A DNA stretch of 64,000 bases from NCBI GenBank assembly GCA_964621445.1, contig CAZUNO010000002.1, positions 96,001-160,000 of the forward strand, written 5' to 3'. The notes under the pieces are model-generated. The model was not told the DNA's origin. It was given only the letters and a program-made list of their open reading frames with translations, and did no database searches. The DNA is from Candidatus Hadarchaeota archaeon (GTDB lineage Archaea > CAYQAE01 > CAYVLA01). The translations under genes were made by a program, and so were the position numbers. How positions within the stretch are numbered: the first letter of the stretch is position 1; the number at the start of each line of letters is the position of its first letter. This document shows positions 1-64,000 of this stretch, in pieces.

Positions 1-357
1 GCCCTGGCCTACGACCCCGAAGTGCTTTTAATGGATGAGCCTTTTGGCTCTCTTGATGCCCAGACCAAGAAGCTGATGCAACAGGAGCTGCTCAGGGTAT
101 GGACGGAGACCCAAAAAACTGTACTTTACGTGACCCATAGCGTGGTCGAGGCTTCCTTTCTGGCTGACCGTGTCGTCGTTCTCACCGCCAGGCCTTCCCG
201 CGTGAAGGGCATAATCGATATCGACATTCCACGTCCACGTAGCTACACCGACGATGACTACCTCGATGTGAGGGAGAGGATCCTATCCCTACTTGACGAG
301 GAAGTGGAAAGGGCATTCGAAAAGGACAGGGGACGGGCCGAAGAACCCAAAACCTGA
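1..357 (+). CDS. ABC transporter ATP-binding protein, NitT/TauT family (C-terminal part, truncated by window edge)
   Basis: Walker B/D-loop LLMDEPFGSLDAQT, H-loop YVTHS, LADRVVVLTARP typical of SsuB/TauB ATPases. Confidence 0.9.
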   Translation, partial: ALAYDPEVLLMDEPFGSLDAQTKKLMQQELLRVWTETQKTVLYVTHSVVEASFLADRVVVLTARPSRVKGIIDIDIPRPRSYTDDDYLDVRERILSLLDEEVERAFEKDRGRAEEPKT

Positions 358-358
358 A

Positions 359-1108
359 TTACTCGATGAGGAAGGAAAGCTCCCGTTCCACCACGCTGTT
401 TTCAAGTTTCTCGTACCTCTCAAGACTTCCAACGTCGTACCAGAAGGAGTCCGTGAGGTAACCCTCAACCTTGTCCCCCTCTTCTATCAATTGGGGTATC
501 ACCTCGCCGGTGAGGTCGACGCTCAATTTATCGCCGGCCTTCCTCTTCCGGGCCTCGATCTCCTCAACCAACTCGATGGCCCTTCTGTTTAGACAAAAGA
601 TTCCCATGGCTACTGGTCTGCCCAACATGGGTTTCTCAACGAAACCCATTAGTTCATTGTCCGGGCCCAGGTCAGCAACTCCGACCCTAACCGGGAAATC
701 GCGAGCCAAAACCACGGTACATGCTGAATCAGTCTCGATATGATTTTTCCAAAGTTCCCCCATGTCAACGGCGGAGAGTATATCCCCGTAATATACGATG
801 AAATTCTCCTCTAGATCATCCTTGGCGTTTAAAAGAGCTCCACCGGTTCCAGTGACCTCCTGGCTATCCTGTATATACTTGAAATGCGCATTAAACCTTC
901 CACCCTGATTGAAATAATTGGTAATTTGATTGGCTCGATAATTGATAAGCATGATAATATCATCGAAACCGTGATGGGTCAGCAACCTGACAACCCACTC
1001 CAGGAGTGGTTTCTCCTGATGGCCAACGGGGACCATGGTCTTCTGGAAATAATAGGTAAGCGGACGTAGCCTTACGCCTTCTCCTCCGCAGAGAACAACT
1101 GCCTGCAT
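359..1108 (-). CDS. Sugar-1-phosphate nucleotidyltransferase (NTP_transferase family)
   Basis: N-terminal AVVLCGGEGVRLRPLT..K, GTGGAL, YGDI, FVEKP, WYDVG motifs. Confidence 0.9.
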   Translation of the reverse strand: MQAVVLCGGEGVRLRPLTYYFQKTMVPVGHQEKPLLEWVVRLLTHHGFDDIIMLINYRANQITNYFNQGGRFNAHFKYIQDSQEVTGTGGALLNAKDDLEENFIVYYGDILSAVDMGELWKNHIETDSACTVVLARDFPVRVGVADLGPDNELMGFVEKPMLGRPVAMGIFCLNRRAIELVEEIEARKRKAGDKLSVDLTGEVIPQLIEEGDKVEGYLTDSFWYDVGSLERYEKLENSVVERELSFLIE

Positions 1109-1226
1109 GTTCCTATTTTTGAGCGTCTATTGAAAAAACTCCCCGAAAATACGGTTATCGAATAAGCTTACCCGGATACAAAATGCTTCAATACAAATTT
1201 ATTTCACCTGGACCCGGAGTAAAAAC

Positions 1227-1856
1227 GTGGAGGATGACCCAAGTGAAGCCCAGCTGGTTCCCGCCGCCAGATCCTTTCTGGGTTCTCTAGCAAAGGAACA
1301 CCTCATAGCTCAGGAAGTGCCGTCCCCGTGGGGTAGACCCGATCTAATTGCTCTGAGTGCGGAGGTCTTTCTCGATAATGTGGAGCCGCTTTCTAGAAAA
1401 TCGTTGAACATCGTGCATAAGATTCGTGGCAACGGTCCAATGAATATTAGCACGCTTTCAGACCGGCTGGGCCTGGCCGAAAAGACCGTTGACAGGCTTC
1501 TCGAAATACCCTTGTCGAGAGGACTCGTGGAAAAAAGGGACGGGGAATTCACTTCGGCAAATGTCTTAAGATGCCCAGAGCACATCATAGCTGTGGAGAT
1601 AAAGGTAAGCGATTGGATCTCGGGTCTACGTCAAGCCCGTAGATACAAGTCATTTGCTGACCAAGTCTACCTATTTCTGGGTAAGAACCCCTCCACATTG
1701 GACCATGATGTATTCCGTGAACAAGGCCTGGGAGTTGCCGAGATAGGCCCTCACCCCACCCTCCTGATAGAAGCCGGGGACTCCACTAAGGAAAACGTAC
1801 CCACGGCTAGGGGAATAATCACCGAGAACGCTCGGCGTATTTTTGGATCTAGGTAA
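1227..1856 (+). CDS. PD-(D/E)XK nuclease-fold protein with inserted winged HTH
   Basis: E-x5-GRPD, then wHTH (MNISTLSDRLGLAEKTVDRLL..RGLV), then AVEIK-x2-DW-x5-QARRY. Confidence 0.6.
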   Translation: MEDDPSEAQLVPAARSFLGSLAKEHLIAQEVPSPWGRPDLIALSAEVFLDNVEPLSRKSLNIVHKIRGNGPMNISTLSDRLGLAEKTVDRLLEIPLSRGLVEKRDGEFTSANVLRCPEHIIAVEIKVSDWISGLRQARRYKSFADQVYLFLGKNPSTLDHDVFREQGLGVAEIGPHPTLLIEAGDSTKENVPTARGIITENARRIFGSR

Positions 1857-2661
1857 ATACTTCCCTTAGGTACTCAAGGCTTTTTCTGGCGATCTTTTTG
1901 GGCCCTGGGGAGAAATCAAAGACCTCTACTGACACATAGCCGTCGTAGCCGGTGTCGTGCAAAGCATCCGCGATGGGCACGAAATCTGTATTCCCGAATC
2001 CCGGTCCCAACTTGTTTTCATCATTTACATGGACATGGGCAAACTTGCCCTCCGCACTGCGGATAATCGAGGGGATATCCTTTTCCTCGCTGCTCATGGC
2101 CTTAATATCCAAGATGGCCTTGAAGTTGGGGTGATCAATTTCATCGACCATTCTCAGGGCATCGTCAACGGTATTTATGAAATCGGTCTCTTCAGGGGCC
2201 AGGGCTTCTATACATAGGGTAACCCCCTTTTCCTCCGCCTCGGGGAGGCACCTTGAGAAGGAATCCTTCGCTAGTTCCCAGGCCTCGTCATACGAGATGC
2301 CTTCAACAACGTTCCTTTGCTTCGGAGAACCAATGACCATGACTTGACCACCGATATCTCCACAAAACCGGGTGAGTTTCTGCAGATATTCATAGGTCTT
2401 GCTACGTATAGAGGTATCGGGGTGATTGATGTAAAGACCTTCCGGCTTGACAAGGAGCCAGTGGAGACCCACTATGTCAAGGCCCAGCTCATCTGCGTTG
2501 TTTGCCAGAGATGTTCTCTCCTCTTTGGAAACCTCAACCACGGACTCACACATGGTAAATGGGGCGATTTCAACGCCGTCGTAACCCGTGGATTTGGCGA
2601 ACTCCATTACATCCTCAATATCCCAATCCTCAAACATCTCATTGCAGATCGAAAACCTCAT
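1849..2661 (-). CDS. Sugar phosphate isomerase/epimerase (TIM barrel, D-psicose/tagatose 3-epimerase-like)
   Basis: GYDGVEI, IEAL..ETDFINT, HVHVND, GPGFG, YDGYVSVEVF motifs. Confidence 0.88.
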   Translation of the reverse strand: MRFSICNEMFEDWDIEDVMEFAKSTGYDGVEIAPFTMCESVVEVSKEERTSLANNADELGLDIVGLHWLLVKPEGLYINHPDTSIRSKTYEYLQKLTRFCGDIGGQVMVIGSPKQRNVVEGISYDEAWELAKDSFSRCLPEAEEKGVTLCIEALAPEETDFINTVDDALRMVDEIDHPNFKAILDIKAMSSEEKDIPSIIRSAEGKFAHVHVNDENKLGPGFGNTDFVPIADALHDTGYDGYVSVEVFDFSPGPKKIARKSLEYLREVFT

Positions 2662-2717
2662 ATTATCCCGAAAGCGGTCTTGGACTGCCGCTGATTAATA
2701 TCTTGCCTAATGCGTAC

Positions 2718-3722
2718 CTACCAGGCAGACCTTGCAGATTCCACCATCAACTCGATTGATTCCTTGGGCGTCTGGGGAGGTACCTCACATCCAGTTGAGA
2801 AAACAAAGAGACCTTTTCTATCCCTTTCCTTTGCAGCATTTACTATTGCCCTGGACTTGCTCTCGATATTCTCCGGAGAACCAAAACGTACGACCGAGGG
2901 GTCAAGGTTGCCCTTTATCACTCCATGATCCAGGTCCCTAAGGGAATCCTCAATATCAACCTTGTGGTCGACATCCACGATATCAACCATGTCATCGAGG
3001 TTCGTTAGGATCGCGGTGGTATCCCCGCATATATGCATCTGAACAAGAGCCCCTTCCTTTCCTATGGCCTTGGATAGAGCCCTATCATATGGAGCTAGCT
3101 TTTCCAGATATGTCTTTGGAGAAAGCACATCCATGGAGGAGGAGGCGTTCCCGATGGCGATCACGTCGGAACCCTCCTCGATCAGAACCTTGGCGAACTC
3201 GCTACTAACCTCCAGGCATTTGTCAAGGAGCGGTTCCACCTTTTCGTCTCCACGCATGAGATCTATTATCATGTTTTTGAATCCTCTCAACTGGGCAGCC
3301 AGCTGATATGCACTCATGACCCAGGAAATGACGGCAAATTCCTCCTTAGCCAAGCTTTTCACGGCACCTATCTTCATGGGGAATCTTCCCTCACTGGTAA
3401 CATCAGGAATGGGAATTTCCTCGACGTTCAGGGTGTCCAGGGCTGGCTTATCTAGTTTAGGAAAGTCGTTTTGGGGGCGGTAGGAGGTACTACCCATGGT
3501 CTCTGCCTCTATCAATACGTCGCTGGCCACGTTCACGGAGTCCACATCAAAGGCTCTCGCACATTTAAGCTGAGCCCTAGCCATGTCCTCGGCGTTCTCG
3601 CAGTAAGCCTTTATTGAAATATCCGAGATCTCGCAGGCGGTTGCCTTAAGAAATGGAGCAACGGATAATTCTTCAATGGGTCCTTCGGAACACCCTTTCA
3701 GGAATCTTTCTCTTGGAGTCAA
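2718..3722 (-). CDS. UroD/MtaA-CmuA family methyltransferase-like protein
   Basis: MTPRERF start, EAETMGS, Zn-binding HICG and C-terminal STGCEVP, GNLDP. Confidence 0.82.
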   Translation of the reverse strand: MTPRERFLKGCSEGPIEELSVAPFLKATACEISDISIKAYCENAEDMARAQLKCARAFDVDSVNVASDVLIEAETMGSTSYRPQNDFPKLDKPALDTLNVEEIPIPDVTSEGRFPMKIGAVKSLAKEEFAVISWVMSAYQLAAQLRGFKNMIIDLMRGDEKVEPLLDKCLEVSSEFAKVLIEEGSDVIAIGNASSSMDVLSPKTYLEKLAPYDRALSKAIGKEGALVQMHICGDTTAILTNLDDMVDIVDVDHKVDIEDSLRDLDHGVIKGNLDPSVVRFGSPENIESKSRAIVNAAKERDRKGLFVFSTGCEVPPQTPKESIELMVESARSAW

Positions 3723-3820
3723 TTAATCATCCACTAAAACAAAATCCGGAAACAAGGACTTATTTCTTTTCACTTTTGCATTAATTATCTACTTGAACTT
3801 TTGGCCAATTTATTAGTCCC

Positions 3821-5014
3821 GTGAAAGGAACATGCGATGGTTTCCAGTGGTTGATTAGACCCACCTTTAGCATGATATCCGGTGAACCCAAGCTATATTC
3901 CCTTTACGCAGACGGTATCCTCCTTGAGGCAGGGCACTTCCTCCTCCGGCGACGGTATCTCCAAAGGAACTTCGGAAGCCGGATAGTAACCATGGACCCC
4001 AGGACCCCCGTCTTCCAATTTCTTTCGGATGCCCTGATCAACCACAAAACGAAAAAGGTGCGTTCCAGCTATCTCAAGCTAGCAAGAAAACATGGAGGAC
4101 CCGTATGGGATCGTACCTCCCATCTCAAGCCCGTTAAGCCTTCAGACCTATCTTTGGCCGAATGTAAAGACCTTTGTTATGGTTTAAACGATCTGTACCA
4201 GGAGGCTGAATGTTCCATCGTGTTACCTCCCTACTTCGTATTTCAAAGCCTGGAAGACAAATGGTTCCGTATCAATATTTCACTCTTCCAATCGATGCGT
4301 GAGCTATCCAAAGATCCCGTGTTTATGGTTCTGGCCTTCGATTATCGCTTACTGGAGAACACCGATGACCTCATTAGGCTCAGAGATATCCTAGTCAGCT
4401 ATTCCCCCGATGGCTACGCCATATGGCCCATTTCCTTGGATGAGACGTCAGCGGCTCCAGAGTTCCTCTACGGTTTGGCGCTTCTACTGGAAGGACTTAA
4501 AGCGCCGGCTCTGATGCTCTATGGTGGATTTTTCACCATGCTTCTTTCAGCGATTACCAGAGCTTCCTTTAGCAATGGTCCATGTTTCTATGAAAAAAGA
4601 GATGCGCAAGTGGCTCCTGCCCTCAACTTTAGGCTTAAATGTGGATATTACCTGCCCCAGATATATCGTAGAGTGGACCCCGTGGCGGCTGTTGTATTCT
4701 ACAGATTACTCAGGGAAATGGGCATGGAGAGCTCGTTATGTCGGGTCTGTCAACAGAACACGCAAAAAATTGGACTGGATGGCCTGGCCTCAATGCCGGA
4801 ACTGGATGTTTTTGAACATAATCTGCTGGTTAAAAGAGGCGAAATGGAATATCTTGACGGTCTTTCCAACATTCTCTTGGGTATTGAGTCCGACTTCTCT
4901 GAAGCATTGGCCAACAGGGATGAATTTTCCAGATTTCGTCCCCTGAATCACATCGAGAACTGGCTCTCAGCGGTCAGGGAGATGATCTCCAACCCTCCAC
5001 GCAACAGATATTAA
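3821..5014 (+). CDS. Hypothetical protein, probable TIM barrel distantly resembling tRNA-guanine transglycosylase/DpdA or beta-family proteins
   Basis: 397-aa ORF with MDPRT, LPPYF, YYLP, CRVC...EHN elements; the fold assignment is pattern-based inference. Confidence 0.5.
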   Translation: MKGTCDGFQWLIRPTFSMISGEPKLYSLYADGILLEAGHFLLRRRYLQRNFGSRIVTMDPRTPVFQFLSDALINHKTKKVRSSYLKLARKHGGPVWDRTSHLKPVKPSDLSLAECKDLCYGLNDLYQEAECSIVLPPYFVFQSLEDKWFRINISLFQSMRELSKDPVFMVLAFDYRLLENTDDLIRLRDILVSYSPDGYAIWPISLDETSAAPEFLYGLALLLEGLKAPALMLYGGFFTMLLSAITRASFSNGPCFYEKRDAQVAPALNFRLKCGYYLPQIYRRVDPVAAVVFYRLLREMGMESSLCRVCQQNTQKIGLDGLASMPELDVFEHNLLVKRGEMEYLDGLSNILLGIESDFSEALANRDEFSRFRPLNHIENWLSAVREMISNPPRNRY

Positions 5015-5027
5015 ATGTCGAAGACAG

Positions 5028-6119
5028 GTGCAAAACATGTCACTCATGATCGTCGTCGGGACTAGGCCCGAAATCATCAAAATGGCCCCCGTCATCATTG
5101 AAGCGAGGAACAGAGATCTTGATTTTGATCTGGTACACACCGATCAGCATTATGACCAGAATCTATCCGGCAGTTTTTTCGACCAGCTTGAATTACCTTC
5201 GCCGGATTATCACCTCAACGTTAAGTCCGGAAGCCAGGCCGAGCAAACGGCCAGGATTTTGCTCTCCCTGGAGCCGGTAATCGATGAAAGAGGACCTGAT
5301 GTAGTACTTGCTCAAGGGGATACAAACACGGTTCTCGGAACCGGAATCACGGCCGTTAAATTGGGAACTGACATAGGCCATGTGGAGGCCGGGTTAAGAA
5401 GCAGGGATCTTCGCATGCCAGAGGAACACAACCGACGGATAGTGGACCACATATCCCAATATCTCTTCGCCCCTACCCAAAAAAGCGCTGCCAATTTACA
5501 AAACGAGAACGTCTGGGGACAGATCGAGGTTACCGGTAATACGGTAATAGATGCATTGGACCTCTTCATTGAAAGGGCACTTGATCAATCCAGCTTCCTG
5601 GACCAAGTTCCCTTTAATCATTATGCCCTGGTCACCATCCATAGGGCTGAAAATGTTGATGATCCCGAAACCCTGCGAAAGGTCGTAGAAATTCTGGAGG
5701 ACATAATCGAGATCCCGGTCCTTTTTCCCATTCACCCTAGGACGGTATCCCGTCTCCAATCAATGAATCTATATGATCGGGTCTCTGAGAACGATAGGAT
5801 CATGCTCACTAACCCCATCCCCTACTTTGACTTTCTGACCGCCATGCAGGGATCTGATTTCATTGTGACCGATTCAGGAGGAGTTCAGGAGGAGGCCACC
5901 CATCCCAAGATACGGAAACCAGTTATCGTCACCCGCTTGTCGACCGAGCGGCCGGAGGCCATTGCTGCCGGATTTGCTGTTGTGGTGGGTTTCCATCTGG
6001 ATGAGATATCCAGAGCTATCTCCGAAATAGACGCCGAGGGACTTCCGCATAAATCCCCCTTTGGAAACGGTGATGCCTCCAAGAAGATCCTGAATGTGAT
6101 CCAAAACCGGCTATCATAG
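5028..6119 (+). CDS. wecB: UDP-N-acetylglucosamine 2-epimerase (non-hydrolysing)
   Basis: GTRPEIIKMAP, QHYD, QGDTNT, HVEAGLRS, MPEEHNR, TDSGGVQEEA, TERPE. Confidence 0.95.
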   Translation: MQNMSLMIVVGTRPEIIKMAPVIIEARNRDLDFDLVHTDQHYDQNLSGSFFDQLELPSPDYHLNVKSGSQAEQTARILLSLEPVIDERGPDVVLAQGDTNTVLGTGITAVKLGTDIGHVEAGLRSRDLRMPEEHNRRIVDHISQYLFAPTQKSAANLQNENVWGQIEVTGNTVIDALDLFIERALDQSSFLDQVPFNHYALVTIHRAENVDDPETLRKVVEILEDIIEIPVLFPIHPRTVSRLQSMNLYDRVSENDRIMLTNPIPYFDFLTAMQGSDFIVTDSGGVQEEATHPKIRKPVIVTRLSTERPEAIAAGFAVVVGFHLDEISRAISEIDAEGLPHKSPFGNGDASKKILNVIQNRLS

Positions 6120-6248
6120 CCCGAGTCTCCCCAATAAGAAGCTTCTGACCGCAAAAGATTTTAATCTCTTAATGCGTTTCCAACCATGCCTGTAAGTCCT
6201 AGACTTTATGTTTCGCTCTAGAATGTCGGCCCGAAGGAGAATGATAAT

Positions 6249-6980
6249 ATGGGATTCTTTGATGCATTCAAATCGCCTGAGACCTTGGAGAAGGAAGGCA
6301 AGCTGAAAGAAGCGGCTCACAAGTATTGGAAAAAGAAAAAGTACGAGGGGGCTGCCAGATGTTACGAGAATTTAGGCTGGTATGATTCTGCAGCGTGGGC
6401 CTGGGAGGAACTTGAGGCCTGGGAAAAGGTAGCAGAGAACAAGGAAAAGGCAGCTGAAGAGGACAGCATGTACTGGAAAGATGCCGCGGAAGCCTGGGAG
6501 AAAGCCGAAAAATTCGGACAGGCCGCGAAGTGCTATGAGAAATATGCGGAGGAAGAACCCTGGTACTGGGAAAATGCTGCCGAGAGCTGGAAAAAGGCGG
6601 ATGAAAAGGACAAAAGCAAGGAGGCCTGGCTCGAATCCGCCAAATATTACGCTAAGGAAGCCGTCGAGGACGAAGGTATATGGTGGGAGGATGCTGCCAA
6701 GGGATTTGAAAAGGCTGGAGAGAAAGAGAAAGCAATAAAGTGCATGAAATATTACCTGAAGTACTGCCTTGAGCAGGCCGAAAAGGAGAAATGGTATTAC
6801 AAGGAAATTGCTGAGGTTCTTGAGAAATTCGGGCAGGAGGAAAAAGCGGCTCAATACATGAAAAAATACGAGGAATACGAAAAGGAACGTAAGGAGAGAG
6901 CCCTTAAGAGACTTGAAGAGGAGAAGAAGGCCCGTCAGGAAAAAGCCGAACAGACTGCAGACGTAACACCAACCGATTAA
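6249..6980 (+). CDS. Alpha-helical repeat protein (SNAP/TPR-like), W/Y/E/K-rich
   Basis: Repeated (W/Y)xxAAxx(W/Y)EK(A/G) units and a C-terminal charged coiled coil. Confidence 0.65.
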   Translation: MGFFDAFKSPETLEKEGKLKEAAHKYWKKKKYEGAARCYENLGWYDSAAWAWEELEAWEKVAENKEKAAEEDSMYWKDAAEAWEKAEKFGQAAKCYEKYAEEEPWYWENAAESWKKADEKDKSKEAWLESAKYYAKEAVEDEGIWWEDAAKGFEKAGEKEKAIKCMKYYLKYCLEQAEKEKWYYKEIAEVLEKFGQEEKAAQYMKKYEEYEKERKERALKRLEEEKKARQEKAEQTADVTPTD

Positions 6981-7053
6981 TGGTTATTTTATTTTCGCTC
7001 CTGGATGGGATATTGTATAGTATGCTTTCACCCCATCTAGTATTCGATTTAAG

Positions 7054-7572
7054 ATGTCTCTTCATGATCCCGATGCATTTGAATTGGAGCAAGCGTTCCG
7101 AACCTTTCGAGGGGGAGAACAAACTTTACCCGAAATTTGCAATGATTTGGGAATAAGGCCTGGACCGGTATACGACTACTACGTTGAGGACCTGAAGGAG
7201 AATCGAGAGGTTCCCGAATCCAATAGAGTTCGTGTTAACGTCGACCAACACGCGGGCTTTGACCGGGTATACAATGATCTGCCCATAATGGTTAACCAGA
7301 TATCGGGAAAGTATCCTAAATACTCCCTATACGAGCTGGCTGATTACGAGCCTTTACCGGATACTGAATGGGTGATATTTTTCATTCCCAACCTGGGCTT
7401 CATCAAGCTGTATACTTCCCTTTTCTATGATCTCGGGTGCTATCTGGAGGCCCTCATACCCGACTCCTCTCGTAAACGAGAGGCCGAACGTTTAGTCGAA
7501 AAGATGCGCATCGAACTGAACAGGTTTTATCGAGAAAAATCGGAGAGGGAAACTAGCCTTTCCCATGGATAG
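7054..7572 (+). CDS. Hypothetical protein
   Basis: 172-aa ATG ORF filling the gap up to the tRNA; no recognised motif. Confidence 0.55.
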   Translation: MSLHDPDAFELEQAFRTFRGGEQTLPEICNDLGIRPGPVYDYYVEDLKENREVPESNRVRVNVDQHAGFDRVYNDLPIMVNQISGKYPKYSLYELADYEPLPDTEWVIFFIPNLGFIKLYTSLFYDLGCYLEALIPDSSRKREAERLVEKMRIELNRFYREKSERETSLSHG

Positions 7573-7573
7573 G

Positions 7574-7685
7574 TGGGGCCGCCCGGATTTCCATGGCCAG
7601 TGGCCAATTTGAACCGGAGTCACGAGGACCCGAACCTCGGAGGATATCCTCCTTGTGGATATGGACCAGGCTACCCTACGGCCCC
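7574..7685 (-). tRNA. tRNA-Pro(CGG) with two introns (7644-7660 at position 22/23; 7588-7607 at position 59/60)
   Basis: Reverse complement folds as GGGGCCG/CGGCCCC acceptor stem, CGAGG-TTCGGGT-CCTCG anticodon arm and TCCGG-TTCAAAT-CCGGG T arm once two BHB-bounded inserts are removed (75-nt mature form). Confidence 0.92.
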
Positions 7686-7730
7686 TTCTTGGGAGGGATA
7701 AACGCTCCGGGTAAAAATCTTTTCCGGGAA

Positions 7731-8609
7731 CTATCTATACATGTTAGTTTCGGATAGGCCCCCCTCGCCCTTTTCTCCACCTCGTTGGGCGAATCTCTTG
7801 GCCAGGGCCTGCAGGGTTCGCTGCTTTATCTCCTGCTGATCCCTTTGCTGACTGGTCTCCCTATCAAGATCCTCATCGATCTTCTCAAAATCGAGATCCA
7901 AATCGGCCAAACTGGATATCTTTGTCAAGACCTGGCGAATTGCATCGCCATCCATAGTTGTCCCCTGCCCTGACATGATCGCCGTTCCCAGGAAGAAAAC
8001 CGAGGGTATACCCCTCCTCATCGCCAACATGGGTAGTGCAGCCTGGAAACCCTGTCCTGCATTTAGGACCTTGGTTATCCCCTCTGCGTCCTGAATATCA
8101 TCGATCTTCGCGATTTCATGCTTTTTCATAAAATCATCGGCGTCGGACCCGTTTGGCCTGCCCACTATTCCCGGCATCTCCTCCTTATCTGCGACTCCAA
8201 AACCTCCAACAGACAGCATCAGGGAATCATCGCTAACCGCGTCGATTACCTCGAATATGGCCTCGCTGGCGAAATGGGATTCCCAGGAAGCCGGCTGCCG
8301 AGGACCAAATGCTAGAAGAACCGGGACATCTCCCTTGTCAGTGAAGTTAAGCTTAACTCCAGGACTATCGAAATATCCGGTTTCCTCGCTCACTATGGGA
8401 TCGGAAAGCATGCTCAATGAGCTTATTTCTCCCAGGTACTTGAAGTCCAAATCCTGTTTCTGAAGATAAAATCCCGTCATAAAGGCTACTAGTCCAATTC
8501 CTGTGCCCGTGCAGACCACCGCCAACAGGTCATCAACCTTGGGTAGTTCGTCCTCTATATCGGCGATGGCGTATTGAACCTGTTGCCCATAGGGGGTTTG
8601 TTCGGTCAT
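7731..8609 (-). CDS. PAC2 family (proteasome assembly chaperone-like) protein
   Basis: GTGIGLVA, G.RQP, LSVGGF, C-terminal HbYX-like MYR. Confidence 0.75.
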   Translation of the reverse strand: MTEQTPYGQQVQYAIADIEDELPKVDDLLAVVCTGTGIGLVAFMTGFYLQKQDLDFKYLGEISSLSMLSDPIVSEETGYFDSPGVKLNFTDKGDVPVLLAFGPRQPASWESHFASEAIFEVIDAVSDDSLMLSVGGFGVADKEEMPGIVGRPNGSDADDFMKKHEIAKIDDIQDAEGITKVLNAGQGFQAALPMLAMRRGIPSVFFLGTAIMSGQGTTMDGDAIRQVLTKISSLADLDLDFEKIDEDLDRETSQQRDQQEIKQRTLQALAKRFAQRGGEKGEGGLSETNMYR

Positions 8610-8745
8610 TACCTGATCTCCGCCAATTATTAGGTCATTGACAATGCCTCAAATATATTACTCGAGCGGTTCGTCAACGCCTGCCCGAGTGAAGGGTCTT
8701 CGGTAACATATTATAAACTCTCCAAAACCTCCGAAATGGGATAAC

Positions 8746-9561
8746 ATGGAGCTTTTGAAGAAGAGCGAGGAGAAGATCGGCTATCGATCAATCGTGGATG
8801 ACCCGGAGCTCTGTAACTTCATTAAGTTTGGGCTGGTCACTCTGCCTAAGGGGAGAAGCTATGAGGCCGAAACCGCTGGAGATGAAACCTGCCTAGTTAT
8901 TCTGGCCGGTAAATGTACTGTTTCGGCCGGAGAGGAAAAATGGGATAATATCGGGTCCAGGAGCAATGTCTTCGAGGGAAATCCCTATTCCGTCTATCTT
9001 CCTAAGGACTATTCCTTCGAGGTAGTTGCCTCCACCGATTGTAGCATTGCCATCTGCCGCTCTCCAGCGAAAACCAAGAGAGTTCCGCGCCTCATCCCTC
9101 CCGAAGATGTCAAATGCCGGATGTCTGGAAAATGGAACTGGAGCCGAAAGGTATGCGACATCATGGGAAATGACTCCGATATTCCGGAGAACCTGATAAT
9201 TGGCGAGACCTTCAACCCGCCTGGTAACTGGTCCAGTGCCCCTCCTCACAAACACGATGTCGATAATCTACCCGAGGAATCCAAGCTGGAGGAGGTATAT
9301 TTCTACAAACTTCAGCCAAGGCAAGGTTTCGGGGTGCAAAGGGTATACACCGAGGAGGGGGACATCGACGAGGCATATGTCATTGAGGATGGAGACGCAG
9401 TCGCCATTCCCAAGGGCTATCACCCGGTCGTGGCCGGCCCTGGCTATCAACTCTACTATCTGTGGGTCCTGGCCGGTGAGACGAGAATGATGGCGCCCAA
9501 TGACGATCCAGAACACGCCTGGCTCAAGAACTGCGAGCCAATAATCTCTCAGATTAGATAG
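8746..9561 (+). CDS. iolB: 5-deoxy-glucuronate isomerase
   Basis: GNWSSAPPHKHD, LEEVYFY, GFGVQRVY, PKGYHPV, YYLWVLAG. Confidence 0.93.
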   Translation: MELLKKSEEKIGYRSIVDDPELCNFIKFGLVTLPKGRSYEAETAGDETCLVILAGKCTVSAGEEKWDNIGSRSNVFEGNPYSVYLPKDYSFEVVASTDCSIAICRSPAKTKRVPRLIPPEDVKCRMSGKWNWSRKVCDIMGNDSDIPENLIIGETFNPPGNWSSAPPHKHDVDNLPEESKLEEVYFYKLQPRQGFGVQRVYTEEGDIDEAYVIEDGDAVAIPKGYHPVVAGPGYQLYYLWVLAGETRMMAPNDDPEHAWLKNCEPIISQIR

Positions 9562-9578
9562 AAAACCTGGGTAGCGGA

Positions 9579-10673
9579 CTAGTTCCCGGTACCCATTGCC
9601 CGGGTTACTTCCTCAAAGGCATCCATAGTTCGGTTCACGTCCTCTAAGGTCGTCGAGCCCAAGTGCGCTATGCGAATTATATTTTCCTTGTAATCCTCGT
9701 GTCCAGTAGCAACTATGATGTCGTGTTCCCGGTCCATTCTGGACTGGATCTCGGTAGCCGACATCGATCTGGGCATCTTAATTGCAGTAAGGGTCCTTGA
9801 ATAGTTCTTTTCAAGAGGGGGAAAGAGCTCGAAGCCAAGTTCCGTTACCCGTCTCCGGGCTAGCTGTGCCATATTCCTATGCCGCTCAAATCTGGCTTGG
9901 ACTCCCTCCTCCATAATCTCGTCGAGGGCCGCCCGCAAGGCAAAGAGAAGCGACTCGCTCTGGGTGAAAGGTGTCTGTCCCTTGCTTCTTCTATCTCTCG
10001 ATCGGTACCTTCGGAGATCAAGATAGTACGACCTTGGACTCGTATCCTCCATAAGGCCCCAGGCCTTCTCACTGACGGAAATCATTGATAGCCCTGGTGG
10101 ACAACCAAAGGCCTTCTGAGTTCCCGCCACACACATATCGACCTTCCACTCATCCACTGGAATATCATCCCCTCCCATGGAGGAAACGGCATCCACGATT
10201 AGAAGGCCATCCTTATCCGACAGGAAATCACCAATTCTTGAAAGGTCAACACGTACCCCGGAAGACGTCTCATTTTGAACAACGGCCACGGCCTTAACTT
10301 CTCCGCTGTACAATGATTTGATCTGGGGCAATATCGGTGCTTGTCCCCAGGGCAATTGAATATCCAAGGGCTGGCCGCCATAACTCTGTATTATCTGCCT
10401 AAACCTAGCGCTGAACTTTCCATAAACGGGGACTATAACCTTGTCACCGGGAGATATCCAAGAGGATATGGCTGCATCCATTCCAGAGGTCGAGGACCCT
10501 GAAATGATGTGAATTTCATTCTCTGTTTGGTATACCTTCTTCAAATCCTCTCGGATTTCGTAGACATAATCCCCAAAAGCCTCGGTCCTGTGAGCACACA
10601 TCTGGGATGATAGAGCCTCCAATACCATTTTGGAAAGCATGGTTGGGCCGGGGATCATCAGAAGCTTTTTCAT
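9579..10673 (-). CDS. Class V PLP aminotransferase (alanine-glyoxylate/serine-pyruvate family)
   Basis: LMIPGPT, NETSSG, VDAVSSMGG, GTQKAFGCPPG, TPFT. Confidence 0.92.
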   Translation of the reverse strand: MKKLLMIPGPTMLSKMVLEALSSQMCAHRTEAFGDYVYEIREDLKKVYQTENEIHIISGSSTSGMDAAISSWISPGDKVIVPVYGKFSARFRQIIQSYGGQPLDIQLPWGQAPILPQIKSLYSGEVKAVAVVQNETSSGVRVDLSRIGDFLSDKDGLLIVDAVSSMGGDDIPVDEWKVDMCVAGTQKAFGCPPGLSMISVSEKAWGLMEDTSPRSYYLDLRRYRSRDRRSKGQTPFTQSESLLFALRAALDEIMEEGVQARFERHRNMAQLARRRVTELGFELFPPLEKNYSRTLTAIKMPRSMSATEIQSRMDREHDIIVATGHEDYKENIIRIAHLGSTTLEDVNRTMDAFEEVTRAMGTGN

Positions 10674-10730
10674 ACCTTATCTCCAATTTCGGGGAGAGAG
10701 TTCTTTTAAATATTCGCGCCTTCACTCTTA

Positions 10731-11429
10731 GTGGAGGAGTTCATTTTGAAAACCGGTTTTGCATTCAAATCCTCGATAATTCTCCTCGCTCTGTACATAG
10801 TATTTGGACTCCTTCAAGCGCCCTCATATCTAAAGGTGGACCCTCAGGCATCCCTCAGCGAATCCCTGGCCTCGGTTTTCATATTTTCTGGAATTCTATT
10901 ACCCTGTGCATACTGGGGGGCAAGAATTGAGCCCGAAGGCCTGCCAATTCTTGCCAATTTTCTCGAACAACGCAAAACAGGTATGAAACCGGTTGTGAAG
11001 ACCATCTTGTTTGGACTTGGGTTTGCTGTACTGGCCTTTGCAGCAAACGTCATCATAACCTTCCTATTTCAGGAGTTTTGGTTAGCACCAACTACGCAGG
11101 ATTATGTGTTAAAATTTTCTCTTCTGGACAAGTTGACTACGTCCATCTCCTCGGGAATTTGGGAGGAAACTATCTTCAGGCTGTTTTTAATTGGAGCTCT
11201 TTCCTCCCTCTTCCGAACCAGGATAGGAGGGGTTTTGGTGGCCAATGGGATTTTCACCTACATGCATGTGATCTTCCAGGATCCTCCCTATAACCTTCCT
11301 GCTCTCATAATAGTGTTCATTATCGGTTTGGTATATTCAAGATGTTTTCTGGAAAGGGGCCTCGGTTCTGCCATAACCTGCCATGCGGGAATGAACCTGT
11401 TATCCATGCTACTAGCCCCGGCAATATAG
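10731..11429 (+). CDS. CPBP (CAAX/Abi) intramembrane metalloprotease
   Basis: EETIFR, FTYMH and HAGMN motifs; multiple TM segments. Confidence 0.85.
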   Translation: MEEFILKTGFAFKSSIILLALYIVFGLLQAPSYLKVDPQASLSESLASVFIFSGILLPCAYWGARIEPEGLPILANFLEQRKTGMKPVVKTILFGLGFAVLAFAANVIITFLFQEFWLAPTTQDYVLKFSLLDKLTTSISSGIWEETIFRLFLIGALSSLFRTRIGGVLVANGIFTYMHVIFQDPPYNLPALIIVFIIGLVYSRCFLERGLGSAITCHAGMNLLSMLLAPAI

Positions 11430-11437
11430 AGGCCCCT

Positions 11438-12253
11438 TTAGGAAATCAGCACCAGGGCATCAAAAAGGGCTGACCCCACGGAATGGGTAATCCAGCTGGG
11501 AATGATTGATTTGCTTCTATAGTTGGCCCATCCAAATATTATGCCGGCCACCAAAGCGTAAGGAACCTCGATCGACGGCTTCCCCAGATGTAGGTAGGCA
11601 TAGGGAATGCTCTGAAATACTATTGCTCCCCACTTAGATTTCTTAGCGAATGTGAAGAGAACTAATCCCCGGAAGAAGAACTCACCCGCGAGCATTATTC
11701 CGGTAAAGATCAATTCGTAATATACGAAGTCACCAACGGTGACCGTGCCTCCATTATCCCAAATTGGATAGTATCCCCTCATCCCAGGTACGAACAGGCC
11801 AACTAGGGAAGCCAACAGGGCTAGAGTCAGGAGAAGGGCGGTGGTCCGAGCTGTTTTCCTACCGATTCCCAGTGAAAGCCCAATGGCCCTGAAATATATA
11901 CCCCCCTTGGCCAGCCAGAATAGACAAAGAGGTACTGCAAGGTAGATAAGGAGGTCCTCTAGCATCCGAGATTCGAGAGTTCTGAAGAACATGAGCTGAT
12001 CGGACATGGGAACTGCGAATACAAGGCCAGCCACCAGTATCTCCTCGGAACTCCACCTACAATACAGACCCACACCCAGGGATAACAATAGCCCGGGAAG
12101 TAAAACGTAGCTTTTATGATTCGGACCCGGGAAGCTGGCTAGTTTAAGGTATAGTAAGCAGAAAACCGCAAAACCGGAAATAATAGCTATCCTTCGAAAT
12201 GTAACCACGGTTAACCTAATAGGGGGTCTCGGATATTTGTGTTCCTTTGTCAA
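11438..12253 (-). CDS. CPBP (CAAX/Abi) intramembrane metalloprotease
   Basis: GEFFFRG, YAYLHLGK, SWITH motifs; hydrophobic. Confidence 0.82.
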   Translation of the reverse strand: MTKEHKYPRPPIRLTVVTFRRIAIISGFAVFCLLYLKLASFPGPNHKSYVLLPGLLLSLGVGLYCRWSSEEILVAGLVFAVPMSDQLMFFRTLESRMLEDLLIYLAVPLCLFWLAKGGIYFRAIGLSLGIGRKTARTTALLLTLALLASLVGLFVPGMRGYYPIWDNGGTVTVGDFVYYELIFTGIMLAGEFFFRGLVLFTFAKKSKWGAIVFQSIPYAYLHLGKPSIEVPYALVAGIIFGWANYRSKSIIPSWITHSVGSALFDALVLIS

Positions 12254-12256
12254 ACT

Positions 12257-12556
12257 CTAAGGCCCTACCGGCGTGCCGCAATATGGACAGAATTCTGCGT
12301 TTTCGGGCAACTCCTCGCCACAGGTATCGCAACGGCTCTTGGCATGCTTGGTCATCCGGTATATCTGGAAATAAAAGAAGAGAAAGCCCGATATGGCGGC
12401 TGCCACAAGTCCAAACACCAGCGAGAGAAATACTAGTCCCACCGTGACTATTATACCCGGTTCTATGGCAACGTATAGGAAATATCCAAGCAAAAAGGCG
12501 GACAGACCACCCACTACCAAACCTGCTATCAAAGGTCTAAAGTAATGTCTACTCAT
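12257..12556 (-). CDS. Two-TM membrane protein with C-terminal zinc ribbon
   Basis: Two hydrophobic helices, then CDTCG..FCPYCG; start inferred at MSRHYF. Confidence 0.7.
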   Translation of the reverse strand: MSRHYFRPLIAGLVVGGLSAFLLGYFLYVAIEPGIIVTVGLVFLSLVFGLVAAAISGFLFFYFQIYRMTKHAKSRCDTCGEELPENAEFCPYCGTPVGP

Positions 12557-12649
12557 TATATAATGGCGAAGGTACCTTCCCAGTCGCACTCTGATCAATC
12601 CGACCAAACCTTCTAAACTGGTACGATTTGTGGGCCCCTATTACTGTTT

Positions 12650-12946
12650 CTAGGATTCCTCTTCCGGAGATGGGAAGTTCTTCTCCAGGACGTGCCTGGG
12701 TTCAATGTCCTCCAACTGGTTCCTGTCCTGGTATATCTTGGCGAAACCTCTGTCTCTCCCCCAACCGTATTCCGTCTCAATCCCGTCAACAATCGTCATC
12801 TCATCCTTGGAATTTAGCTCCGCTCGTAGCAGGCCCCTAACGTCCTCAAGGGACGGAGTAGCCTCTCCGTCATGGAGAACCTCAAACTCTATTTCCTCCC
12901 TTTCCAGGAGCTTGTTCTCCGTTCTGTTCTTTATTTCAATTTCCAT
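12650..12946 (-). CDS. rps24e: 30S ribosomal protein S24e
   Basis: ENKLLEREEI.F.V.H..ATPS, TEYG, GFAKIY; canonical position. Confidence 0.95.
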   Translation of the reverse strand: MEIEIKNRTENKLLEREEIEFEVLHDGEATPSLEDVRGLLRAELNSKDEMTIVDGIETEYGWGRDRGFAKIYQDRNQLEDIEPRHVLEKNFPSPEEES

Positions 12947-13466
12947 CTGTCGACACCCTCGTCCTTTCCAGAATGGATTTGACGGCCTTCTTTGATCTGG
13001 AATCTACATCAACTACGACTATCCCGTGGCCAGGTTGACCATATAAAACAAGGGAACCGAGCGGAGCCTTGTCAATTGCGGGAAGTCCTAGCAGGTCCTC
13101 CTCGCCCAGAACCTCAACCGCAAACTGCCCTGAAAGGCTTATTAATCTTTTCAGCACTTCACAGGCTTCCTCGGTAAGGGTACCCGAGGGGTTAACCGTC
13201 CTTCTAATCTCGTATCCCTCCAGAAGATGACGCGGAAAAAGTTCCCTCTTCCTCATGGACATATCATCAAAGACCACAATTTCAGGTCTGAACTCATTTT
13301 CCAGCAGAGTCCTGGAAACCACATCGCCCACGGAAAGGACCATTCCACAAAACCCCTTAACCCTACCCAAGGCCGTGGCCTCTCCCACAACCTGGCCCAG
13401 AGGTTTCGATAACTCCTCTCTGATCTCCGGGTCCTCGAAAATATACTTTACCGCCAAAGGATTCAC
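12936..13466 (-). CDS. GTP-dependent dephospho-CoA kinase (DUF359)
   Basis: SVGDVVS, NPSG, GEEDLL, LYGQPG; conserved position between spt4 and rps24e. Confidence 0.9.
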   Translation of the reverse strand: MNPLAVKYIFEDPEIREELSKPLGQVVGEATALGRVKGFCGMVLSVGDVVSRTLLENEFRPEIVVFDDMSMRKRELFPRHLLEGYEIRRTVNPSGTLTEEACEVLKRLISLSGQFAVEVLGEEDLLGLPAIDKAPLGSLVLYGQPGHGIVVVDVDSRSKKAVKSILERTRVSTDGN

Positions 13467-13655
13467 TCATGAAACGCTTAGAGCGTACTTGCCTTTCTTG
13501 GTTATATTTAGTTTTTCCGCGATTTCCGATTTTTTAGGATCAATTACCACTAGTAGGCCATTCCATCGCGTTGAAAAGGACTCCCCTTTACAGATGGGGC
13601 ACACCCTGCCTTTGGTAACGATATGATGGCAGTCTTGGCATGCTTTGCCCCGCAT
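13467..13655 (-). CDS. spt4: Transcription elongation factor Spt4 (RpoE'')
   Basis: ACQDCH..CPIC..WNGLLVVIDP.KSEIA..GKYAL. Confidence 0.95.
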   Translation of the reverse strand: MRGKACQDCHHIVTKGRVCPICKGESFSTRWNGLLVVIDPKKSEIAEKLNITKKGKYALSVS

Positions 13656-14209
13656 CAGGCCACCTCCCTTTTGTCCTCTTCAATCCACTCCATCTTGCCT
13701 AGCCCGGGTTGCCTCATTGTGAGGGCTATCTTTCCACTAATGGTTGGCCCGCCCTTTATGCTCACGGCCACGATTCTTGCTCTAACCAAATCCCCTTCCC
13801 TGAGCACCCGGTTGCTTTCCTTGCCTATGAATCTAGCGTTCTTCTTATCGTGGATGATAAAATCGTCGGTGATCTGGGAGACGTGGACAAGTCCGTCAAG
13901 CGGACCCAGCCTCACGAAGGCCCCGAAATCTACGAGCTCCACCACTCTTCCCATGGTAAGCTCCTGAAGCTCCGGTATGTAGGTTAAAACCTCGAAAGTG
14001 GTGTCATGATAAGTGGCTCCGTCACCGGGAGTTATTATCCCCTTGCCGACCTCTATTACCTCCATCACACAGATTATGAGGCCAAGGTCCTTATCCAGTA
14101 TGCCTTCATAATCCTCTCTGAGCAGTTTGGCTACCACCTCTTTCTTCTCCTTACCAAAAAGGCTTGGTGGTACGCGAACTGTATCTTTCAATCTCACGAC
14201 TTTATACAT
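13655..14209 (-). CDS. rpo7: DNA-directed RNA polymerase subunit E' (Rpo7)
   Basis: DTVRVPP, PGDGA, FGAFVRLGPLDGLVHVSQI, LTMRQPGLGK. Confidence 0.97.
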   Translation of the reverse strand: MYKVVRLKDTVRVPPSLFGKEKKEVVAKLLREDYEGILDKDLGLIICVMEVIEVGKGIITPGDGATYHDTTFEVLTYIPELQELTMGRVVELVDFGAFVRLGPLDGLVHVSQITDDFIIHDKKNARFIGKESNRVLREGDLVRARIVAVSIKGGPTISGKIALTMRQPGLGKMEWIEEDKREVA

Positions 14210-14247
14210 GACTTCACCTACTGATCAACGTAATTAAATTTAGAAAT

Positions 14248-14645
14248 TCACAAGAAGTCGAGGCGTGAATTACTCCTAACCCCGACTACCTTCACCCCAC
14301 CGGCTTTTAATATGTTTTTCAGGGCCCTGTCATTTGTACACACTATAACCTTCCCTTCCAGGGAGTCAACTAGTTTTAGGATGGCTTTATCCGCGTATTC
14401 CCCACCCGTTTCCATCGTATCCAGATCCGAAATGAGATTTAGGCCCAATCGGGCAGCTGCGGCCGGCTTTCCCTTACCTTTGGATATCTCCTTAAGCTCC
14501 TCATGGACCTGAATTGGTAGTACCACTCGGTATGAACGAGAGAGAAGCCTGTCGAGTTCCTCAAAAATCTGAAATGAGGCCCCGTAAGCACTCATAAAAA
14601 ATTGGTATCCAGCACCACGATTATTTCCTTACTGGACCGTTCCAT
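14248..14645 (-). CDS. PIN-domain (Fcf1/Utp24-like) nuclease, interrupted by a -1 frameshift at 14595-14601
   Basis: ATG at 14645 gives MERSSKEIIVVLDTNFL-stop, carrying the PIN motif VLDTN; the rest (ADKAI, VCTNDRAL) is in the -1 frame at 14595-14248. Confidence 0.8.
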
Positions 14646-15876
14646 ATCCAATCAGTCTCCAGCGATAGCCAATTCTACGGCTTATCGCAGCCCTTGAACC
14701 CACCGAGGTACATACTGGCAATCGTAGCTTCACGTGCGCACCGGATCCCGATAACTTTTCAACCGCTCCGGCGGTACGCGCGGTCCCCACGTTTAGCATG
14801 AGAAGTTCGTTGGTCTTTATCGGTTCGACCTCCATCTCCTTCTCAGTACCCACCACCTTGTCCATCAGGCTTGTATCCAGGTCCAATTCATGCCAAACTT
14901 GAGGAAGATCGCCTGGATGTCCCACCATGTGACCCACGAAAGCATCGGATTTTGTTAGAGAGGGATCTAAATTGGTCCCCAGTCCGATAAGCCCACCTGG
15001 CCTGGCCTCCTCAACAATTGAGTTTTCACGCATTATTGAGGAGATCTCGGTTCTAACCGGTTCCCAGATCGTTCTACCGCCCTCCTCCTTGCGGGAACCG
15101 GGAAGGACCTCTATCTCATCCCCAACCTTTAATATTCCCTGTGACAGGGTTCCACCAATCACTCCACCTACCAGCTCCTGAGGATCGGTGCCAGGCTTGT
15201 TAACGTCGAAGGAACGTGCCACCATCATTATGGGTGGTTTCTCAAGCGATTTCTTGGGAGGCTCGAATTTGGAATCCATGGTCTGAAGAAGTATGTCTAT
15301 ATTAGCCTCCTGTTGGGCCGAAACGGGAACGATGAGGGGGACCGGTATGCTTGATCTTGATATGAAATCCTGTATCTGCTGATAATTGTCCCTGGCCTCC
15401 TTTTCACTAACCAGGTCTATCTTATTCTGAACAACGATTAAATCCTTTACCTTAAGGATCTCCAGTCCCCTCAGGTGTTCCTTTGTCTGGGGTTGAGGGC
15501 AGGACTCGTTGGCTGCCACCACCAGCATGGCGCCATCCATTATAGCCCCACCGGAGAGCATGGTGGCCATCAAGGTCTCGTGACCTGGAGCATCGACGAA
15601 GGAAACCTTCTTCACGGGCACCGTTTCCTCCCCGCATTCCTCACATTTCTCCTTGGTGGTATAGCACTCGGGTTCGCCGCAGCTGGGACATTTCCTAATG
15701 ATGGTATCCGCATACCCCAGTCTGATCGTTATGCCCTTTCTAAGTTCCTCGGAATGAGTATCAGTCCATACGCCGGACAGAGCAGCAGTTAGAGTCGTCT
15801 TTCCGTGATCGACATGCCCCACCATGCCGATATTGACGTGAGGTAGGTCATCAGCGTCCTCGCCATTTTCCGCTAT
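14629..15876 (-). CDS. eif2g: Translation initiation factor aIF2 gamma subunit (start uncertain: ATA at 15876 or ATG at 15825)
   Basis: VNIGMVGHVDHGKTT, GITIRLGYA, DAPGHE, NKID, WRLIGYG. Confidence 0.96.
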   Translation of the reverse strand: MAENGEDADDLPHVNIGMVGHVDHGKTTLTAALSGVWTDTHSEELRKGITIRLGYADTIIRKCPSCGEPECYTTKEKCEECGEETVPVKKVSFVDAPGHETLMATMLSGGAIMDGAMLVVAANESCPQPQTKEHLRGLEILKVKDLIVVQNKIDLVSEKEARDNYQQIQDFISRSSIPVPLIVPVSAQQEANIDILLQTMDSKFEPPKKSLEKPPIMMVARSFDVNKPGTDPQELVGGVIGGTLSQGILKVGDEIEVLPGSRKEEGGRTIWEPVRTEISSIMRENSIVEEARPGGLIGLGTNLDPSLTKSDAFVGHMVGHPGDLPQVWHELDLDTSLMDKVVGTEKEMEVEPIKTNELLMLNVGTARTAGAVEKLSGSGAHVKLRLPVCTSVGSRAAISRRIGYRWRLIGYGTVQ

Positions 15877-15887
15877 CTGAAGACCCC

Positions 15888-16274
15888 CTAGTTGCCTCCC
15901 TCTTCAAGGATCTCCTCAAGAGGAGACTTTCCCTCCTCGGTTACCACGAAGTTCAGTTGCTCGATATCATCGGTTACGATTTCCCCGGCGACGCTCCTTC
16001 TTCTCCTTATGCCTTCCTTTCCCCCCGGGAACCCAGGCCCACCTCTAAGCAGGAGCGAGACTCTACCGGTCCTATGTACCCCTCTCCTCATAGGAAAGCC
16101 CTGCTTGTCCGTTCCCCCGGTGAGCTTTAAAACATATCCAGGTAGGCCAATGAACCCGCCATCGACTTCATCTCCAATCCTGTTATTCATGATTCCGCCC
16201 ATTTTGGATGGGTCTACCTCTACTTGGTAGCTCTTTCCAGTTTTTGGATCATTGACAACTATTTTTGGCAACAA
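15888..16274 (-). CDS. rps6e: 30S ribosomal protein S6e
   Basis: DPKTGKSYQ, IGDEVDG, LTGGTDKQGFPMR, QLN. Confidence 0.95.
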   Translation of the reverse strand: MLPKIVVNDPKTGKSYQVEVDPSKMGGIMNNRIGDEVDGGFIGLPGYVLKLTGGTDKQGFPMRRGVHRTGRVSLLLRGGPGFPGGKEGIRRRRSVAGEIVTDDIEQLNFVVTEEGKSPLEEILEEGGN

Positions 16275-16309
16275 AATCCTCCCAATGCTTTCCGGTAGGA
16301 AGCTTAGGG

Positions 16310-18088
16310 CTAACGACCCCAGAATAGGTCCTTTTCCCTCTTGAGCTCTATGAATTCTTTAAATGTTTTCATTTCCGACGGGCTGAGTGTGGATAATAGC
16401 TTCTCCTGAATTATCTTGGCATCCTCTTCAGGTATATCGACATATAGCTGGTCGCCTTCCTCCAGGTTCCGCCCCACGACTGTCCCGGTTATGGACACGG
16501 CAACTTCCATTCCCTCTTCAGCCTCGGAAACCGTCTCCGACTCGTCCTGAATCTCCTTGGCCATTCCAACCCTTACACCCTTTTCATTTACCAGGGTTCT
16601 TCTAGGATTCAGTTTACCTGCAATTATCTCAACCCCGCAGATCGCCGGTTTGGATCTACGGAATACATATCCAGGGATTATCCTTATCTTGCAGGGAGTA
16701 GTCACCTTCTCCTTGAGAAGTTCTATCTGTCTTTCCTCCCATTCCCTTCTCCAATCATCGTATTCCTCCAGCATTTCAAAGATTACGTCGTTTCTGATCA
16801 GCTTGATATTTTGCTCCTCGATGAATTCCTTGGCATCGCCGGAAACGGGCACGTTGAAACCGAATATTACACCGAGTAATGGATCCTTCCTTGATACTAT
16901 TTGTGCATCGATAGCTTCTCGCTTAGATATCGGCCCTACGTCGGCCAACCTTACATCCACGCCCCTTTCCTTTAGCTGTTCCACGACGGCCTCCAGGGTC
17001 CCAAGAGCATCGGCCTTCACCACAACCCCAATGTCATCGGTGTGGATTCTTATGCCCTTAACCTCCTCCCTTATCATCTCGTCCACCTCTTCCTCTTTTC
17101 CGGGCGGAACGACGAATAGGGGCGAACCTCCCATGGCCTCCTCCAAATCGGGGGCAACGATCTTAACCCCTGCTGCGGCGGTCACTTCGGAAACCTGCTT
17201 GAAACGTTCCTTGGGATCCCTCATTTCATCGAGTGGTTTGGGGAGAAGGAGGGCCCTGATCTTGGTGTGAATTATGTCCATTCGACCTGGAAGGGCTATG
17301 GTGTCATTCTTATGGATTATTCCATCGTAGACTATGGCGTGAACCGTTTTTCCGGTCCCCGCCTCCTCCTTAACTTCGAGCACCGTTGACTTGCCGGGCC
17401 CCTCTACCTCAATGTTCAGGGATTCCTCAAGATATCTCTGGGTTATGCCAGCTATGAACACTATTAGGTCCTGTATTCCCTCACCCGTTTCTGCCGAGAC
17501 GGGGACGATGCATATGTCCCTTGTGAAATCCTTGACTCTGTCAAACCTCTCCGATCTGTAGCCTAGATCATGCAATTTTCCAATTAGCTCATAGGTGAGG
17601 TCGCTCAATTCCTGAACAGGGGTATCAGACTGCTTCTTCATTGATTCCAAAATGCTGGCGTTAGGAATCGGCTGCCAGCCGGTGATTTTGTCTATCTTGT
17701 TAAAGGCGATTATGAAGGGGGTCTTGAATATTTTGAGTATCTCGAGTGCTTCCTTGGTTTGGGGCATTATACCCTCGTTTACGTCAATTACCAGAACCGC
17801 GAAATCGGCTATCGACCCCCCTCTTCTCCTGAGATTGGTGAACGCCTCATGTCCAGGGGTATCTATGAAAAGAAGACCGGGTACATCTATCTCGAACCCG
17901 CCCTCTTCCATTAGCTTACCGCTGATGGCCTTTAAAGCTTCCAGGGGCACGTAGGAGGCGCCTATGGCCTGAGTAATAGCACCGGCCTCTCTGGCCATCA
18001 CCGTTGTTCCACGGATCTTGTCGAGCAAAGCTGTTTTACCGTGGTCCACATGCCCGAGAACCGATATCACGGGCTGTCTTAGCACCAA
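16310..18088 (-). CDS. infB: Translation initiation factor aIF5B (IF-2)
   Basis: LRQPVISVLGHVDHGKT, EAGAITQ, DTPGHEAF, NKID, FRRSKPAI. Confidence 0.97.
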   Translation of the reverse strand: MVLRQPVISVLGHVDHGKTALLDKIRGTTVMAREAGAITQAIGASYVPLEALKAISGKLMEEGGFEIDVPGLLFIDTPGHEAFTNLRRRGGSIADFAVLVIDVNEGIMPQTKEALEILKIFKTPFIIAFNKIDKITGWQPIPNASILESMKKQSDTPVQELSDLTYELIGKLHDLGYRSERFDRVKDFTRDICIVPVSAETGEGIQDLIVFIAGITQRYLEESLNIEVEGPGKSTVLEVKEEAGTGKTVHAIVYDGIIHKNDTIALPGRMDIIHTKIRALLLPKPLDEMRDPKERFKQVSEVTAAAGVKIVAPDLEEAMGGSPLFVVPPGKEEEVDEMIREEVKGIRIHTDDIGVVVKADALGTLEAVVEQLKERGVDVRLADVGPISKREAIDAQIVSRKDPLLGVIFGFNVPVSGDAKEFIEEQNIKLIRNDVIFEMLEEYDDWRREWEERQIELLKEKVTTPCKIRIIPGYVFRRSKPAICGVEIIAGKLNPRRTLVNEKGVRVGMAKEIQDESETVSEAEEGMEVAVSITGTVVGRNLEEGDQLYVDIPEEDAKIIQEKLLSTLSPSEMKTFKEFIELKREKDLFWGR

Positions 18089-18117
18089 CTTATCGCCTCC
18101 TATTTACCTGAGCGAGG

Positions 18118-18585
18118 TTAAATCTCGTAGATTGAGGACGACGGCAACCGGTAGTCGAATATCTCCCCGCTGTCGAAGTACAACTCTATCTCCCTGGCGG
18201 CTGACTCCGGTGAATCGGAGGCGTGCACCAGATTGAATATGACCGTCCTTCTCTCAAGCGCCAAATCCCCCCGTATGCTTCCCGGACTGGCCTCCGAGGG
18301 ATCCGTTGAACCCACCATTTTTCTCATCGCTGCCACCGCCTTTCGGCCCTCTATCACCATGGCCACGCTGGGAGCCGAGGATATGTAATTGACCAGGAGC
18401 TCATAGTAGGGTTTTCCCACGTGATCCTCGTAGTGCTTTTCAGCATCCTCCCTCTGCAGCCACACGAATTTCAGGCCCAGTATCTTTAGACCTTTGTTCT
18501 CAATTCTGCGAATTGTTTCGCCCACTAACCCTCTTAGAACGCCGTCGGGCTTTATCATAACGAAGGTCCTTTCTCTCCGGGGCAA
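18118..18585 (-). CDS. ndk: Nucleoside-diphosphate kinase
   Basis: [27 protein letters not shown]. Confidence 0.97.
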
Positions 18586-18587
18586 GA

Positions 18588-18863
18588 TCAGTCCTCCGAT
18601 TCCTCGTCTTCATCTTCCTCTGATGATTCGTCTGAATCGGGTTTCTCTTCCTGTTCCTCGGGCTGGGGCGGCGTTGGGCCCTTTTCGTAGGATTCCGTCC
18701 ATTTCAGGTTTCTGGCTTTTCTTCCCAGCTTGAGCATGTTCTTTTCGCATTTATGGCTACAGAAGTAGTAGCGCTGATTATCATTACGAACATACATCAC
18801 ACCTGTTCCTGGCTCGATCTCCTTCCCGCAGAAGGAGCAATTTACCTTTAGTGGCAATGTCAA
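18588..18863 (-). CDS. rpl24e: 50S ribosomal protein L24e with acidic tail
   Basis: [27 protein letters not shown]. Confidence 0.95.
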
Positions 18864-18868
18864 GACCT

Positions 18869-19087
18869 CTATGGAGTCGATATCTCTCTTGCCTCACGCT
18901 CCGTTTCACGGAGCATGAGAACATCGCCCACTCTAACCGGTCCTTTGGTGTTCCTTCTAATTATCCTTCCCTTGTCTCGCCCGGCCAGAATCCTGCACCT
19001 TACCTGGATTACCTCACCGTAAACTCCGGTTCTACCCCGGACCTCTATTACCTCTGCTGGAATTGACTCGGGCATCTCTTCCGACAA
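18869..19087 (-). CDS. rps28e: 30S ribosomal protein S28e
   Basis: [32 protein letters not shown]. Confidence 0.96.
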
Positions 19088-19119
19088 TGATATTCACCAG
19101 GACCTAAACGGATTCTATT

Positions 19120-19539
19120 TTAACTACTCTCCTCGGCGTCCTCCTCTGACGCCTCTTCCTGGGGGAGTTCCTCTCCTCGCCTCAGGGCCTCCAAGTTCTC
19201 CATGATCTCATTGAATGTGGAACCGGCCTTGCCAGGTTTCACAACTGCCACGGCGGCGGTTGGCACCTCAAGACCTGCTGCCATTCCAAGTTCATCCTTG
19301 CTAGGAACGAAGAGGAAGGATATCCCTTTCTCCTCGCAGAGTAATGGAAGATGAGCTATCACTTCTTCCGGGTCCACATCCTTGGCAAGGTATACCAGTT
19401 TGGCCTGGCCCCTTTCCACGGTTTTGGTTACCTCATTAGATCCTTTTTTCACCCTTCCCGTGTCTCGGGCCAACTCCAATGCATCGTAAGCGTCCTCGGT
19501 CAGTTCCTTTGGAACTTCATATTCATCGAACAACGACAA
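19120..19539 (-). CDS. rpl7ae: 50S ribosomal protein L7Ae
   Basis: [32 protein letters not shown]. Confidence 0.96.
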
Positions 19540-19549
19540 GATAACACCT

Positions 19550-19596
19550 CCCCTACCCCAGATCCTTAAAGATTAAACGCTAGGGTCTGCTAGGGG
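19550..19596 (-). promoter_or_regulatory. Predicted hairpin in the rpl7ae 5' leader, abutting the SD sequence
   Basis: CCCCTA/TAGGGG, CAGA/TCTG and CCT/AGG stems directly before GGAGGTG; TATA-like TTTAAG upstream. Confidence 0.4.
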
Positions 19597-19644
19597 CTTT
19601 TAGGTTAACTAGTCCCTAGGCTCTTAAATTGTTTCATGCCCCGG

Positions 19645-20718
19645 TTAGGGGAGGGAAGCCCGGGAACCATCGGCTTCCAATCCCCGGTCACGGATCCAAT
19701 CCCTCAACCAGCCTCCGATAAACAAGTTCTCTCTTCCTAGGTCCTTCATCTGCCTAGACCCGGTGAGAAAAATCGAGGCCCTAATCTGTCTCTCGACAAG
19801 ATCTATAAATTGGTTTAATCCTTCCTCGCCATCTACGGCCGCCTTAAGGAACGGGGATGCCATTCCAGCACAATTCGCCCCCAGAGCCAGGGCCTTAACT
19901 ACATCAATTCCATTCCGAATTCCCCCGCTGGCAATGACCCTTAGGCCCTCTACCTGCGTCGTTTCCAGGACGCTGGCTGCGGTAGGAATTCCCCATGTTC
20001 CCAGGGATTCGGCCAATTCCCTGCCCACGCCGCTGGCCCTGAAGGCCTCCACAGCCGCGAAGCTGGTTCCCCCACATCCCCCGGTATCAATCCATTCCAC
20101 GCCCACTGAAGCTAGAGACCTGGCAGTCTCGCTTGAGATTCCGCCACCGGTTTCCTTAACTATAACCGGGAGGTGGGAGCTGGACACGAACTCTTCGATG
20201 GTCTCCAGGCCGCCTCTGAAATCGACCTCACCCTCGGGCTGAGCCACCTCCTGCAGGGCGTTCAAGTGTATGGCCACGGCATCGACATCAACCTCTTCCA
20301 TGGCACTAAATACCGGTGCAAAATCGCGGGAAAGCAACTGGGGCAGGCCGATGTTTCCCACCAGGAGTATGTCTGGGGCCTGTTCTCTAACCATATAGGT
20401 ATCTGCTACATTTGGGTCCTCGATCATGGCCCGCATGCTGCCTAGTCCAAATCCCAGTCCGTTTCGCTGGGCAGCGCTCGCTAGAAGCCTGTTCCATTTC
20501 CTGGCTCCCTTAAACCCGCCGGTCATCCCACTGATCATCAATGGCATGTCAAGCCTTTTATCAAGGACATCCACCCCAATGTCCAGGGCAGCCTCATTAA
20601 TTTCCGGAAGTGCCTCATGAACTAGAGCAACACAATCGAGACCCGTACCTTCAAATTCTACGTCCTCCTTCAATACGACATCGACGTGATCGGCCTTCCT
20701 CCTCCTGGTTCCGGTCAT
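19645..20718 (-). CDS. fni: Type 2 isopentenyl-diphosphate delta-isomerase
   Basis: RRKADH, MTGG, GSMRA, HLNALQE..QPEG, VKETGGG, SGGIRNG. Confidence 0.95.
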   Translation of the reverse strand: MTGTRRRKADHVDVVLKEDVEFEGTGLDCVALVHEALPEINEAALDIGVDVLDKRLDMPLMISGMTGGFKGARKWNRLLASAAQRNGLGFGLGSMRAMIEDPNVADTYMVREQAPDILLVGNIGLPQLLSRDFAPVFSAMEEVDVDAVAIHLNALQEVAQPEGEVDFRGGLETIEEFVSSSHLPVIVKETGGGISSETARSLASVGVEWIDTGGCGGTSFAAVEAFRASGVGRELAESLGTWGIPTAASVLETTQVEGLRVIASGGIRNGIDVVKALALGANCAGMASPFLKAAVDGEEGLNQFIDLVERQIRASIFLTGSRQMKDLGRENLFIGGWLRDWIRDRGLEADGSRASLP

Positions 20719-20752
20719 TCGCACCCCTGACCCAACCTGCAATAACTACTTA

Positions 20753-21136
20753 TCAAGCTTTCTCCACCGTGGCTTCTTCCCCATCAACCACTAGCAGATC
20801 GCCGGTTTCAATCTTGGTTATGTCTATCCCATCAATGCAAGGGATACCCGCCAGTATGGCTCCGGTGGCAACAATGGTTTCCGTCTCCTCATTAATTATG
20901 GCCGCCGGTGCCAAGCCCCTCTTCTTAAGGCCATAGATAACGTAAGACCCGACCGTTGAACCCTTGCCCCTAGGGAATACCAGCACCTTTCCCCCAACCT
21001 TCTCTCCCTCCAATTGATGCCCCTTTTCCCTCACCACGCCAGTCTCGGGGTCCAGACCGCCATAGAAACTGATTGGCTCGCTGGTAACCAAGGCCCGACC
21101 TTTTGCCTTACCCGGATTGATCGTCCTTCCCTTCAT
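20753..21136 (-). CDS. Phosphomevalonate dehydratase small subunit (DUF126, AcnX swivel domain)
   Basis: ISFYGGLDP.TG, GKGSTVGSYV; located in the mevalonate cluster. Confidence 0.9.
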   Translation of the reverse strand: MKGRTINPGKAKGRALVTSEPISFYGGLDPETGVVREKGHQLEGEKVGGKVLVFPRGKGSTVGSYVIYGLKKRGLAPAAIINEETETIVATGAILAGIPCIDGIDITKIETGDLLVVDGEEATVEKA

Positions 21137-22319
21137 CTTCGATGGCTCCAATCAGATCATCAAGGTTCTTGAAAATTACCTTCTGTTGGCAGAAATTCGG
21201 AAGATAGTGGGCCGCCTTGGCAGAATTAACTCCAGTCGAGTTGAACCCCATTTTCTCAAGTGGGGTAACTACCATGCAGGTGTCGGCCACTAATTTCCCT
21301 CCCAATCCTTCAATTCTATCCGCCAATCCCATATTCTGGGCCGCCGTCTTCACCGACCTGGAGGTGCAGATCCATAGTGGTTTCTCGAAATTTTTCCCCT
21401 CCATGCGCTGAGCCAGTTGTAGTAGTTCACCGATCGAGGCGTGGGGACAACCTAAAATCACTATGTCCGGGATTTCTCCAGAGTTTAAGTCCCGCCGCTG
21501 TCGGTCCAAGTCATACTGAGTTATGGTGATTCTCTCCAGTCCCTTGCTGTCCATCCCCTCGGCTTCGGGGGTAATCTCTTCGACGTGGTACAGGGCGACC
21601 GCACCCGAGGCGGCCATCGCCGCTCCCAGTGATTTCAAGTGATCCACACTTGGGTCCTTCAAACCGCGGATATAAGGTTTCTTGTCCCCTGCTAGCTCAC
21701 CTATCCTATATCCCAGGGTCCCGTAATCACAGATATTTCGCAATTCTGCCTCTACCTCAAATACCATATCGGGCATTCTGTTTTCGTCAAGGTGCAGCCC
21801 ATAATTGGGCGTGACTCCGCAAATCGCTGCGGCAAGGGCCGAGGGTCCTCCTTCCCTATTGGTTCTAGCTCCTATTACCGAATTAGCAAATGACACGGCC
21901 GAGGACTCGCTCCAGGCGATGTGTTCCCTGAATCGTGGCAGGTTTCCAGCCAGGTAGGGTGTGCAGGTGGCACTCACCAACACGCCCATGGCCTTGAAGG
22001 CGTTTACTATCCTTTCCTGCTTACGGGCAAAATCCTCGGGGATCCCCATAACCCTCCAATCCCGAAGATCCATTCCAGCGGGATTCAGATAGGTCAGCGC
22101 TTTGACCTGAGCCCCCTTTTGCGCAAAATCCTCCAGAAACTCCATGCCCGGATCGCCTATTGATTTATGTGATACCCCCGAAACCTGGGCGGACCCAATC
22201 GGTATCATTCTCCGGGCTCCATACACATCACCAAGGCGCACCAGCAATCTGAATAGACGTTGAGCCACCTCTCCCCTCTCTCCCCCCAACATCCTCTCCT
22301 GTTCCCTTGTCAGGTACAA
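21108..22319 (-). CDS. Phosphomevalonate dehydratase large subunit (aconitase X catalytic domain, DUF521)
   Basis: TTG start LYLTREQE; TCTPYL, WSESSAV.FANSV.GARTNREG, GCPH, DTCMVV. Confidence 0.9.
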   Translation of the reverse strand: MYLTREQERMLGGERGEVAQRLFRLLVRLGDVYGARRMIPIGSAQVSGVSHKSIGDPGMEFLEDFAQKGAQVKALTYLNPAGMDLRDWRVMGIPEDFARKQERIVNAFKAMGVLVSATCTPYLAGNLPRFREHIAWSESSAVSFANSVIGARTNREGGPSALAAAICGVTPNYGLHLDENRMPDMVFEVEAELRNICDYGTLGYRIGELAGDKKPYIRGLKDPSVDHLKSLGAAMAASGAVALYHVEEITPEAEGMDSKGLERITITQYDLDRQRRDLNSGEIPDIVILGCPHASIGELLQLAQRMEGKNFEKPLWICTSRSVKTAAQNMGLADRIEGLGGKLVADTCMVVTPLEKMGFNSTGVNSAKAAHYLPNFCQQKVIFKNLDDLIGAIEDEGKDDQSG

Positions 22320-22320
22320 T

Positions 22321-23601
22321 TCAATCCTCCAGGTATTCCTCAATATCAATTTCCATGGGGAGCCCTGGTCTTTTGAATTCCTCCTTATCCTTCCCCCAGG
22401 GAACCGTGAGATCAAAACCCACCTTTGTGGTTATGTGGGTTTCCGGATCGGAGGATGGATCGAGGGAGGACCCCTTTTCTCTCCTGGTTACCAGGTCGCT
22501 ATCGGCCTGAAATCTCGTAGCCATCGCCCACTCTATTTCCTCCGATTTGTCGATATCTATGTCCTCATCAACCACGAAAAGGTGTTTCATGGATCGGTGA
22601 GCTCTGAATGCGGCATCGATTGCCCTTTCCGGGTCCTTCTCTTCCCTTCTCCTAATGCTCACCACTCCATGAAGCCAGGAGCAACCGCCGGGAGTGACCC
22701 TCACATCCAGCACATCACATTGCTTCTTCACTTCCCGATACATGCTGGCCTCCCTAGGCATCCCCATCAGTATCTTGTGCTCCATCCCACCCGGGAGTAG
22801 GGCGTGGAAGAGGGGATTTCTCCTGATCAATATCTCCTTGCATTCAACTACCGGCTGTAATCTCACCTTGTCGGGTGTCTGGGTCAGGTCAAGAAATGGA
22901 CCTTCGTCGTGGAGTTCACCGGTGAGCTCCATGATCATGATGATCTCCGCCGGTGGCACCAAATATCCCTTCATATCCATCAGGGGCGTTGGTTGCAGGG
23001 AGTTGGCAATGGATAGCTCGCTTACTCCGGGGGACTCGGATACTGCGGAGGCCACGAGGACCGAGATTGGATTCCCAATACAATAGGCAAATTTGGTGAG
23101 CCCCCTCCTGATATAGCTATCAAGGTCCCTTTTCACTATCCTAAGGACCAGCTGGTTTTCGGAAATCACCATGCCCCGGTGAAAGGAAGAATTCAGACCA
23201 TACTCCGGGTCCTTTGCCACCACAATTCCCGATGTTATGTATGGACCTCCATCGAATGGGTAATAGGTAGGGATCGGCAGGTTCAATAGGTCCGGCTCCA
23301 TCTCGATATAGTCCTCTGACTTCATTATCTGTGGATCCCTGGGTTGTGATATTGCATCAACCAGTTTTTCGGTTAGGTTTCCCTCCTCAATCCCAAGGCC
23401 CCGTGCAACGGAAAGTCGGCTGGAACAGATATTTCCCAGTACAGGGATATCGCGGTTTTTTACATTTTCAAAGATGATCGGGATTCCATCCAACGTACGC
23501 ATGATGGCGGGTATTTCAAATTGGATGTCCACTTCCTTTTGGACTCTTTTCAGAAGACCGGCACCCTCCAACTGGTTTACGAATTCACGCAACAAAGCCA
23601 T
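22321..23601 (-). CDS. UbiD-family decarboxylase (probable anhydromevalonate-phosphate decarboxylase)
   Basis: DGGPYITSG, SFHR, EGPF, EH..LMG.PRE, VDEDIDI, WAMATRFQ. Confidence 0.88.
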   Translation of the reverse strand: MALLREFVNQLEGAGLLKRVQKEVDIQFEIPAIMRTLDGIPIIFENVKNRDIPVLGNICSSRLSVARGLGIEEGNLTEKLVDAISQPRDPQIMKSEDYIEMEPDLLNLPIPTYYPFDGGPYITSGIVVAKDPEYGLNSSFHRGMVISENQLVLRIVKRDLDSYIRRGLTKFAYCIGNPISVLVASAVSESPGVSELSIANSLQPTPLMDMKGYLVPPAEIIMIMELTGELHDEGPFLDLTQTPDKVRLQPVVECKEILIRRNPLFHALLPGGMEHKILMGMPREASMYREVKKQCDVLDVRVTPGGCSWLHGVVSIRRREEKDPERAIDAAFRAHRSMKHLFVVDEDIDIDKSEEIEWAMATRFQADSDLVTRREKGSSLDPSSDPETHITTKVGFDLTVPWGKDKEEFKRPGLPMEIDIEEYLED

Positions 23602-23658
23602 GATACTCCTCCCTTTCAGATTCCACCAAACGATATATCTTTTTCGTCATTTGTCGAT

Positions 23659-24657
23659 TTAATCATCGTCATTTGACGAACTCACCCCTATTAGAGTGGG
23701 GATAGCCTCATACCCCGACTTTCGCATAGCTCCCACTACCCTATCACGCACCTCCGGTTCGGGAGTTAAGGCGATCATGTGCCCTCCCAGACCGCCTCCA
23801 GTCATCTTCGCCCCCTTCGCCCCCTCTCTTCTGGCAATCTCAACTAGATGATCAAGCTTCGGATGGGAGACCCCGATTTCCTGGAGCAGGCCATGATTGG
23901 CATACATTAGGTCCCCGACCGCGTCCAGGTCATGATCTCTCAATGATTTAACCGCGCTCTCTATGAGTTCTTCCGCCCGTAAGAAGATTCGTGAATATCT
24001 TTCTTCGTTTCTCTCCTTTCTCCTTCTAACACCAGCCACCGCCGTCTTGGTCCTACCTCTTATCCCCGTATTTCCCATTACCATGGGCATTGGCTCCCGT
24101 ACTGAAAGCCTCTCAACCGTATTATCTCCTCCCTGGAGGTTCTTTGCGAAGTAAATCATTCCCCCGAAGGTAGAAACGGTATTATCTATGCCCGAAGGGG
24201 TTCCGGCATAGGCCTTTTCCGCCTCATACGCTATCTCGTTGATATCCTGGGCCTTGAGGCCCAGGTCAAACTCCTGGTTCAGGGCCCTAGTAATGGAGAC
24301 ACAGAAGGCTGCACTGGATCCAATTCCCCCCGTGGTCTCCAGCTCTCCCTCAATGGTTATCTTAATGTTCTTTTCGGTGGGATCAAAGTTCGCGGCGTCG
24401 AAAATTCTAAGCACCGGCCCCGGTTCCAGAAAATCATCCGTAGAGCGGTTCAAGGCATTTAAACGGACGTCCTCCAGAGCCCATCCATCACCGACCAGAA
24501 AACCGGAGCCACGGAACCCCTCCAGCAAGGCCTCATTGGCTCTCTCAACCGTGGCTTTGATCTTTGAATCGATCGATGAGGCTATGGCCGGTATTCCATA
24601 TACTACGAAATGCTCGTTGAACAGGATGACCTTCCGAAACCCGATTCCGGTTCCCAT
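23659..24657 (-). CDS. mvk: Mevalonate kinase
   Basis: KVILFNEHFVVYG, GIGSSAA, GTPSGIDN, AKMTGGGLGG. Confidence 0.93.
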   Translation of the reverse strand: MGTGIGFRKVILFNEHFVVYGIPAIASSIDSKIKATVERANEALLEGFRGSGFLVGDGWALEDVRLNALNRSTDDFLEPGPVLRIFDAANFDPTEKNIKITIEGELETTGGIGSSAAFCVSITRALNQEFDLGLKAQDINEIAYEAEKAYAGTPSGIDNTVSTFGGMIYFAKNLQGGDNTVERLSVREPMPMVMGNTGIRGRTKTAVAGVRRRKERNEERYSRIFLRAEELIESAVKSLRDHDLDAVGDLMYANHGLLQEIGVSHPKLDHLVEIARREGAKGAKMTGGGLGGHMIALTPEPEVRDRVVGAMRKSGYEAIPTLIGVSSSNDDD

Positions 24658-24799
24658 ATCGATCCCATTCCCGTATTTATAACCCCACTTATGTGTATTA
24701 CCGCCGGGATAATCTACGAGAATATTTAATTGGTCCCGCGCTCGATGACCGGTGTAAAAGCCTCGCAAATCTTTTTTCTAGATCGGTGGATAATGTAAG

Positions 24800-25618
24800 A
24801 TGTCAAGTATTGTCGTCAAGATTGGGGGATCATTCCTTACCGCAAAATCCGAAAGCCATAGATTCCCCCTAAATATAGAAGAGATCAGGAGCCAGGCCAG
24901 GGAGTTCTTAAACCTGGGCCGATTGAAGGGCATATCCAGGGATATTCGTCATATCCTAGAATCGCACAGGATCCTGCTGGTACATGGGGCAGGTCCATTT
25001 GGACATGCGATGGTAGAGGGATTGAAATCCGGGTATGACATTGACCCCATGCACATCCACGCCTCCATGCTGGTATTAAACGAATTTGTCATCCGGGCAT
25101 TAACGGATATCGGGGTGCTGTGTGAGAGGGTGAGCCCCATGGACTCGGTGCTTCACCGGGGAAAATTCCACACCGATCGATTGGTCAAGGAGATGGTATC
25201 AAAGGAGAGATCAGGTATCCTTCCTGTTAGTCATGGTGATATCGTCCCTAGCAAGAACGGTGAGATCGATGGACACCAGGTAATCTCCGGGGACTTGGTC
25301 GTGCGCGATTTGTCATTGTCCTGGCCCGCCGATCGCCTGATAATGGTGACTGATATGAATGGAATCCTGGATACCGACCCAAGAAAGGGTGAGGGGAGAA
25401 CCATTCCAAGGATCACCCTGGATAAGTGCACGGACCTACTGAAAGGGAGGAGTGGAAAGGGATCCGATGTAACCGGTGGTATACTCCAGAAGGTAATTAG
25501 CTGTGCTGAGCCCATTTCCGCCGGCATACCGGTTCAAATTATCTCTGACGAAATCAATAATGCCCTAATCGCAGCCTGTAATGGCCAGGAAGTGGGAACA
25601 ATCATAGAGCCTGGGTGA
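24800..25618 (+). CDS. ipk: Isopentenyl phosphate kinase
   Basis: VKIGGS, VHGAGPFGH, HGDIV, SGD, DVTGGI..K; divergent from mvk. Confidence 0.88.
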   Translation: MSSIVVKIGGSFLTAKSESHRFPLNIEEIRSQAREFLNLGRLKGISRDIRHILESHRILLVHGAGPFGHAMVEGLKSGYDIDPMHIHASMLVLNEFVIRALTDIGVLCERVSPMDSVLHRGKFHTDRLVKEMVSKERSGILPVSHGDIVPSKNGEIDGHQVISGDLVVRDLSLSWPADRLIMVTDMNGILDTDPRKGEGRTIPRITLDKCTDLLKGRSGKGSDVTGGILQKVISCAEPISAGIPVQIISDEINNALIAACNGQEVGTIIEPG

Positions 25619-25622
25619 TTTC

Positions 25623-27218
25623 TTGCCAAAATCCTACATCGAACATCCCCTAATCAATTGTAACACGATTGAATCCAGGATCTATCAACAGGTGGTATAC
25701 GCGAAGGCAGTAAAGTCAAATACGCTTTTTGTGGCCCCCACAGCGCTGGGAAAGACGGTTCTATGCATCATGGTGGTTGCTCACCGTCTTCACAAGGTAG
25801 GTGGAAGGGCTCTTATGATGGCCCCTACCCGGCCCCTGGTCCTTCAGCATGCGGAATCTTTCAAAAAATTCATGAATCTGCCCCAGGAGGAAATAGTCGA
25901 TGTCAGCGGGAGGATTCGTCCCAGTGAAAGGGAGGAGGTCTGGCCCGCATCAAAGGTGGCCATAGCCACCCCTCAGGTGGTGAAAAACGATCTCGAGGCG
26001 GGGCGAATGGATCTTTCGCCGTATTCTCTCCTCGTTTTCGACGAGGCCCATAGAGCTGTGGGTGATTATGCATACGTTCCTATAGCCAGGATCTACGTTG
26101 AAACCGCGGATGACCCCCTGGTCCTTGGGCTAACCGCCTCTCCCGGAAACAGGGAGGAGGTAATCCGAGAGGTCTGCGAAAACCTCGACATATCTAATAT
26201 CGAGACCAGGACCGAAAGCGACCCGGATGTAAAGCCTTATATCAACCCCATAGAGGTCGATTGGAGAAAGGTTGTGCTGCCGGACTCAATCCGCATGGCC
26301 TCCAGGCGTATGAGAGCTTATCTCGAGGAGAGATTTGACAGCCTTAGAAAGATTGGTCTAATACAATCCGAAAGACCGACCAGAAGGGACCTTCTTGAGG
26401 CGGGAAAAGCATTAGGAATCGGCCCCCAACGTTTCTCAGCTTCCTTCGGAAAACCGGAATTCATGTATTATAAATCGCTGATGGACTACGCAACCGGCCT
26501 CAAGGCCGAACATGCTCTGGAACTGATCGAGACTCAGGGAATAGAACAGGCCCTGAAATATATGGAGAAACTTTCCCAGGAAGCGGAAAAGAAGAAAACT
26601 CCCAGATCTACCAAGTCATTCATCCATAACGACCTGGTCAAGCAATTCACAAACAGGCTTCGGGATCTCCGTGAAAAGGGGGTTCAGCATCCCAAGATCC
26701 CGGAAACGGAGGACATCGTGACCCGGGAGTTAAACTCTAATCCCGATAGCAGGATCATCGTATTCACTAACTTTAGGGACACGGTTGACCTCCTTGTATC
26801 CCGGCTTTCCAAGCAGAGGAAATCTCGAGCTACCAGATTCGTTGGACAGTCCTCAAAGAGATCAAGAGGGCTTAGCCAGGCAGAGCAAGCAGAGATCCTT
26901 GATCTCTTCAAGAAGGGCAAATACAATATTCTAGTGGCCACATCCGTCGCCGAGGAGGGCCTGGATATTGCAGAAGTCCAGCTAGTACTTTTTTACGATT
27001 GCACCGCCAGCGCTGTTAGGAATATTCAAAGACGGGGGAGAACAGGAAGGAGAGAGGCGGGCAAGGTTATAGTGCTTATCACTGAGGATACTAGGGAGGA
27101 AGCCTACCATTGGGCGGGAAGAGCCCGGGAAAAAAGGATGCGGCAGGTGCTCAAGAAGGTTGATCTGGAACTCAGCGACAAGCAGCTGAACCTTGACGGA
27201 TTCATGAAAGGTTCTTAG
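25623..27218 (+). CDS. hef: Hef/FANCM-like SF2 helicase without ERCC4 nuclease domain
   Basis: PTALGKT, DEAH, TAS, ATSVAEEGLDI, QRRGRTGR; ends in PIP-like QLNLDGF. Confidence 0.9.
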   Translation: MPKSYIEHPLINCNTIESRIYQQVVYAKAVKSNTLFVAPTALGKTVLCIMVVAHRLHKVGGRALMMAPTRPLVLQHAESFKKFMNLPQEEIVDVSGRIRPSEREEVWPASKVAIATPQVVKNDLEAGRMDLSPYSLLVFDEAHRAVGDYAYVPIARIYVETADDPLVLGLTASPGNREEVIREVCENLDISNIETRTESDPDVKPYINPIEVDWRKVVLPDSIRMASRRMRAYLEERFDSLRKIGLIQSERPTRRDLLEAGKALGIGPQRFSASFGKPEFMYYKSLMDYATGLKAEHALELIETQGIEQALKYMEKLSQEAEKKKTPRSTKSFIHNDLVKQFTNRLRDLREKGVQHPKIPETEDIVTRELNSNPDSRIIVFTNFRDTVDLLVSRLSKQRKSRATRFVGQSSKRSRGLSQAEQAEILDLFKKGKYNILVATSVAEEGLDIAEVQLVLFYDCTASAVRNIQRRGRTGRREAGKVIVLITEDTREEAYHWAGRAREKRMRQVLKKVDLELSDKQLNLDGFMKGS

Positions 27219-27574
27219 AATCTCCGGCGAAACTCCCTCTTTCTAAGAATACGCAAGAGCACCGATTTCAGCTTGTAGTTATCGGAACACTGCTGATTTT
27301 CCATCTCGTACTGAACGGCCCCCATGATATCCTCGTTCTTGTTCTTAATACCCTTGGCAAACATGCTCATGCTGCCCTTGCCATAAAGGTCAGCTGACTG
27401 TTTATACAACTCAGCTGCCTTCTTGAGCAGGGAAACCCTCAGACGGTGATCGTCCTTCTCTTTGTAGGCTTTGATAAGACACATATCGGCTTGCCCTTCA
27501 AGCCATGATGCTTTTCTGACGTGGTCGGCCTCGAATCTCAAAATAGCACCGGGGCGCTTTACCGCGCTCGACAA
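27215..27574 (-). CDS. Hypothetical helical protein
   Basis: 119-aa ORF preceded by an AT-rich promoter-like region; no recognised family. Confidence 0.45.
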   Translation of the reverse strand: MSSAVKRPGAILRFEADHVRKASWLEGQADMCLIKAYKEKDDHRLRVSLLKKAAELYKQSADLYGKGSMSMFAKGIKNKNEDIMGAVQYEMENQQCSDNYKLKSVLLRILRKREFRRRF

Positions 27575-27764
27575 ATATAAATATTATTTATGGAAACTAA
27601 ACAAAAATCTTTGACCTTCTACTTTCTTGTGCAAACCGCAATTGAAAAATTGGATTATGTCGGTAATTATGGAAATAAATCTACTAAAAGTATGGCTCAC
27701 CGAAAACCGCATCGGTGAACTCAAGAATTTAGAACGAGACGGGAAAATTGTCCCAGCTTCCTAA

Positions 27765-28184
27765 CTATTCCTCATTCTCGCCTCGGTGGGGCACTACAAC
27801 TGAGTTCTTTAATTCCTGTATGGCGCCCAGCAAATCCACAAGACTATGCAAGACCTCGACATCTGACTGAACCCGGACAGCTTCCTCACCCGAATCCAGC
27901 CTTTCGGAGAATAGCCTTATCTTGTTAAGAACCGTACCTTCCGCATCTTCCACTGCACCCCAGGGGTCGTCCCTGGCTGTTCTTTCCTTAGTCCTTGGTT
28001 GGGTCCCACCCTGGGGGGCCTCGGTTTCAGTCATCTCCTTCGCTTGTTTACCCTTTTCAAACCCGCACTTGGCACAGAAGGTCCGCCCCTCTTGCTGGAA
28101 GAGTGGTGCATTACAATTGGGGCAGCTCTCGTTCAACATCTTGCCCCCCTTTAGCATAATATCTGCCATGTCCTTGATTTCCAC
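27765..28184 (-). CDS. Zinc-ribbon protein, Sjogren/scleroderma autoantigen p27 (UPF0148) family
   Basis: MADIMLKGGKMLNESCPNCNAPLF...FCAKC; GTG start after a GGGTGA SD. Confidence 0.85.
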   Translation of the reverse strand: MEIKDMADIMLKGGKMLNESCPNCNAPLFQQEGRTFCAKCGFEKGKQAKEMTETEAPQGGTQPRTKERTARDDPWGAVEDAEGTVLNKIRLFSERLDSGEEAVRVQSDVEVLHSLVDLLGAIQELKNSVVVPHRGENEE

Positions 28185-28247
28185 TGGTTCACCCGAAAAG
28201 AGATTTATACCCTCGTTCTTAAAAACGTTCAGGAGGATTGCCCGAAA

Positions 28248-28505
28248 ATGAATGACGAGCAAAAAATGGATGCAGTCTCACAGGTCCTTGAGCAGATTAC
28301 AGAGGACACTTCAGTCCCAAGAAACATCAGACGTGCCGCCAACGAGGCCATCGAATGGCTTCAGAATGACAACCATACGCCGGGAGTCAGAGCGAGTTCC
28401 GCGGTGAATATATTGGATGAGATAAGCGAGGACCCCAACATGCCCGTTCACACACGAACTATGATATGGAACGTGGTCAGCGAGCTGGAAGTGATTCAGG
28501 ATTAG
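28248..28505 (+). CDS. UPF0147 family protein
   Basis: DTSVPRNIRRAA, LDEISEDPNMPVHTRT.IW. Confidence 0.92.
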   Translation: MNDEQKMDAVSQVLEQITEDTSVPRNIRRAANEAIEWLQNDNHTPGVRASSAVNILDEISEDPNMPVHTRTMIWNVVSELEVIQD

Positions 28506-28564
28506 CTACCACTCCTTGAACCTGAAAGACCTCCCTATTCTCGATTGCCTATCTTGGATTAGGT

Positions 28565-29332
28565 CTAGAAATCCGCCTCGATTCCCCTTTTAAGAAAATC
28601 CAGGTTTATCTCCGCTGCTTCAATTGGGTTGTCCGTGGATTTGGTTTCCAGGACCAGCCAGCCATCGTAACCTATATCCCCAATTTTGGATAAATTACGG
28701 GGCCAATCCATCTCTCCCTCACCCAGCAAGTCCCCTTCCAGTTCCTTTATGTGTATCATGACTATCCATGGGGAAAGGATCTCGGTCATCTCCAGGGGGT
28801 CATGCCCGTATATCCTGTTGTTGGCAAGATCCTGGTATATTCCAACATGGTTGGAGCCCACTTCCCGGACCATGCGTTTGAGCTGTTGATAGGAGAAACT
28901 AGTCTCAATTCCGATGTTAACCCCTTCCCTTTCGGCTGCTGGAGCACACCGTTTCAAACCTCTCACATAGCGCTCTTCCCCTTTCGGACCCAGATCAATT
29001 TTCTCACGGTCAAAATGCGGCAGGAGAATAGCCTCTGCCCCTAAGGCCTCACATGCGGCTATGCTAAGTTCCACAAAGGAGATGCTAGTTTCCATGTCGA
29101 TGTCCAGGGAGAAATTGTATTCCCGGAAAGGGCCAACGCTCAAGGAGCAAACTTGGATACCGGAATCCCGACACAATTCAAGTATTCGGTCGGCATCACT
29201 TTCAACGATATTAATCAGGTTCTCTTTCGATCCGATAACCAGTTCCACACCATCATAGCCCACACAGCCAGCTGCCTCTATTGATCCCTCCCAATCCATG
29301 TCCAGAGAACTGTTTCTAATCCCGTATTTCAT
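28565..29332 (-). CDS. Sugar phosphate isomerase/epimerase
   Basis: GYDGVEL, YQDLAN, IHIKE, GYDGWLVLET; ATG overlaps the upstream TGA (ATGA). Confidence 0.85.
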   Translation of the reverse strand: MKYGIRNSSLDMDWEGSIEAAGCVGYDGVELVIGSKENLINIVESDADRILELCRDSGIQVCSLSVGPFREYNFSLDIDMETSISFVELSIAACEALGAEAILLPHFDREKIDLGPKGEERYVRGLKRCAPAAEREGVNIGIETSFSYQQLKRMVREVGSNHVGIYQDLANNRIYGHDPLEMTEILSPWIVMIHIKELEGDLLGEGEMDWPRNLSKIGDIGYDGWLVLETKSTDNPIEAAEINLDFLKRGIEADF

Positions 29333-30326
29333 ACGAATCCCTCGATCATATCCTCCAAGCAAATCCTTTCTCCAGTTCTTGCCGACTGGGCCACGCCCTG
29401 GGTCACCGCCACCGCTATCATTCCATCCCTAAGGGTGTTCTCGTATCTCCTTGACGTGCTCCCGGTTATGAGATCCGCGAAATGGTTCTGCATCTTCATT
29501 ACCGGGTCATGATCATCATGGGTAGGGATGCTTTGAACGTCTTTGTCAATGGCCCCCTATGCCGCATCACCTCCAGGGTCTTCATATCATTGGTTGTCAA
29601 GCTCCCCTTTCTCCCAACGACCTGTATTATATTCTGCGTATTTGGAGCACCCATGCTGGTTATTATGGTAACCGAACGTCCACCATCGAAATCGATCATC
29701 ATGTTGGCGAAATCTATGGTGTCGCCTCCCCTGAAAGTTCCCCTTCTCAACGTGGCGTAAACACCCTTCGGCTTCCCCTCCATCAGCCATAGGCCCCGAT
29801 GAATAGTGTGTGAAGCCGTATCTATAACCCCTCCATAATGCTCGGGAAAGAAGTACTGGGGAGCCATCATGCCCCTCTGCACGGTTAGAAGAGCCTGAAG
29901 TGGTTCCAGGGATTGGGCTTCCTTCTTTAAGGTAGAGGATAATTCGGTAAATCTAAGCTGATATGCAACCATGCCCACGACCGCCTCCTCATCGGCAGCT
30001 CGAATCAGTTTTTTTCCGGTTTCCACCGAATCTACAAGAGGTTTTTCGACAAGGATATGCTTTCCTGCCCTCGCCGCATCAATTGCGATGTTTCCATGGT
30101 GTTTGGTATGGGTGGCTATGATCACCGAGTCAAGGTCCTCCCTTTCGAGGAGCTCCTTGTAATCGAGGACGTAATCCACCCCCAGAAGCTCGCTCGTTCT
30201 TCTTGCCCTGGATTCATCAAGGTCACATACGGCGAGAAGGCGCAGCTTACGGGAAGAATTGGTACGCTGTCCATGCCATGGGCCGCGTTGCCCGCACCCT
30301 ATCAGTGCCGTGGTTACCTCTTTCAT
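29329..30326 (-). CDS. Gfo/Idh/MocA oxidoreductase, frameshifted in a G5 run near 29553-29557
   Basis: IGCG, GKHILVEKP; the family C-terminus (DGMIAVAVTQGVAQSARTGERI) continues in the -1 frame to TGA at 29329. Confidence 0.82.
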
Positions 30327-30421
30327 GATTCAACCTCCATTCGGTTTCCCTCTCAAAAATAGGTTACTCCCTCAAATCATATTAGGTCCTATATACCTAT
30401 GACCGGATGCCAGAATTATTT

Positions 30422-31927
30422 CTACTCCACCCAGATGGGCGAGGACCATGCTGTCTGACCATCCTCCTGTTGGACCCTGACATAGTAGTAGTTATTGCCT
30501 TCATCTATGGGCAGATCCTGCAAATCCATTCCGACCAGGCATGCATCCCGGGGATAGGCAGGATGGAATTTCACCTTTCGTGCATTGTGATAGTAGATAT
30601 CGGGGTTCCGGACCTCCTTCTCCTTAAGGCCAAAGGTCGATTCCACCCTTTCGATCGATTCCTCCATGAATGGAAATAGATGAGCCGAATCCAAACATTC
30701 GATAAGATCAAGACTAAACTCTCTATCATCTATCGATAGATTCAAGGTTGTCGATTTACCTCCCTCAATGGTGAATATTAGTCCCTGCCTGAAAGACGGG
30801 CGTCCATCGCGAGATGTGGTCAGCTCGAAGCTGCAGCTATCCTTCTTCCGGTGAAACCTTTGACCCAGGCCCGAGAACCTTGGCTCGACCTTTATCATCT
30901 GGCCGTTTATAACCCTCAACCTCCCCGCCCATTCCTGTTGCACGTCCTCAAAACCGTAACGCTTGGCCGGCCCCCAACCGAACTCGACCAGAATCTTGAA
31001 AATGCCCTCCTCTTGGACCCCCCACTTGCCGGCGTGGCAATATGTCTCGATGATTTGGCCGTTGTGTATCAGCTCAACTCTATCCAGGGGCTGTGGGCAT
31101 TCGACATCTATTCGCCCCTCTAATTTTCCCGGATCTTTCATTATTGAACCGAGTGGTTTTCCATTGATTTCAAACCAAAGATTGATCCTATCTCCCGTCG
31201 AGGCAATGGTGCGCCTATCCTTCAGGGCCTCCCATATGGCTTCGCGGGTCAGACTTTTAGCCCAAATCCCAGCGATACCCAGAGGCCAACTTCCGGGCAG
31301 GCCGGCACTATCATTTGATGCGATACAACCTATTCTAATCCCCCTGTCCAGGGCGTCCCTAAAGTTACCCCCACTGGTCCTCGGCCCCATGGACCTATTG
31401 CCTTCCATCTTGACCCTGGTGTCCACACCCTCGGAGGAGCCATGGGTGGAATATATCTCCATCACTGGGCATAGAGATGAATCTATCACGTCCCAATTTT
31501 TGCCTCTGTGTTCGGGTATGTAGGCGGTGTGGTGTGGAATTGCCAGGGCATCTCGGTTCCTCAAGTGGGAAAAAAGGTTTTCAAGTTCCCAGGCATCATC
31601 CAGGGGTCCGTCCTCGAAGTAGATAACGTTGTGATCGCCGTATTCGGTACGGTTTCCATGCCACTCATATCCAAGAAATGTTACGAAATCCCCCTCCCTG
31701 TTGTGGTCCCTTGAAGCCGTGCGGAGCCTTTTCCACCACTCCAGGAAGTCGGGTCTTTGTCTAACCGATTCAATCCTCGCTCCCTTTACTCTATCCCATT
31801 GAAAGGGGTAACAAAGAACACAATAAACGTCCAGATTATATTTTGCATAATCAATTATTTGGTCACATCTATCCATATCAACTAGGTGTTTATGGAAGTC
31901 TCCCCAGTATAGATTAAAACCCGACAT
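30422..31927 (-). CDS. PHP-like metallohydrolase (DUF3604-type)
   Basis: YWGDFHKH, FLGYEW, GDHNV, IPHH, EIYSTHGSSE, ASND, YYYVRV.Q.DG..AWSSPIW. Confidence 0.78.
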   Translation of the reverse strand: MSGFNLYWGDFHKHLVDMDRCDQIIDYAKYNLDVYCVLCYPFQWDRVKGARIESVRQRPDFLEWWKRLRTASRDHNREGDFVTFLGYEWHGNRTEYGDHNVIYFEDGPLDDAWELENLFSHLRNRDALAIPHHTAYIPEHRGKNWDVIDSSLCPVMEIYSTHGSSEGVDTRVKMEGNRSMGPRTSGGNFRDALDRGIRIGCIASNDSAGLPGSWPLGIAGIWAKSLTREAIWEALKDRRTIASTGDRINLWFEINGKPLGSIMKDPGKLEGRIDVECPQPLDRVELIHNGQIIETYCHAGKWGVQEEGIFKILVEFGWGPAKRYGFEDVQQEWAGRLRVINGQMIKVEPRFSGLGQRFHRKKDSCSFELTTSRDGRPSFRQGLIFTIEGGKSTTLNLSIDDREFSLDLIECLDSAHLFPFMEESIERVESTFGLKEKEVRNPDIYYHNARKVKFHPAYPRDACLVGMDLQDLPIDEGNNYYYVRVQQEDGQTAWSSPIWVE

Positions 31928-32089
31928 CTTAACCCATTACCTCTTTTCAAGAAGATAACATGGCATCTATTAGGTCTTATCCAGGGGATTGGGAATTCTC
32001 AGAACCGGATTGTTAATAAGGGCGGTAGATCTGCTGCCAAAGCTCAGGCTTCGGCGGGTTAAAAGGGGAAATACGGCAACAAATTGTTC

Positions 32090-32173
32090 CTAATAGACAA
32101 CGTATTGTACGATATAGCCCACCATGGCAAAAACAATAGCCCAATAGGCGATGCTGAAATATAGAAATCTCAA
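32090..32173 (-). CDS. Possible 27-aa single-TM microprotein
   Basis: TTG-start MRFLYFSIAYWAIVFAMVGYIVQYVVY preceded by purine-rich GAGGTAAGGTG. Confidence 0.35.
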   Translation of the reverse strand: MRFLYFSIAYWAIVFAMVGYIVQYVVY

Positions 32174-32223
32174 GGACTTTGCACCTTACCTCACCCCCCC
32201 TCCATTTAGCTTAAAAATATTTT

Positions 32224-32826
32224 CTAATCATCCGAAGTATCGCAGACTTCTCTACCTTCAATTCCCCCTTTGAGGGCACTATAGCCCTTAACTTCCTTCC
32301 CCTCTTCGCGTGCTCCCAGGATAATATCACATAGGTAGTAAAGAGCGGGGTGGATCATGAACTCCAACCTCTGTGGTTTTCGGGAATCGCTAAGGATAAG
32401 CACCGGACATGACCTTGATAACTCCTCTAGGTATCCATGTGCTCCTAGCCAAAGCTCCCTCTTCTCCTCGAATTTGGTGGTTGGATCCGTGGTCATGATG
32501 AGGGAATTCGGTCTGTTAACGATCACCGTTCCCTTGTCCTCCACCTCCACGGCACCTTTTAGATCTGATATTAATTCTCCCGCGTTTTCCGGGTGGCTGA
32601 TTAACAGCATTGCCGCCGGCCAGTTTGAACCGTGCTCGAAGTCATTTAGGGTGATAGTATGATCGCAATCTAGAATCAGGGCTCTTTTTTCTTCATCCAA
32701 GGCCATCTTATAGGCCTGGCTAGCCAGGTTTAGATTGGCACGTGGATGATATCCCAGAACAAGGGATATACCTTCATTCCAAAGTAATCCAGAAACGTCC
32801 TGCTCCGAAAGGACGGAATCAGTCAT
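32224..32826 (-). CDS. RecA/RadB-like fold protein with degenerate Walker A
   Basis: EGISLVLG + helix + ALILDCD + VIVN + PVLILS + YLCDIIL follows the RecA-fold strand order; P-loop GKT absent. Confidence 0.5.
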   Translation of the reverse strand: MTDSVLSEQDVSGLLWNEGISLVLGYHPRANLNLASQAYKMALDEEKRALILDCDHTITLNDFEHGSNWPAAMLLISHPENAGELISDLKGAVEVEDKGTVIVNRPNSLIMTTDPTTKFEEKRELWLGAHGYLEELSRSCPVLILSDSRKPQRLEFMIHPALYYLCDIILGAREEGKEVKGYSALKGGIEGREVCDTSDD

Positions 32827-32849
32827 TTGCTTGCCCCGGGGAGAAGAGA

Positions 32850-32958
32850 TAGCCCGGTACGGATTTTCGGCCTAAGAGGCATTCGAACCGCAGTCCACGG
32901 ATATCTCCGAAACAGGATCGCCAGAGTCCGCGATGCTTGACCGCTACACTACCGGGCT
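32850..32958 (-). tRNA. tRNA-Gln(CTG) with two introns (32903-32920 at canonical 37/38; 32864-32881 at 59/60)
   Basis: AGCCCGG/CCGGGCT acceptor stem, GCGGA-CTCTGG|A-TCCGT anticodon arm, TGCGG-TTCGAA|T-CCGTA T arm; both inserts form BHB motifs (73-nt mature form). Confidence 0.92.
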
Positions 32959-32987
32959 ATTCCAAGTTCATTTGGGATTCCGATTTA

Positions 32988-34268
32988 TTAACTATTTCTT
33001 GCCCAATCTGAAACAAAGACCCGGGGACGTTCAAGGGTGAAAATTCCCGGCATGATCCCATTAATTTCCCTCTCGGGTCTCGTTCGTCTGTAAACCTCTC
33101 TTAGAATTTTCTCCTCTCGATCGTTAGGAACCAAATTTCTCCTAGACATCACCCTGCGCTGGGTGGTGAGCGCCGATTTGAGCTTTAACTCCTTGGATTC
33201 TCCATTATTTCCGTCCGCCCACATGGAAAATGATGGAATGCAACCTAGCCCTTCTCCATAGATCTGGCTGGCAACGCCGAGGCTTGTACCAGGATTTATC
33301 TTCACCCCTGCCGACAATTTTACGTGATCCGCTATTGCACAACCGAGCTTCATCAGCCCGGTGTCGATTTCTCCATCCTCTCTCCTTACCCTTACCGGTC
33401 CATATGAATTTTTAAGCTCGCTGGTTATGGTACCCGCACCTACATTGACCCACTGGGATATGTAGGATCGTGCTATAAGTGACGCATGGCTGATGTTTGA
33501 ATGGGCCATCATTATCGACTCGGAACATTCACCATGAACTTTGCACCCCTCCATTATTACCGATTCCGGACCTACCTCTCCTCCCATGACCACCGTTTCC
33601 TTCCCTATGTAGATCGGCCCCCGGATCATGCTGTGTGAACGAACCTCCACTCCATTATCGAGATATATGGGGCCATCACGGGTATCAAGAAGGCAAAAGG
33701 GTTCGATGTAGGTATTTTTATGGCAAAAGAGATCGCGGCCCAGAACACTCGAACTTGGCAAACTGGTTATCCTTTTCCCGTGTTTCGAGAGTGAAAAAAG
33801 GTCCTTTGATAGGGCACTCCCATTGTTGATTATCAAGTCCCAGAAATATTCGATCATGTGAGCAGATTCATCGAGATCTATCTCCTCAACCTCCCTAGGA
33901 AGGGAATCCTCATTAAAACCGGATCTCTTGAACTTTATCCCCTCCTCTTGTCCAAGAAAAGCGGCGGCCAGTTCCCCATCAACGAAGAAAGCTATCTTCC
34001 CCGTCTCTGACCCCGATACCAGATCCCTTAACTGATATCCAAGATCAAGCACCCTTCCGTTAACGAAAAGGGTCCTCCCCCTTATCTTAGGATCGGGGCG
34101 GTAGCTGAGATAATCCCTGCATATGTACCTGAAATCGAATTCAGGAAGTGCCTCCTCTATTCTATCGCCCAGTGTCTGCGCACCACAGACCAGGTCGTAA
34201 ACAGGCCTCGTCCATGTCAGTGGCAGTAGCCGCTTGAATCCTTCGTCCTCGTAAATTATCCCATTCAT
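32988..34268 (-). CDS. GlmU-like sugar nucleotidyltransferase/left-handed beta-helix protein
   Basis: LLPLTWTRPVYDL, hexapeptide repeats, VNVGAGTITS.LKNSYG; downstream of glmS. Confidence 0.82.
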   Translation of the reverse strand: MNGIIYEDEGFKRLLPLTWTRPVYDLVCGAQTLGDRIEEALPEFDFRYICRDYLSYRPDPKIRGRTLFVNGRVLDLGYQLRDLVSGSETGKIAFFVDGELAAAFLGQEEGIKFKRSGFNEDSLPREVEEIDLDESAHMIEYFWDLIINNGSALSKDLFSLSKHGKRITSLPSSSVLGRDLFCHKNTYIEPFCLLDTRDGPIYLDNGVEVRSHSMIRGPIYIGKETVVMGGEVGPESVIMEGCKVHGECSESIMMAHSNISHASLIARSYISQWVNVGAGTITSELKNSYGPVRVRREDGEIDTGLMKLGCAIADHVKLSAGVKINPGTSLGVASQIYGEGLGCIPSFSMWADGNNGESKELKLKSALTTQRRVMSRRNLVPNDREEKILREVYRRTRPEREINGIMPGIFTLERPRVFVSDWARNS

Positions 34269-34272
34269 TCAA

Positions 34273-36033
34273 TCACCTAACCGTAACACATTTGGCAAGA
34301 TTCCTAGGTCTATCCGGATTGTTACCCCTCAAAATGGCCATATGATAGGCCAGAAGCTGCGCCGGTACAATGCCCATTACGGAAAAAAGATCCCCCGAAC
34401 CGGGAACGACGAATTGTTCATCAAATTCCAGCTCATCTCCATTTGTTATCCCAATTAACCTTGCTCCCCGTGTTTTTGCCTCTCGGGCGCTATTCACGAT
34501 CCCCAGGCTGTCCTGAGCAGCAAAAACTAGGCAGGGCACGCCCTCAGATATCAGAGCCAGGCTGCCATGACGGAGCTCGCTCCCCTCCAGGCCCAGGGAG
34601 GGAAGATAGCATATCTCCCGGATCTTCAACGCGGTCTCAAGGGCGGAAGGATAGGTCAGGTCCCGTCCGATAACGGCAATTACCGATGAGTCCTTCATGG
34701 ATTTTGCCAACCTGCCGGCCTCTTCATCCCATCTTGGTATCCATGTGGCCATGGACCCAGCTGCTTCAATAAGCTTCGACCTTCCCCGGTCCATGGTACC
34801 CCTCATTGCCTGGGCCATTAGGTAAAATGCAGCTACCTCCGCGATATAGGTCTTGGTCGCGGCCACGCTCACTTCGACCCCGGCACCCAAACATATGGAG
34901 AAATCGCTTGCCCTTTCCAGGGTCGACTGGGCATTATTCATCATCCCCACAACCCGGGTTCCCTGTCCTCGGGCGCATTCAACGGCGTCCAGAATATCGC
35001 TGGTCTCTCCCGACTGACTCACCGCCAATACCAGGTCATTCTCCCCCAAAATTTTGCTAAAAGAGGAAAAGCGGGATGAGAGCATGGGGTAGGTGCACAA
35101 GCCCCCTAGTTCGTTAATTAGGTAGGAACCGGTCAGACAAGCGTGATAGCTTGTCCCCGAACCAATCAGGAACGCTCTCTCACACCTGGAAATAGCACCC
35201 GCCATTTCCTCCAGGCCCTGAATTGAGCTCTTCCCGGACCTGTACAAGACATTCGGCTGCTGGTATATCTCCTTCTTCATGAAATGGGCGTAGCCGGATC
35301 TTCCAAGGTCCCTCGACCAATCCATTCTTGTATGAGACCGTCTTGTGACTGATCTCCCCTGCGAGCTCTCGATTAGTTCGGATCTTCCCTGCGAGATTAA
35401 GGCGATCTCGCCATCCTCGAGGGCTGTGAAGTTGCAGACGAATTTGGGCAGGCAGAAGGGGTCGGAGGAGGCCACACGGCCATCGGGTCCCTCCCCTATG
35501 ACCAGCGGAAGACCTTTTTTGCAGGCCACTATGTGATCCCGGTCCCAGGACGTCAGGACCAGAAAAGAGTACTTTCCCTCCAGCCTCCGAGAGCTATTTG
35601 AAATTGCAATGGACAACTCACTTCCTTCCCGAACCTCTTCCTCGACCAGGTGACTTATCACCTCGGTGTCGGTATCGCTGGTGAATCTGTGTCCCCGATT
35701 CGTGAGTTCCTCCCTGAGAATGTCCGCATTCTCAACGATTCCGTTGTGAACTATTGCGATATTACCGGAGCAATCAACCTGTGGATGGGCATTGGAAATG
35801 GTGACCTCCCCATGCGTGGCCCACCGGGTATGCCCTATCCCGATATTGCCCCCGAGCTCCCCCCCAGCGCTGGACAGGCCCTCGACTGGACCCATGCATT
35901 TCTTCCACTGCAACTCCCTATCAATGGTGGCAATACCGGCCGAGTCATATCCCCGATATTCCAGTTTAGCCAGGCATTCCATTAGAATCGGTGCCGCCCT
36001 TCCTTTGCCAATATACCCGATAATACCACACAT
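34273..36033 (-). CDS. glmS: Glutamine-fructose-6-phosphate transaminase
   Basis: MCGIIG, LEYRGYDSAG, GHTRWATHG, SQSGET, PRNLAKCVTV. Confidence 0.96.
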   Translation of the reverse strand: MCGIIGYIGKGRAAPILMECLAKLEYRGYDSAGIATIDRELQWKKCMGPVEGLSSAGGELGGNIGIGHTRWATHGEVTISNAHPQVDCSGNIAIVHNGIVENADILREELTNRGHRFTSDTDTEVISHLVEEEVREGSELSIAISNSSRRLEGKYSFLVLTSWDRDHIVACKKGLPLVIGEGPDGRVASSDPFCLPKFVCNFTALEDGEIALISQGRSELIESSQGRSVTRRSHTRMDWSRDLGRSGYAHFMKKEIYQQPNVLYRSGKSSIQGLEEMAGAISRCERAFLIGSGTSYHACLTGSYLINELGGLCTYPMLSSRFSSFSKILGENDLVLAVSQSGETSDILDAVECARGQGTRVVGMMNNAQSTLERASDFSICLGAGVEVSVAATKTYIAEVAAFYLMAQAMRGTMDRGRSKLIEAAGSMATWIPRWDEEAGRLAKSMKDSSVIAVIGRDLTYPSALETALKIREICYLPSLGLEGSELRHGSLALISEGVPCLVFAAQDSLGIVNSAREAKTRGARLIGITNGDELEFDEQFVVPGSGDLFSVMGIVPAQLLAYHMAILRGNNPDRPRNLAKCVTVR

Positions 36034-36201
36034 CTACAAAATCTGTTCTAGTAGTTAGTTTTCTTTATGGAAAACTATTTCTCAAAATGTATTTTTTCCG
36101 GTATGATTCAATTTGTAGTGATGGTTAGGTATTGTGAGGTCTATGGCCTCCAAAAGAAGCACCACCAAAAACTTTTTTACCACTGGTTGAAAAGCGGTCC
36201 T

Positions 36202-37152
36202 GTGATAATTCTCAACCGTAAGGAAGGCAGATACTACTCCAGAGAAGCCAAAGTTGTCGAGAACCCCGAGGATCTAAAGGCCATTCTCAGCAGGATCAGG
36301 TGGAAGATCCTGGAGCTCCTTTCCGAAGAGCCGATGTACCCGGCAGAAATCGCTAGAAATCTGCATATGCAGGAACAGAAGGTCCATTATCACGTCAAGT
36401 ATTTGAGAAATGCAGGTGCCATCGAGCCCTGCCGCCGGGAACGCATCAGAGGGGGACTGGCAACCTACTACAAGCCTTCTTCTCCGGCCTTCGCCGTTGT
36501 TCTGCCGTTTGGGGAAAGCGAGTTCTCGAACATCAAACCCGGTCTTGAGGAAAATGCTCTGACATCCTTCCTTTCCTCCTTTACCAGGGATGGAACACTC
36601 AATGCGCGCATGATTGTGGGATCACCGATACCTCACGGCCCATTCAAGGCCACAGCAAGAGACGGCCATTACGTCGCCCATCTCGGTCTCTTCCTGGGTC
36701 ACTTCGTGAAGGTTCCGGACCATTTCTGTGTCAAGTTGGATACGGATCTCAAGGCAGAGAAGGAGGAGGACCAGGACCTGATCCTAATCGGCGGGCCGGG
36801 AACCAATCTCATAACCAGCGAGGTAAACCCCGAGCTGCCAATACGTTTTAGCGAGGACAACTTCTGGCGGGGAATAGAATCGAGTCAAAGCGGGGATCAC
36901 TATACCCAGGACTCCGTGGGTATCGTCGCCAAGATACCAAATCCAAAGAATGATGATGCTTCCATTCTGGTGCTGGCCGGTCTGAGGGCGATTGGAACCA
37001 AGTCCACCGTTCTTGGTCTCTGCGACCAGTGGGAGGAACTCCTGAAGGGGTATCACGGCCAGGACACCTGGGCCTGTGCGGTTAGGGGATACGATTTCGA
37101 TGGAGACGGGAAGGTGGATGGGGTGGAGGTACTCGAGAGGGTTACCTCCTAG
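36202..37152 (+). CDS. ArsR-type HTH protein with a C-terminal alpha/beta domain
   Basis: RWKILELL..PMYPAEIA..VHYHVK.L; C-terminal LILIGGPGTN, LAGLRAIGT, DFDGDGKVD; GTG start inferred. Confidence 0.75.
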   Translation: MIILNRKEGRYYSREAKVVENPEDLKAILSRIRWKILELLSEEPMYPAEIARNLHMQEQKVHYHVKYLRNAGAIEPCRRERIRGGLATYYKPSSPAFAVVLPFGESEFSNIKPGLEENALTSFLSSFTRDGTLNARMIVGSPIPHGPFKATARDGHYVAHLGLFLGHFVKVPDHFCVKLDTDLKAEKEEDQDLILIGGPGTNLITSEVNPELPIRFSEDNFWRGIESSQSGDHYTQDSVGIVAKIPNPKNDDASILVLAGLRAIGTKSTVLGLCDQWEELLKGYHGQDTWACAVRGYDFDGDGKVDGVEVLERVTS

Positions 37153-37306
37153 CCAGTTGGGAGGCCACGGGGAAACATAATTGCACGAATAATATCACTA
37201 GGTGACACTTTTAAGAAACCTGGAGAAGATAGAAACCCACGAACTGGCACCAAAGCCCTATTACCATTAATTGGAAAACGGGCTGGTCCGGACGGGAGGA
37301 ATAAAC

Positions 37307-38332
37307 ATGGCCAAAATGAAACAGGCTAACCTGATAGGTGAAACCAAGCTAGAGCTTGAGGAGGCAGAAATCCCTGAGCCCAAACGACGGGAAATCCAGA
37401 TCAAGATCGAGGTATGCGGTATCTGTGGGTCGGATGTACATGCATATTACGGAAAACATCCTTTCGTAAGCCCGCCCATCGTGCCTGGACACGAGTTCTC
37501 GGGAACCATATCCAAACTTGGAGAAGGAGTCGGTGGGTTCAAAGCGGGGGATCGGGTCACCGTTGAGCCCTCACTTACCTGTGGTGAATGTTATAACTGC
37601 AGACATGGACTCTACAACATCTGTGCAAACCTTGAGGTACTTGGTTGCCAAGCTCCGGGGGCCTTTGCTCAATACATAAGCGTACCCGCAGAGAAGGTAT
37701 ATTCCCTCCCCGACGAGCTCGATTTCGATGCCGGTGCACTGGTGGAACCCTCCGCAGTGGGGGTACACGCGGTCAGGAAAAGCGAGCTCGGTCTCGGGGA
37801 TCGAGTCGTCGTTTTGGGTGCGGGAGTGATCGGACAGACGATAGTTCAGGCTGCTAGAGTGGCCGGGGCCGGTGAAATCATCGTCACCGGGCATCACGAG
37901 GGAAGGCTTGAGGTGGCCGAGGAGTTGGGTGCCGATGTAACATTCCTCGCCGGGGACACCGTGAAATTCATCGAGGACAACTACGGCCCCGACGGGATTG
38001 ATATCGTCTATGAGGCCGTGGGAGTTGGCACCACCATAAATCAGGCCATCGATATAGTACGAAAGGGAGCAAAGGTCATAGTAGTGGGGGTATTTGGCAA
38101 ACACCCGGAGACCAAGGTCGGTCTCATACAGGATAAGGAGATCGACATGCGAGGGGCCCTGATGTATGTACAGGAGGACTACCCCAGGACCATTGATCTT
38201 ATTGCCAAGGGTGAAATAAAGACTGAGCCCCTCATAACCTCCCGTTATCCGCTCGAACGGGTCTCAGAAGCCTTCGATCTAATTATGAACCAAAGGGACG
38301 ACACCCTGAAGGTCCTTCTGGACATTCCTTAG
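37307..38332 (+). CDS. Zn-dependent sugar-alcohol dehydrogenase (MDR family)
   Basis: CGICGSD, GHEFSG, structural Zn CGECYNC..C, GAGVIG. Confidence 0.92.
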   Translation: MAKMKQANLIGETKLELEEAEIPEPKRREIQIKIEVCGICGSDVHAYYGKHPFVSPPIVPGHEFSGTISKLGEGVGGFKAGDRVTVEPSLTCGECYNCRHGLYNICANLEVLGCQAPGAFAQYISVPAEKVYSLPDELDFDAGALVEPSAVGVHAVRKSELGLGDRVVVLGAGVIGQTIVQAARVAGAGEIIVTGHHEGRLEVAEELGADVTFLAGDTVKFIEDNYGPDGIDIVYEAVGVGTTINQAIDIVRKGAKVIVVGVFGKHPETKVGLIQDKEIDMRGALMYVQEDYPRTIDLIAKGEIKTEPLITSRYPLERVSEAFDLIMNQRDDTLKVLLDIP

Positions 38333-41300
38333 ATCCCATTCCTGGCGCCAAACGTCTTCAGGCCGAATACTAGGACCATGCAGCCTATCAATAGGCTCAA
38401 AACGGCAAGCGGGAACGTGTTCCCGGTGGATGTCCTGAATCCAACATCCCCGGAAGGCTCTTCCATATTTTCATCTCCAAAGCGCGATGCGACCTCGCCG
38501 CTTACCTGGAAGTCCACCCCCCTCGCCTCCGTTCTGACCTCGGGCTTGTAGTAGGAATATGCCGTGCTTGTCCCTCCCTTGGCCTTTACCGGTAGCAATG
38601 CCCTTATGTCAAACCCTATCTCGAGTTCCTCGCCTCTCTGAAGATCGTCGACATAGAAGATCACCTTCCTTCCACCTATCTCGTATCGGGTGGCCAGTCC
38701 ATCGGAAATTACCTGTTCGAGGCTGGAGTGCACGGGGGAGAATCCCGTGGGAACCGAAATGTCCAGGATCATCATGCCCGTCGAGTTGTAGGCCCCGGTG
38801 TATCTTGCCCTGGCAAGAACGTGAACTATGTCGTCCACCTCCACGCTTGTGGTATTGTATTCGATATCGAGCTCGAATTCGGGATTCGGATTCAAATCGC
38901 CAGGAAGGTTGAATCTCTTGGCCAGCTGAATTGTTACCTCACCCTCCCCCTTCATCTCGACAACCAGCTCCTCTCCTGCCAACGGGATGTCAATCACGTT
39001 TAGGACATCGAAGTTCTCCGCGGTTAGTTCCAGCGTGGTTAGCTTCTCGCCATCGACCTTTACCTCTATGGAGGAGTCAATGGTTCGAGTCTGCAGGCGT
39101 GCCGCCTTCATCAAGGCCTTCAAAGCCCACACCGTGTCCTGGGTGCTGCAGAAGCCACCCAAGGAGTTCCTCTGAGATGACAGCCAACGTACGGCTTGTT
39201 CGGCCTCTGACCTGCCCTCCAACATGAGTGCAAGAGCGGCGTAGGAAGTCGTCTCCACCGCATTTGATCTCTCTGACCCAGCGGCCCAGAATATCCCATG
39301 CTCATCCGTTCGGGCCATTTCCAGAAGGCGGCTTATCGCCTGCTCTGCATGGGGAGAACCAACCTTCTCCAGAAGAAGGGCCGCCAGGGCAAGAGTGTAG
39401 GGGTCCTCGGCCTGGATGGCGTTCTCCTCGATATACTGCACGGCCGCCTGAAGGCTGTCCTCGGCATTTCCATAATCTGATAGTGCTATGCCCACAAATG
39501 CAGTTAGAGCACTTCTGGACGATGGATCAAGACCACCAAGCATCTCCTGGTGACAAACGAAGCCAACGGGACTGAAGGAGCCGTTTCCATTTTGATGATC
39601 CCCAATCCAGGAGGCAGCATCCGAGAGCACGGTACTATCTATGCTCATTACCTCCCTGCATTCGCTGAAGATATCCAGGACAAATGAGGTCAGGAAGAGA
39701 CTGCCCTGGTCATCGTTTTCACCGAATGCCGAGAAGGATCCATCGCTCCTTCGGAAGGTCAGCTCTCGCTGGTAGCCGGTGGTCAAGAAATGCTCGGCCT
39801 TGGCCCTTATCTCCGGCTTGATTTGCCCGGTTGCATCCAGGTACCGGAGAATCTCCAGATCAGGGGCCATGAACATCATGTTCTGTTCCCCACACCCGTA
39901 GGGCATACCCAAAAGATCGTCCACCCCGTTGATGGTCTGTGCAACCATGCTTGGAGTAACTGCAAGCTGGATAGTTCCAGAGTCATCTACCATGGCCGGA
40001 GGCATGCTTAGATTGAATTTAAGGGGGCTATCCTCGGTGATTATGTCGTTTACCACCGTTTCACAGGGAGTTCCCTCGGGCTCCACCCGTATGTTCCTCT
40101 TAACCGCGTCCGCCCTCTCATGAGTACGGGCCGTTATCTCTATCTTGAACTGGCCAACCTTCTCCGGCCTGATGGTGAAACCTATTGAGGCCACGGAGTT
40201 ACCGGGAACGGTTACGATCTTTACCCTTTCATCAACTAGTTGGAACCACGAGTCCTCCTTTAGCTCCACCTGCACCTTCTGACTGTTCTCCACGTAATTG
40301 TAGATCTGTACCAATACCGGGAACTCCTCGCCCCGGGTAACTGCATAGGGCAGGTCAGGCTCCACGAAGAAATCCTGGAAAACCTTTAGCGAGCCTTCCG
40401 TCATCCCTATGCCCTGGGGGGAGGAGCTGACGGCGTGCAGCTTCCAGGTGGTTATGGTGTCGGGGGCAGTTAGCTTGACGCTGGCCCGGCCGGTCTCGTC
40501 GGTCATCAGGGTCGGGTTCCAGTACCAGGTTTCAGGGAAAAACTGCCTAACCCGCTTTACCTCGGCCAATTCGCTGTCCTGACCGGCGGATTGGGATTTT
40601 GGCGCGGCAAAATTATCTCCACCGGCCGCCTCCAGAACCTGTAATCCATCCCTACGTAACCAATCGGGCTGGCCCTGGGGCACATCCAAGGAGCTCGAGG
40701 TCATGACCTGAATACCCGCATCCTCGAAAACCTCCATTGATCCTCGTCTCTCCGTTAAAGGCCACAGGCGGTGGCCATCGGGATGAGCCTCGGCCTGAGG
40801 ACGCATGAAGATCTTCTCCAGCTCGTTGAAAACCTGTTTTAGGTTGAGCCTCCCCTCGTTCAGGGCATATACCGATTCATCCACTATGGACAGGCCTATC
40901 ATGGTGGCAACGCCTGAGCTCGATTCGATGTCCAATGTGACCTCTTCTCCCGGTTCGCATTTATCCTTGGAAAACTCCGCCGACAGATTCACGGGGTTTA
41001 CCAGGTCAACGTCGAAGGGAATCGAGTCCGCGGCCACCTCCAGGTTGGGATTTATCACGTAGGCAACCAGCTTGGCCTTGGGCATCATATCGGGAGTTAC
41101 CTTGAAGGAGATATACCTCCCATCAGCATAACCCGAGTGTATGGTCCTGCCACCTGATACCACATCATAATAGGCATTTCTATCTGCGGTGGTCAAGACC
41201 TCGAATGTGACCTCTTCCCCCACACTCACCTCGGCAGGCGAGATCTGCACTATGTGAACGAAGTAGCCACCCGGGGAGTACTGTGCATTTAAGGTGATCT

Positions 41301-42588
41301 GATTCTCGGATTCCGATCCCGGAAGGCTGGCCTTTAGATCGGCACTCGTACATTTGTCCGGCACATCGATCTCGACCGTGGTCATGCCCCTGAAGGTATT
41401 CACGCTTCGGGTTGTCCTGGTTGTCTTTCCGTTCTCCAGGCGATATACGACCTCGAATTCAACGCTTTTATCCAGGGGTTCTCCGTCCGGGGTCTCTGTT
41501 ACTATCATTACATCCATGGGTAGACCAGGCTTTACGGTCTGGCTGGCGGGGATTACCTGAATCACGGTCGGGGAGTCGGCTACCTTGAGAAGCTTTGTGT
41601 CCTTCTCCTCATGTCCCGCTCCATCGGTTACCGTGACATTTAGAATGACGCTGCCCAGGCCACCGGAACCGACGGTACCGGCAAGATACCCGGCCGCGGG
41701 GATTTCGAACTCGGCGACGCCGTTGGAAAGCCTTGAGTTGAATGTCGCGAACTTCTCCCAGTGAGCAACGTACTTGTAGGCCTCCACGAAAACGGTTCCC
41801 TCAACCGGTTTTCCGAAAAAGTACTCGGCATTTACCTGACCAGTTATCTCTTCATCGACCAGGAACCATCCCTTGGGCGTCTCCACACCTACATCGAATT
41901 TTGGAAGAACGTATTTCTCCACCCTGAAATCCACAGTGGCCGTTCCCGATTCGCTGTTTGCAGTTATCTTCCATGTTCCGGTGTTTACCTCTTTAGCCAG
42001 CGAAAGCTCGAAACTGGCCACACCAAATTCGTTGGCCGAGAGCTCCTTTCGGAATACCTTTATGCCTTTTGCATCGGATATGGATACGTTGATTTTCGTT
42101 TCAGTCGGTTTCAGGTCGGCGCTTAAGGCCAGCACGCGGCCGTAGAGGGTCTGACCTGGCTTGTAGATAGGCTTGTCGGTTTCTATTAACAGGGCTACCG
42201 AATCCGCCAATATTACCTCTCCCGATACGTGCTCTCTATCGTCCCTCCCGGCGAGGACCAGGTCGTAGGTCCCCTTCTCGATACCGGGAACATCGAAGCG
42301 TGCTATTAGATGTCCATCAGGTCCAGTTCTCCCCCTAAAAAGCTCCACCTCTTTCTCCTGATTTCTGATGAAAAGCGATACCCTGCGGTCAACCGGCCTA
42401 CCGGTATCGGGAGAGAAGGAAGAAATGCTAACCGAGGACTCAGTGCCTACATAAAACCTGTTTGGGGCCAGCACAATAAACTCGGCCGATGCGGCCTTTC
42501 CAACCATGAGGGTGGGAGATATAATCTGTAAAAAAAGAAACAGGCAGACGACCAGAGAGCCATATCGATTTTCCGTCAAAGCAATCAC
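38329..42588 (-). CDS. Alpha-2-macroglobulin/CD109-like thioester-containing protein, secreted with a C-terminal TM anchor
   Basis: Signal peptide ..AASA; TDKPIYKPGQ; YVLPKF; FPETW; PDTITTW; MPYGCGEQNM; DGSFSAFG; GGFCSTQDT; receptor-binding-domain motifs VPTGF and YSYYKP; C-terminal hydrophobic helix. Confidence 0.93.
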   Translation of the reverse strand: MIALTENRYGSLVVCLFLFLQIISPTLMVGKAASAEFIVLAPNRFYVGTESSVSISSFSPDTGRPVDRRVSLFIRNQEKEVELFRGRTGPDGHLIARFDVPGIEKGTYDLVLAGRDDREHVSGEVILADSVALLIETDKPIYKPGQTLYGRVLALSADLKPTETKINVSISDAKGIKVFRKELSANEFGVASFELSLAKEVNTGTWKITANSESGTATVDFRVEKYVLPKFDVGVETPKGWFLVDEEITGQVNAEYFFGKPVEGTVFVEAYKYVAHWEKFATFNSRLSNGVAEFEIPAAGYLAGTVGSGGLGSVILNVTVTDGAGHEEKDTKLLKVADSPTVIQVIPASQTVKPGLPMDVMIVTETPDGEPLDKSVEFEVVYRLENGKTTRTTRSVNTFRGMTTVEIDVPDKCTSADLKASLPGSESENQITLNAQYSPGGYFVHIVQISPAEVSVGEEVTFEVLTTADRNAYYDVVSGGRTIHSGYADGRYISFKVTPDMMPKAKLVAYVINPNLEVAADSIPFDVDLVNPVNLSAEFSKDKCEPGEEVTLDIESSSGVATMIGLSIVDESVYALNEGRLNLKQVFNELEKIFMRPQAEAHPDGHRLWPLTERRGSMEVFEDAGIQVMTSSSLDVPQGQPDWLRRDGLQVLEAAGGDNFAAPKSQSAGQDSELAEVKRVRQFFPETWYWNPTLMTDETGRASVKLTAPDTITTWKLHAVSSSPQGIGMTEGSLKVFQDFFVEPDLPYAVTRGEEFPVLVQIYNYVENSQKVQVELKEDSWFQLVDERVKIVTVPGNSVASIGFTIRPEKVGQFKIEITARTHERADAVKRNIRVEPEGTPCETVVNDIITEDSPLKFNLSMPPAMVDDSGTIQLAVTPSMVAQTINGVDDLLGMPYGCGEQNMMFMAPDLEILRYLDATGQIKPEIRAKAEHFLTTGYQRELTFRRSDGSFSAFGENDDQGSLFLTSFVLDIFSECREVMSIDSTVLSDAASWIGDHQNGNGSFSPVGFVCHQEMLGGLDPSSRSALTAFVGIALSDYGNAEDSLQAAVQYIEENAIQAEDPYTLALAALLLEKVGSPHAEQAISRLLEMARTDEHGIFWAAGSERSNAVETTSYAALALMLEGRSEAEQAVRWLSSQRNSLGGFCSTQDTVWALKALMKAARLQTRTIDSSIEVKVDGEKLTTLELTAENFDVLNVIDIPLAGEELVVEMKGEGEVTIQLAKRFNLPGDLNPNPEFELDIEYNTTSVEVDDIVHVLARARYTGAYNSTGMMILDISVPTGFSPVHSSLEQVISDGLATRYEIGGRKVIFYVDDLQRGEELEIGFDIRALLPVKAKGGTSTAYSYYKPEVRTEARGVDFQVSGEVASRFGDENMEEPSGDVGFRTSTGNTFPLAVLSLLIGCMVLVFGLKTFGARNGI

Positions 42589-42766
42589 CAGTTGAGTTCC
42601 ATATTGAAGTCAAGAGCTGGCAAAAAAGGGGGCCTAAGCTCCTAACACGGTAATTTCATTGCCTGAAACAATACATAATGGTTGCATGAAACGGTGTGAA
42701 CCAACGGGGGGAATGGTCCACATAGTGATTCAGGTTAGCCCTAACATACTAGATATCTAGCTGAAG

Positions 42767-43534
42767 CTAGTCCTCAAAGAAACGCATTAGCTCAATGGGT
42801 ACGGGGATAACCACGGTTGTGGGTTTGTCGGTGGTCGCATCGGTGATGGCCCCCATTAGTCTTAGCTGCAGCGCTCCGGGACTCTCGGTCATTATCTTGG
42901 TAGCCTTTGCCAGCTTCTCCGACGCCTGTTTCTCTCCCTGGGCAGTGATGACCCTAGACCGTCTTCCTCGTTCCGCCTCGGCCTGCCTGGCCATGGCCCT
43001 CTTCATGTCCTGAGGCACCTCGACGTTCTTGATTTCCACACCTGAAACCTTGATCCCCCATGGGTCAGTGGCTTCATCAACTGATGATTGGAGTTCCCGG
43101 TTTAGATCCTCCCTCTCGGTCAACAGCTGATCAAGAAAGGCCGTTCCGATTACGTTCCTCAAGCTGGTCTGTGAATACAGGGACGTCGCGGCAATGTAAT
43201 TCTCAACCTGGGTAACGGCGTTTTCGGGGTCCATTACCCTCATATATATCACTGCGTCCACTTTCACGGGAACGTTATCCCGGGTTATGACCTCCTGGGT
43301 GGGTACATCGAGTACCATGGTCCTGAGGTCGATCTTGACCATCTTCTCGAAAAATGGTATTACGAAGAACAGGCCAGGGCCACGAGCTCCGACCAGCCTA
43401 CCTAGCCTAAATATCACGCCTCTCTCGTACTCACGTACTATCTTGATCGCCCAAGCGATGAAGATGAGAAAGAGGAAAACAAGCGCTGCTGCGGGAAGGA
43501 GCCAGTCAGCCATGGAATCAACCAATCCGTTCAA
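42767..43534 (-). CDS. Stomatin/SPFH (slipin) family protein
   Basis: EYERGVIFRLGR, GPGL, ITRDNV, WGIKV..VEIK, MARQAEAER. Confidence 0.93.
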   Translation of the reverse strand: MNGLVDSMADWLLPAAALVFLFLIFIAWAIKIVREYERGVIFRLGRLVGARGPGLFFVIPFFEKMVKIDLRTMVLDVPTQEVITRDNVPVKVDAVIYMRVMDPENAVTQVENYIAATSLYSQTSLRNVIGTAFLDQLLTEREDLNRELQSSVDEATDPWGIKVSGVEIKNVEVPQDMKRAMARQAEAERGRRSRVITAQGEKQASEKLAKATKIMTESPGALQLRLMGAITDATTDKPTTVVIPVPIELMRFFED

Positions 43535-43580
43535 CTAAATTTCGCGCTTTCCTCATAAATATATTTGTCATAAGCCAGAA

Positions 43581-44804
43581 CTAGTGGCCGCCGACTCGCC
43601 CCAGGGCAACCTCCACCGCTTCCACCAGGTCATCCAACTCGCGGTCGGTATAGTTGGTGCTATTGGGCAGGACGATGTTCCTCTTCAGGGAATCCTCAAG
43701 TACCGGGCAGGGCTGGGTGTCATTGAAATCGTTTAGGGGTGAGGTGAAGGGCCAACCAGACCGATTTATGGTTTCCCTCTTCTTGAAAAGATCCAGATCG
43801 TATGCCGGTCTACCACCGTAAATGAGACCAGCCGGGACTCCCTCCTCCTTTATGAGCTCTATCAGACCCGGGGCATCTATATTCATGTCATCCGGTATCC
43901 GATAAATCATCCCGTAGTAAACTGGCTTTGATCCGGGAATGACCTTTCTGGGTATGAGCCCCAATTTTTCAACCATCTTGTTGACATAATTAGCATTTTT
44001 GTTCACGATCTCAACGATCCTATCGAGCTTTCGGACCTGGGCCAGAGCCACAGCGCCCTGTAGCTCCGACATTCGATAATTGGTTCCCAGAGGCGCTCCT
44101 TCTTCCCGCGTGAGGCGATTATTCCCGTGATCATGGTAACGAATGGCGTTATCGTAGAGGGTGGGGTCATCGGTGGTCACTATGCCTCCCTCTCCGGAGG
44201 TCGCCATCTTGTTGAGCTGGAAACTAAAGCAACCGATATCCCCCAGGGACCCAACTTTTCCTCCCTTAAACTCGGACCCGTGGGCATGGGAAGCGTCCTC
44301 TACCAGGTAAAGGTCGTTCTCCTCAGCCACATCGCGGAGTCCATCCATGTCCGCCGGGAAGCCCAGCAGGTGAACCGGGACTATGGCCTTGGTCCTTGGG
44401 GTTACCGCCTGACGGACTGCATCGGGGTCAAGATTGAGGGTCTCGCCCTCCACATCCGCAAATACCGGCACTCCCCCGCACAGGAGGACGGGGCTGATAT
44501 TGGCAATGAAGGTCACCGGGGGCACTATTACCTCCTCCCCGGGCCCTATTCCGCAGGACTTGACCCCTAGGTGAACCGCTGCCGTTCCGCTGGAGACCCC
44601 AAGCGCGTACTCTGTTCCCACATATTCCGAAAATTCGCTCTCGAAATCCAAAACCTTATTCTGCGGGTCGGGACCATAGAAGCGAAATAGGGATTTGGAC
44701 TCCATTACCTCCCTAACTTCCTTCATCTCCTCCTCCCCTATCAGATTCACGCCAAATCCAGTATACGGCCAAGGTTCAGTTCGAACGGGATCGTCCTCTG
44801 GCAC
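43581..44804 (-). CDS. DegT/DnrJ/EryC1/StrS PLP aminotransferase
   Basis: SSGTAA, TFIA, VEDASHA, FSFQLNK, GEGG, NYRMSELQGA. Confidence 0.92.
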   Translation of the reverse strand: MPEDDPVRTEPWPYTGFGVNLIGEEEMKEVREVMESKSLFRFYGPDPQNKVLDFESEFSEYVGTEYALGVSSGTAAVHLGVKSCGIGPGEEVIVPPVTFIANISPVLLCGGVPVFADVEGETLNLDPDAVRQAVTPRTKAIVPVHLLGFPADMDGLRDVAEENDLYLVEDASHAHGSEFKGGKVGSLGDIGCFSFQLNKMATSGEGGIVTTDDPTLYDNAIRYHDHGNNRLTREEGAPLGTNYRMSELQGAVALAQVRKLDRIVEIVNKNANYVNKMVEKLGLIPRKVIPGSKPVYYGMIYRIPDDMNIDAPGLIELIKEEGVPAGLIYGGRPAYDLDLFKKRETINRSGWPFTSPLNDFNDTQPCPVLEDSLKRNIVLPNSTNYTDRELDDLVEAVEVALGRVGGH

Positions 44805-44862
44805 TTTACCACCTGCTAAGACATGGATGAATGGTTTAATATAAGTGGCCTGCGATTCTGCC

Positions 44863-45840
44863 TTATTGATTCCAGCGTTTTAGGCCCCAGAAAACCAACG
44901 AGAACAATATGAATGGCGGAGTAAACTCCGGAATTTCAATGTTATCCACCAGAGACTCGAACTCATTTAGATGCAGTTGGTAGCCCTTGCCCTTACTTGT
45001 ATATATAAGGCTCAAAACCTTTTCTCCACAATCAAGCATCTCATATCTGGCCTTCACCTGGGAATGATTGGGCAAGGAATACGTGTACTCCATTATCCTG
45101 TTACCCAGATCGTGAATGATTTCCTGGCTCTCAAAAAGGATTTCAACATTGGACATGGTCTCCCGCATCCCTTCCTTCTGGACCTCCAGGTATTCATCCA
45201 AGCTACCAGACCAGGTTTCGGATAGGAGCACAATATTTGTCTGAAAGCGGTCCTCCAGTGGCCCATAGAAGATAACCCCATTATTTAGGGTCTGCTCATC
45301 CACTGCCCAGCCAACCGGATAGGTTAAATTCAGGTCCGGGTTCAGGTAACTATATTTGGGATCGAAGAAGCTAAGGGTGGATAACGATTCCTGGAACAAT
45401 GGAAGGTAATGCTCGTATTGCCCTTTTGATGCTACATATGCCAGGTCATAGTACCTCCGTCCATATCGGATTATGATCTCCTTCATCTTGACCTCTGTGG
45501 ACCCTTGCTGCCAGGAGCATATCAAAACCTGAGCCGGTAAATCCTTAAAGGTCGTATTACGATCAGACAAAACCACGAAATCGGAGAATATCTCCCGACA
45601 GTTTTCCCGGATGCCCCTGACTGTATCCTGAAGCGTTGATCTTGGGTTATCGAAGACATCGATGCTTAGTCTTGGGGAGAATCCATCACTCTGGCTCATG
45701 AACAGGGCCAGGACATATGGGTTTTGTGACTCTCTCCAGCCCGGTGGCTGCTGTATGGAGAAACCCCATGATTCGCTTTGGTACGCCCAACAATGGGGTA
45801 TCAACACGATTGAAGCCAACAATATCCAGGTGATCTTCAT
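44863..45840 (-). CDS. Secreted tandem PsbP/DcrB-like domain protein with a PEF-CTERM-like anchor
   Basis: Signal peptide, two domains beginning FSIQQPPGW and LTYPVGW, C-terminal IPEF-TM-KR. Confidence 0.7.
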   Translation of the reverse strand: MKITWILLASIVLIPHCWAYQSESWGFSIQQPPGWRESQNPYVLALFMSQSDGFSPRLSIDVFDNPRSTLQDTVRGIRENCREIFSDFVVLSDRNTTFKDLPAQVLICSWQQGSTEVKMKEIIIRYGRRYYDLAYVASKGQYEHYLPLFQESLSTLSFFDPKYSYLNPDLNLTYPVGWAVDEQTLNNGVIFYGPLEDRFQTNIVLLSETWSGSLDEYLEVQKEGMRETMSNVEILFESQEIIHDLGNRIMEYTYSLPNHSQVKARYEMLDCGEKVLSLIYTSKGKGYQLHLNEFESLVDNIEIPEFTPPFILFSLVFWGLKRWNQ

Positions 45841-45970
45841 TATCCCCAGCTTAGGGAAAAGATTCTGAAAAATAGGGCACCATCGGGCGACAAATTTTCG
45901 GGACACTCACAAAAAAAACCCCTCGCCGGGACTCTCGGGAACATTTTCGAAGGTCCCCACCCCAGGTCCC

Positions 45971-46885
45971 ATGATGGCCATTCACGAGGTAGTGATCCAG
46001 ATACTTCTACCCATCTCTCTTGGTTTCGTACTCCGCCAAACAGGTATGTTTGGGGATGAGCAATCTGCGGTTTTACGAAAACTGGTGGTCTATGTCAGCA
46101 TACCGCTCCTGGTCTTCCACTCCATGTACACCTCGGCCCTGCCCTCCTTGAGCCAGGCCATCTCCATTGTAGCCGCCCTTCCAATATTGACCCTGCTTTT
46201 CCACCTGGCAGGAAGCATCATTAGCCGGCTCTTGCCCCTTAAGCATGCGAAGCGGATGGCCCTTCTCGCTGCCATTACCTTTGGCAACTACGGCTGGTTG
46301 GGTTGGAGCGCTGCCTTCACCGTCTTTGGCGAGAAGGGCCTTAACCAGGCATTCTTCTTCACTCTCCTCTGGTGGCCGGTTTTCTACGGGTTTGGAGCGT
46401 TAACCGGAATCCGATCCCGAACCAAGAAATCCATCAGCCCGCGATCAGTGGCCATTGTCACCGCTTTGCCCGTCAGCTGCATATCAGCGGGAATCGTGCT
46501 CAATCTCGCTTCCATCGCAATCCCCGAGTTTCTCCTGACCTCGGTTTCCAGCATAGGGGACACCACCATACCCCTCATACTCATATCGGTGGGTATGGGG
46601 CTGAATATGGATAACATAAGAAGACTGCTACCGGCAGCACTCCTAGTTTCCGCAATACGCCTGGGACTGGGCCCCCTAATGGGAATTCTGACCTCGGAGG
46701 TGCTTCCCGTAGGGGATTTGGGCACTGATGTTGTAATTCTTCTGAGTGCAATGCCGGTAGCCACGGTCACCCCAATTCTCTGCGACTACTTCGAGATGGA
46801 CAGGGACCTGATATCGGTATCCATTGTAGTTTCCACGGTGCTTTCCCTGGGAACTCTCCCCCTAGTACTCATGATCATCGGTTGA
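45971..46885 (+). CDS. AEC (auxin efflux carrier) family transporter
   Basis: About 10 TM segments, FGNYG, IPLILISVG, AMPVA, STVLSL.TLP. Confidence 0.88.
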   Translation: MMAIHEVVIQILLPISLGFVLRQTGMFGDEQSAVLRKLVVYVSIPLLVFHSMYTSALPSLSQAISIVAALPILTLLFHLAGSIISRLLPLKHAKRMALLAAITFGNYGWLGWSAAFTVFGEKGLNQAFFFTLLWWPVFYGFGALTGIRSRTKKSISPRSVAIVTALPVSCISAGIVLNLASIAIPEFLLTSVSSIGDTTIPLILISVGMGLNMDNIRRLLPAALLVSAIRLGLGPLMGILTSEVLPVGDLGTDVVILLSAMPVATVTPILCDYFEMDRDLISVSIVVSTVLSLGTLPLVLMIIG

Positions 46886-46887
46886 AC

Positions 46888-47850
46888 CTAGCTCCATTTC
46901 CAGTCCATCTTCTTCTCTACGTTCTTGATTTCCTCAATGGAGGGCGAGCCCTCCATGGGCCCCATCTTGGTTATGGCAAAGGAGCCCACGGTATTTCCCA
47001 TCCTACCACATTCAACCAAGGATTTCCCGGAAACAAAGCTAGTGGTAAAACCGGCATCGAAGCAGTCACCGGCCCCAGTGGGGTCAACCCTTTCTCTTAG
47101 CCGTTCGATCGGGAAAGGCGGTACGAATACCTCCTCTTCCCGGCCAAATACGCGGCAGCCGTCCGAACCCAGCTTCAGGGCTACAACATTGGCTCTATCC
47201 AAAAGGGACCTGCAGGCCTCATCGCTATCCTCTATGCCCGTGAGCATGCTGGCCTCCTCCCCGCTAGGCAGGACCACATCACAAATCTCCAGGACTGGCT
47301 CGCATATCTCCCTTACCCGTTCAATACCCAAGAGCTCAGGTCTCAGGTTGGGGTCCAGGCTTATCTTTCCACCCTGGTCCTTAACCATTTCCATGGCCCG
47401 GTAGCAGGCATCCCTGCTTGAGTCGCTGGTGGAAAGGGCCGAGCCCATGAGATGAAGTAGTTTGGTGCCTGATAGGTAATCAGCGTTCACATTCTTAGGC
47501 GAAAGCGTACCCGCGGCGGAGTATCTCAGGTGAAAGATGAATTTCCGGGAGCCATCCTGGTTGTAGGAAACGAAGGCACAGCCGGTGGTATGCCCCTCCC
47601 TCCTGGTCACGCCCGAGACATCGACCCCGTTCTCCTCCAGCCTGTTCTCCACTACATCACCAAAATCGTCGGGTCCTAGAACCCCGATGAATCCGGTATC
47701 GGCCCCAAGCTTGGCCGCCGCGTCAATGTAAATGGCTGGAGCACCGCTCGGATAGGGACCCATGAACTCAGCCGGCTCATTTAGAGGAACCCCGACCTTT
47801 TTACGCATTATCTCTACCAGCATCTCACCCATACATACTATCTCAGGCAT
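46888..47850 (-). CDS. PfkB family sugar kinase
   Basis: GEMLVE, SGAPA, DPNLRP, DPTGAGDCFDAG. Confidence 0.92.
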   Translation of the reverse strand: MPEIVCMGEMLVEIMRKKVGVPLNEPAEFMGPYPSGAPAIYIDAAAKLGADTGFIGVLGPDDFGDVVENRLEENGVDVSGVTRREGHTTGCAFVSYNQDGSRKFIFHLRYSAAGTLSPKNVNADYLSGTKLLHLMGSALSTSDSSRDACYRAMEMVKDQGGKISLDPNLRPELLGIERVREICEPVLEICDVVLPSGEEASMLTGIEDSDEACRSLLDRANVVALKLGSDGCRVFGREEEVFVPPFPIERLRERVDPTGAGDCFDAGFTTSFVSGKSLVECGRMGNTVGSFAITKMGPMEGSPSIEEIKNVEKKMDWKWS

Positions 47851-47851
47851 T

Positions 47852-48283
47852 TCACTCACCCAAAACCTGTACGCAGTACTTCCTATGCAGGGGGCCATCG
47901 GTCTCAACGAAATATATGGTCTGCCTACCTCCCCTTACGATCTCTCCGTTCTCGATTGGGAACATGGTGTTAATCCCGGTAAGCATTCCTCTTAGATGGC
48001 AGTGGGCATTTACTCCTAAACGGCCGTCAAAATCTAGATACCTCGCATGGTGGTAGTCCAGATCCTCGGGTATCAGCCTCTCAAGGGTATCGACGGTATC
48101 TTCCTCCAGGCAGGGTATCCCCTCGTTAACGGTGATACCGCTGGTGGTATGCATGGTGATCACGTTGACCACCCCGTTCTGGACCTCGGACCTCTCCACC
48201 ACCTTAACCACTTCTTCCGTTATATCTATGAGCTGCATCTCCTTGGTGCTTTGCACGTCCAGTTTCTCAAGATGTATCTTCAT
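47852..48283 (-). CDS. YjbQ (UPF0047) family protein
   Basis: DITEEV, HTTSGITVNE, NAHCH, Q.IYFVE.DGP. Confidence 0.9.
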   Translation of the reverse strand: MKIHLEKLDVQSTKEMQLIDITEEVVKVVERSEVQNGVVNVITMHTTSGITVNEGIPCLEEDTVDTLERLIPEDLDYHHARYLDFDGRLGVNAHCHLRGMLTGINTMFPIENGEIVRGGRQTIYFVETDGPLHRKYCVQVLGE

Positions 48284-48292
48284 TTTAGACCC

Positions 48293-49138
48293 TCACTCCA
48301 TCCCCATGAACCTCTTGGCATTCCTCTCAAATATCAGCTCGATGGCCCCCTCCGTGAATCCCAGGGACTTGACTGCCTCCACCATCTTTGCCATCTCTAT
48401 ACGTGGGAAGTTTGACCCAAACATAACCTGGTTCCTGAGGCTCCTCTCCAGCCAGGTTGTTGGTATCTGTTTATTGAAGGTGAACTGGATGAATTCCTTG
48501 GGGGTATCAAAGTAAAGACATGAGGTGTCGGCAAACAGATTTTCGTACTTCAATAGGAGGGCTGCGGTATCCTGAATCCAGGGCCACCCAAAATGGGCAA
48601 TGCAAATCTTCAGCTCAGGGTAACGGATCGCCGCCTCCTCAAGGAGCATGGGATGGCACTGCTTTAGACGGGTTCCAGGCTCGAAACTCATGCCGCTGTG
48701 CATCATTATCGGGATGCCTAGATCCTGAGCCTTCTCATATAATGGGAAAACCTCCTGGTCATCGGGGCTAAACTCCTGACTGCTGGGAGCCAGCTTTAGC
48801 CCTGCTAGGCCCAGGTCCTCTATGGCCATCTCCAGATCCTCGATAGCTGTGGGGGAATGGGGATCGACGCTGGCAAACCCTATGAAGCTACCATCGCCCA
48901 TCTCCACCAGCTCTGCAATCTGCTCATTAGTATGGATCTTTTCCCCTCGCGTGGTGGTGCAGTCTATGGGATGAATGACCGAGGTATCTATATCCGCCTC
49001 CTCCATGTGGAGGAGGAATGTCCTCAGGGGCTGTAGCCTATTGCCCAGGCCAAAAATTTCCCTGACCACCCTTTTCATCTCTTCGTCCTTTTCCATGATC
49101 TCCTTCACGAGAACCGGATGTGTGTGTACGTCAATCAA
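48293..49138 (-). CDS. Amidohydrolase family 2 protein
   Basis: IDVHTH, GLKL.P, MHSG, AHFGWP, DTS, FGSNFP. Confidence 0.88.
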   Translation of the reverse strand: MIDVHTHPVLVKEIMEKDEEMKRVVREIFGLGNRLQPLRTFLLHMEEADIDTSVIHPIDCTTTRGEKIHTNEQIAELVEMGDGSFIGFASVDPHSPTAIEDLEMAIEDLGLAGLKLAPSSQEFSPDDQEVFPLYEKAQDLGIPIMMHSGMSFEPGTRLKQCHPMLLEEAAIRYPELKICIAHFGWPWIQDTAALLLKYENLFADTSCLYFDTPKEFIQFTFNKQIPTTWLERSLRNQVMFGSNFPRIEMAKMVEAVKSLGFTEGAIELIFERNAKRFMGME

Positions 49139-49147
49139 GCTATCATC

Positions 49148-50431
49148 TCATTCTCCAATTCTAGGCACGACCTCGGCTGCCCCTTTTAGAGCCATCGCTT
49201 CCGCCGATTTCCCCGCATCCTCAAGGGCCCTGTCCACGGCCTCCTGGGGGCTAGGGGCATACTCGAAACCCAGATTCTCAACGTCCTTTCTGGGTATACC
49301 CACGGCGTAGACTATAACTCGCATCTTCTCTAGTATTTTTCCCACGTGAACCATGGCGGCAACCGAGCACAGATCCGTCAGCTCACCGGAATCCATTAAG
49401 GACAGCGCCTTAGAGGGGTAAAGGTACCCATGTTTTTCCAGTTCGGGATGTTCCTCCGAGATTCCCTCCCAACAAGGAGTGAGCATGACTATGGTTCCCC
49501 CTGGTTTAACCGCCAGTTCAGCGGCCTCCAATGCCTTTACCGCCTGCCACATGTCGATGTCAGCGGGGTGGGAATCAACGATGGCCACATCAACCTTGTG
49601 ATCTATTGGAACGTCGTATATCCTGTTACTGGTTTCCACTCCTTCCCGGTGGGCGGAAATGGGATGACCCGAAAAGAAGCCAAATGTCCTTGATTTACCG
49701 TCAAGTACCGTGTTTATTATCATGTCCAAGCCGGCCTTCTCGGATATCTCCTCTATTTCCCTTCTAACTGGATTCTCGGCAACTCCTAGTATTTCCTCAC
49801 TCTCAAATTTTCCGGCCATCAAATGGGTCAAACCCGTGGTCTGAGGCCCTCCCAGCCCTGGTTGAACGATCTTTCCTCCCCCGGTATAGCCTGCAACCCG
49901 ATGAGGAACTATGTTCCCCACCCCGATGCTCCAATCGGCCTCAAGTATCTTCTCGTTAACGGTAATAGGTATCCCAGAATCAGTGGTGCCCAGGTCCCGG
50001 AGTTTGGATTGATCCCTCCAGTAGTGGTTTGAAGTACTTATCTCCCTTACTGCCCTGGCACCAGCCTTAATCTCCATCTCCTCCCTGGTCATATATCTGT
50101 GTGTTCCCAGGGCAAAAAGAATCTCGATGTCCCCTTCCTTGATACCAGCCGTATCCAGTTCCCTTCTCAAACTGGGTATGACCCGCCGGGTAGGCGTTTG
50201 CCTGGTGATGTCATCTAGGATGATCAGCACCTTGTCCCCGCTACCAACCTGGGAAGGTATAGGCTCGGCCTGTATTGGCCCTGCAAGCGATTTCCGTAGC
50301 AGCTCTCCCTCCGAGCCAGGGGGATCTAAGTCCGGGGGAGAGTGGATTTCGACCAAATTGGAATCCGGAATTTGAACTCGAGTTATGCCCTTTCCGAGAT
50401 GGAAGTCTACGTCAGCCATGGGCAGGACCAA
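49148..50431 (-). CDS. larA: LarA family nickel-pincer racemase/epimerase
   Basis: DDITRQTP, ALGTHR, PHRVAGYTGGGK..PG, QAVK. Confidence 0.87.
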   Translation of the reverse strand: MVLPMADVDFHLGKGITRVQIPDSNLVEIHSPPDLDPPGSEGELLRKSLAGPIQAEPIPSQVGSGDKVLIILDDITRQTPTRRVIPSLRRELDTAGIKEGDIEILFALGTHRYMTREEMEIKAGARAVREISTSNHYWRDQSKLRDLGTTDSGIPITVNEKILEADWSIGVGNIVPHRVAGYTGGGKIVQPGLGGPQTTGLTHLMAGKFESEEILGVAENPVRREIEEISEKAGLDMIINTVLDGKSRTFGFFSGHPISAHREGVETSNRIYDVPIDHKVDVAIVDSHPADIDMWQAVKALEAAELAVKPGGTIVMLTPCWEGISEEHPELEKHGYLYPSKALSLMDSGELTDLCSVAAMVHVGKILEKMRVIVYAVGIPRKDVENLGFEYAPSPQEAVDRALEDAGKSAEAMALKGAAEVVPRIGE

Positions 50432-51547
50432 CTACATGGTTAGTATATCGGGTCGCTCCAGCTCTAGGCCCTCTATCTCATGGGTGACAGTTGGCCACTG
50501 GCCTGTTGAGGTCAGCACCACGGGCCCATCATCGGTTGCTATTATGGTGTCCTCGGTCTTGGTCCCTGTAATTGAGGGATTCCATGCGAAGGCCTGGTTT
50601 GCCCTCACCTTCTCAAGCGAGGAGAAAGTGGCAAGGAAATCCCTGGTTTGATATCCCGTGGGGCCTCCCTGGTGGTGAAGCCTCCATTCATCCTTATACC
50701 CCGACATTGTATATTCCTGAACCGCGGTATTCAGCAGCTGGGAGAGCTGGACGCCTTCCTTGGTGCCCGCGATCAGCGCCGCATCCACCTTGGTACATGC
50801 ATCGTGCTTCTTCCGTAGCTTTTCCGGGATCTGCCCAAAGTGAACTATTCTCGTCGCTGAGGCTATAAGACCCCATTTTCTGCCGCAGGTTACCAGCATG
50901 GCACAGTTCTGAAGCCTCTTGTCCGTGGGTATGGGATGGCGATACTTCTCGATCCGGTCATCGACAGCTATCAGTATCACTGCGGGAACTATTCCCTCTG
51001 AAAGTAAGTTTTTGGCCATCAGTGATCCTATCTCGTTTTCCGTCATCCCCGGCTCCAGTTCCCGGCATGATTTCTCGAGCATCGCCCCGGTTAGTTTACC
51101 GACCTGCCTGTATCTATCGATCTCCTCGGGGGTAAGGCTATAACGCAGGGGAGCGAAATCGTCATCCATCATCCGGGCTCCCTCGAAAGGCACATCAGTC
51201 CCAATATCCCCCGAACCCACAAGATCCCTAACCACTTCAAAGGTCCTATTATCGTGCCAAGGGACCTCCTTGATCTCAAATCCCTGGCCCTCGACCTCCT
51301 CATCTACCATGCGCACGGCCTCGATGCCGCGTGATACGATGAATTTCTCGGTCGGGGTCACCACCGCGGTGCCTACCCCTTTTCGGTTAGTTAACTCCAC
51401 GTGGTTATCGCCGCCGCAGGTGAGCCAAGCGAAGTTCTTGGAGGTCGTAAAACACATTGCCGCCAGATTCTCTTCATTCAAGAAACTGCGAACTTTTTTC
51501 TCCTTCTCCTGGACCTCTTTCATGGAAATTTCCAATCTAACACCCAT
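50432..51547 (-). CDS. M24 (pita-bread fold) hydrolase with atypical metal ligands
   Basis: NFAWLT.G, YRHP, HHQGG, WNPSITGTKTEDT. Confidence 0.8.
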   Translation of the reverse strand: MGVRLEISMKEVQEKEKKVRSFLNEENLAAMCFTTSKNFAWLTCGGDNHVELTNRKGVGTAVVTPTEKFIVSRGIEAVRMVDEEVEGQGFEIKEVPWHDNRTFEVVRDLVGSGDIGTDVPFEGARMMDDDFAPLRYSLTPEEIDRYRQVGKLTGAMLEKSCRELEPGMTENEIGSLMAKNLLSEGIVPAVILIAVDDRIEKYRHPIPTDKRLQNCAMLVTCGRKWGLIASATRIVHFGQIPEKLRKKHDACTKVDAALIAGTKEGVQLSQLLNTAVQEYTMSGYKDEWRLHHQGGPTGYQTRDFLATFSSLEKVRANQAFAWNPSITGTKTEDTIIATDDGPVVLTSTGQWPTVTHEIEGLELERPDILTM

Positions 51548-51622
51548 TGTATTCGATCAGATGATTCAACGCTTTGAAGCATGGAGGCCTGGAAATTGAT
51601 ATTAATGTTGCCCAATCAGCTC

Positions 51623-52357
51623 TCACTCTACAGGCTGGCCCGGGATACTATCATCGCCTTCCACTGCCTCATCGACCATCCTTGCTAGAAGGTAAAAGCA
51701 GAGTCCGGTAACCCCTATGGCCAATATCACCAGGAAAGTACCCATCACCGGTATGAATATGGCCACCGCTGCCGCCATGAGCAACGCTCCACCGCCGCGG
51801 AAAAGGTCGTGGTCGAACTCCTTACCTATTCTATAGAGCTCGTATCCCCCGGCTACGCTTCCCCCTAGCTGCATAATCACGTTTAGAACGCCGGCCAGGC
51901 CCAGGACCATCAGCGATCCAGGGATCGAGGTCATGGCTTCCTGGCTCTCCGCGTTCTGGAGGAACTCGATCAATTCCTCCATTGCGCCTGGCAGAACCAG
52001 GTAGCTAACTAGTGTGACTATTCCCAGGATGAGGAAGCAGATGAAGGCTATCAGACCCAGGCTTCTGTCCGTCATCCGCCACAATCCAACGAATCCTAGC
52101 GAAAAGAAAGCATATCCCGCCATCTGGACCCCCGCATAGGGCATTCCCACATCCACGTTCCTTCGGATATCGGGAAGGGCATCCGAAAGCTCGTCGGCCA
52201 TCTGGCTCAGGTTCTGTCCGCTTGTGAAGGCGGTCGAGAGATTTGCCGAACCCATTCCAACATTGGCCGCCGTACTCTGGAGACCCAAACTGCCGAGGAG
52301 TGCTAAAAGGGAGCCAATTGCCCCAATATATAGAAAGGTCGTCTTCTTCATTGCCAT
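51623..52357 (-). CDS. Integral membrane protein
   Basis: Several hydrophobic helices; last gene of the ABC-2 operon. Confidence 0.65.
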   Translation of the reverse strand: MAMKKTTFLYIGAIGSLLALLGSLGLQSTAANVGMGSANLSTAFTSGQNLSQMADELSDALPDIRRNVDVGMPYAGVQMAGYAFFSLGFVGLWRMTDRSLGLIAFICFLILGIVTLVSYLVLPGAMEELIEFLQNAESQEAMTSIPGSLMVLGLAGVLNVIMQLGGSVAGGYELYRIGKEFDHDLFRGGGALLMAAAVAIFIPVMGTFLVILAIGVTGLCFYLLARMVDEAVEGDDSIPGQPVE

Positions 52358-52360
52358 CAG

Positions 52361-53008
52361 CTAATTTTCCTTTGATTTCTCATCACTCTTAAGCTTCTTC
52401 ATCCACGCAGGCTCTCCACGACGTCTCTTCCTGGTCTCATTGCGGCGGAACCACCTAACCGCGATACCAATTGCTAGAGGGATGAAGGGCATGCCCACCA
52501 GAGTGGCGTAAGCCTTATCGCTTAAACCAGGTATGACCCGTATCCTCGGGCCTGATATGATGTCTCCTCCTTCAGCGAAAGCTGACCTGTCGCCCATGGT
52601 GTAGTTTCCCCTCACCTTCAACATGTAATAACCTCTCTCGGGTATCCTTATCCTGAATAGGCCCCCTCTCAAGGTTGGACCACGCAAAAGATCCCAGGTC
52701 GTGTTTTCCGCGTCAACTATCCAATCCGGGTTAAAAGCCACGTATGTGTCGTTTGCATCGTCGAACATGAGAACACGAACTCTGATGTTCTCCACCGTTA
52801 GATTCGTGATCTGTAATTTGAAGCCTAGAACAAATTCCTGGTTAAGTTCAAATTTTGGTCCAAGCCCCGCCCCGGTCTCAGGAGAGGTTATGGATATGGA
52901 TACAGGACCCGTTGCCCCGCCAAATTCGCCAGTCTCAGGTCCAACCCTGACCTGCGCCGCTACTCCGGTAAAGGCAATGATCAGTATAAGTAGGCCAAGC
53001 TTCCTCAA
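52361..53008 (-). CDS. Secreted/membrane-anchored beta-rich protein
   Basis: Signal peptide, beta-rich core, C-terminal TM and basic tail. Confidence 0.65.
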   Translation of the reverse strand: MRKLGLLILIIAFTGVAAQVRVGPETGEFGGATGPVSISITSPETGAGLGPKFELNQEFVLGFKLQITNLTVENIRVRVLMFDDANDTYVAFNPDWIVDAENTTWDLLRGPTLRGGLFRIRIPERGYYMLKVRGNYTMGDRSAFAEGGDIISGPRIRVIPGLSDKAYATLVGMPFIPLAIGIAVRWFRRNETRKRRRGEPAWMKKLKSDEKSKEN

Positions 53009-53009
53009 T

Positions 53010-53810
53010 TTATTCTCCCTCCCGCAGGCCCAACACGCAGATGGCGCCCATGATGAAAATTAGGACGTACAATAGAAGTCCAAGAACTCCCAACCAGAGG
53101 TCCGTTCCCTGTTCGAAAACCTGATCCGTTATCATTATGCCGTATCGTATGACCGACAGGTTCCTAAAGGCGTCAAGTATGTCCATGACGGCCTCAAATT
53201 CGGAGAATATACCCCTGGCAACGGATAGGGCCATGAACCCGAAGACCACGGCCAGGCTACCCAAAGCCGACGACTTAACCGTGGAACTAAGGCTGGATAT
53301 GAAGATCGATAAGGCGCTCACAGCTCCAACCACCAGGAAGGTAGAGCCAAACCCCAGCAAAAGGTCGCCCCATTTTACGCTCCCTACCAAGTCCTTGCCG
53401 CCCAGGATGAAGTAGAGGCCGCTGGCTGCAAGTATTCCGAGCCATAAAACCAGTATGGAGAGGTACTTGCCGACGACTATGGAGGAAGCCGACACCGGAG
53501 AGGACCTGATAAGCGGCAGCGTCCTCATTGATCTCTCGGTGACGATCGAGTCCATCGAGAATGCCACGGCGAAGAACAGCCCCAAAAGTGACAACAGGCT
53601 AACCACCATCTGGACTATGGGGCCGGTTCCCATGGGGATTTCGGTTTGGATCCACATGAAAAAGCTAATTCCAACGAAGGATATGGTGGCCATCAAGTAG
53701 GCTCTGAGACTTAGTAATTGGTCTCTGAGTTCCTTCTCCATGATTATGAAAATCGAGGTGATGTCGCTGAACCCGTTGACGATTCTCCTCCTCGACATGG
53801 ACCAAGACAT
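53010..53810 (-). CDS. ABC-2 type exporter permease
   Basis: KELRD, SIVTERSMRTL.LI.SSP, IVVGKY; about 6 TM segments. Confidence 0.88.
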   Translation of the reverse strand: MSWSMSRRRIVNGFSDITSIFIIMEKELRDQLLSLRAYLMATISFVGISFFMWIQTEIPMGTGPIVQMVVSLLSLLGLFFAVAFSMDSIVTERSMRTLPLIRSSPVSASSIVVGKYLSILVLWLGILAASGLYFILGGKDLVGSVKWGDLLLGFGSTFLVVGAVSALSIFISSLSSTVKSSALGSLAVVFGFMALSVARGIFSEFEAVMDILDAFRNLSVIRYGIMITDQVFEQGTDLWLGVLGLLLYVLIFIMGAICVLGLREGE

Positions 53811-53816
53811 GTACCT

Positions 53817-54749
53817 TCACCTTGTGTAACTCATGAATACGTCCTCCAGGGTTGGCTCCCTGAGATCCATTGACAGGAGGCCTCCACCAGCCTCTACCAA
53901 TACCCTGGCCAACTCGGGCCTCTTCTCCAGCGAGGTGTTGGCCTTCACCTTCATCCTCCCCACCTCCGACATGGTGACTTCCTGGACCCAGGATAAGGAA
54001 TTAACCTCGTCTCGAATGACATCCATCGGGGTATCCAATGACAACCTCACGTCTATCACATTAGTCACCCTAACTCCCTCACGAAGATTATCAGGGGTAT
54101 CCAGGGCCACCAGATTGCCTTCATTGATTATGCCGACCTGGTCGCATACCATCTCCACTTCAGGTAGGATATGCGTGCATAGGAATATCGTCCTACCGCT
54201 CTCGCCCAGATCCAATATCAGGTTTCTTACCTCCCTGGTGCCTCTGGGATCGAGCCCTGAGGTCGGCTCGTCTAGTATGAGCAAATTGGGGTCATGTAGA
54301 AGGGTCCGGGCGATATTCAGACGCTGCCTCATTCCCAGGGAGAATGATCTCAATATGAGATCCTTCTCCTCATACAGACTCACTCTCTTAAGGGCCTCCT
54401 TTATCCGTTCCTCGGCATTTCCAATCCTGAAAAGCTTTGAAAAGTAGGTTAGGAATTCCTTGGGGGTCATCTCAGGATAGAATCCAGGTGACTCGGGAAG
54501 ATAACCAACCGTCCTCTTCACCGCCATGTAATCGGAAATAATGTCATGCCCCCAAACGAAAGCTGTACCTGAGGTGGGGCGAATTAAACAGGTCAGCATC
54601 CTTATGGTGGTCGTCTTGCCTGCCCCGTTCGGACCCAGGAGCCCGAAAACCTTACCCTTCTCGACCTCTATATTCATGTCATTTACGGCCCTAAAACCGT
54701 CGAACTCCCTGCTTAACCCCCTGCATTTTACTGCGAGATCGTTATTCAA
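53817..54749 (-). CDS. ABC-2 type exporter ATP-binding protein
   Basis: GPNGAGKTT, FSLGMRQR, LILDEPTSGLDP, PTLEDVF. Confidence 0.95.
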   Translation of the reverse strand: MNNDLAVKCRGLSREFDGFRAVNDMNIEVEKGKVFGLLGPNGAGKTTTIRMLTCLIRPTSGTAFVWGHDIISDYMAVKRTVGYLPESPGFYPEMTPKEFLTYFSKLFRIGNAEERIKEALKRVSLYEEKDLILRSFSLGMRQRLNIARTLLHDPNLLILDEPTSGLDPRGTREVRNLILDLGESGRTIFLCTHILPEVEMVCDQVGIINEGNLVALDTPDNLREGVRVTNVIDVRLSLDTPMDVIRDEVNSLSWVQEVTMSEVGRMKVKANTSLEKRPELARVLVEAGGGLLSMDLREPTLEDVFMSYTR

Positions 54750-54894
54750 CCCTTATCTCTCCCCCAGGTGAACTTCTTATGTGATTGAATAGGCGTTAAC
54801 CGGGCCCAGACATATAAATAGGCCATAGCTTTATCACATAGAGAGCTATAGCCCAAAAAAGTTTAATACATTTTCGGCAGAGGCATAGCAGGAA

Positions 54895-55323
54895 GTGTTA
54901 AACTTGTCACAGCAAAAAACGGGATCAATGCCTAAGAAATGGATAATAATAGCCACCGTGGCCATCGTTGCGGTTCTGGTCGTCGTTCTTGTCCTTACCT
55001 ATGAACCGCCTGATATCTCGATGAGCATAGATGATGTTGAGAGGGCCAGCGATGGAACGGTCAATCTCACCTTAACCTACACTACAAAGGATGTCAACAT
55101 CACCGGGCAGGACTATCGGGTAAGGATTGTAGGTAGGAGAACCCTGGAGACCACGGAGGAGAAGAAGCAGCTAGTTGAACGTCCTCTCCCTGATATTGGG
55201 CCAGAATCCTCCCAGTCCCAGTCCTTTTCCCTGGAGGCCAAGGGATTCACCGACGTTACCGTCGAGATATGGAAGGGGAATAACAGGGTCCTGCTTAAAA
55301 CCCAAAGGCTGCCAATGACCTAA
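54895..55323 (+). CDS. Membrane-anchored hypothetical protein (Ig-like)
   Basis: N-terminal TM helix followed by a beta-rich domain. Confidence 0.6.
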   Translation: MLNLSQQKTGSMPKKWIIIATVAIVAVLVVVLVLTYEPPDISMSIDDVERASDGTVNLTLTYTTKDVNITGQDYRVRIVGRRTLETTEEKKQLVERPLPDIGPESSQSQSFSLEAKGFTDVTVEIWKGNNRVLLKTQRLPMT

Positions 55324-55564
55324 GCAGCTAATTCTAGGTTCGCCCGGAGAGAGCGATGAGGACGTACTAGCCACCATAGAACCCACAGACGATCTCTCAG
55401 ATATACCGATCCGGGGCCTTTCCCCTTTTCTTCGTTGCCATGGGAAACCTGATAGACGAAATGAGCTTCAATAAGGGAGATCTAAACGGTATCTACAGGG
55501 AACTGGTCATCCGGTCATGGGAACATAACCTAAAGTCTTTCCCTATCTGATTGAGTACGGTAGC

Positions 55565-55765
55565 ATGGTAAATCCCTTATGGAAAAAAGGAGTTCGAAAA
55601 ACATACAAAATCCCTCAAGTGGAACTGATGATATCCACCCGCGTGGATAGGACCTACTACGCAATGCAGCTGGGTTCTCTCATAATTCTGCCCCTGCTGG
55701 TATTCGCAATAGGAGGGGTATCGGGCATCCTGATCATGGGGCCCCTGCTCCTTCTCGGTCTGTAG
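55565..55765 (+). CDS. Small membrane protein
   Basis: 66-aa ATG ORF with a long C-terminal hydrophobic stretch. Confidence 0.4.
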   Translation: MVNPLWKKGVRKTYKIPQVELMISTRVDRTYYAMQLGSLIILPLLVFAIGGVSGILIMGPLLLLGL

Positions 55766-55830
55766 ATCGGAATATCACTTCTCGACTATATCCTTATCCA
55801 GGTAGGGTCCGACTGGCTATCTAAGGGGCT

Positions 55831-56976
55831 TTAGAGCTCTCTATGGAAAGTGGATATGCTCTCCCCGCCCATTTCACCATCGAGCACGATGTCCTCAATA
55901 CGCATTCCACCGATGCTTTTCTTTGATATACCCGGTTCCACGCTGTGAAGGTAGTTCTCGTGAAGAATGTCATGAGAGCCCGGTTTGATGAAAGGGGGCT
56001 CGTGGCAAGCTACCCCGATACCATGACCAAGGAATGCCGGGAAGTAATCACCGTAACCGCCCTCCCCTATGACCTCGCGTGCTCTTCCGTCAAGCTCTAT
56101 TGAATCGATCCCATCCCGTATGGCCTCGATTGCCGCCTGTTCAGCTTCAAGTAAGAGGTCCCAGACCTCCTCCTGCTCCTGGCTTGGACTGCCGGCCACC
56201 CAGGTCCTCGTAAGGTCGCACCAGTAACCGTCCACGCAGGTATTCAGCTCGATGAGAACGGCATCGCCGTCCTTCATCCTTCTGGACGAGCAGATATTAT
56301 AGGGCCTGGGGGCCTTGTAGGACTGTGGGCCTGACATGACAAAGGCAAAACCACGGGCGTGTTGGGCCTTTCCCTTGAAACCAAAGCCCTCCTCGTATAT
56401 CTTCGCCTCGCAGGCTGCGGCGACCTCCGTCTCCTTGGTCCCCGGCTCAACCCTCTCGTAGGCCTCCTCGAGACCCTGTGAACAGAGACCAGCGGCCAAT
56501 CTCATGGCCTCTATCTCGCTCTCGGTTTTCTCCTTTCTCATCTCCAGGATCAGATCGGTGGCATCCACCAGCTTGGAGTTCCCGAGAGAGGACTTCAGGA
56601 AATCGAGATGTTGAAAGCCGACATGGGAGTTCTCCACCCCAATCACGTTTCCTGCGATGGTCTCGAATGAACCCTCATACCCCACGGTTCCCCCAACATC
56701 CAGTGATTTAAGAAGGGACCCGGCCTCTTCGTAGGGCTCACCCTCATATATCCTGATATCCGGAGCCCATGCTCTTTCCGTGAACTCCACCTCGTACTCG
56801 GGAGCTAACAATACGATATCCCCTTCGGCGGGGACTATGGAAAAGGACCAGCCTCTTATCGGCCAGTATCCTGAAAAGAAAGTCACGTTCTCCGAGTTCC
56901 TACAGACAAGAAAGTCAATTTCATCTTCCCGTAACATGGACTGTATCCTTTTTACCTTCTCGGTTTCTAGTTGCAT
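55831..56976 (-). CDS. Xaa-Pro peptidase (M24) family protein
   Basis: GYWCDLTRT, GHGIG..HEPP, VEPG, GGMRIED. Confidence 0.9.
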   Translation of the reverse strand: MQLETEKVKRIQSMLREDEIDFLVCRNSENVTFFSGYWPIRGWSFSIVPAEGDIVLLAPEYEVEFTERAWAPDIRIYEGEPYEEAGSLLKSLDVGGTVGYEGSFETIAGNVIGVENSHVGFQHLDFLKSSLGNSKLVDATDLILEMRKEKTESEIEAMRLAAGLCSQGLEEAYERVEPGTKETEVAAACEAKIYEEGFGFKGKAQHARGFAFVMSGPQSYKAPRPYNICSSRRMKDGDAVLIELNTCVDGYWCDLTRTWVAGSPSQEQEEVWDLLLEAEQAAIEAIRDGIDSIELDGRAREVIGEGGYGDYFPAFLGHGIGVACHEPPFIKPGSHDILHENYLHSVEPGISKKSIGGMRIEDIVLDGEMGGESISTFHREL

Positions 56977-57030
56977 GGCTATCCCAAATCCGGGCCTTCA
57001 TACTCAGTTATAAATGGGTCCGCATTCGTT

Positions 57031-57231
57031 CTATGCTATATAATCGGGGCTGGGGCCATCCAGGTCGTATTTCTCAAGACATTTCCTGCACACGCCCATG
57101 TCCATGTCAAAACATTTCATGCAAACCACCTTCCGGCAGCTTTCACATCTTCGGACCTGTCCTTCCTTTAGCCTTGATCCACATATCGGGCAGTTGGAAC
57201 CCCTTTTCCTCTTTCTTACAGCGGGTGACAT
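57031..57231 (-). CDS. Small 8-cysteine zinc-finger protein
   Basis: Four CxxC pairs (CPIC, CESC, CMKC, CRKC) with its own TTTATA promoter-like context. Confidence 0.6.
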   Translation of the reverse strand: MSPAVRKRKRGSNCPICGSRLKEGQVRRCESCRKVVCMKCFDMDMGVCRKCLEKYDLDGPSPDYIA

Positions 57232-57270
57232 CTAACCGTGATTATACCCCGTAACCAAAAAGCGTTACTA

Positions 57271-58341
57271 CTATCTGGGGAACTTGCCGTATTTTTTCAG
57301 GGCATTGAACATGGATTGAACGTTCCTTATGGGAACTATTTCCTCTATCTCGCTGCTGGACCCCAGCACATATCCGCCTCCAGGCCCGGCATCGCTTATC
57401 CTGTCTGCTACCTCCTGGGCCACATCGGACACAGTGCCAAGGGGAAGGGTATCGGAACAGTCAATATTACCGAATAGGACAACCCGGTCGCCAATCTTCT
57501 CCTTGACCTTGATCATCTCCATTCCGCAGAAGGGCTCAAGGGGATGTATGCCGGAAATGCCGCAATCCAGGAGATCATCCAATATTGGCCAGAGGTCACC
57601 GTCAGAGTGAAATACGTACTTTATATCATGCTTCCGGAAGGCCCTTACGATCCTCTTCAGGTAGGGAAAGAACATCTTCCTTAGAAGTTCCGGGCGGAGG
57701 AAGGTCCCGTGGTCCGTGCACACGTCCTCCCCGCCAAATACCACCGGTGCTATTTCCTTTTCAGCACATATCTTGGCAAACTTGACATGGGCCTCCCCCA
57801 GGTTCTCTATGTCCCTCTCGACCCGGCGTCTCTCTGAATAGAGAACCTTTGAGAAAAGCATTAGACCCAGACGGTTCTGGGCATAGGCACCTATCCCCGG
57901 AACCCAGTTGCCGTTGTGGTACAGGTAATAGACGGGGTCGATAAGTTCCTGAGTTTCCCGGTAATGTCGACAGGCGTGTTCAGCCATGCGAGCAATCTGG
58001 TCCTCATCCACCTTCTCAATTGGATTCTGGAGAAAATCCTCAACGCTTCTTATCTCTCTTTGAACTATCCATGTGGTGTAGGAATATCTCTTCCGCACTT
58101 TTCCCCCTTCTTCCTCCTCCACCACCCCATCTGGTGAGGCACCCTCTGTACTCATTACAAAGCGCAGGGCATCTATGCCCAGCTCCAAACATACCTTGCG
58201 CCCCGCGAGCATGAGGTCCTTATCACTTAACTCTCCCGCGTAATGCCTTAGCAAGGAGCTGGAGGAGATATTATCATGGGTTGCTACCCGGTCCGTCTCC
58301 TCATGGTTCATTGCTTTCAGGAATCTATCCTTGGGTTTCAT
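57271..58341 (-). CDS. Uroporphyrinogen decarboxylase (UroD/MetE-like) family protein
   Basis: MKPKDRFLKAMNHEETDR, FHSDG, HPLEP, GNID, GGGYVLGSS. Confidence 0.85.
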   Translation of the reverse strand: MKPKDRFLKAMNHEETDRVATHDNISSSSLLRHYAGELSDKDLMLAGRKVCLELGIDALRFVMSTEGASPDGVVEEEEGGKVRKRYSYTTWIVQREIRSVEDFLQNPIEKVDEDQIARMAEHACRHYRETQELIDPVYYLYHNGNWVPGIGAYAQNRLGLMLFSKVLYSERRRVERDIENLGEAHVKFAKICAEKEIAPVVFGGEDVCTDHGTFLRPELLRKMFFPYLKRIVRAFRKHDIKYVFHSDGDLWPILDDLLDCGISGIHPLEPFCGMEMIKVKEKIGDRVVLFGNIDCSDTLPLGTVSDVAQEVADRISDAGPGGGYVLGSSSEIEEIVPIRNVQSMFNALKKYGKFPR

Positions 58342-59323
58342 TGCCCATTTCCCCAATTGAAACCGGTTCTCCATCCAGAGCCGACCTTCGGGTGGCCAGG
58401 GCCATTTCCACCGCCTTGCGACCGTCCTCACCGGTTATCGATGGGTTCCTGTTATTACGTATGCTTTCCACGAAATCCTTCAGCTCCTCCAGGACCCCAT
58501 CCTTTGAAGGTATTTGTTCTCCTTCCAATATCTTCTCCTCTCCACCCTCTTTCTTGTATATGATTCTCTTTTGGCTATTATCATAGAAAAGGGTACCTTC
58601 CCGGCAGAAAACTTCTCCTCTGTATCTACCCATTGTCGAGGATACCGCGGCATTTAAGGTCCCTATGGACCCGTTTTCAAACCTATATGAGGCGAAAATT
58701 GTATCCATAAAATCTACCCCATCGAGAACATACCTTCCACCCCTTGCAAATACCTCTTCAGGCTCGCCGAGGATGTGTCTCATGTAATCAAGTTCATGAA
58801 CGTTTACCTCTAGTAGGATGCCGCCGCAAAGGTCGCGCTTGCACCTCCACCCGCTGGTGAACTTCCAGCTTCCCACCCGCATGACGGCCATGGACATGGG
58901 ACTACCGATTTCATCCTTTACTATCCTTGCCGACTCCTTGAAAATGGGCAGAAGCCTTAGAACCTGACCGGTCATCAGGTTGACGCCGTTTGAATCGCAG
59001 GCATCTATCATTAGGTCGCAGTCCTCAAGGGTTAGTGCCAGGGGCTTCTCACAGAACACGTGAATCCCGGCATCAGCCGCTTTTACGACGTATTCACGAT
59101 GAAGATATCCGGGGGTGGATACGATAACCCCGTCGAGCCCGGGTGTTTGAAGGAGTTCCTTATAATTGGGACATGACTTTCCACCAAACTCCTCGGCAAT
59201 ACGGGTCGAAGAATCTGGATCGACGTCATAAGTTGCCACTAACTCTGCCCCATCAATTTTCACGAGTCTGCGCAGGAGACTATGACCATGCCCTCCGCAT
59301 CCCACTATACCTATTCCTATCAT
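58325..59323 (-). CDS. Gfo/Idh/MocA oxidoreductase
   Basis: GIVGCG, HVFCEKP, GGILLEVNVHELD, TGEDGRKA. Confidence 0.92.
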   Translation of the reverse strand: MIGIGIVGCGGHGHSLLRRLVKIDGAELVATYDVDPDSSTRIAEEFGGKSCPNYKELLQTPGLDGVIVSTPGYLHREYVVKAADAGIHVFCEKPLALTLEDCDLMIDACDSNGVNLMTGQVLRLLPIFKESARIVKDEIGSPMSMAVMRVGSWKFTSGWRCKRDLCGGILLEVNVHELDYMRHILGEPEEVFARGGRYVLDGVDFMDTIFASYRFENGSIGTLNAAVSSTMGRYRGEVFCREGTLFYDNSQKRIIYKKEGGEEKILEGEQIPSKDGVLEELKDFVESIRNNRNPSITGEDGRKAVEMALATRRSALDGEPVSIGEMGNETQG

Positions 59324-59422
59324 CCTTACACCTTGTCGCCAACCGTTTCCGGCTAGATGCCAAGCGCTGCGGACGGCCCTTCTTTAGTATGTTGCTTTCA
59401 TCACTTGGCCAAACCCGATTAA

Positions 59423-60748
59423 TTACCCCTCCTTACTGGTTAACTCTGCTTCCCGATAGAACCTACGGCCTATCATTAGCGAGTAGACCACAAACCCCGT
59501 TACCAGTCCTACCCCGGTAACTGTAATCCATTCGATGATATAAACCCACATCAGGGCCCCTTGTCTGAGCTTGATACCCTCTTGTGAGAGCTGGTGGAGT
59601 TCTTCGATGAATTCCTCCATCATCTCTCTCGCCTCTTGATAATTCTGAGCAATATATGCATTCCGGGCCTCCTCGGTACGGGAATTTAGCTCCTCGATAT
59701 CATCCATGAGTGGACCGACATTGGCACCGAATTTCTGAATGAAGTCCGCCAGGCTTAGCAAATTTTGGGAATGCTGCCTAAAGGAGGCAAATGATTGCCT
59801 AGCCGAGTGTACCAGCATAACATCTGTGACTATTTCTCTACCCGTACCCAGGTACATCATATTGAACCACATATCCTTCCCGAACTCATTGTCGCTCCAC
59901 CCCCTCTCATATGAACTCCAAAAAGGGTACCTTGGTGCATCCGCTACTGACCAGGTCATTGCGTTTCCGTATTCCCAGGACAACACCCAAGGGCGGGTTT
60001 TCTCGGACATCTGCCTACTGAAGTGCATCCAGCCCCATGTATTCACCCCATTCTTTGGTAGCATAATCCTTCCCCCATGTCCTCGCCACTTCTCGAGGCC
60101 AAATTCGAGGAAAGGAGTGAAAACTGGAGGTAATTCACGATTCAGCTCCACGTGGAAAAGATCGATATTGGGAGCCTCCCGATTTTTGAAGTAGCTGGCA
60201 GTGGCATCCGAATCGCAGGGGAAAACCTCGGACACGGGACTGTCAGCCCAGGGCCCGTACATTAAGTAGTTCTTGCCCATTACCCCTCCGGTATCAGCTA
60301 TGGCACAGGCCCCGCCATCGCGTATGGACCGTACCAAAAGGTCTAGCTGGTTTTGGGTGTACATATTTACCAATATCGACGAGAAATGAATCGCGTCATA
60401 GCTCCTCAGCTTGGAATATGAACGGGGAAAGTATATCCTTAGATATCTTCTTATCTCGTCCTTAAACGCGGTTCCGTGGGTCTCGGTCCAGCTTCCCTTG
60501 AACAACCTTGAGGGAACCATGGAAAATGAAATTCCCGGTTCGGACGAGAGCCAGTCCCTTAGGGGATTCAAGCGGTTATCCACAAGCCCCATGTACAATA
60601 CCTTTAATCGACCGTCGCTTTCCTGGGCCAAGGAGGCAGGAAAAACAACCATTACCAGGATGGTTAGGAAAAATAACGGGAGCAAGTACTTGAATTCACC
60701 TCTTTTTGAAGGATCTACTTCCCTGAAAATTCCGGATAACATTGACAT
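59423..60748 (-). CDS. Membrane-anchored hypothetical protein (alpha/beta domain + helical bundle + C-terminal TM)
   Basis: N-terminal hydrophobic helix, YLRIYFPR, PWVLSWEYG, coiled segment, TM-RR. Confidence 0.65.
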   Translation of the reverse strand: MSMLSGIFREVDPSKRGEFKYLLPLFFLTILVMVVFPASLAQESDGRLKVLYMGLVDNRLNPLRDWLSSEPGISFSMVPSRLFKGSWTETHGTAFKDEIRRYLRIYFPRSYSKLRSYDAIHFSSILVNMYTQNQLDLLVRSIRDGGACAIADTGGVMGKNYLMYGPWADSPVSEVFPCDSDATASYFKNREAPNIDLFHVELNRELPPVFTPFLEFGLEKWRGHGGRIMLPKNGVNTWGWMHFSRQMSEKTRPWVLSWEYGNAMTWSVADAPRYPFWSSYERGWSDNEFGKDMWFNMMYLGTGREIVTDVMLVHSARQSFASFRQHSQNLLSLADFIQKFGANVGPLMDDIEELNSRTEEARNAYIAQNYQEAREMMEEFIEELHQLSQEGIKLRQGALMWVYIIEWITVTGVGLVTGFVVYSLMIGRRFYREAELTSKEG

Positions 60749-60823
60749 GAATGGCGGTATATCATCTTGGATAAATTACTTAAATTTGTATGAGAGGTAT
60801 GGCTGGGTGACTGGAGGTCTGGA

Positions 60824-61156
60824 TTGGTTAAATTTGAAAATATCGACGCCGCTGATGACGGGATACTCGACCATTATGTGGTCGAGCTTGAGAACGACGT
60901 AGGTACCGGCTCCGCGGCAATTCAGGAACTAAAGATGGATGGCGAGATCATCCCTCCAGAAAAAATTAGGCTGAAGATAGGGAACCAGTCCTGCAAGCCA
61001 TTCAAACCTGGGTGCGTTCTGGCCTCTCGTTATGGGGACAAGATCTCCATCGAGGTCGAGATGGAGGGAGGACTCGAACCAGGAGAGCACTCACTGGGAG
61101 CCAAGGTCAAACTAGGGTGGATATGCCGGACCGTGGAATTTAAGGGGTGTATATAG
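60824..61156 (+). CDS. Hypothetical beta-sandwich protein (possibly DUF6379-like)
   Basis: LKMDGEIIPPEKI...LEPGEH pattern; upstream of the DegT gene. Confidence 0.55.
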   Translation: MVKFENIDAADDGILDHYVVELENDVGTGSAAIQELKMDGEIIPPEKIRLKIGNQSCKPFKPGCVLASRYGDKISIEVEMEGGLEPGEHSLGAKVKLGWICRTVEFKGCI

Positions 61157-61217
61157 CCTTCCTGGCGAGGAAATCTTATTCAAGCCCAAATTTGAGAAGT
61201 GACCGGAGAATGATAGG

Positions 61218-62468
61218 TTGGAGAAGCTGGCCATAAATGGAGGGACACCCGTTCGGACGGAGAGACTTGATAACTCGCCAGCCATGGCCCCCAAGGAGAA
61301 GGAACTGGTTTTGAATGTCATCGAATCCAGAGAGCTTTGTGCCATTGATGGGTCCAAGGCGGATGAATTTGAACACAAGTTCGCCGACTTCGTGGGCAGC
61401 AAACATGCCATAGCCGTGAACACTGGTACCGCAGCGCTCCACATAGCCCTGGCCGCCGCCGGAGTAGGACCCGGGGATGAGGTTATCGTGCCGGCATACA
61501 CGTTCATTGCCAGCGCAACCTCCGTCCTACACTGCAACGCTGTTCCGGTCTTCTGTGATATTCTTCCCGATACCTATTGCATGGACCCGGAGGACGTGGA
61601 AAAGAGGATCACTGATAGCACAAAGGCTCTTATGCCGGTCCACCTCTTCGGTCATCCTGCGCAAATGGACGAGATACTTGACATTGCGGACCAATATGAC
61701 CTATCAGTTATCGAGGACAGCGCACAGGCCCACGCCGCCGAATACAAGGGGCGAAGCGTGGGTACACTAGGGGACCTGGGCTGTTTCTCCTTCCAGCAAA
61801 GCAAGAATATGACTGCCGGGGAGGGTGGACTCGTGGTCACCGATAACGATGAAATGGCCGATGTCTGCAGAAAGATTAGACATCACGGCGAGGATTATGG
61901 GCCGTCAGCATCACGGACCTATGAGAGTTTCATTCCCGGCTACAACTACAGGATTACCGAACTCTCCGCTGCCGTGCTACTGGCCCAGCTGGAGATGCTT
62001 GAAGCCTTCACGGAGAGGAGGATAGGTAACGCCAGTAGACTCGTCGATGAACTCAGTCAGTTTGATTGGATACAGGAACCCAGGAAAAGGAAATACGTAA
62101 AGCATGTCTATCATGTTTTCGTTCTCCGGATAAAGGAGTCCGAACTGGGGATGAGTCGTGACCAGGTGTTCCGAGCATATACTGCCGAGGGGCCCTATGC
62201 GGGCCTCGGATATTCCCGGCCTCTATACATGAACCCTCTATTTAAGGAAAAGGTTGGTTTCGGCGGCACAGATTGTCCCTACGGGTGCAAGCACTACCAG
62301 GGCTCCGTGTCCTATGAGGAAGGCCTTTGCCCGGTCACGGAACAGGTTATTCGGGACGCCCTCTGGATCGGTGGCGGTTGGACCATACACAATCTCACGC
62401 ACCAGGATATAGAGGACATCGTCCATTCCTTCTTAAAAATCAATGAGTATGCAATGTCCAAAACCTAA
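61218..62468 (+). CDS. DegT/DnrJ/EryC1/StrS PLP aminotransferase
   Basis: LAINGGTP, NTGTAALH, IEDSAQAH, FSFQQSK, GEGG, GYNYR. Confidence 0.93.
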   Translation: MEKLAINGGTPVRTERLDNSPAMAPKEKELVLNVIESRELCAIDGSKADEFEHKFADFVGSKHAIAVNTGTAALHIALAAAGVGPGDEVIVPAYTFIASATSVLHCNAVPVFCDILPDTYCMDPEDVEKRITDSTKALMPVHLFGHPAQMDEILDIADQYDLSVIEDSAQAHAAEYKGRSVGTLGDLGCFSFQQSKNMTAGEGGLVVTDNDEMADVCRKIRHHGEDYGPSASRTYESFIPGYNYRITELSAAVLLAQLEMLEAFTERRIGNASRLVDELSQFDWIQEPRKRKYVKHVYHVFVLRIKESELGMSRDQVFRAYTAEGPYAGLGYSRPLYMNPLFKEKVGFGGTDCPYGCKHYQGSVSYEEGLCPVTEQVIRDALWIGGGWTIHNLTHQDIEDIVHSFLKINEYAMSKT

Positions 62469-62672
62469 TTTGACCAGGGAATGTAATATCTGCTCTAACT
62501 TGGGTTTATGCACTATAATCCTCAACATTGCTCCGTCTTCAACAGGCTTGAAAAGTATCCGCTTACAACAGCGGTGGTAAAAGTTGCTCATTTGGTTTAG
62601 TGAGGTAGGCTAATATTCTCCCCAAACGAAATACTCAATAGACTGCATCTAATCTAGTAACAGGGTGAACCC

Positions 62673-63227
62673 TTGAAGAAAAAAATCAAGCCAGGAACCC
62701 TCCTTTATCCCGTTCCCGTGGCCCTAGTCAGCTGCGCTGGGAAAAAGAGCGGAGCGAATATCATAACCATAGCCTGGACCGGAATCATTTGCTCGGACCC
62801 ACCGATGGTCAGCATATCCATAAGGCCACACCGACACTCCTCTAATATCGTGAAGGACAGTAGACAATTTGTGATCAACGTGCCTACGGAGGACCTGCTG
62901 CAGAAGGTGGACAAGTGTGGAACAACCTCGGGTAGGTACCACGACAAGTTCCAGGACATCGGGCTGACGCCCCTGGATTCAAGCGAGGTGAATGCTCCAA
63001 TGATCAAGGAATGCCCTGTAAACCTGGAGTGCGAGGTCCAGGACATGATTGAGCTGGGTTCCCACGAGATGTTCATTGCCAAGGTCGTTGCCGCGCATGC
63101 CGATGAGGATGTACTTGAAAATGACCAGGTACAGGTATCGAGGGCAAAACCACTGGTATTCTGTCCCGTGAGCTCAGAGTATTGGAATCTCGATAAGAAG
63201 TTGGGTAACTACGCCTTTACCTCCTAG
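62673..63227 (+). CDS. Flavin reductase family protein
   Basis: YPVPVALVS, NIITIAW, FVINVP, CGTTSG, ECPVNLEC, GSHEMF. Confidence 0.92.
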   Translation: MKKKIKPGTLLYPVPVALVSCAGKKSGANIITIAWTGIICSDPPMVSISIRPHRHSSNIVKDSRQFVINVPTEDLLQKVDKCGTTSGRYHDKFQDIGLTPLDSSEVNAPMIKECPVNLECEVQDMIELGSHEMFIAKVVAAHADEDVLENDQVQVSRAKPLVFCPVSSEYWNLDKKLGNYAFTS

Positions 63228-63278
63228 GGATCTGGGAAACAGATAAACGCACGCTATCCAGTTCTTGGGTGATATGCC

Positions 63279-64000
63279 ATGGGACGGGACGCGGAAAGGC
63301 TAGTGATTGGATTCTCCTATTCCATGGTAGGGGGAGTAATTTCCCAAGCCCTTGTCTATCTTGCCGGGGTGCTGGTAATGAGGTTACTGGGCCCAGAGAG
63401 CTACGGCCTTTACCAGCTGGTATTTCTGGTCCCCCTTCTCTTCACCCCTATACTTAATCTTGGAATCGAATCCACTCTGGTTAGGTTCGTATCCAGATAT
63501 ATAGTCGACGACCGCAATAGGGGCATCAGGACGGCCAGATTTCTGTTCATGGCCAGGTTAGCAATCGCTCTGGCGGCAAGCCTACTCATTCTCGCCCTTT
63601 CTCCATGGATATCCAACTTGTTAGGAGAGGAGGTTACCTTGGGAGTCCAGATTACGGGAATTTTCCTATTGGGGAACATGCTCTACCTTTTCATGAACTC
63701 TTTCTTCCAGTCCTTCTTCCTCATGCGGGAACGGACGATAGTCATGACCACGCATGGAGCCTCCTATCTGGCACTCGTCCCTCTCCTCGTGTACCTAGAT
63801 TTCGGTTATCTTGCTCCCATAGTAGGATTCAGCATCGCAAAGTATCTTGCGGTGGCAATCGGCCTGATCCTGGCCTGGAGAAAGGACCTTAACCTGTTGG
63901 CCAGGCCCTCCCGGGAGGGCGTTCATCTTTTGGAGCAGGTCAAATTCGCAGCTCCCACTTATATCACCGTTTTACTGTGGGCCGTCTTCACCCAGGTGGG
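63279..64000 (+). CDS. Oligosaccharide flippase (Wzx/MOP family), runs off the window
   Basis: Manual translation MGRDAERLVIGFSYS...MRLLGPESYGLY followed by TM helices; absent from the ORF track because no stop falls inside the window. Confidence 0.8.
   Translation, partial: MGRDAERLVIGFSYSMVGGVISQALVYLAGVLVMRLLGPESYGLYQLVFLVPLLFTPILNLGIESTLVRFVSRYIVDDRNRGIRTARFLFMARLAIALAASLLILALSPWISNLLGEEVTLGVQITGIFLLGNMLYLFMNSFFQSFFLMRERTIVMTTHGASYLALVPLLVYLDFGYLAPIVGFSIAKYLAVAIGLILAWRKDLNLLARPSREGVHLLEQVKFAAPTYITVLLWAVFTQV

Follow-up and report, generated by a model that had tools for sequence, protein, structure and literature searches.

How an archaeon comes to encode a membrane-anchored thioester protein of animal type, and what such a protein would do at the cell surface, is the question raised by a gene in a 64,000-nucleotide stretch of DNA from Candidatus Hadarchaeota, here called the window. 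The gene (38329..42588, minus strand) is a single ORF of 1419 aa with a GTG start in the ORF listing of the window, and its translation, Pfam and PDB matches assigned the product (P0001) as an alpha-macroglobulin-family thioester protein. The first-pass annotation, made from the sequence alone, had described a complete A2M architecture with a signal peptide, a receptor-binding domain and a C-terminal TM helix, and Pfam and the translation agree with this description. The motifs that it quoted (TDKPIYKPGQ, YVLPKF, FPETW, PDTITTW, LLGMPYGCGEQNM, GYQRELTFRRSDGSFSAFG, GGFCSTQDT, and GFVCHQEMLGG) were all found in the translation.

All features within the gene lie on the minus strand. Residues 1-36 (42481..42588), as read from the sequence alone, form a predicted Sec signal peptide, in which an n-region with Arg, a hydrophobic core of ~20 residues (SLVVCLFLFLQIISPTLMV) and an A-S-A|E site were recognized by eye; the A-S-A|E site is also present in one same-family relative (L005). 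Seven Pfam domains were detected, all above cut-offs. The MG2 domain (residues 135-223, 41920..42186; PF01835, 68 bits) and the Pfam stretch of MG3 (residues 225-279, 41752..41916; PF17791, 53 bits) are followed by MG4 (residues 349-421, 41326..41544; PF17789), whose score of 25.9 bits was barely above the cut-off, and by the bait-region domain A2M_BRD (residues 448-576, 40861..41247; PF07703, 86 bits). The A2M domain (residues 687-776, 40261..40530; PF00207, 100 bits) precedes the TED (TED_complement, residues 880-1160, 39109..39951; PF07678, 244 bits), and the receptor-binding or MG8 domain (A2M_recep, residues 1269-1353, 38530..38784; PF07677, 58 bits) is the last of the seven. A Gly/Pro/Glu-rich linker of ~30 residues (38419..38508) connects MG8 to a C-terminal TM helix of 20 residues (residues 1391-1410, 38359..38418; Kyte-Doolittle hydropathy 2.6), and the protein ends in a short tail, KTFGARNGI, with two basic residues (K and R). 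The protein thus has the layout and the Cys-Gly-Glu-Gln motif of the alpha-macroglobulin superfamily (A2MF), and homology suggests that the thioester would form. The best PDB match of the full protein by phmmer was CD109 (421 bits, E = 5.8e-125, over residues 129-1318), a likeness that, at the level of sequence, is not due to chance.

The thioester motif G898-C-G-E-Q902 (39883..39897) and His1013 (39550..39552), which lies 114 residues past Cys899, are encoded exactly where the first-pass annotation had placed them. The C, G, E, and Q of the thioester motif were invariant in 15/15 rows of one alignment (A1) and in 29/29 rows of another (A2). His1013 was invariant in the 29 rows of A2 and was found in 35 of 36 family rows of a further set. 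It aligns with the His of CD109 and of A2ML1, and human A2M has Asn there. The earlier assignment of this residue to the catalytic position of C3 stood up as well, since His1013 aligns with the His of human C3d (...VIHQEMIGG...), which the ungapped offset places at position 1126 of the C3 chain (1663 aa); by the same kind of offset, the matching His in C4-B is residue 1125. We take these two residues to be the catalytic histidines. According to Nielsen 2022, the His confers hydroxyl reactivity by acyl-imidazole chemistry in A2ML1, C3, and C4B.

The same paper states that, in animal A2MFs, the channel that receives the bait-region plug is lined in part by the MG2-MG3 linker motif and that the plug-in-channel residues of A2ML1 are Tyr214-Pro217 and Arg730-Pro734 (Nielsen 2022); Arg730 and Phe733 are described there as conserved across all human A2MFs. 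Matched by motif, the linker Y226-V-L-P229 (41902..41913) probably corresponds to Tyr214-Pro217, and R681QFFP685 (40534..40548), at the end of the bait region, to Arg730-Pro734. All of YVLP was invariant in the 15 rows of A1, and Y226, P229, R681, F684, and P685 were invariant in the 29 rows of A2. The bait region proper (~residues 603-676, 40561..40782) varies in sequence and length and is predicted to be disordered: the least conserved stretch of 30 residues in the 29-row alignment was residues 644-673 (majority fraction 0.28), the bait segment ranged from 62 to 95 residues across the 29 rows, and model residues 352-392 and 416-450 had pLDDT values under 50.

An AlphaFold2 model covering residues 224-1360, without MG1 and MG2, gave a pLDDT of 77.6 and a pTM of 0.53, and because of the latter value its domain arrangement is only moderately trusted. 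The modelled TED is all-helical and lies between beta-sandwiches. The CUB domain had no Pfam match, and its presence is suggested by predicted strands that precede and follow the TED. When the model was compared with the PDB, the native forms of CD109 (8s3o, TMq 0.48) and A2ML1 (7q1y, TMq 0.49) were matched, whereas the activated forms of the two proteins matched it less well (0.34-0.35). Salmonella and E. coli A2M scored 0.38-0.39 at ranks 44-46. The architecture had been called animal-type, and this reading is borne out by the lack of bMG domains, by CGEQN in place of CLEQ, by the presence of YVLP and RQFFP, and by CD109, A2M, and A2ML1 as the best PDB matches.

Such a protein in an archaeal bin could come from a bacterial or animal contaminant contig, or could be a decaying recent transfer. 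The estimated contamination of the genome is 4.22%, and the nearest neighbors of the clade in the trees described below are bacterial. However, the same 64-kb window encodes aIF2-gamma, aIF5B, RpoE, S6e, L7Ae, and Hef together with mevalonate-pathway genes, the GC content of the gene (0.54) is close to that of the remaining window (0.48-0.54), and the ORF is intact. Moreover, orthologues with 58-65% identity were found in 3/3 same-family genomes, which are labelled Hadarchaeota, and the convergent zinc alcohol-dehydrogenase (ADH) gene that neighbors the gene in the window (37271..38332, plus strand; Pfam ADH_N/ADH_zinc_N) has a counterpart beside the orthologue in each of them (L004, L005, and L006). 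The ADH gene serves as a synteny marker and not as a functional partner. We regard an artefact as extremely improbable. The archaeal host that had been proposed is confirmed by the core genes on the contig, and the gene, which is single copy in the genome, is native to a small archaeal lineage labelled Hadarchaeota.

The protein is not exceptional, contrary to how it was first presented. Across 185,579 species genomes, a search with two family motifs detected 557 related loci, in taxa including Methanosarcinales/ANME-2, Planctomycetota, Omnitrophota, and Dehalococcoidia, and the members carry names such as "alpha-2-macroglobulin family" (NCBI) or "CD109 antigen" (JGI). Members from Methanomicrobia were described by Makarova et al. 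2021 (PMC8416519), who note that the CxEQ motif is intact and propose acquisition from bacteria. Taken alone, the gene is unremarkable, because its family is large, already carries annotations and occurs in many sediment archaea and bacteria. A search with the single protein at E <= 0.001 gave 16,717 relatives, counted as representatives at 50% identity; when 10 of the listed representatives were looked up, one had an animal name, one was in a bacterial-named cluster and eight were unnamed. P0001 had no NCBIfam match at E <= 0.01. When plasmids were searched with tblastn, each of the 17 records obtained was less than 26% identical and no record reached 80% query coverage, which gives no indication that the gene is carried on plasmids. 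The DNA runs holding most of the sampled words of the gene were two microbial mat metagenomes of one study (shares 0.94 and 0.88), and no RNA run was among those listed as holding these words.

The C-terminal TM anchor was confirmed by hydropathy and by the layout of the tail. The contrast that had been drawn between this anchor and bacterial A2Ms, which were said to be lipoproteins, fails at the level of the family. Among the ~46 Methanosarcinales loci of this kind, eight rows were examined, and an N-terminal lipobox was present in all seven complete N-termini; these relatives end directly after MG8. Dehalococcoidia members have lipoboxes as well. The C-terminal TM layout was seen in 7 of 83 family rows, six of which are from the clade of the window (four distinct genomes) and one from Hydrogenedentota. 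At the site where the Methanosarcinales relatives have [SA]GC, the lipobox Cys is missing from the clade of the window, whose anchor is a C-terminal TM helix. It thus appears from these sequences that the lineage of the window exchanged the usual N-terminal lipid anchor of the family for a C-terminal helix. This exchange, which is new here, is a small added point, and it would represent convergence on the topology of CD109.

We also considered the tail as a substrate of an archaeosortase or exosortase. This seems less likely, as the tail is without the PEP/IGE-like motif of other C-terminal tails in the genome, and the helix was treated as a plain TM anchor. The NCBIfam search, which gave no match for P0001 at E <= 0.01, can overlook sorting signals because their models are short. 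The genome encodes two exosortase-family proteins and an MrtA-like CPBP protease, and a C-terminal TM segment with a basic tail was found in 70 ORFs (>=200 aa) among 2473 scanned.

In the trees, the clade of the window was placed among bacterial members of the family (support 97/95). An inter-domain transfer is therefore likely. Since the identity of the window protein to any bacterial member found is at most ~50% and the synteny is kept in 3/3 family relatives, such a transfer was apparently not recent. The possibility of a recent transfer from ordinary bacterial A2Ms, which had been named as a check on the animal-type reading, was thus realized only in part: the clade does lie among bacterial members, but the transfer does not look recent and the protein is not an E. 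coli-like A2M.

The animal sample of the trees consisted of six deuterostome A2M-like/CPAMD8 sequences, which are long mis-fused or multidomain models, and was without CD109, C3/C4/C5, and insect TEPs. These six sequences formed a clade of their own that attached inside or beside the prokaryotic family with support 100/100, in a tree whose root is not known, and the other prokaryotic A2M groups lay farther out than the family and the animal clade. A monophyletic prokaryotic family with the animals outside was not rejected by the AU test (p = 0.148). In blastp, four animal proteins scored ~2x higher against the prokaryotic family than against the next prokaryotic group. To judge from these sequences, animal A2M/CD109 proteins seem to have their closest microbial kin in this family, and a transfer may have gone in either direction. 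A bearing on the origin of TEPs, which had been suggested, is no more than plausible from the trees. In the published view, as given in reviews and structure papers (citing Budd et al. 2004), the superfamily arose in animals, from which bacteria acquired their structurally distinct forms. That the entire animal A2M/CD109/complement superfamily derives from the prokaryotic family, by a single ancient transfer into the animal stem, is a tentative proposal that we hold to be rather doubtful; if true, it would reverse the published animal-to-bacteria direction. A search of the main texts of openly available articles found no paper that presents the prokaryotic family as related to the animal proteins or as their origin. 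The family matters more than the single gene. It combines the animal layout, GCGEQN, the catalytic His in HxEMxGG, the plug motifs, and the lack of bMG domains with a grouping with animal sequences in the trees, and it is spread in free-living anaerobic archaea and bacteria, with frequent occurrence in microbes of mats and sediments that have no obvious tie to animals. It may bear on where thioester immune proteins came from and could offer a simple, non-glycosylated prokaryotic model of an animal-type trap.

As for function, the anatomy described above makes it probable that the protein is a monomeric, surface-tethered, bait-triggered covalent protease trap on the outer face of the archaeal membrane, with a chemistry that homology predicts. 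The protein would be exported through Sec with removal of the signal peptide, and the C-terminal helix, its basic tail inside, would hold an ectodomain of ~1350 residues at the cell surface. The native protein would keep its Cys899-Gln902 thioester buried in the TED, with the RQFFP plug seated in the channel lined by the YVLP linker. Cleavage of the exposed, variable bait (~603-676) by a foreign protease would free the plug and let the domains rearrange. The exposed thioester would then be attacked by His1013 to form an acyl-imidazole, which would react with amine or hydroxyl groups of the protease. The covalently bound protease would be sterically kept from large substrates such as the S-layer and surface proteins.

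By sequence, a tagging role may also be considered, because the same His lets C3 and C4B label surfaces. A complement- or TEP-like tagger or adhesin would, once activated, couple its His-assisted thioester to glycan hydroxyls on viruses, neighbor cells, or mat polymers and, through its membrane tether, glue the target to the cell, serving either defence or adhesion within a mat. The invariance of the His at the C3/C4B position in 29/29 rows, the membrane tether, and the microbial mat runs are in line with this idea. The His had been taken as a pointer to an opsonin or glycan-binding role, but it is shared by A2ML1 and CD109, which are protease inhibitors, and it gives no specific support for such a role. 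Furthermore, neither an anaphylatoxin nor a C345C/NTR domain was detected by Pfam, the window and 12 related loci contained no conserved partner gene, whether convertase-like or of another kind, and the hypervariable, length-variable bait is a hallmark of broad protease capture. Tagging is thus an unlikely function.

Somewhat against a trap, no conserved partner (pbpC, protease, or dockerin/cohesin) was found in the window or the 12 related loci, where the only recurring neighbors were the ADH gene and one Band_7 gene, both limited to the family to which the window belongs. Rather than trapping foreign proteases, the protein could regulate the secreted or surface proteases of the cell itself by capturing those that stray back to the cell surface. 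This is quite improbable given the lack of linkage to any protease gene in these loci, and the family spans lineages with very different protease repertoires. A trap for foreign proteases remains our preferred reading.

Among the known proteins compared, AFV24188.1 of Methanolobus psychrophilus R15 (P0072, 'A-macroglobulin like protein') has 46% identity over 95% of the query and the same Pfam set. The Methanolobus entry of Makarova et al. 2021, WP_015053894.1, may be the same protein. E. coli YfhM (ECAM) and Salmonella A2M (5a42, 4u48) are alike in the thioester, the bait, and the role of a monomeric, membrane-tethered protease trap guarding the cell envelope. However, YfhM has bMG1, bMG2, bMG3, bMG5, bMG6, bMG10, and CUB_A2MG, none of which is in the window protein, and it has CLEQ and a Tyr in the His column where the window protein has CGEQ and His. 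The pbpC gene, which adjoins the gene in E. coli, is not among the neighbors in the window, and YfhM scored only 37 bits against the family HMM. By sequence, the family is animal-like and not E. coli-like. Complement C3/C4B shares a TED with GCGEQ and the catalytic His in HQEM-x-GG, with a full-length match of 324 bits, whereas the archaeal protein is without an anaphylatoxin domain and a C345C/NTR domain (Pfam, E <= 0.01), two-chain processing sites, and evident convertase partners.

A2ML1 (7q1y, 7q5z) resembles the archaeal protein in being laid out as a monomeric inhibitor, in the His, and in the plug-in-channel motifs, but it is a secreted, glycosylated animal protein without a membrane anchor. 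CD109 (8s3o native; 9fx2/9fx3 activated) was the best fold match, with ~26% identity in the structural alignment. The archaeal protein differs from it in having a plain TM helix after the 30-residue linker and not a GPI anchor, and GPI anchoring is not known in archaea. The TED starts at a comparable position in the two proteins, residue 880 in the archaeal protein and ~925 in CD109. CD109 is described as GPI-anchored and processed by furin before MG8, and hence as shed after activation, and both CD109 and A2ML1 are described as monomeric inhibitors that require thioester conjugation. With the TED alone, CD109 scored 197 bits, A2ML1 162 bits, and E. coli YfhM 23 bits. CD109 and the archaeal protein have in common GCGEQN, a His at the equal TED position, a monomer-type layout without extra N-terminal MG domains, and membrane attachment C-terminal of MG8.

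The open reading frame at 38329..42588 on the minus strand translates from a GTG start, without internal stops, into an alpha-macroglobulin-family (A2M) protein of 1419 residues; the gene is real and intact. Its description in the first-pass annotation was accurate. Every motif quoted there was found in the translation, including the GCGEQ thioester motif at residues 898-902 (39883-39897, minus strand), and His1013 (39550-39552, minus strand) lies 114 residues C-terminal of the thioester Cys899, as had been claimed. Pfam assigned MG2, MG3, MG4, the bait-region domain, A2M, TED_complement (244 bits) and the receptor-binding domain, and no NCBIfam model matched the protein. An apparent Sec signal peptide, with A-S-A as its last residues before E, stands at the N-terminus, and the C-terminus carries a hydrophobic helix of 20 residues followed by KTFGARNGI.

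The host genome consists of 3.2 Mb in 89 contigs (completeness 96%, contamination 4.2%), and its 16S gene is archaeal. The contig is also archaeal because the window encodes aIF2-gamma, aIF5B, RpoE, ribosomal proteins S6e and L7Ae, the Hef nuclease, mevalonate kinase and isopentenyl-phosphate kinase. The A2M gene, which is single copy and has a GC content of 0.54, near the range of the remaining window, was present in four of the five genomes of the phylum examined (4/4 in family f1, window included; 0/1 in family f2). Three orthologues from the host's own family are 58-65% identical to the window protein. The convergent zinc alcohol-dehydrogenase gene of the window recurs at the 3' end of the orthologue in all three of these genomes, and the Band_7 gene upstream in the window recurs at one of the two orthologue loci with sufficient flank. 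The A2M gene is native to the host lineage, which is small, and a contaminant reading was set aside. Most of the sampled words of the gene occurred in DNA runs labelled microbial mat metagenomes, with partial holders in hypersaline lake metagenomes.

Several neighbours in the window were recorded separately. Two genes away from the A2M gene, 36067-37152 (plus strand) encodes a 361-residue protein with an ArsR/HVO_A0114-type helix-turn-helix; the protein also matches the S_layer_C outer domain of archaea weakly (25 bits), and NCBIfam gave no match for it. A mevalonate-pathway cluster at 19645-25618 comprises type 2 IPP isomerase, DUF126, an aconitase-X-like protein with sub-threshold matches to models of cis-3-hydroxy-L-proline dehydratase, a UbiD-family decarboxylase, mevalonate kinase and isopentenyl-phosphate kinase; the cluster looks like a putative pathway of the archaeal type, with anhydromevalonate phosphate as intermediate. 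At 2718-3722 and 57271-58431 (minus strand) lie two homologues of MtaA/CmuA-family methyltransferases, of the uroporphyrinogen-decarboxylase fold, each scoring under the NCBIfam cut-offs; the host lineage is not known to be methanogenic.

The placement of the His at the C3/C4B position was borne out, as GFVCHQEMLGGL of the window protein aligns gap-free with APVIHQEMIGGL of C3d. By alignment offsets, His1013 corresponds to position 1126 in the C3 chain (1663 residues) and to position 1125 in C4-B, presumably the catalytic histidines. It is also aligned with a His of CD109 and A2ML1, and human A2M has Asn there. The His was found at this column in 35 of 36 family rows and 5 of 6 animal rows (Asn in CPAMD8); it occurred in 3 of 14 rows of the next prokaryotic groups, termed 'group 2' (CFEQT and CGEQS motifs; two archaeal genomes of another family included), where the ExMxGG context is lacking. 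C899, G900, E901, Q902 and H1013 are invariant in all 29 rows of the family alignment. In the account of Nielsen et al. (2022), this His attacks the nascent thioester in A2ML1, C3 and C4B, the resulting acyl-imidazole is also reactive with hydroxyl groups, and the plug-in-channel residues Tyr214-Pro217 and Arg730-Pro734 of A2ML1 trigger the conformational change. The window counterparts are Y226VLP229 and R681QFFP685, whose Y, P, R, F and P are likewise invariant (29/29).

A structure model of residues 224-1360 was obtained by AlphaFold2 with the 29-row family alignment as input (mean pLDDT 77.6, pTM 0.53). Of the architecture that had been called complete, the model reproduced an all-helical thioester domain (TED) flanked by beta-sandwich domains, its span covering the part C-terminal of MG1-MG2. 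Foldseek against the PDB ranked native CD109 (8s3o, TMq 0.48) and native A2ML1 (7q1y, 0.49) first, followed by native A2M forms and TEP1 (0.46-0.49); activated CD109 and A2ML1 scored lower (0.34-0.35), and Salmonella and E. coli A2M appeared at ranks 44-46 (0.38-0.39, 14-16% identity). The model is therefore similar to animal-type proteins in their native conformation, with the pTM of 0.53 limiting statements on domain packing. The bait segment is of low confidence (model residues 352-392 and 416-450). The least conserved 30-residue window of the alignment is 644-673, with a majority fraction of 0.28 versus 0.38-0.82 elsewhere, and the segment between H602 and R679 varies from 62 to 95 residues. 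Such low conservation and length variation fit a protease bait.

This predicted anatomy fits the monomeric alpha-macroglobulin mechanism, described by sources including Nielsen et al. (2022) as three steps: bait cleavage, conformational change and thioester conjugation of the protease. These steps would here operate on a protein tethered at the archaeal cell surface, and the window protein is probably a surface-bound trap for foreign proteases. The first-pass annotation offered an opsonin-like role beside that of a covalent trap, and no specific support was found for the former; as the inhibitors A2ML1 and CD109 also possess the His, it does not distinguish a trap from a tagger. A complement-like role as tagger or adhesin is rather improbable, since Pfam detected neither anaphylatoxin nor C345C domains and no conserved partner gene was present in the window or at 12 related loci examined. 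Control of the cell's own proteases seems slightly less probable again.

The rarity implied earlier did not hold. Of 7999 proteins scored in a word-indexed search with the window protein, 2741 reached E <= 0.001. At the top were eight proteins, unnamed or 'CD109 antigen', of 59-69% identity, and below these, matches of 45-52% identity came from ANME-2, Methanosarcinales, Methanolobus, Methanococcoides, Methanomethylovorans, Methanogaster and two Planctomycetota entries. In an exhaustive HMMER search with residues 160-1359, 16,717 representatives of 50% clusters passed E <= 0.001, and 3,467 passed E <= 1e-30. When one genome per species (185,579 species) was scanned for RQFFPETW or [MI]P[YF]GCGEQ, 583 stretches were obtained, of which 557 encode a relative. 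Judged by the record titles of 80 kept loci, 48 are archaeal (Methanosarcinales and allies, two Hadarchaeota, one Altiarchaeales, one Micrarchaeota) and 32 bacterial (Sedimentisphaerales, Pirellulales, Phycisphaerae, Omnitrophota, Hydrogenedentota, Nitrospirales, Dehalococcoidia). NCBI names such proteins 'alpha-2-macroglobulin family protein' and JGI 'CD109 antigen'. Archaeal homologues with an intact CxEQ were described by Makarova et al. 2021 (PMC8416519), where those of Methanomicrobia, e.g. Methanolobus psychrophilus, are regarded as probable acquisitions from bacteria. AFV24188.1 from M. psychrophilus R15 (P0072) is 46% identical to the window protein, with an identical Pfam set. The window gene thus adds one member to a prokaryotic family that is already known and annotated, and it is distinguished by an apparent exchange of anchor specific to its lineage.

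A C-terminal transmembrane helix with a basic tail was found in 7 of 83 family rows, six from the window's clade (four distinct genomes) and one from Hydrogenedentota, and in Methanosarcinales members the chain ends directly after MG8. Among 29 N-termini compared, the lipobox [SA]GC[IL] occurs in all seven complete Methanosarcinales rows, and a Cys follows the hydrophobic core in 4/4 Chloroflexota rows. The four rows of the window's clade have ISPTL, LSPAL, ISPVV or VSPSL at this position, without Cys. Since this clade lacks the lipobox Cys and possesses the helix, the host lineage appears, from these termini, to have replaced a lipid anchor at the N-terminus by a helix at the C-terminus. CD109 carries GPI behind MG8 whereas the window's clade has a helix, and the likeness in C-terminal anchoring is convergent, not a family trait.

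In the host genome, 70 of 2473 ORFs (at least 200 residues) end in a hydrophobic helix and basic residues, several with PEP-, IPE- or IGE-like motifs ahead of the helix. Two exosortase/archaeosortase-family genes (PF09721, 61 bits each) lie outside the window at G000:C2:79898-80566 and G000:C19:27284-28000. Within it, 11438-12253 (minus strand) encodes a 271-residue protein matching NCBIfam 'CPBP family archaeomyxosortase MrtA' at 165.9 bits (cut-off 200), possibly a C-terminal sorting protease in this genome rich in such surface proteins. A tail processed by an archaeosortase was considered for the A2M protein; it has no PEP/IGE-like motif or NCBIfam sorting signal, and the tail was read as a plain helix.

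Planctomycetota members at L053, L058, L060, L064 and L075 have tails of ~60 residues, seemingly dockerin-type (…DLDxxxxVDFxDF…). Some members of this phylum have N-terminal extensions of 200-370 residues, and two (P0073, P0106) match PF13385. These tails and extensions point to alternative tethering of the same putative trap. Directly downstream of the A2M-family gene of a Phycisphaerales bacterium, L064:10563-13634 (plus strand) encodes a 1023-residue VIT and VWA protein, a domain combination also present in the heavy chains of animal inter-alpha-trypsin inhibitors.

The more interesting point is the family as an animal-like prokaryotic A2M group, rather than the window gene. The tree set of 57 rows contained 31 of the 83 family loci picked for taxonomic spread, five family representatives from the HMMER search, the 14 group-2 rows, E. 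coli YfhM and six animal rows (fish A2ML1-like, catfish, two sea urchins, crinoid CPAMD8; one near-duplicate omitted), and 678 columns from RQFFPETW to the MG8 end were kept. A careful tree (IQ-TREE, LG+C20 PMSF, 52 rows, 679 columns), omitting YfhM, the long rows P0139 and P0141 and two duplicates, agreed with the quick tree. The window's clade is monophyletic (100/100) and lies inside a 17-row set with Planctomycetota, Nitrospirota, Hydrogenedentota and Omnitrophota (97/95), separate from the Methanosarcinales clade. All six animal rows fall together (100/100) on a long stem (1.19), and their clade joins the family (38 rows, 100/100), beside Dehalococcoidia (100/97); the remaining prokaryotic groups branch outside. 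An AU test did not reject a monophyletic prokaryotic family without animals (p = 0.148), so that both the nested and the sister placement stand. Four animal proteins gave median best-HSP blastp scores of 257-360 bits to 15 family members, 118-169 bits to 14 group-2 proteins and 27-51 bits to YfhM. In these limited, effectively unrooted trees, which sample animals by the six rows named and not by CD109, C3 or insect TEPs, the family comes out closest among prokaryotes to the A2M-like proteins of animals, and the suggested relevance to the origin of TEPs is plausible. Archaea at L007 and L008 (genomes G011 and G034) and in G036 carry a different A2M group with CGEQS and Tyr at the His column, 28-31% identical to the window protein and outside the family in both trees. 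According to sources including Nielsen et al. (2022), the superfamily arose in animals, from which the bacterial forms came; our literature search found no paper proposing the reverse, prokaryote-to-animal origin.

The assignment as animal-type rather than E. coli-type was confirmed by PDB matches, Pfam sets, TED scores and HMM scores. The best PDB matches were all animal proteins: CD109 (421 bits, E 5.8e-125, residues 129-1318), human A2M (377 bits), A2ML1 (374), C3 (324) and mosquito TEP1 (303). YfhM is composed of bMG1, bMG2, bMG3, bMG5, bMG6, bMG10 and CUB_A2MG with a weak TED match (33 bits), whereas the window protein, P0072 and a second relative, P0114, lack these domains and have MG3 and A2M_recep (P0072 MG4 as well), with TED matches of 242-256 bits. 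The family HMM scored YfhM at 37 bits and single animal copies at 370-540 bits. In YfhM the motif is CLEQ and Tyr occupies the His column; the YfhM TED scored 23 bits against that of the window protein, in contrast to 197 bits for CD109, 162 for A2ML1, 145 for A2M, 144 for TEP1 and about 113-120 for C3/C4.
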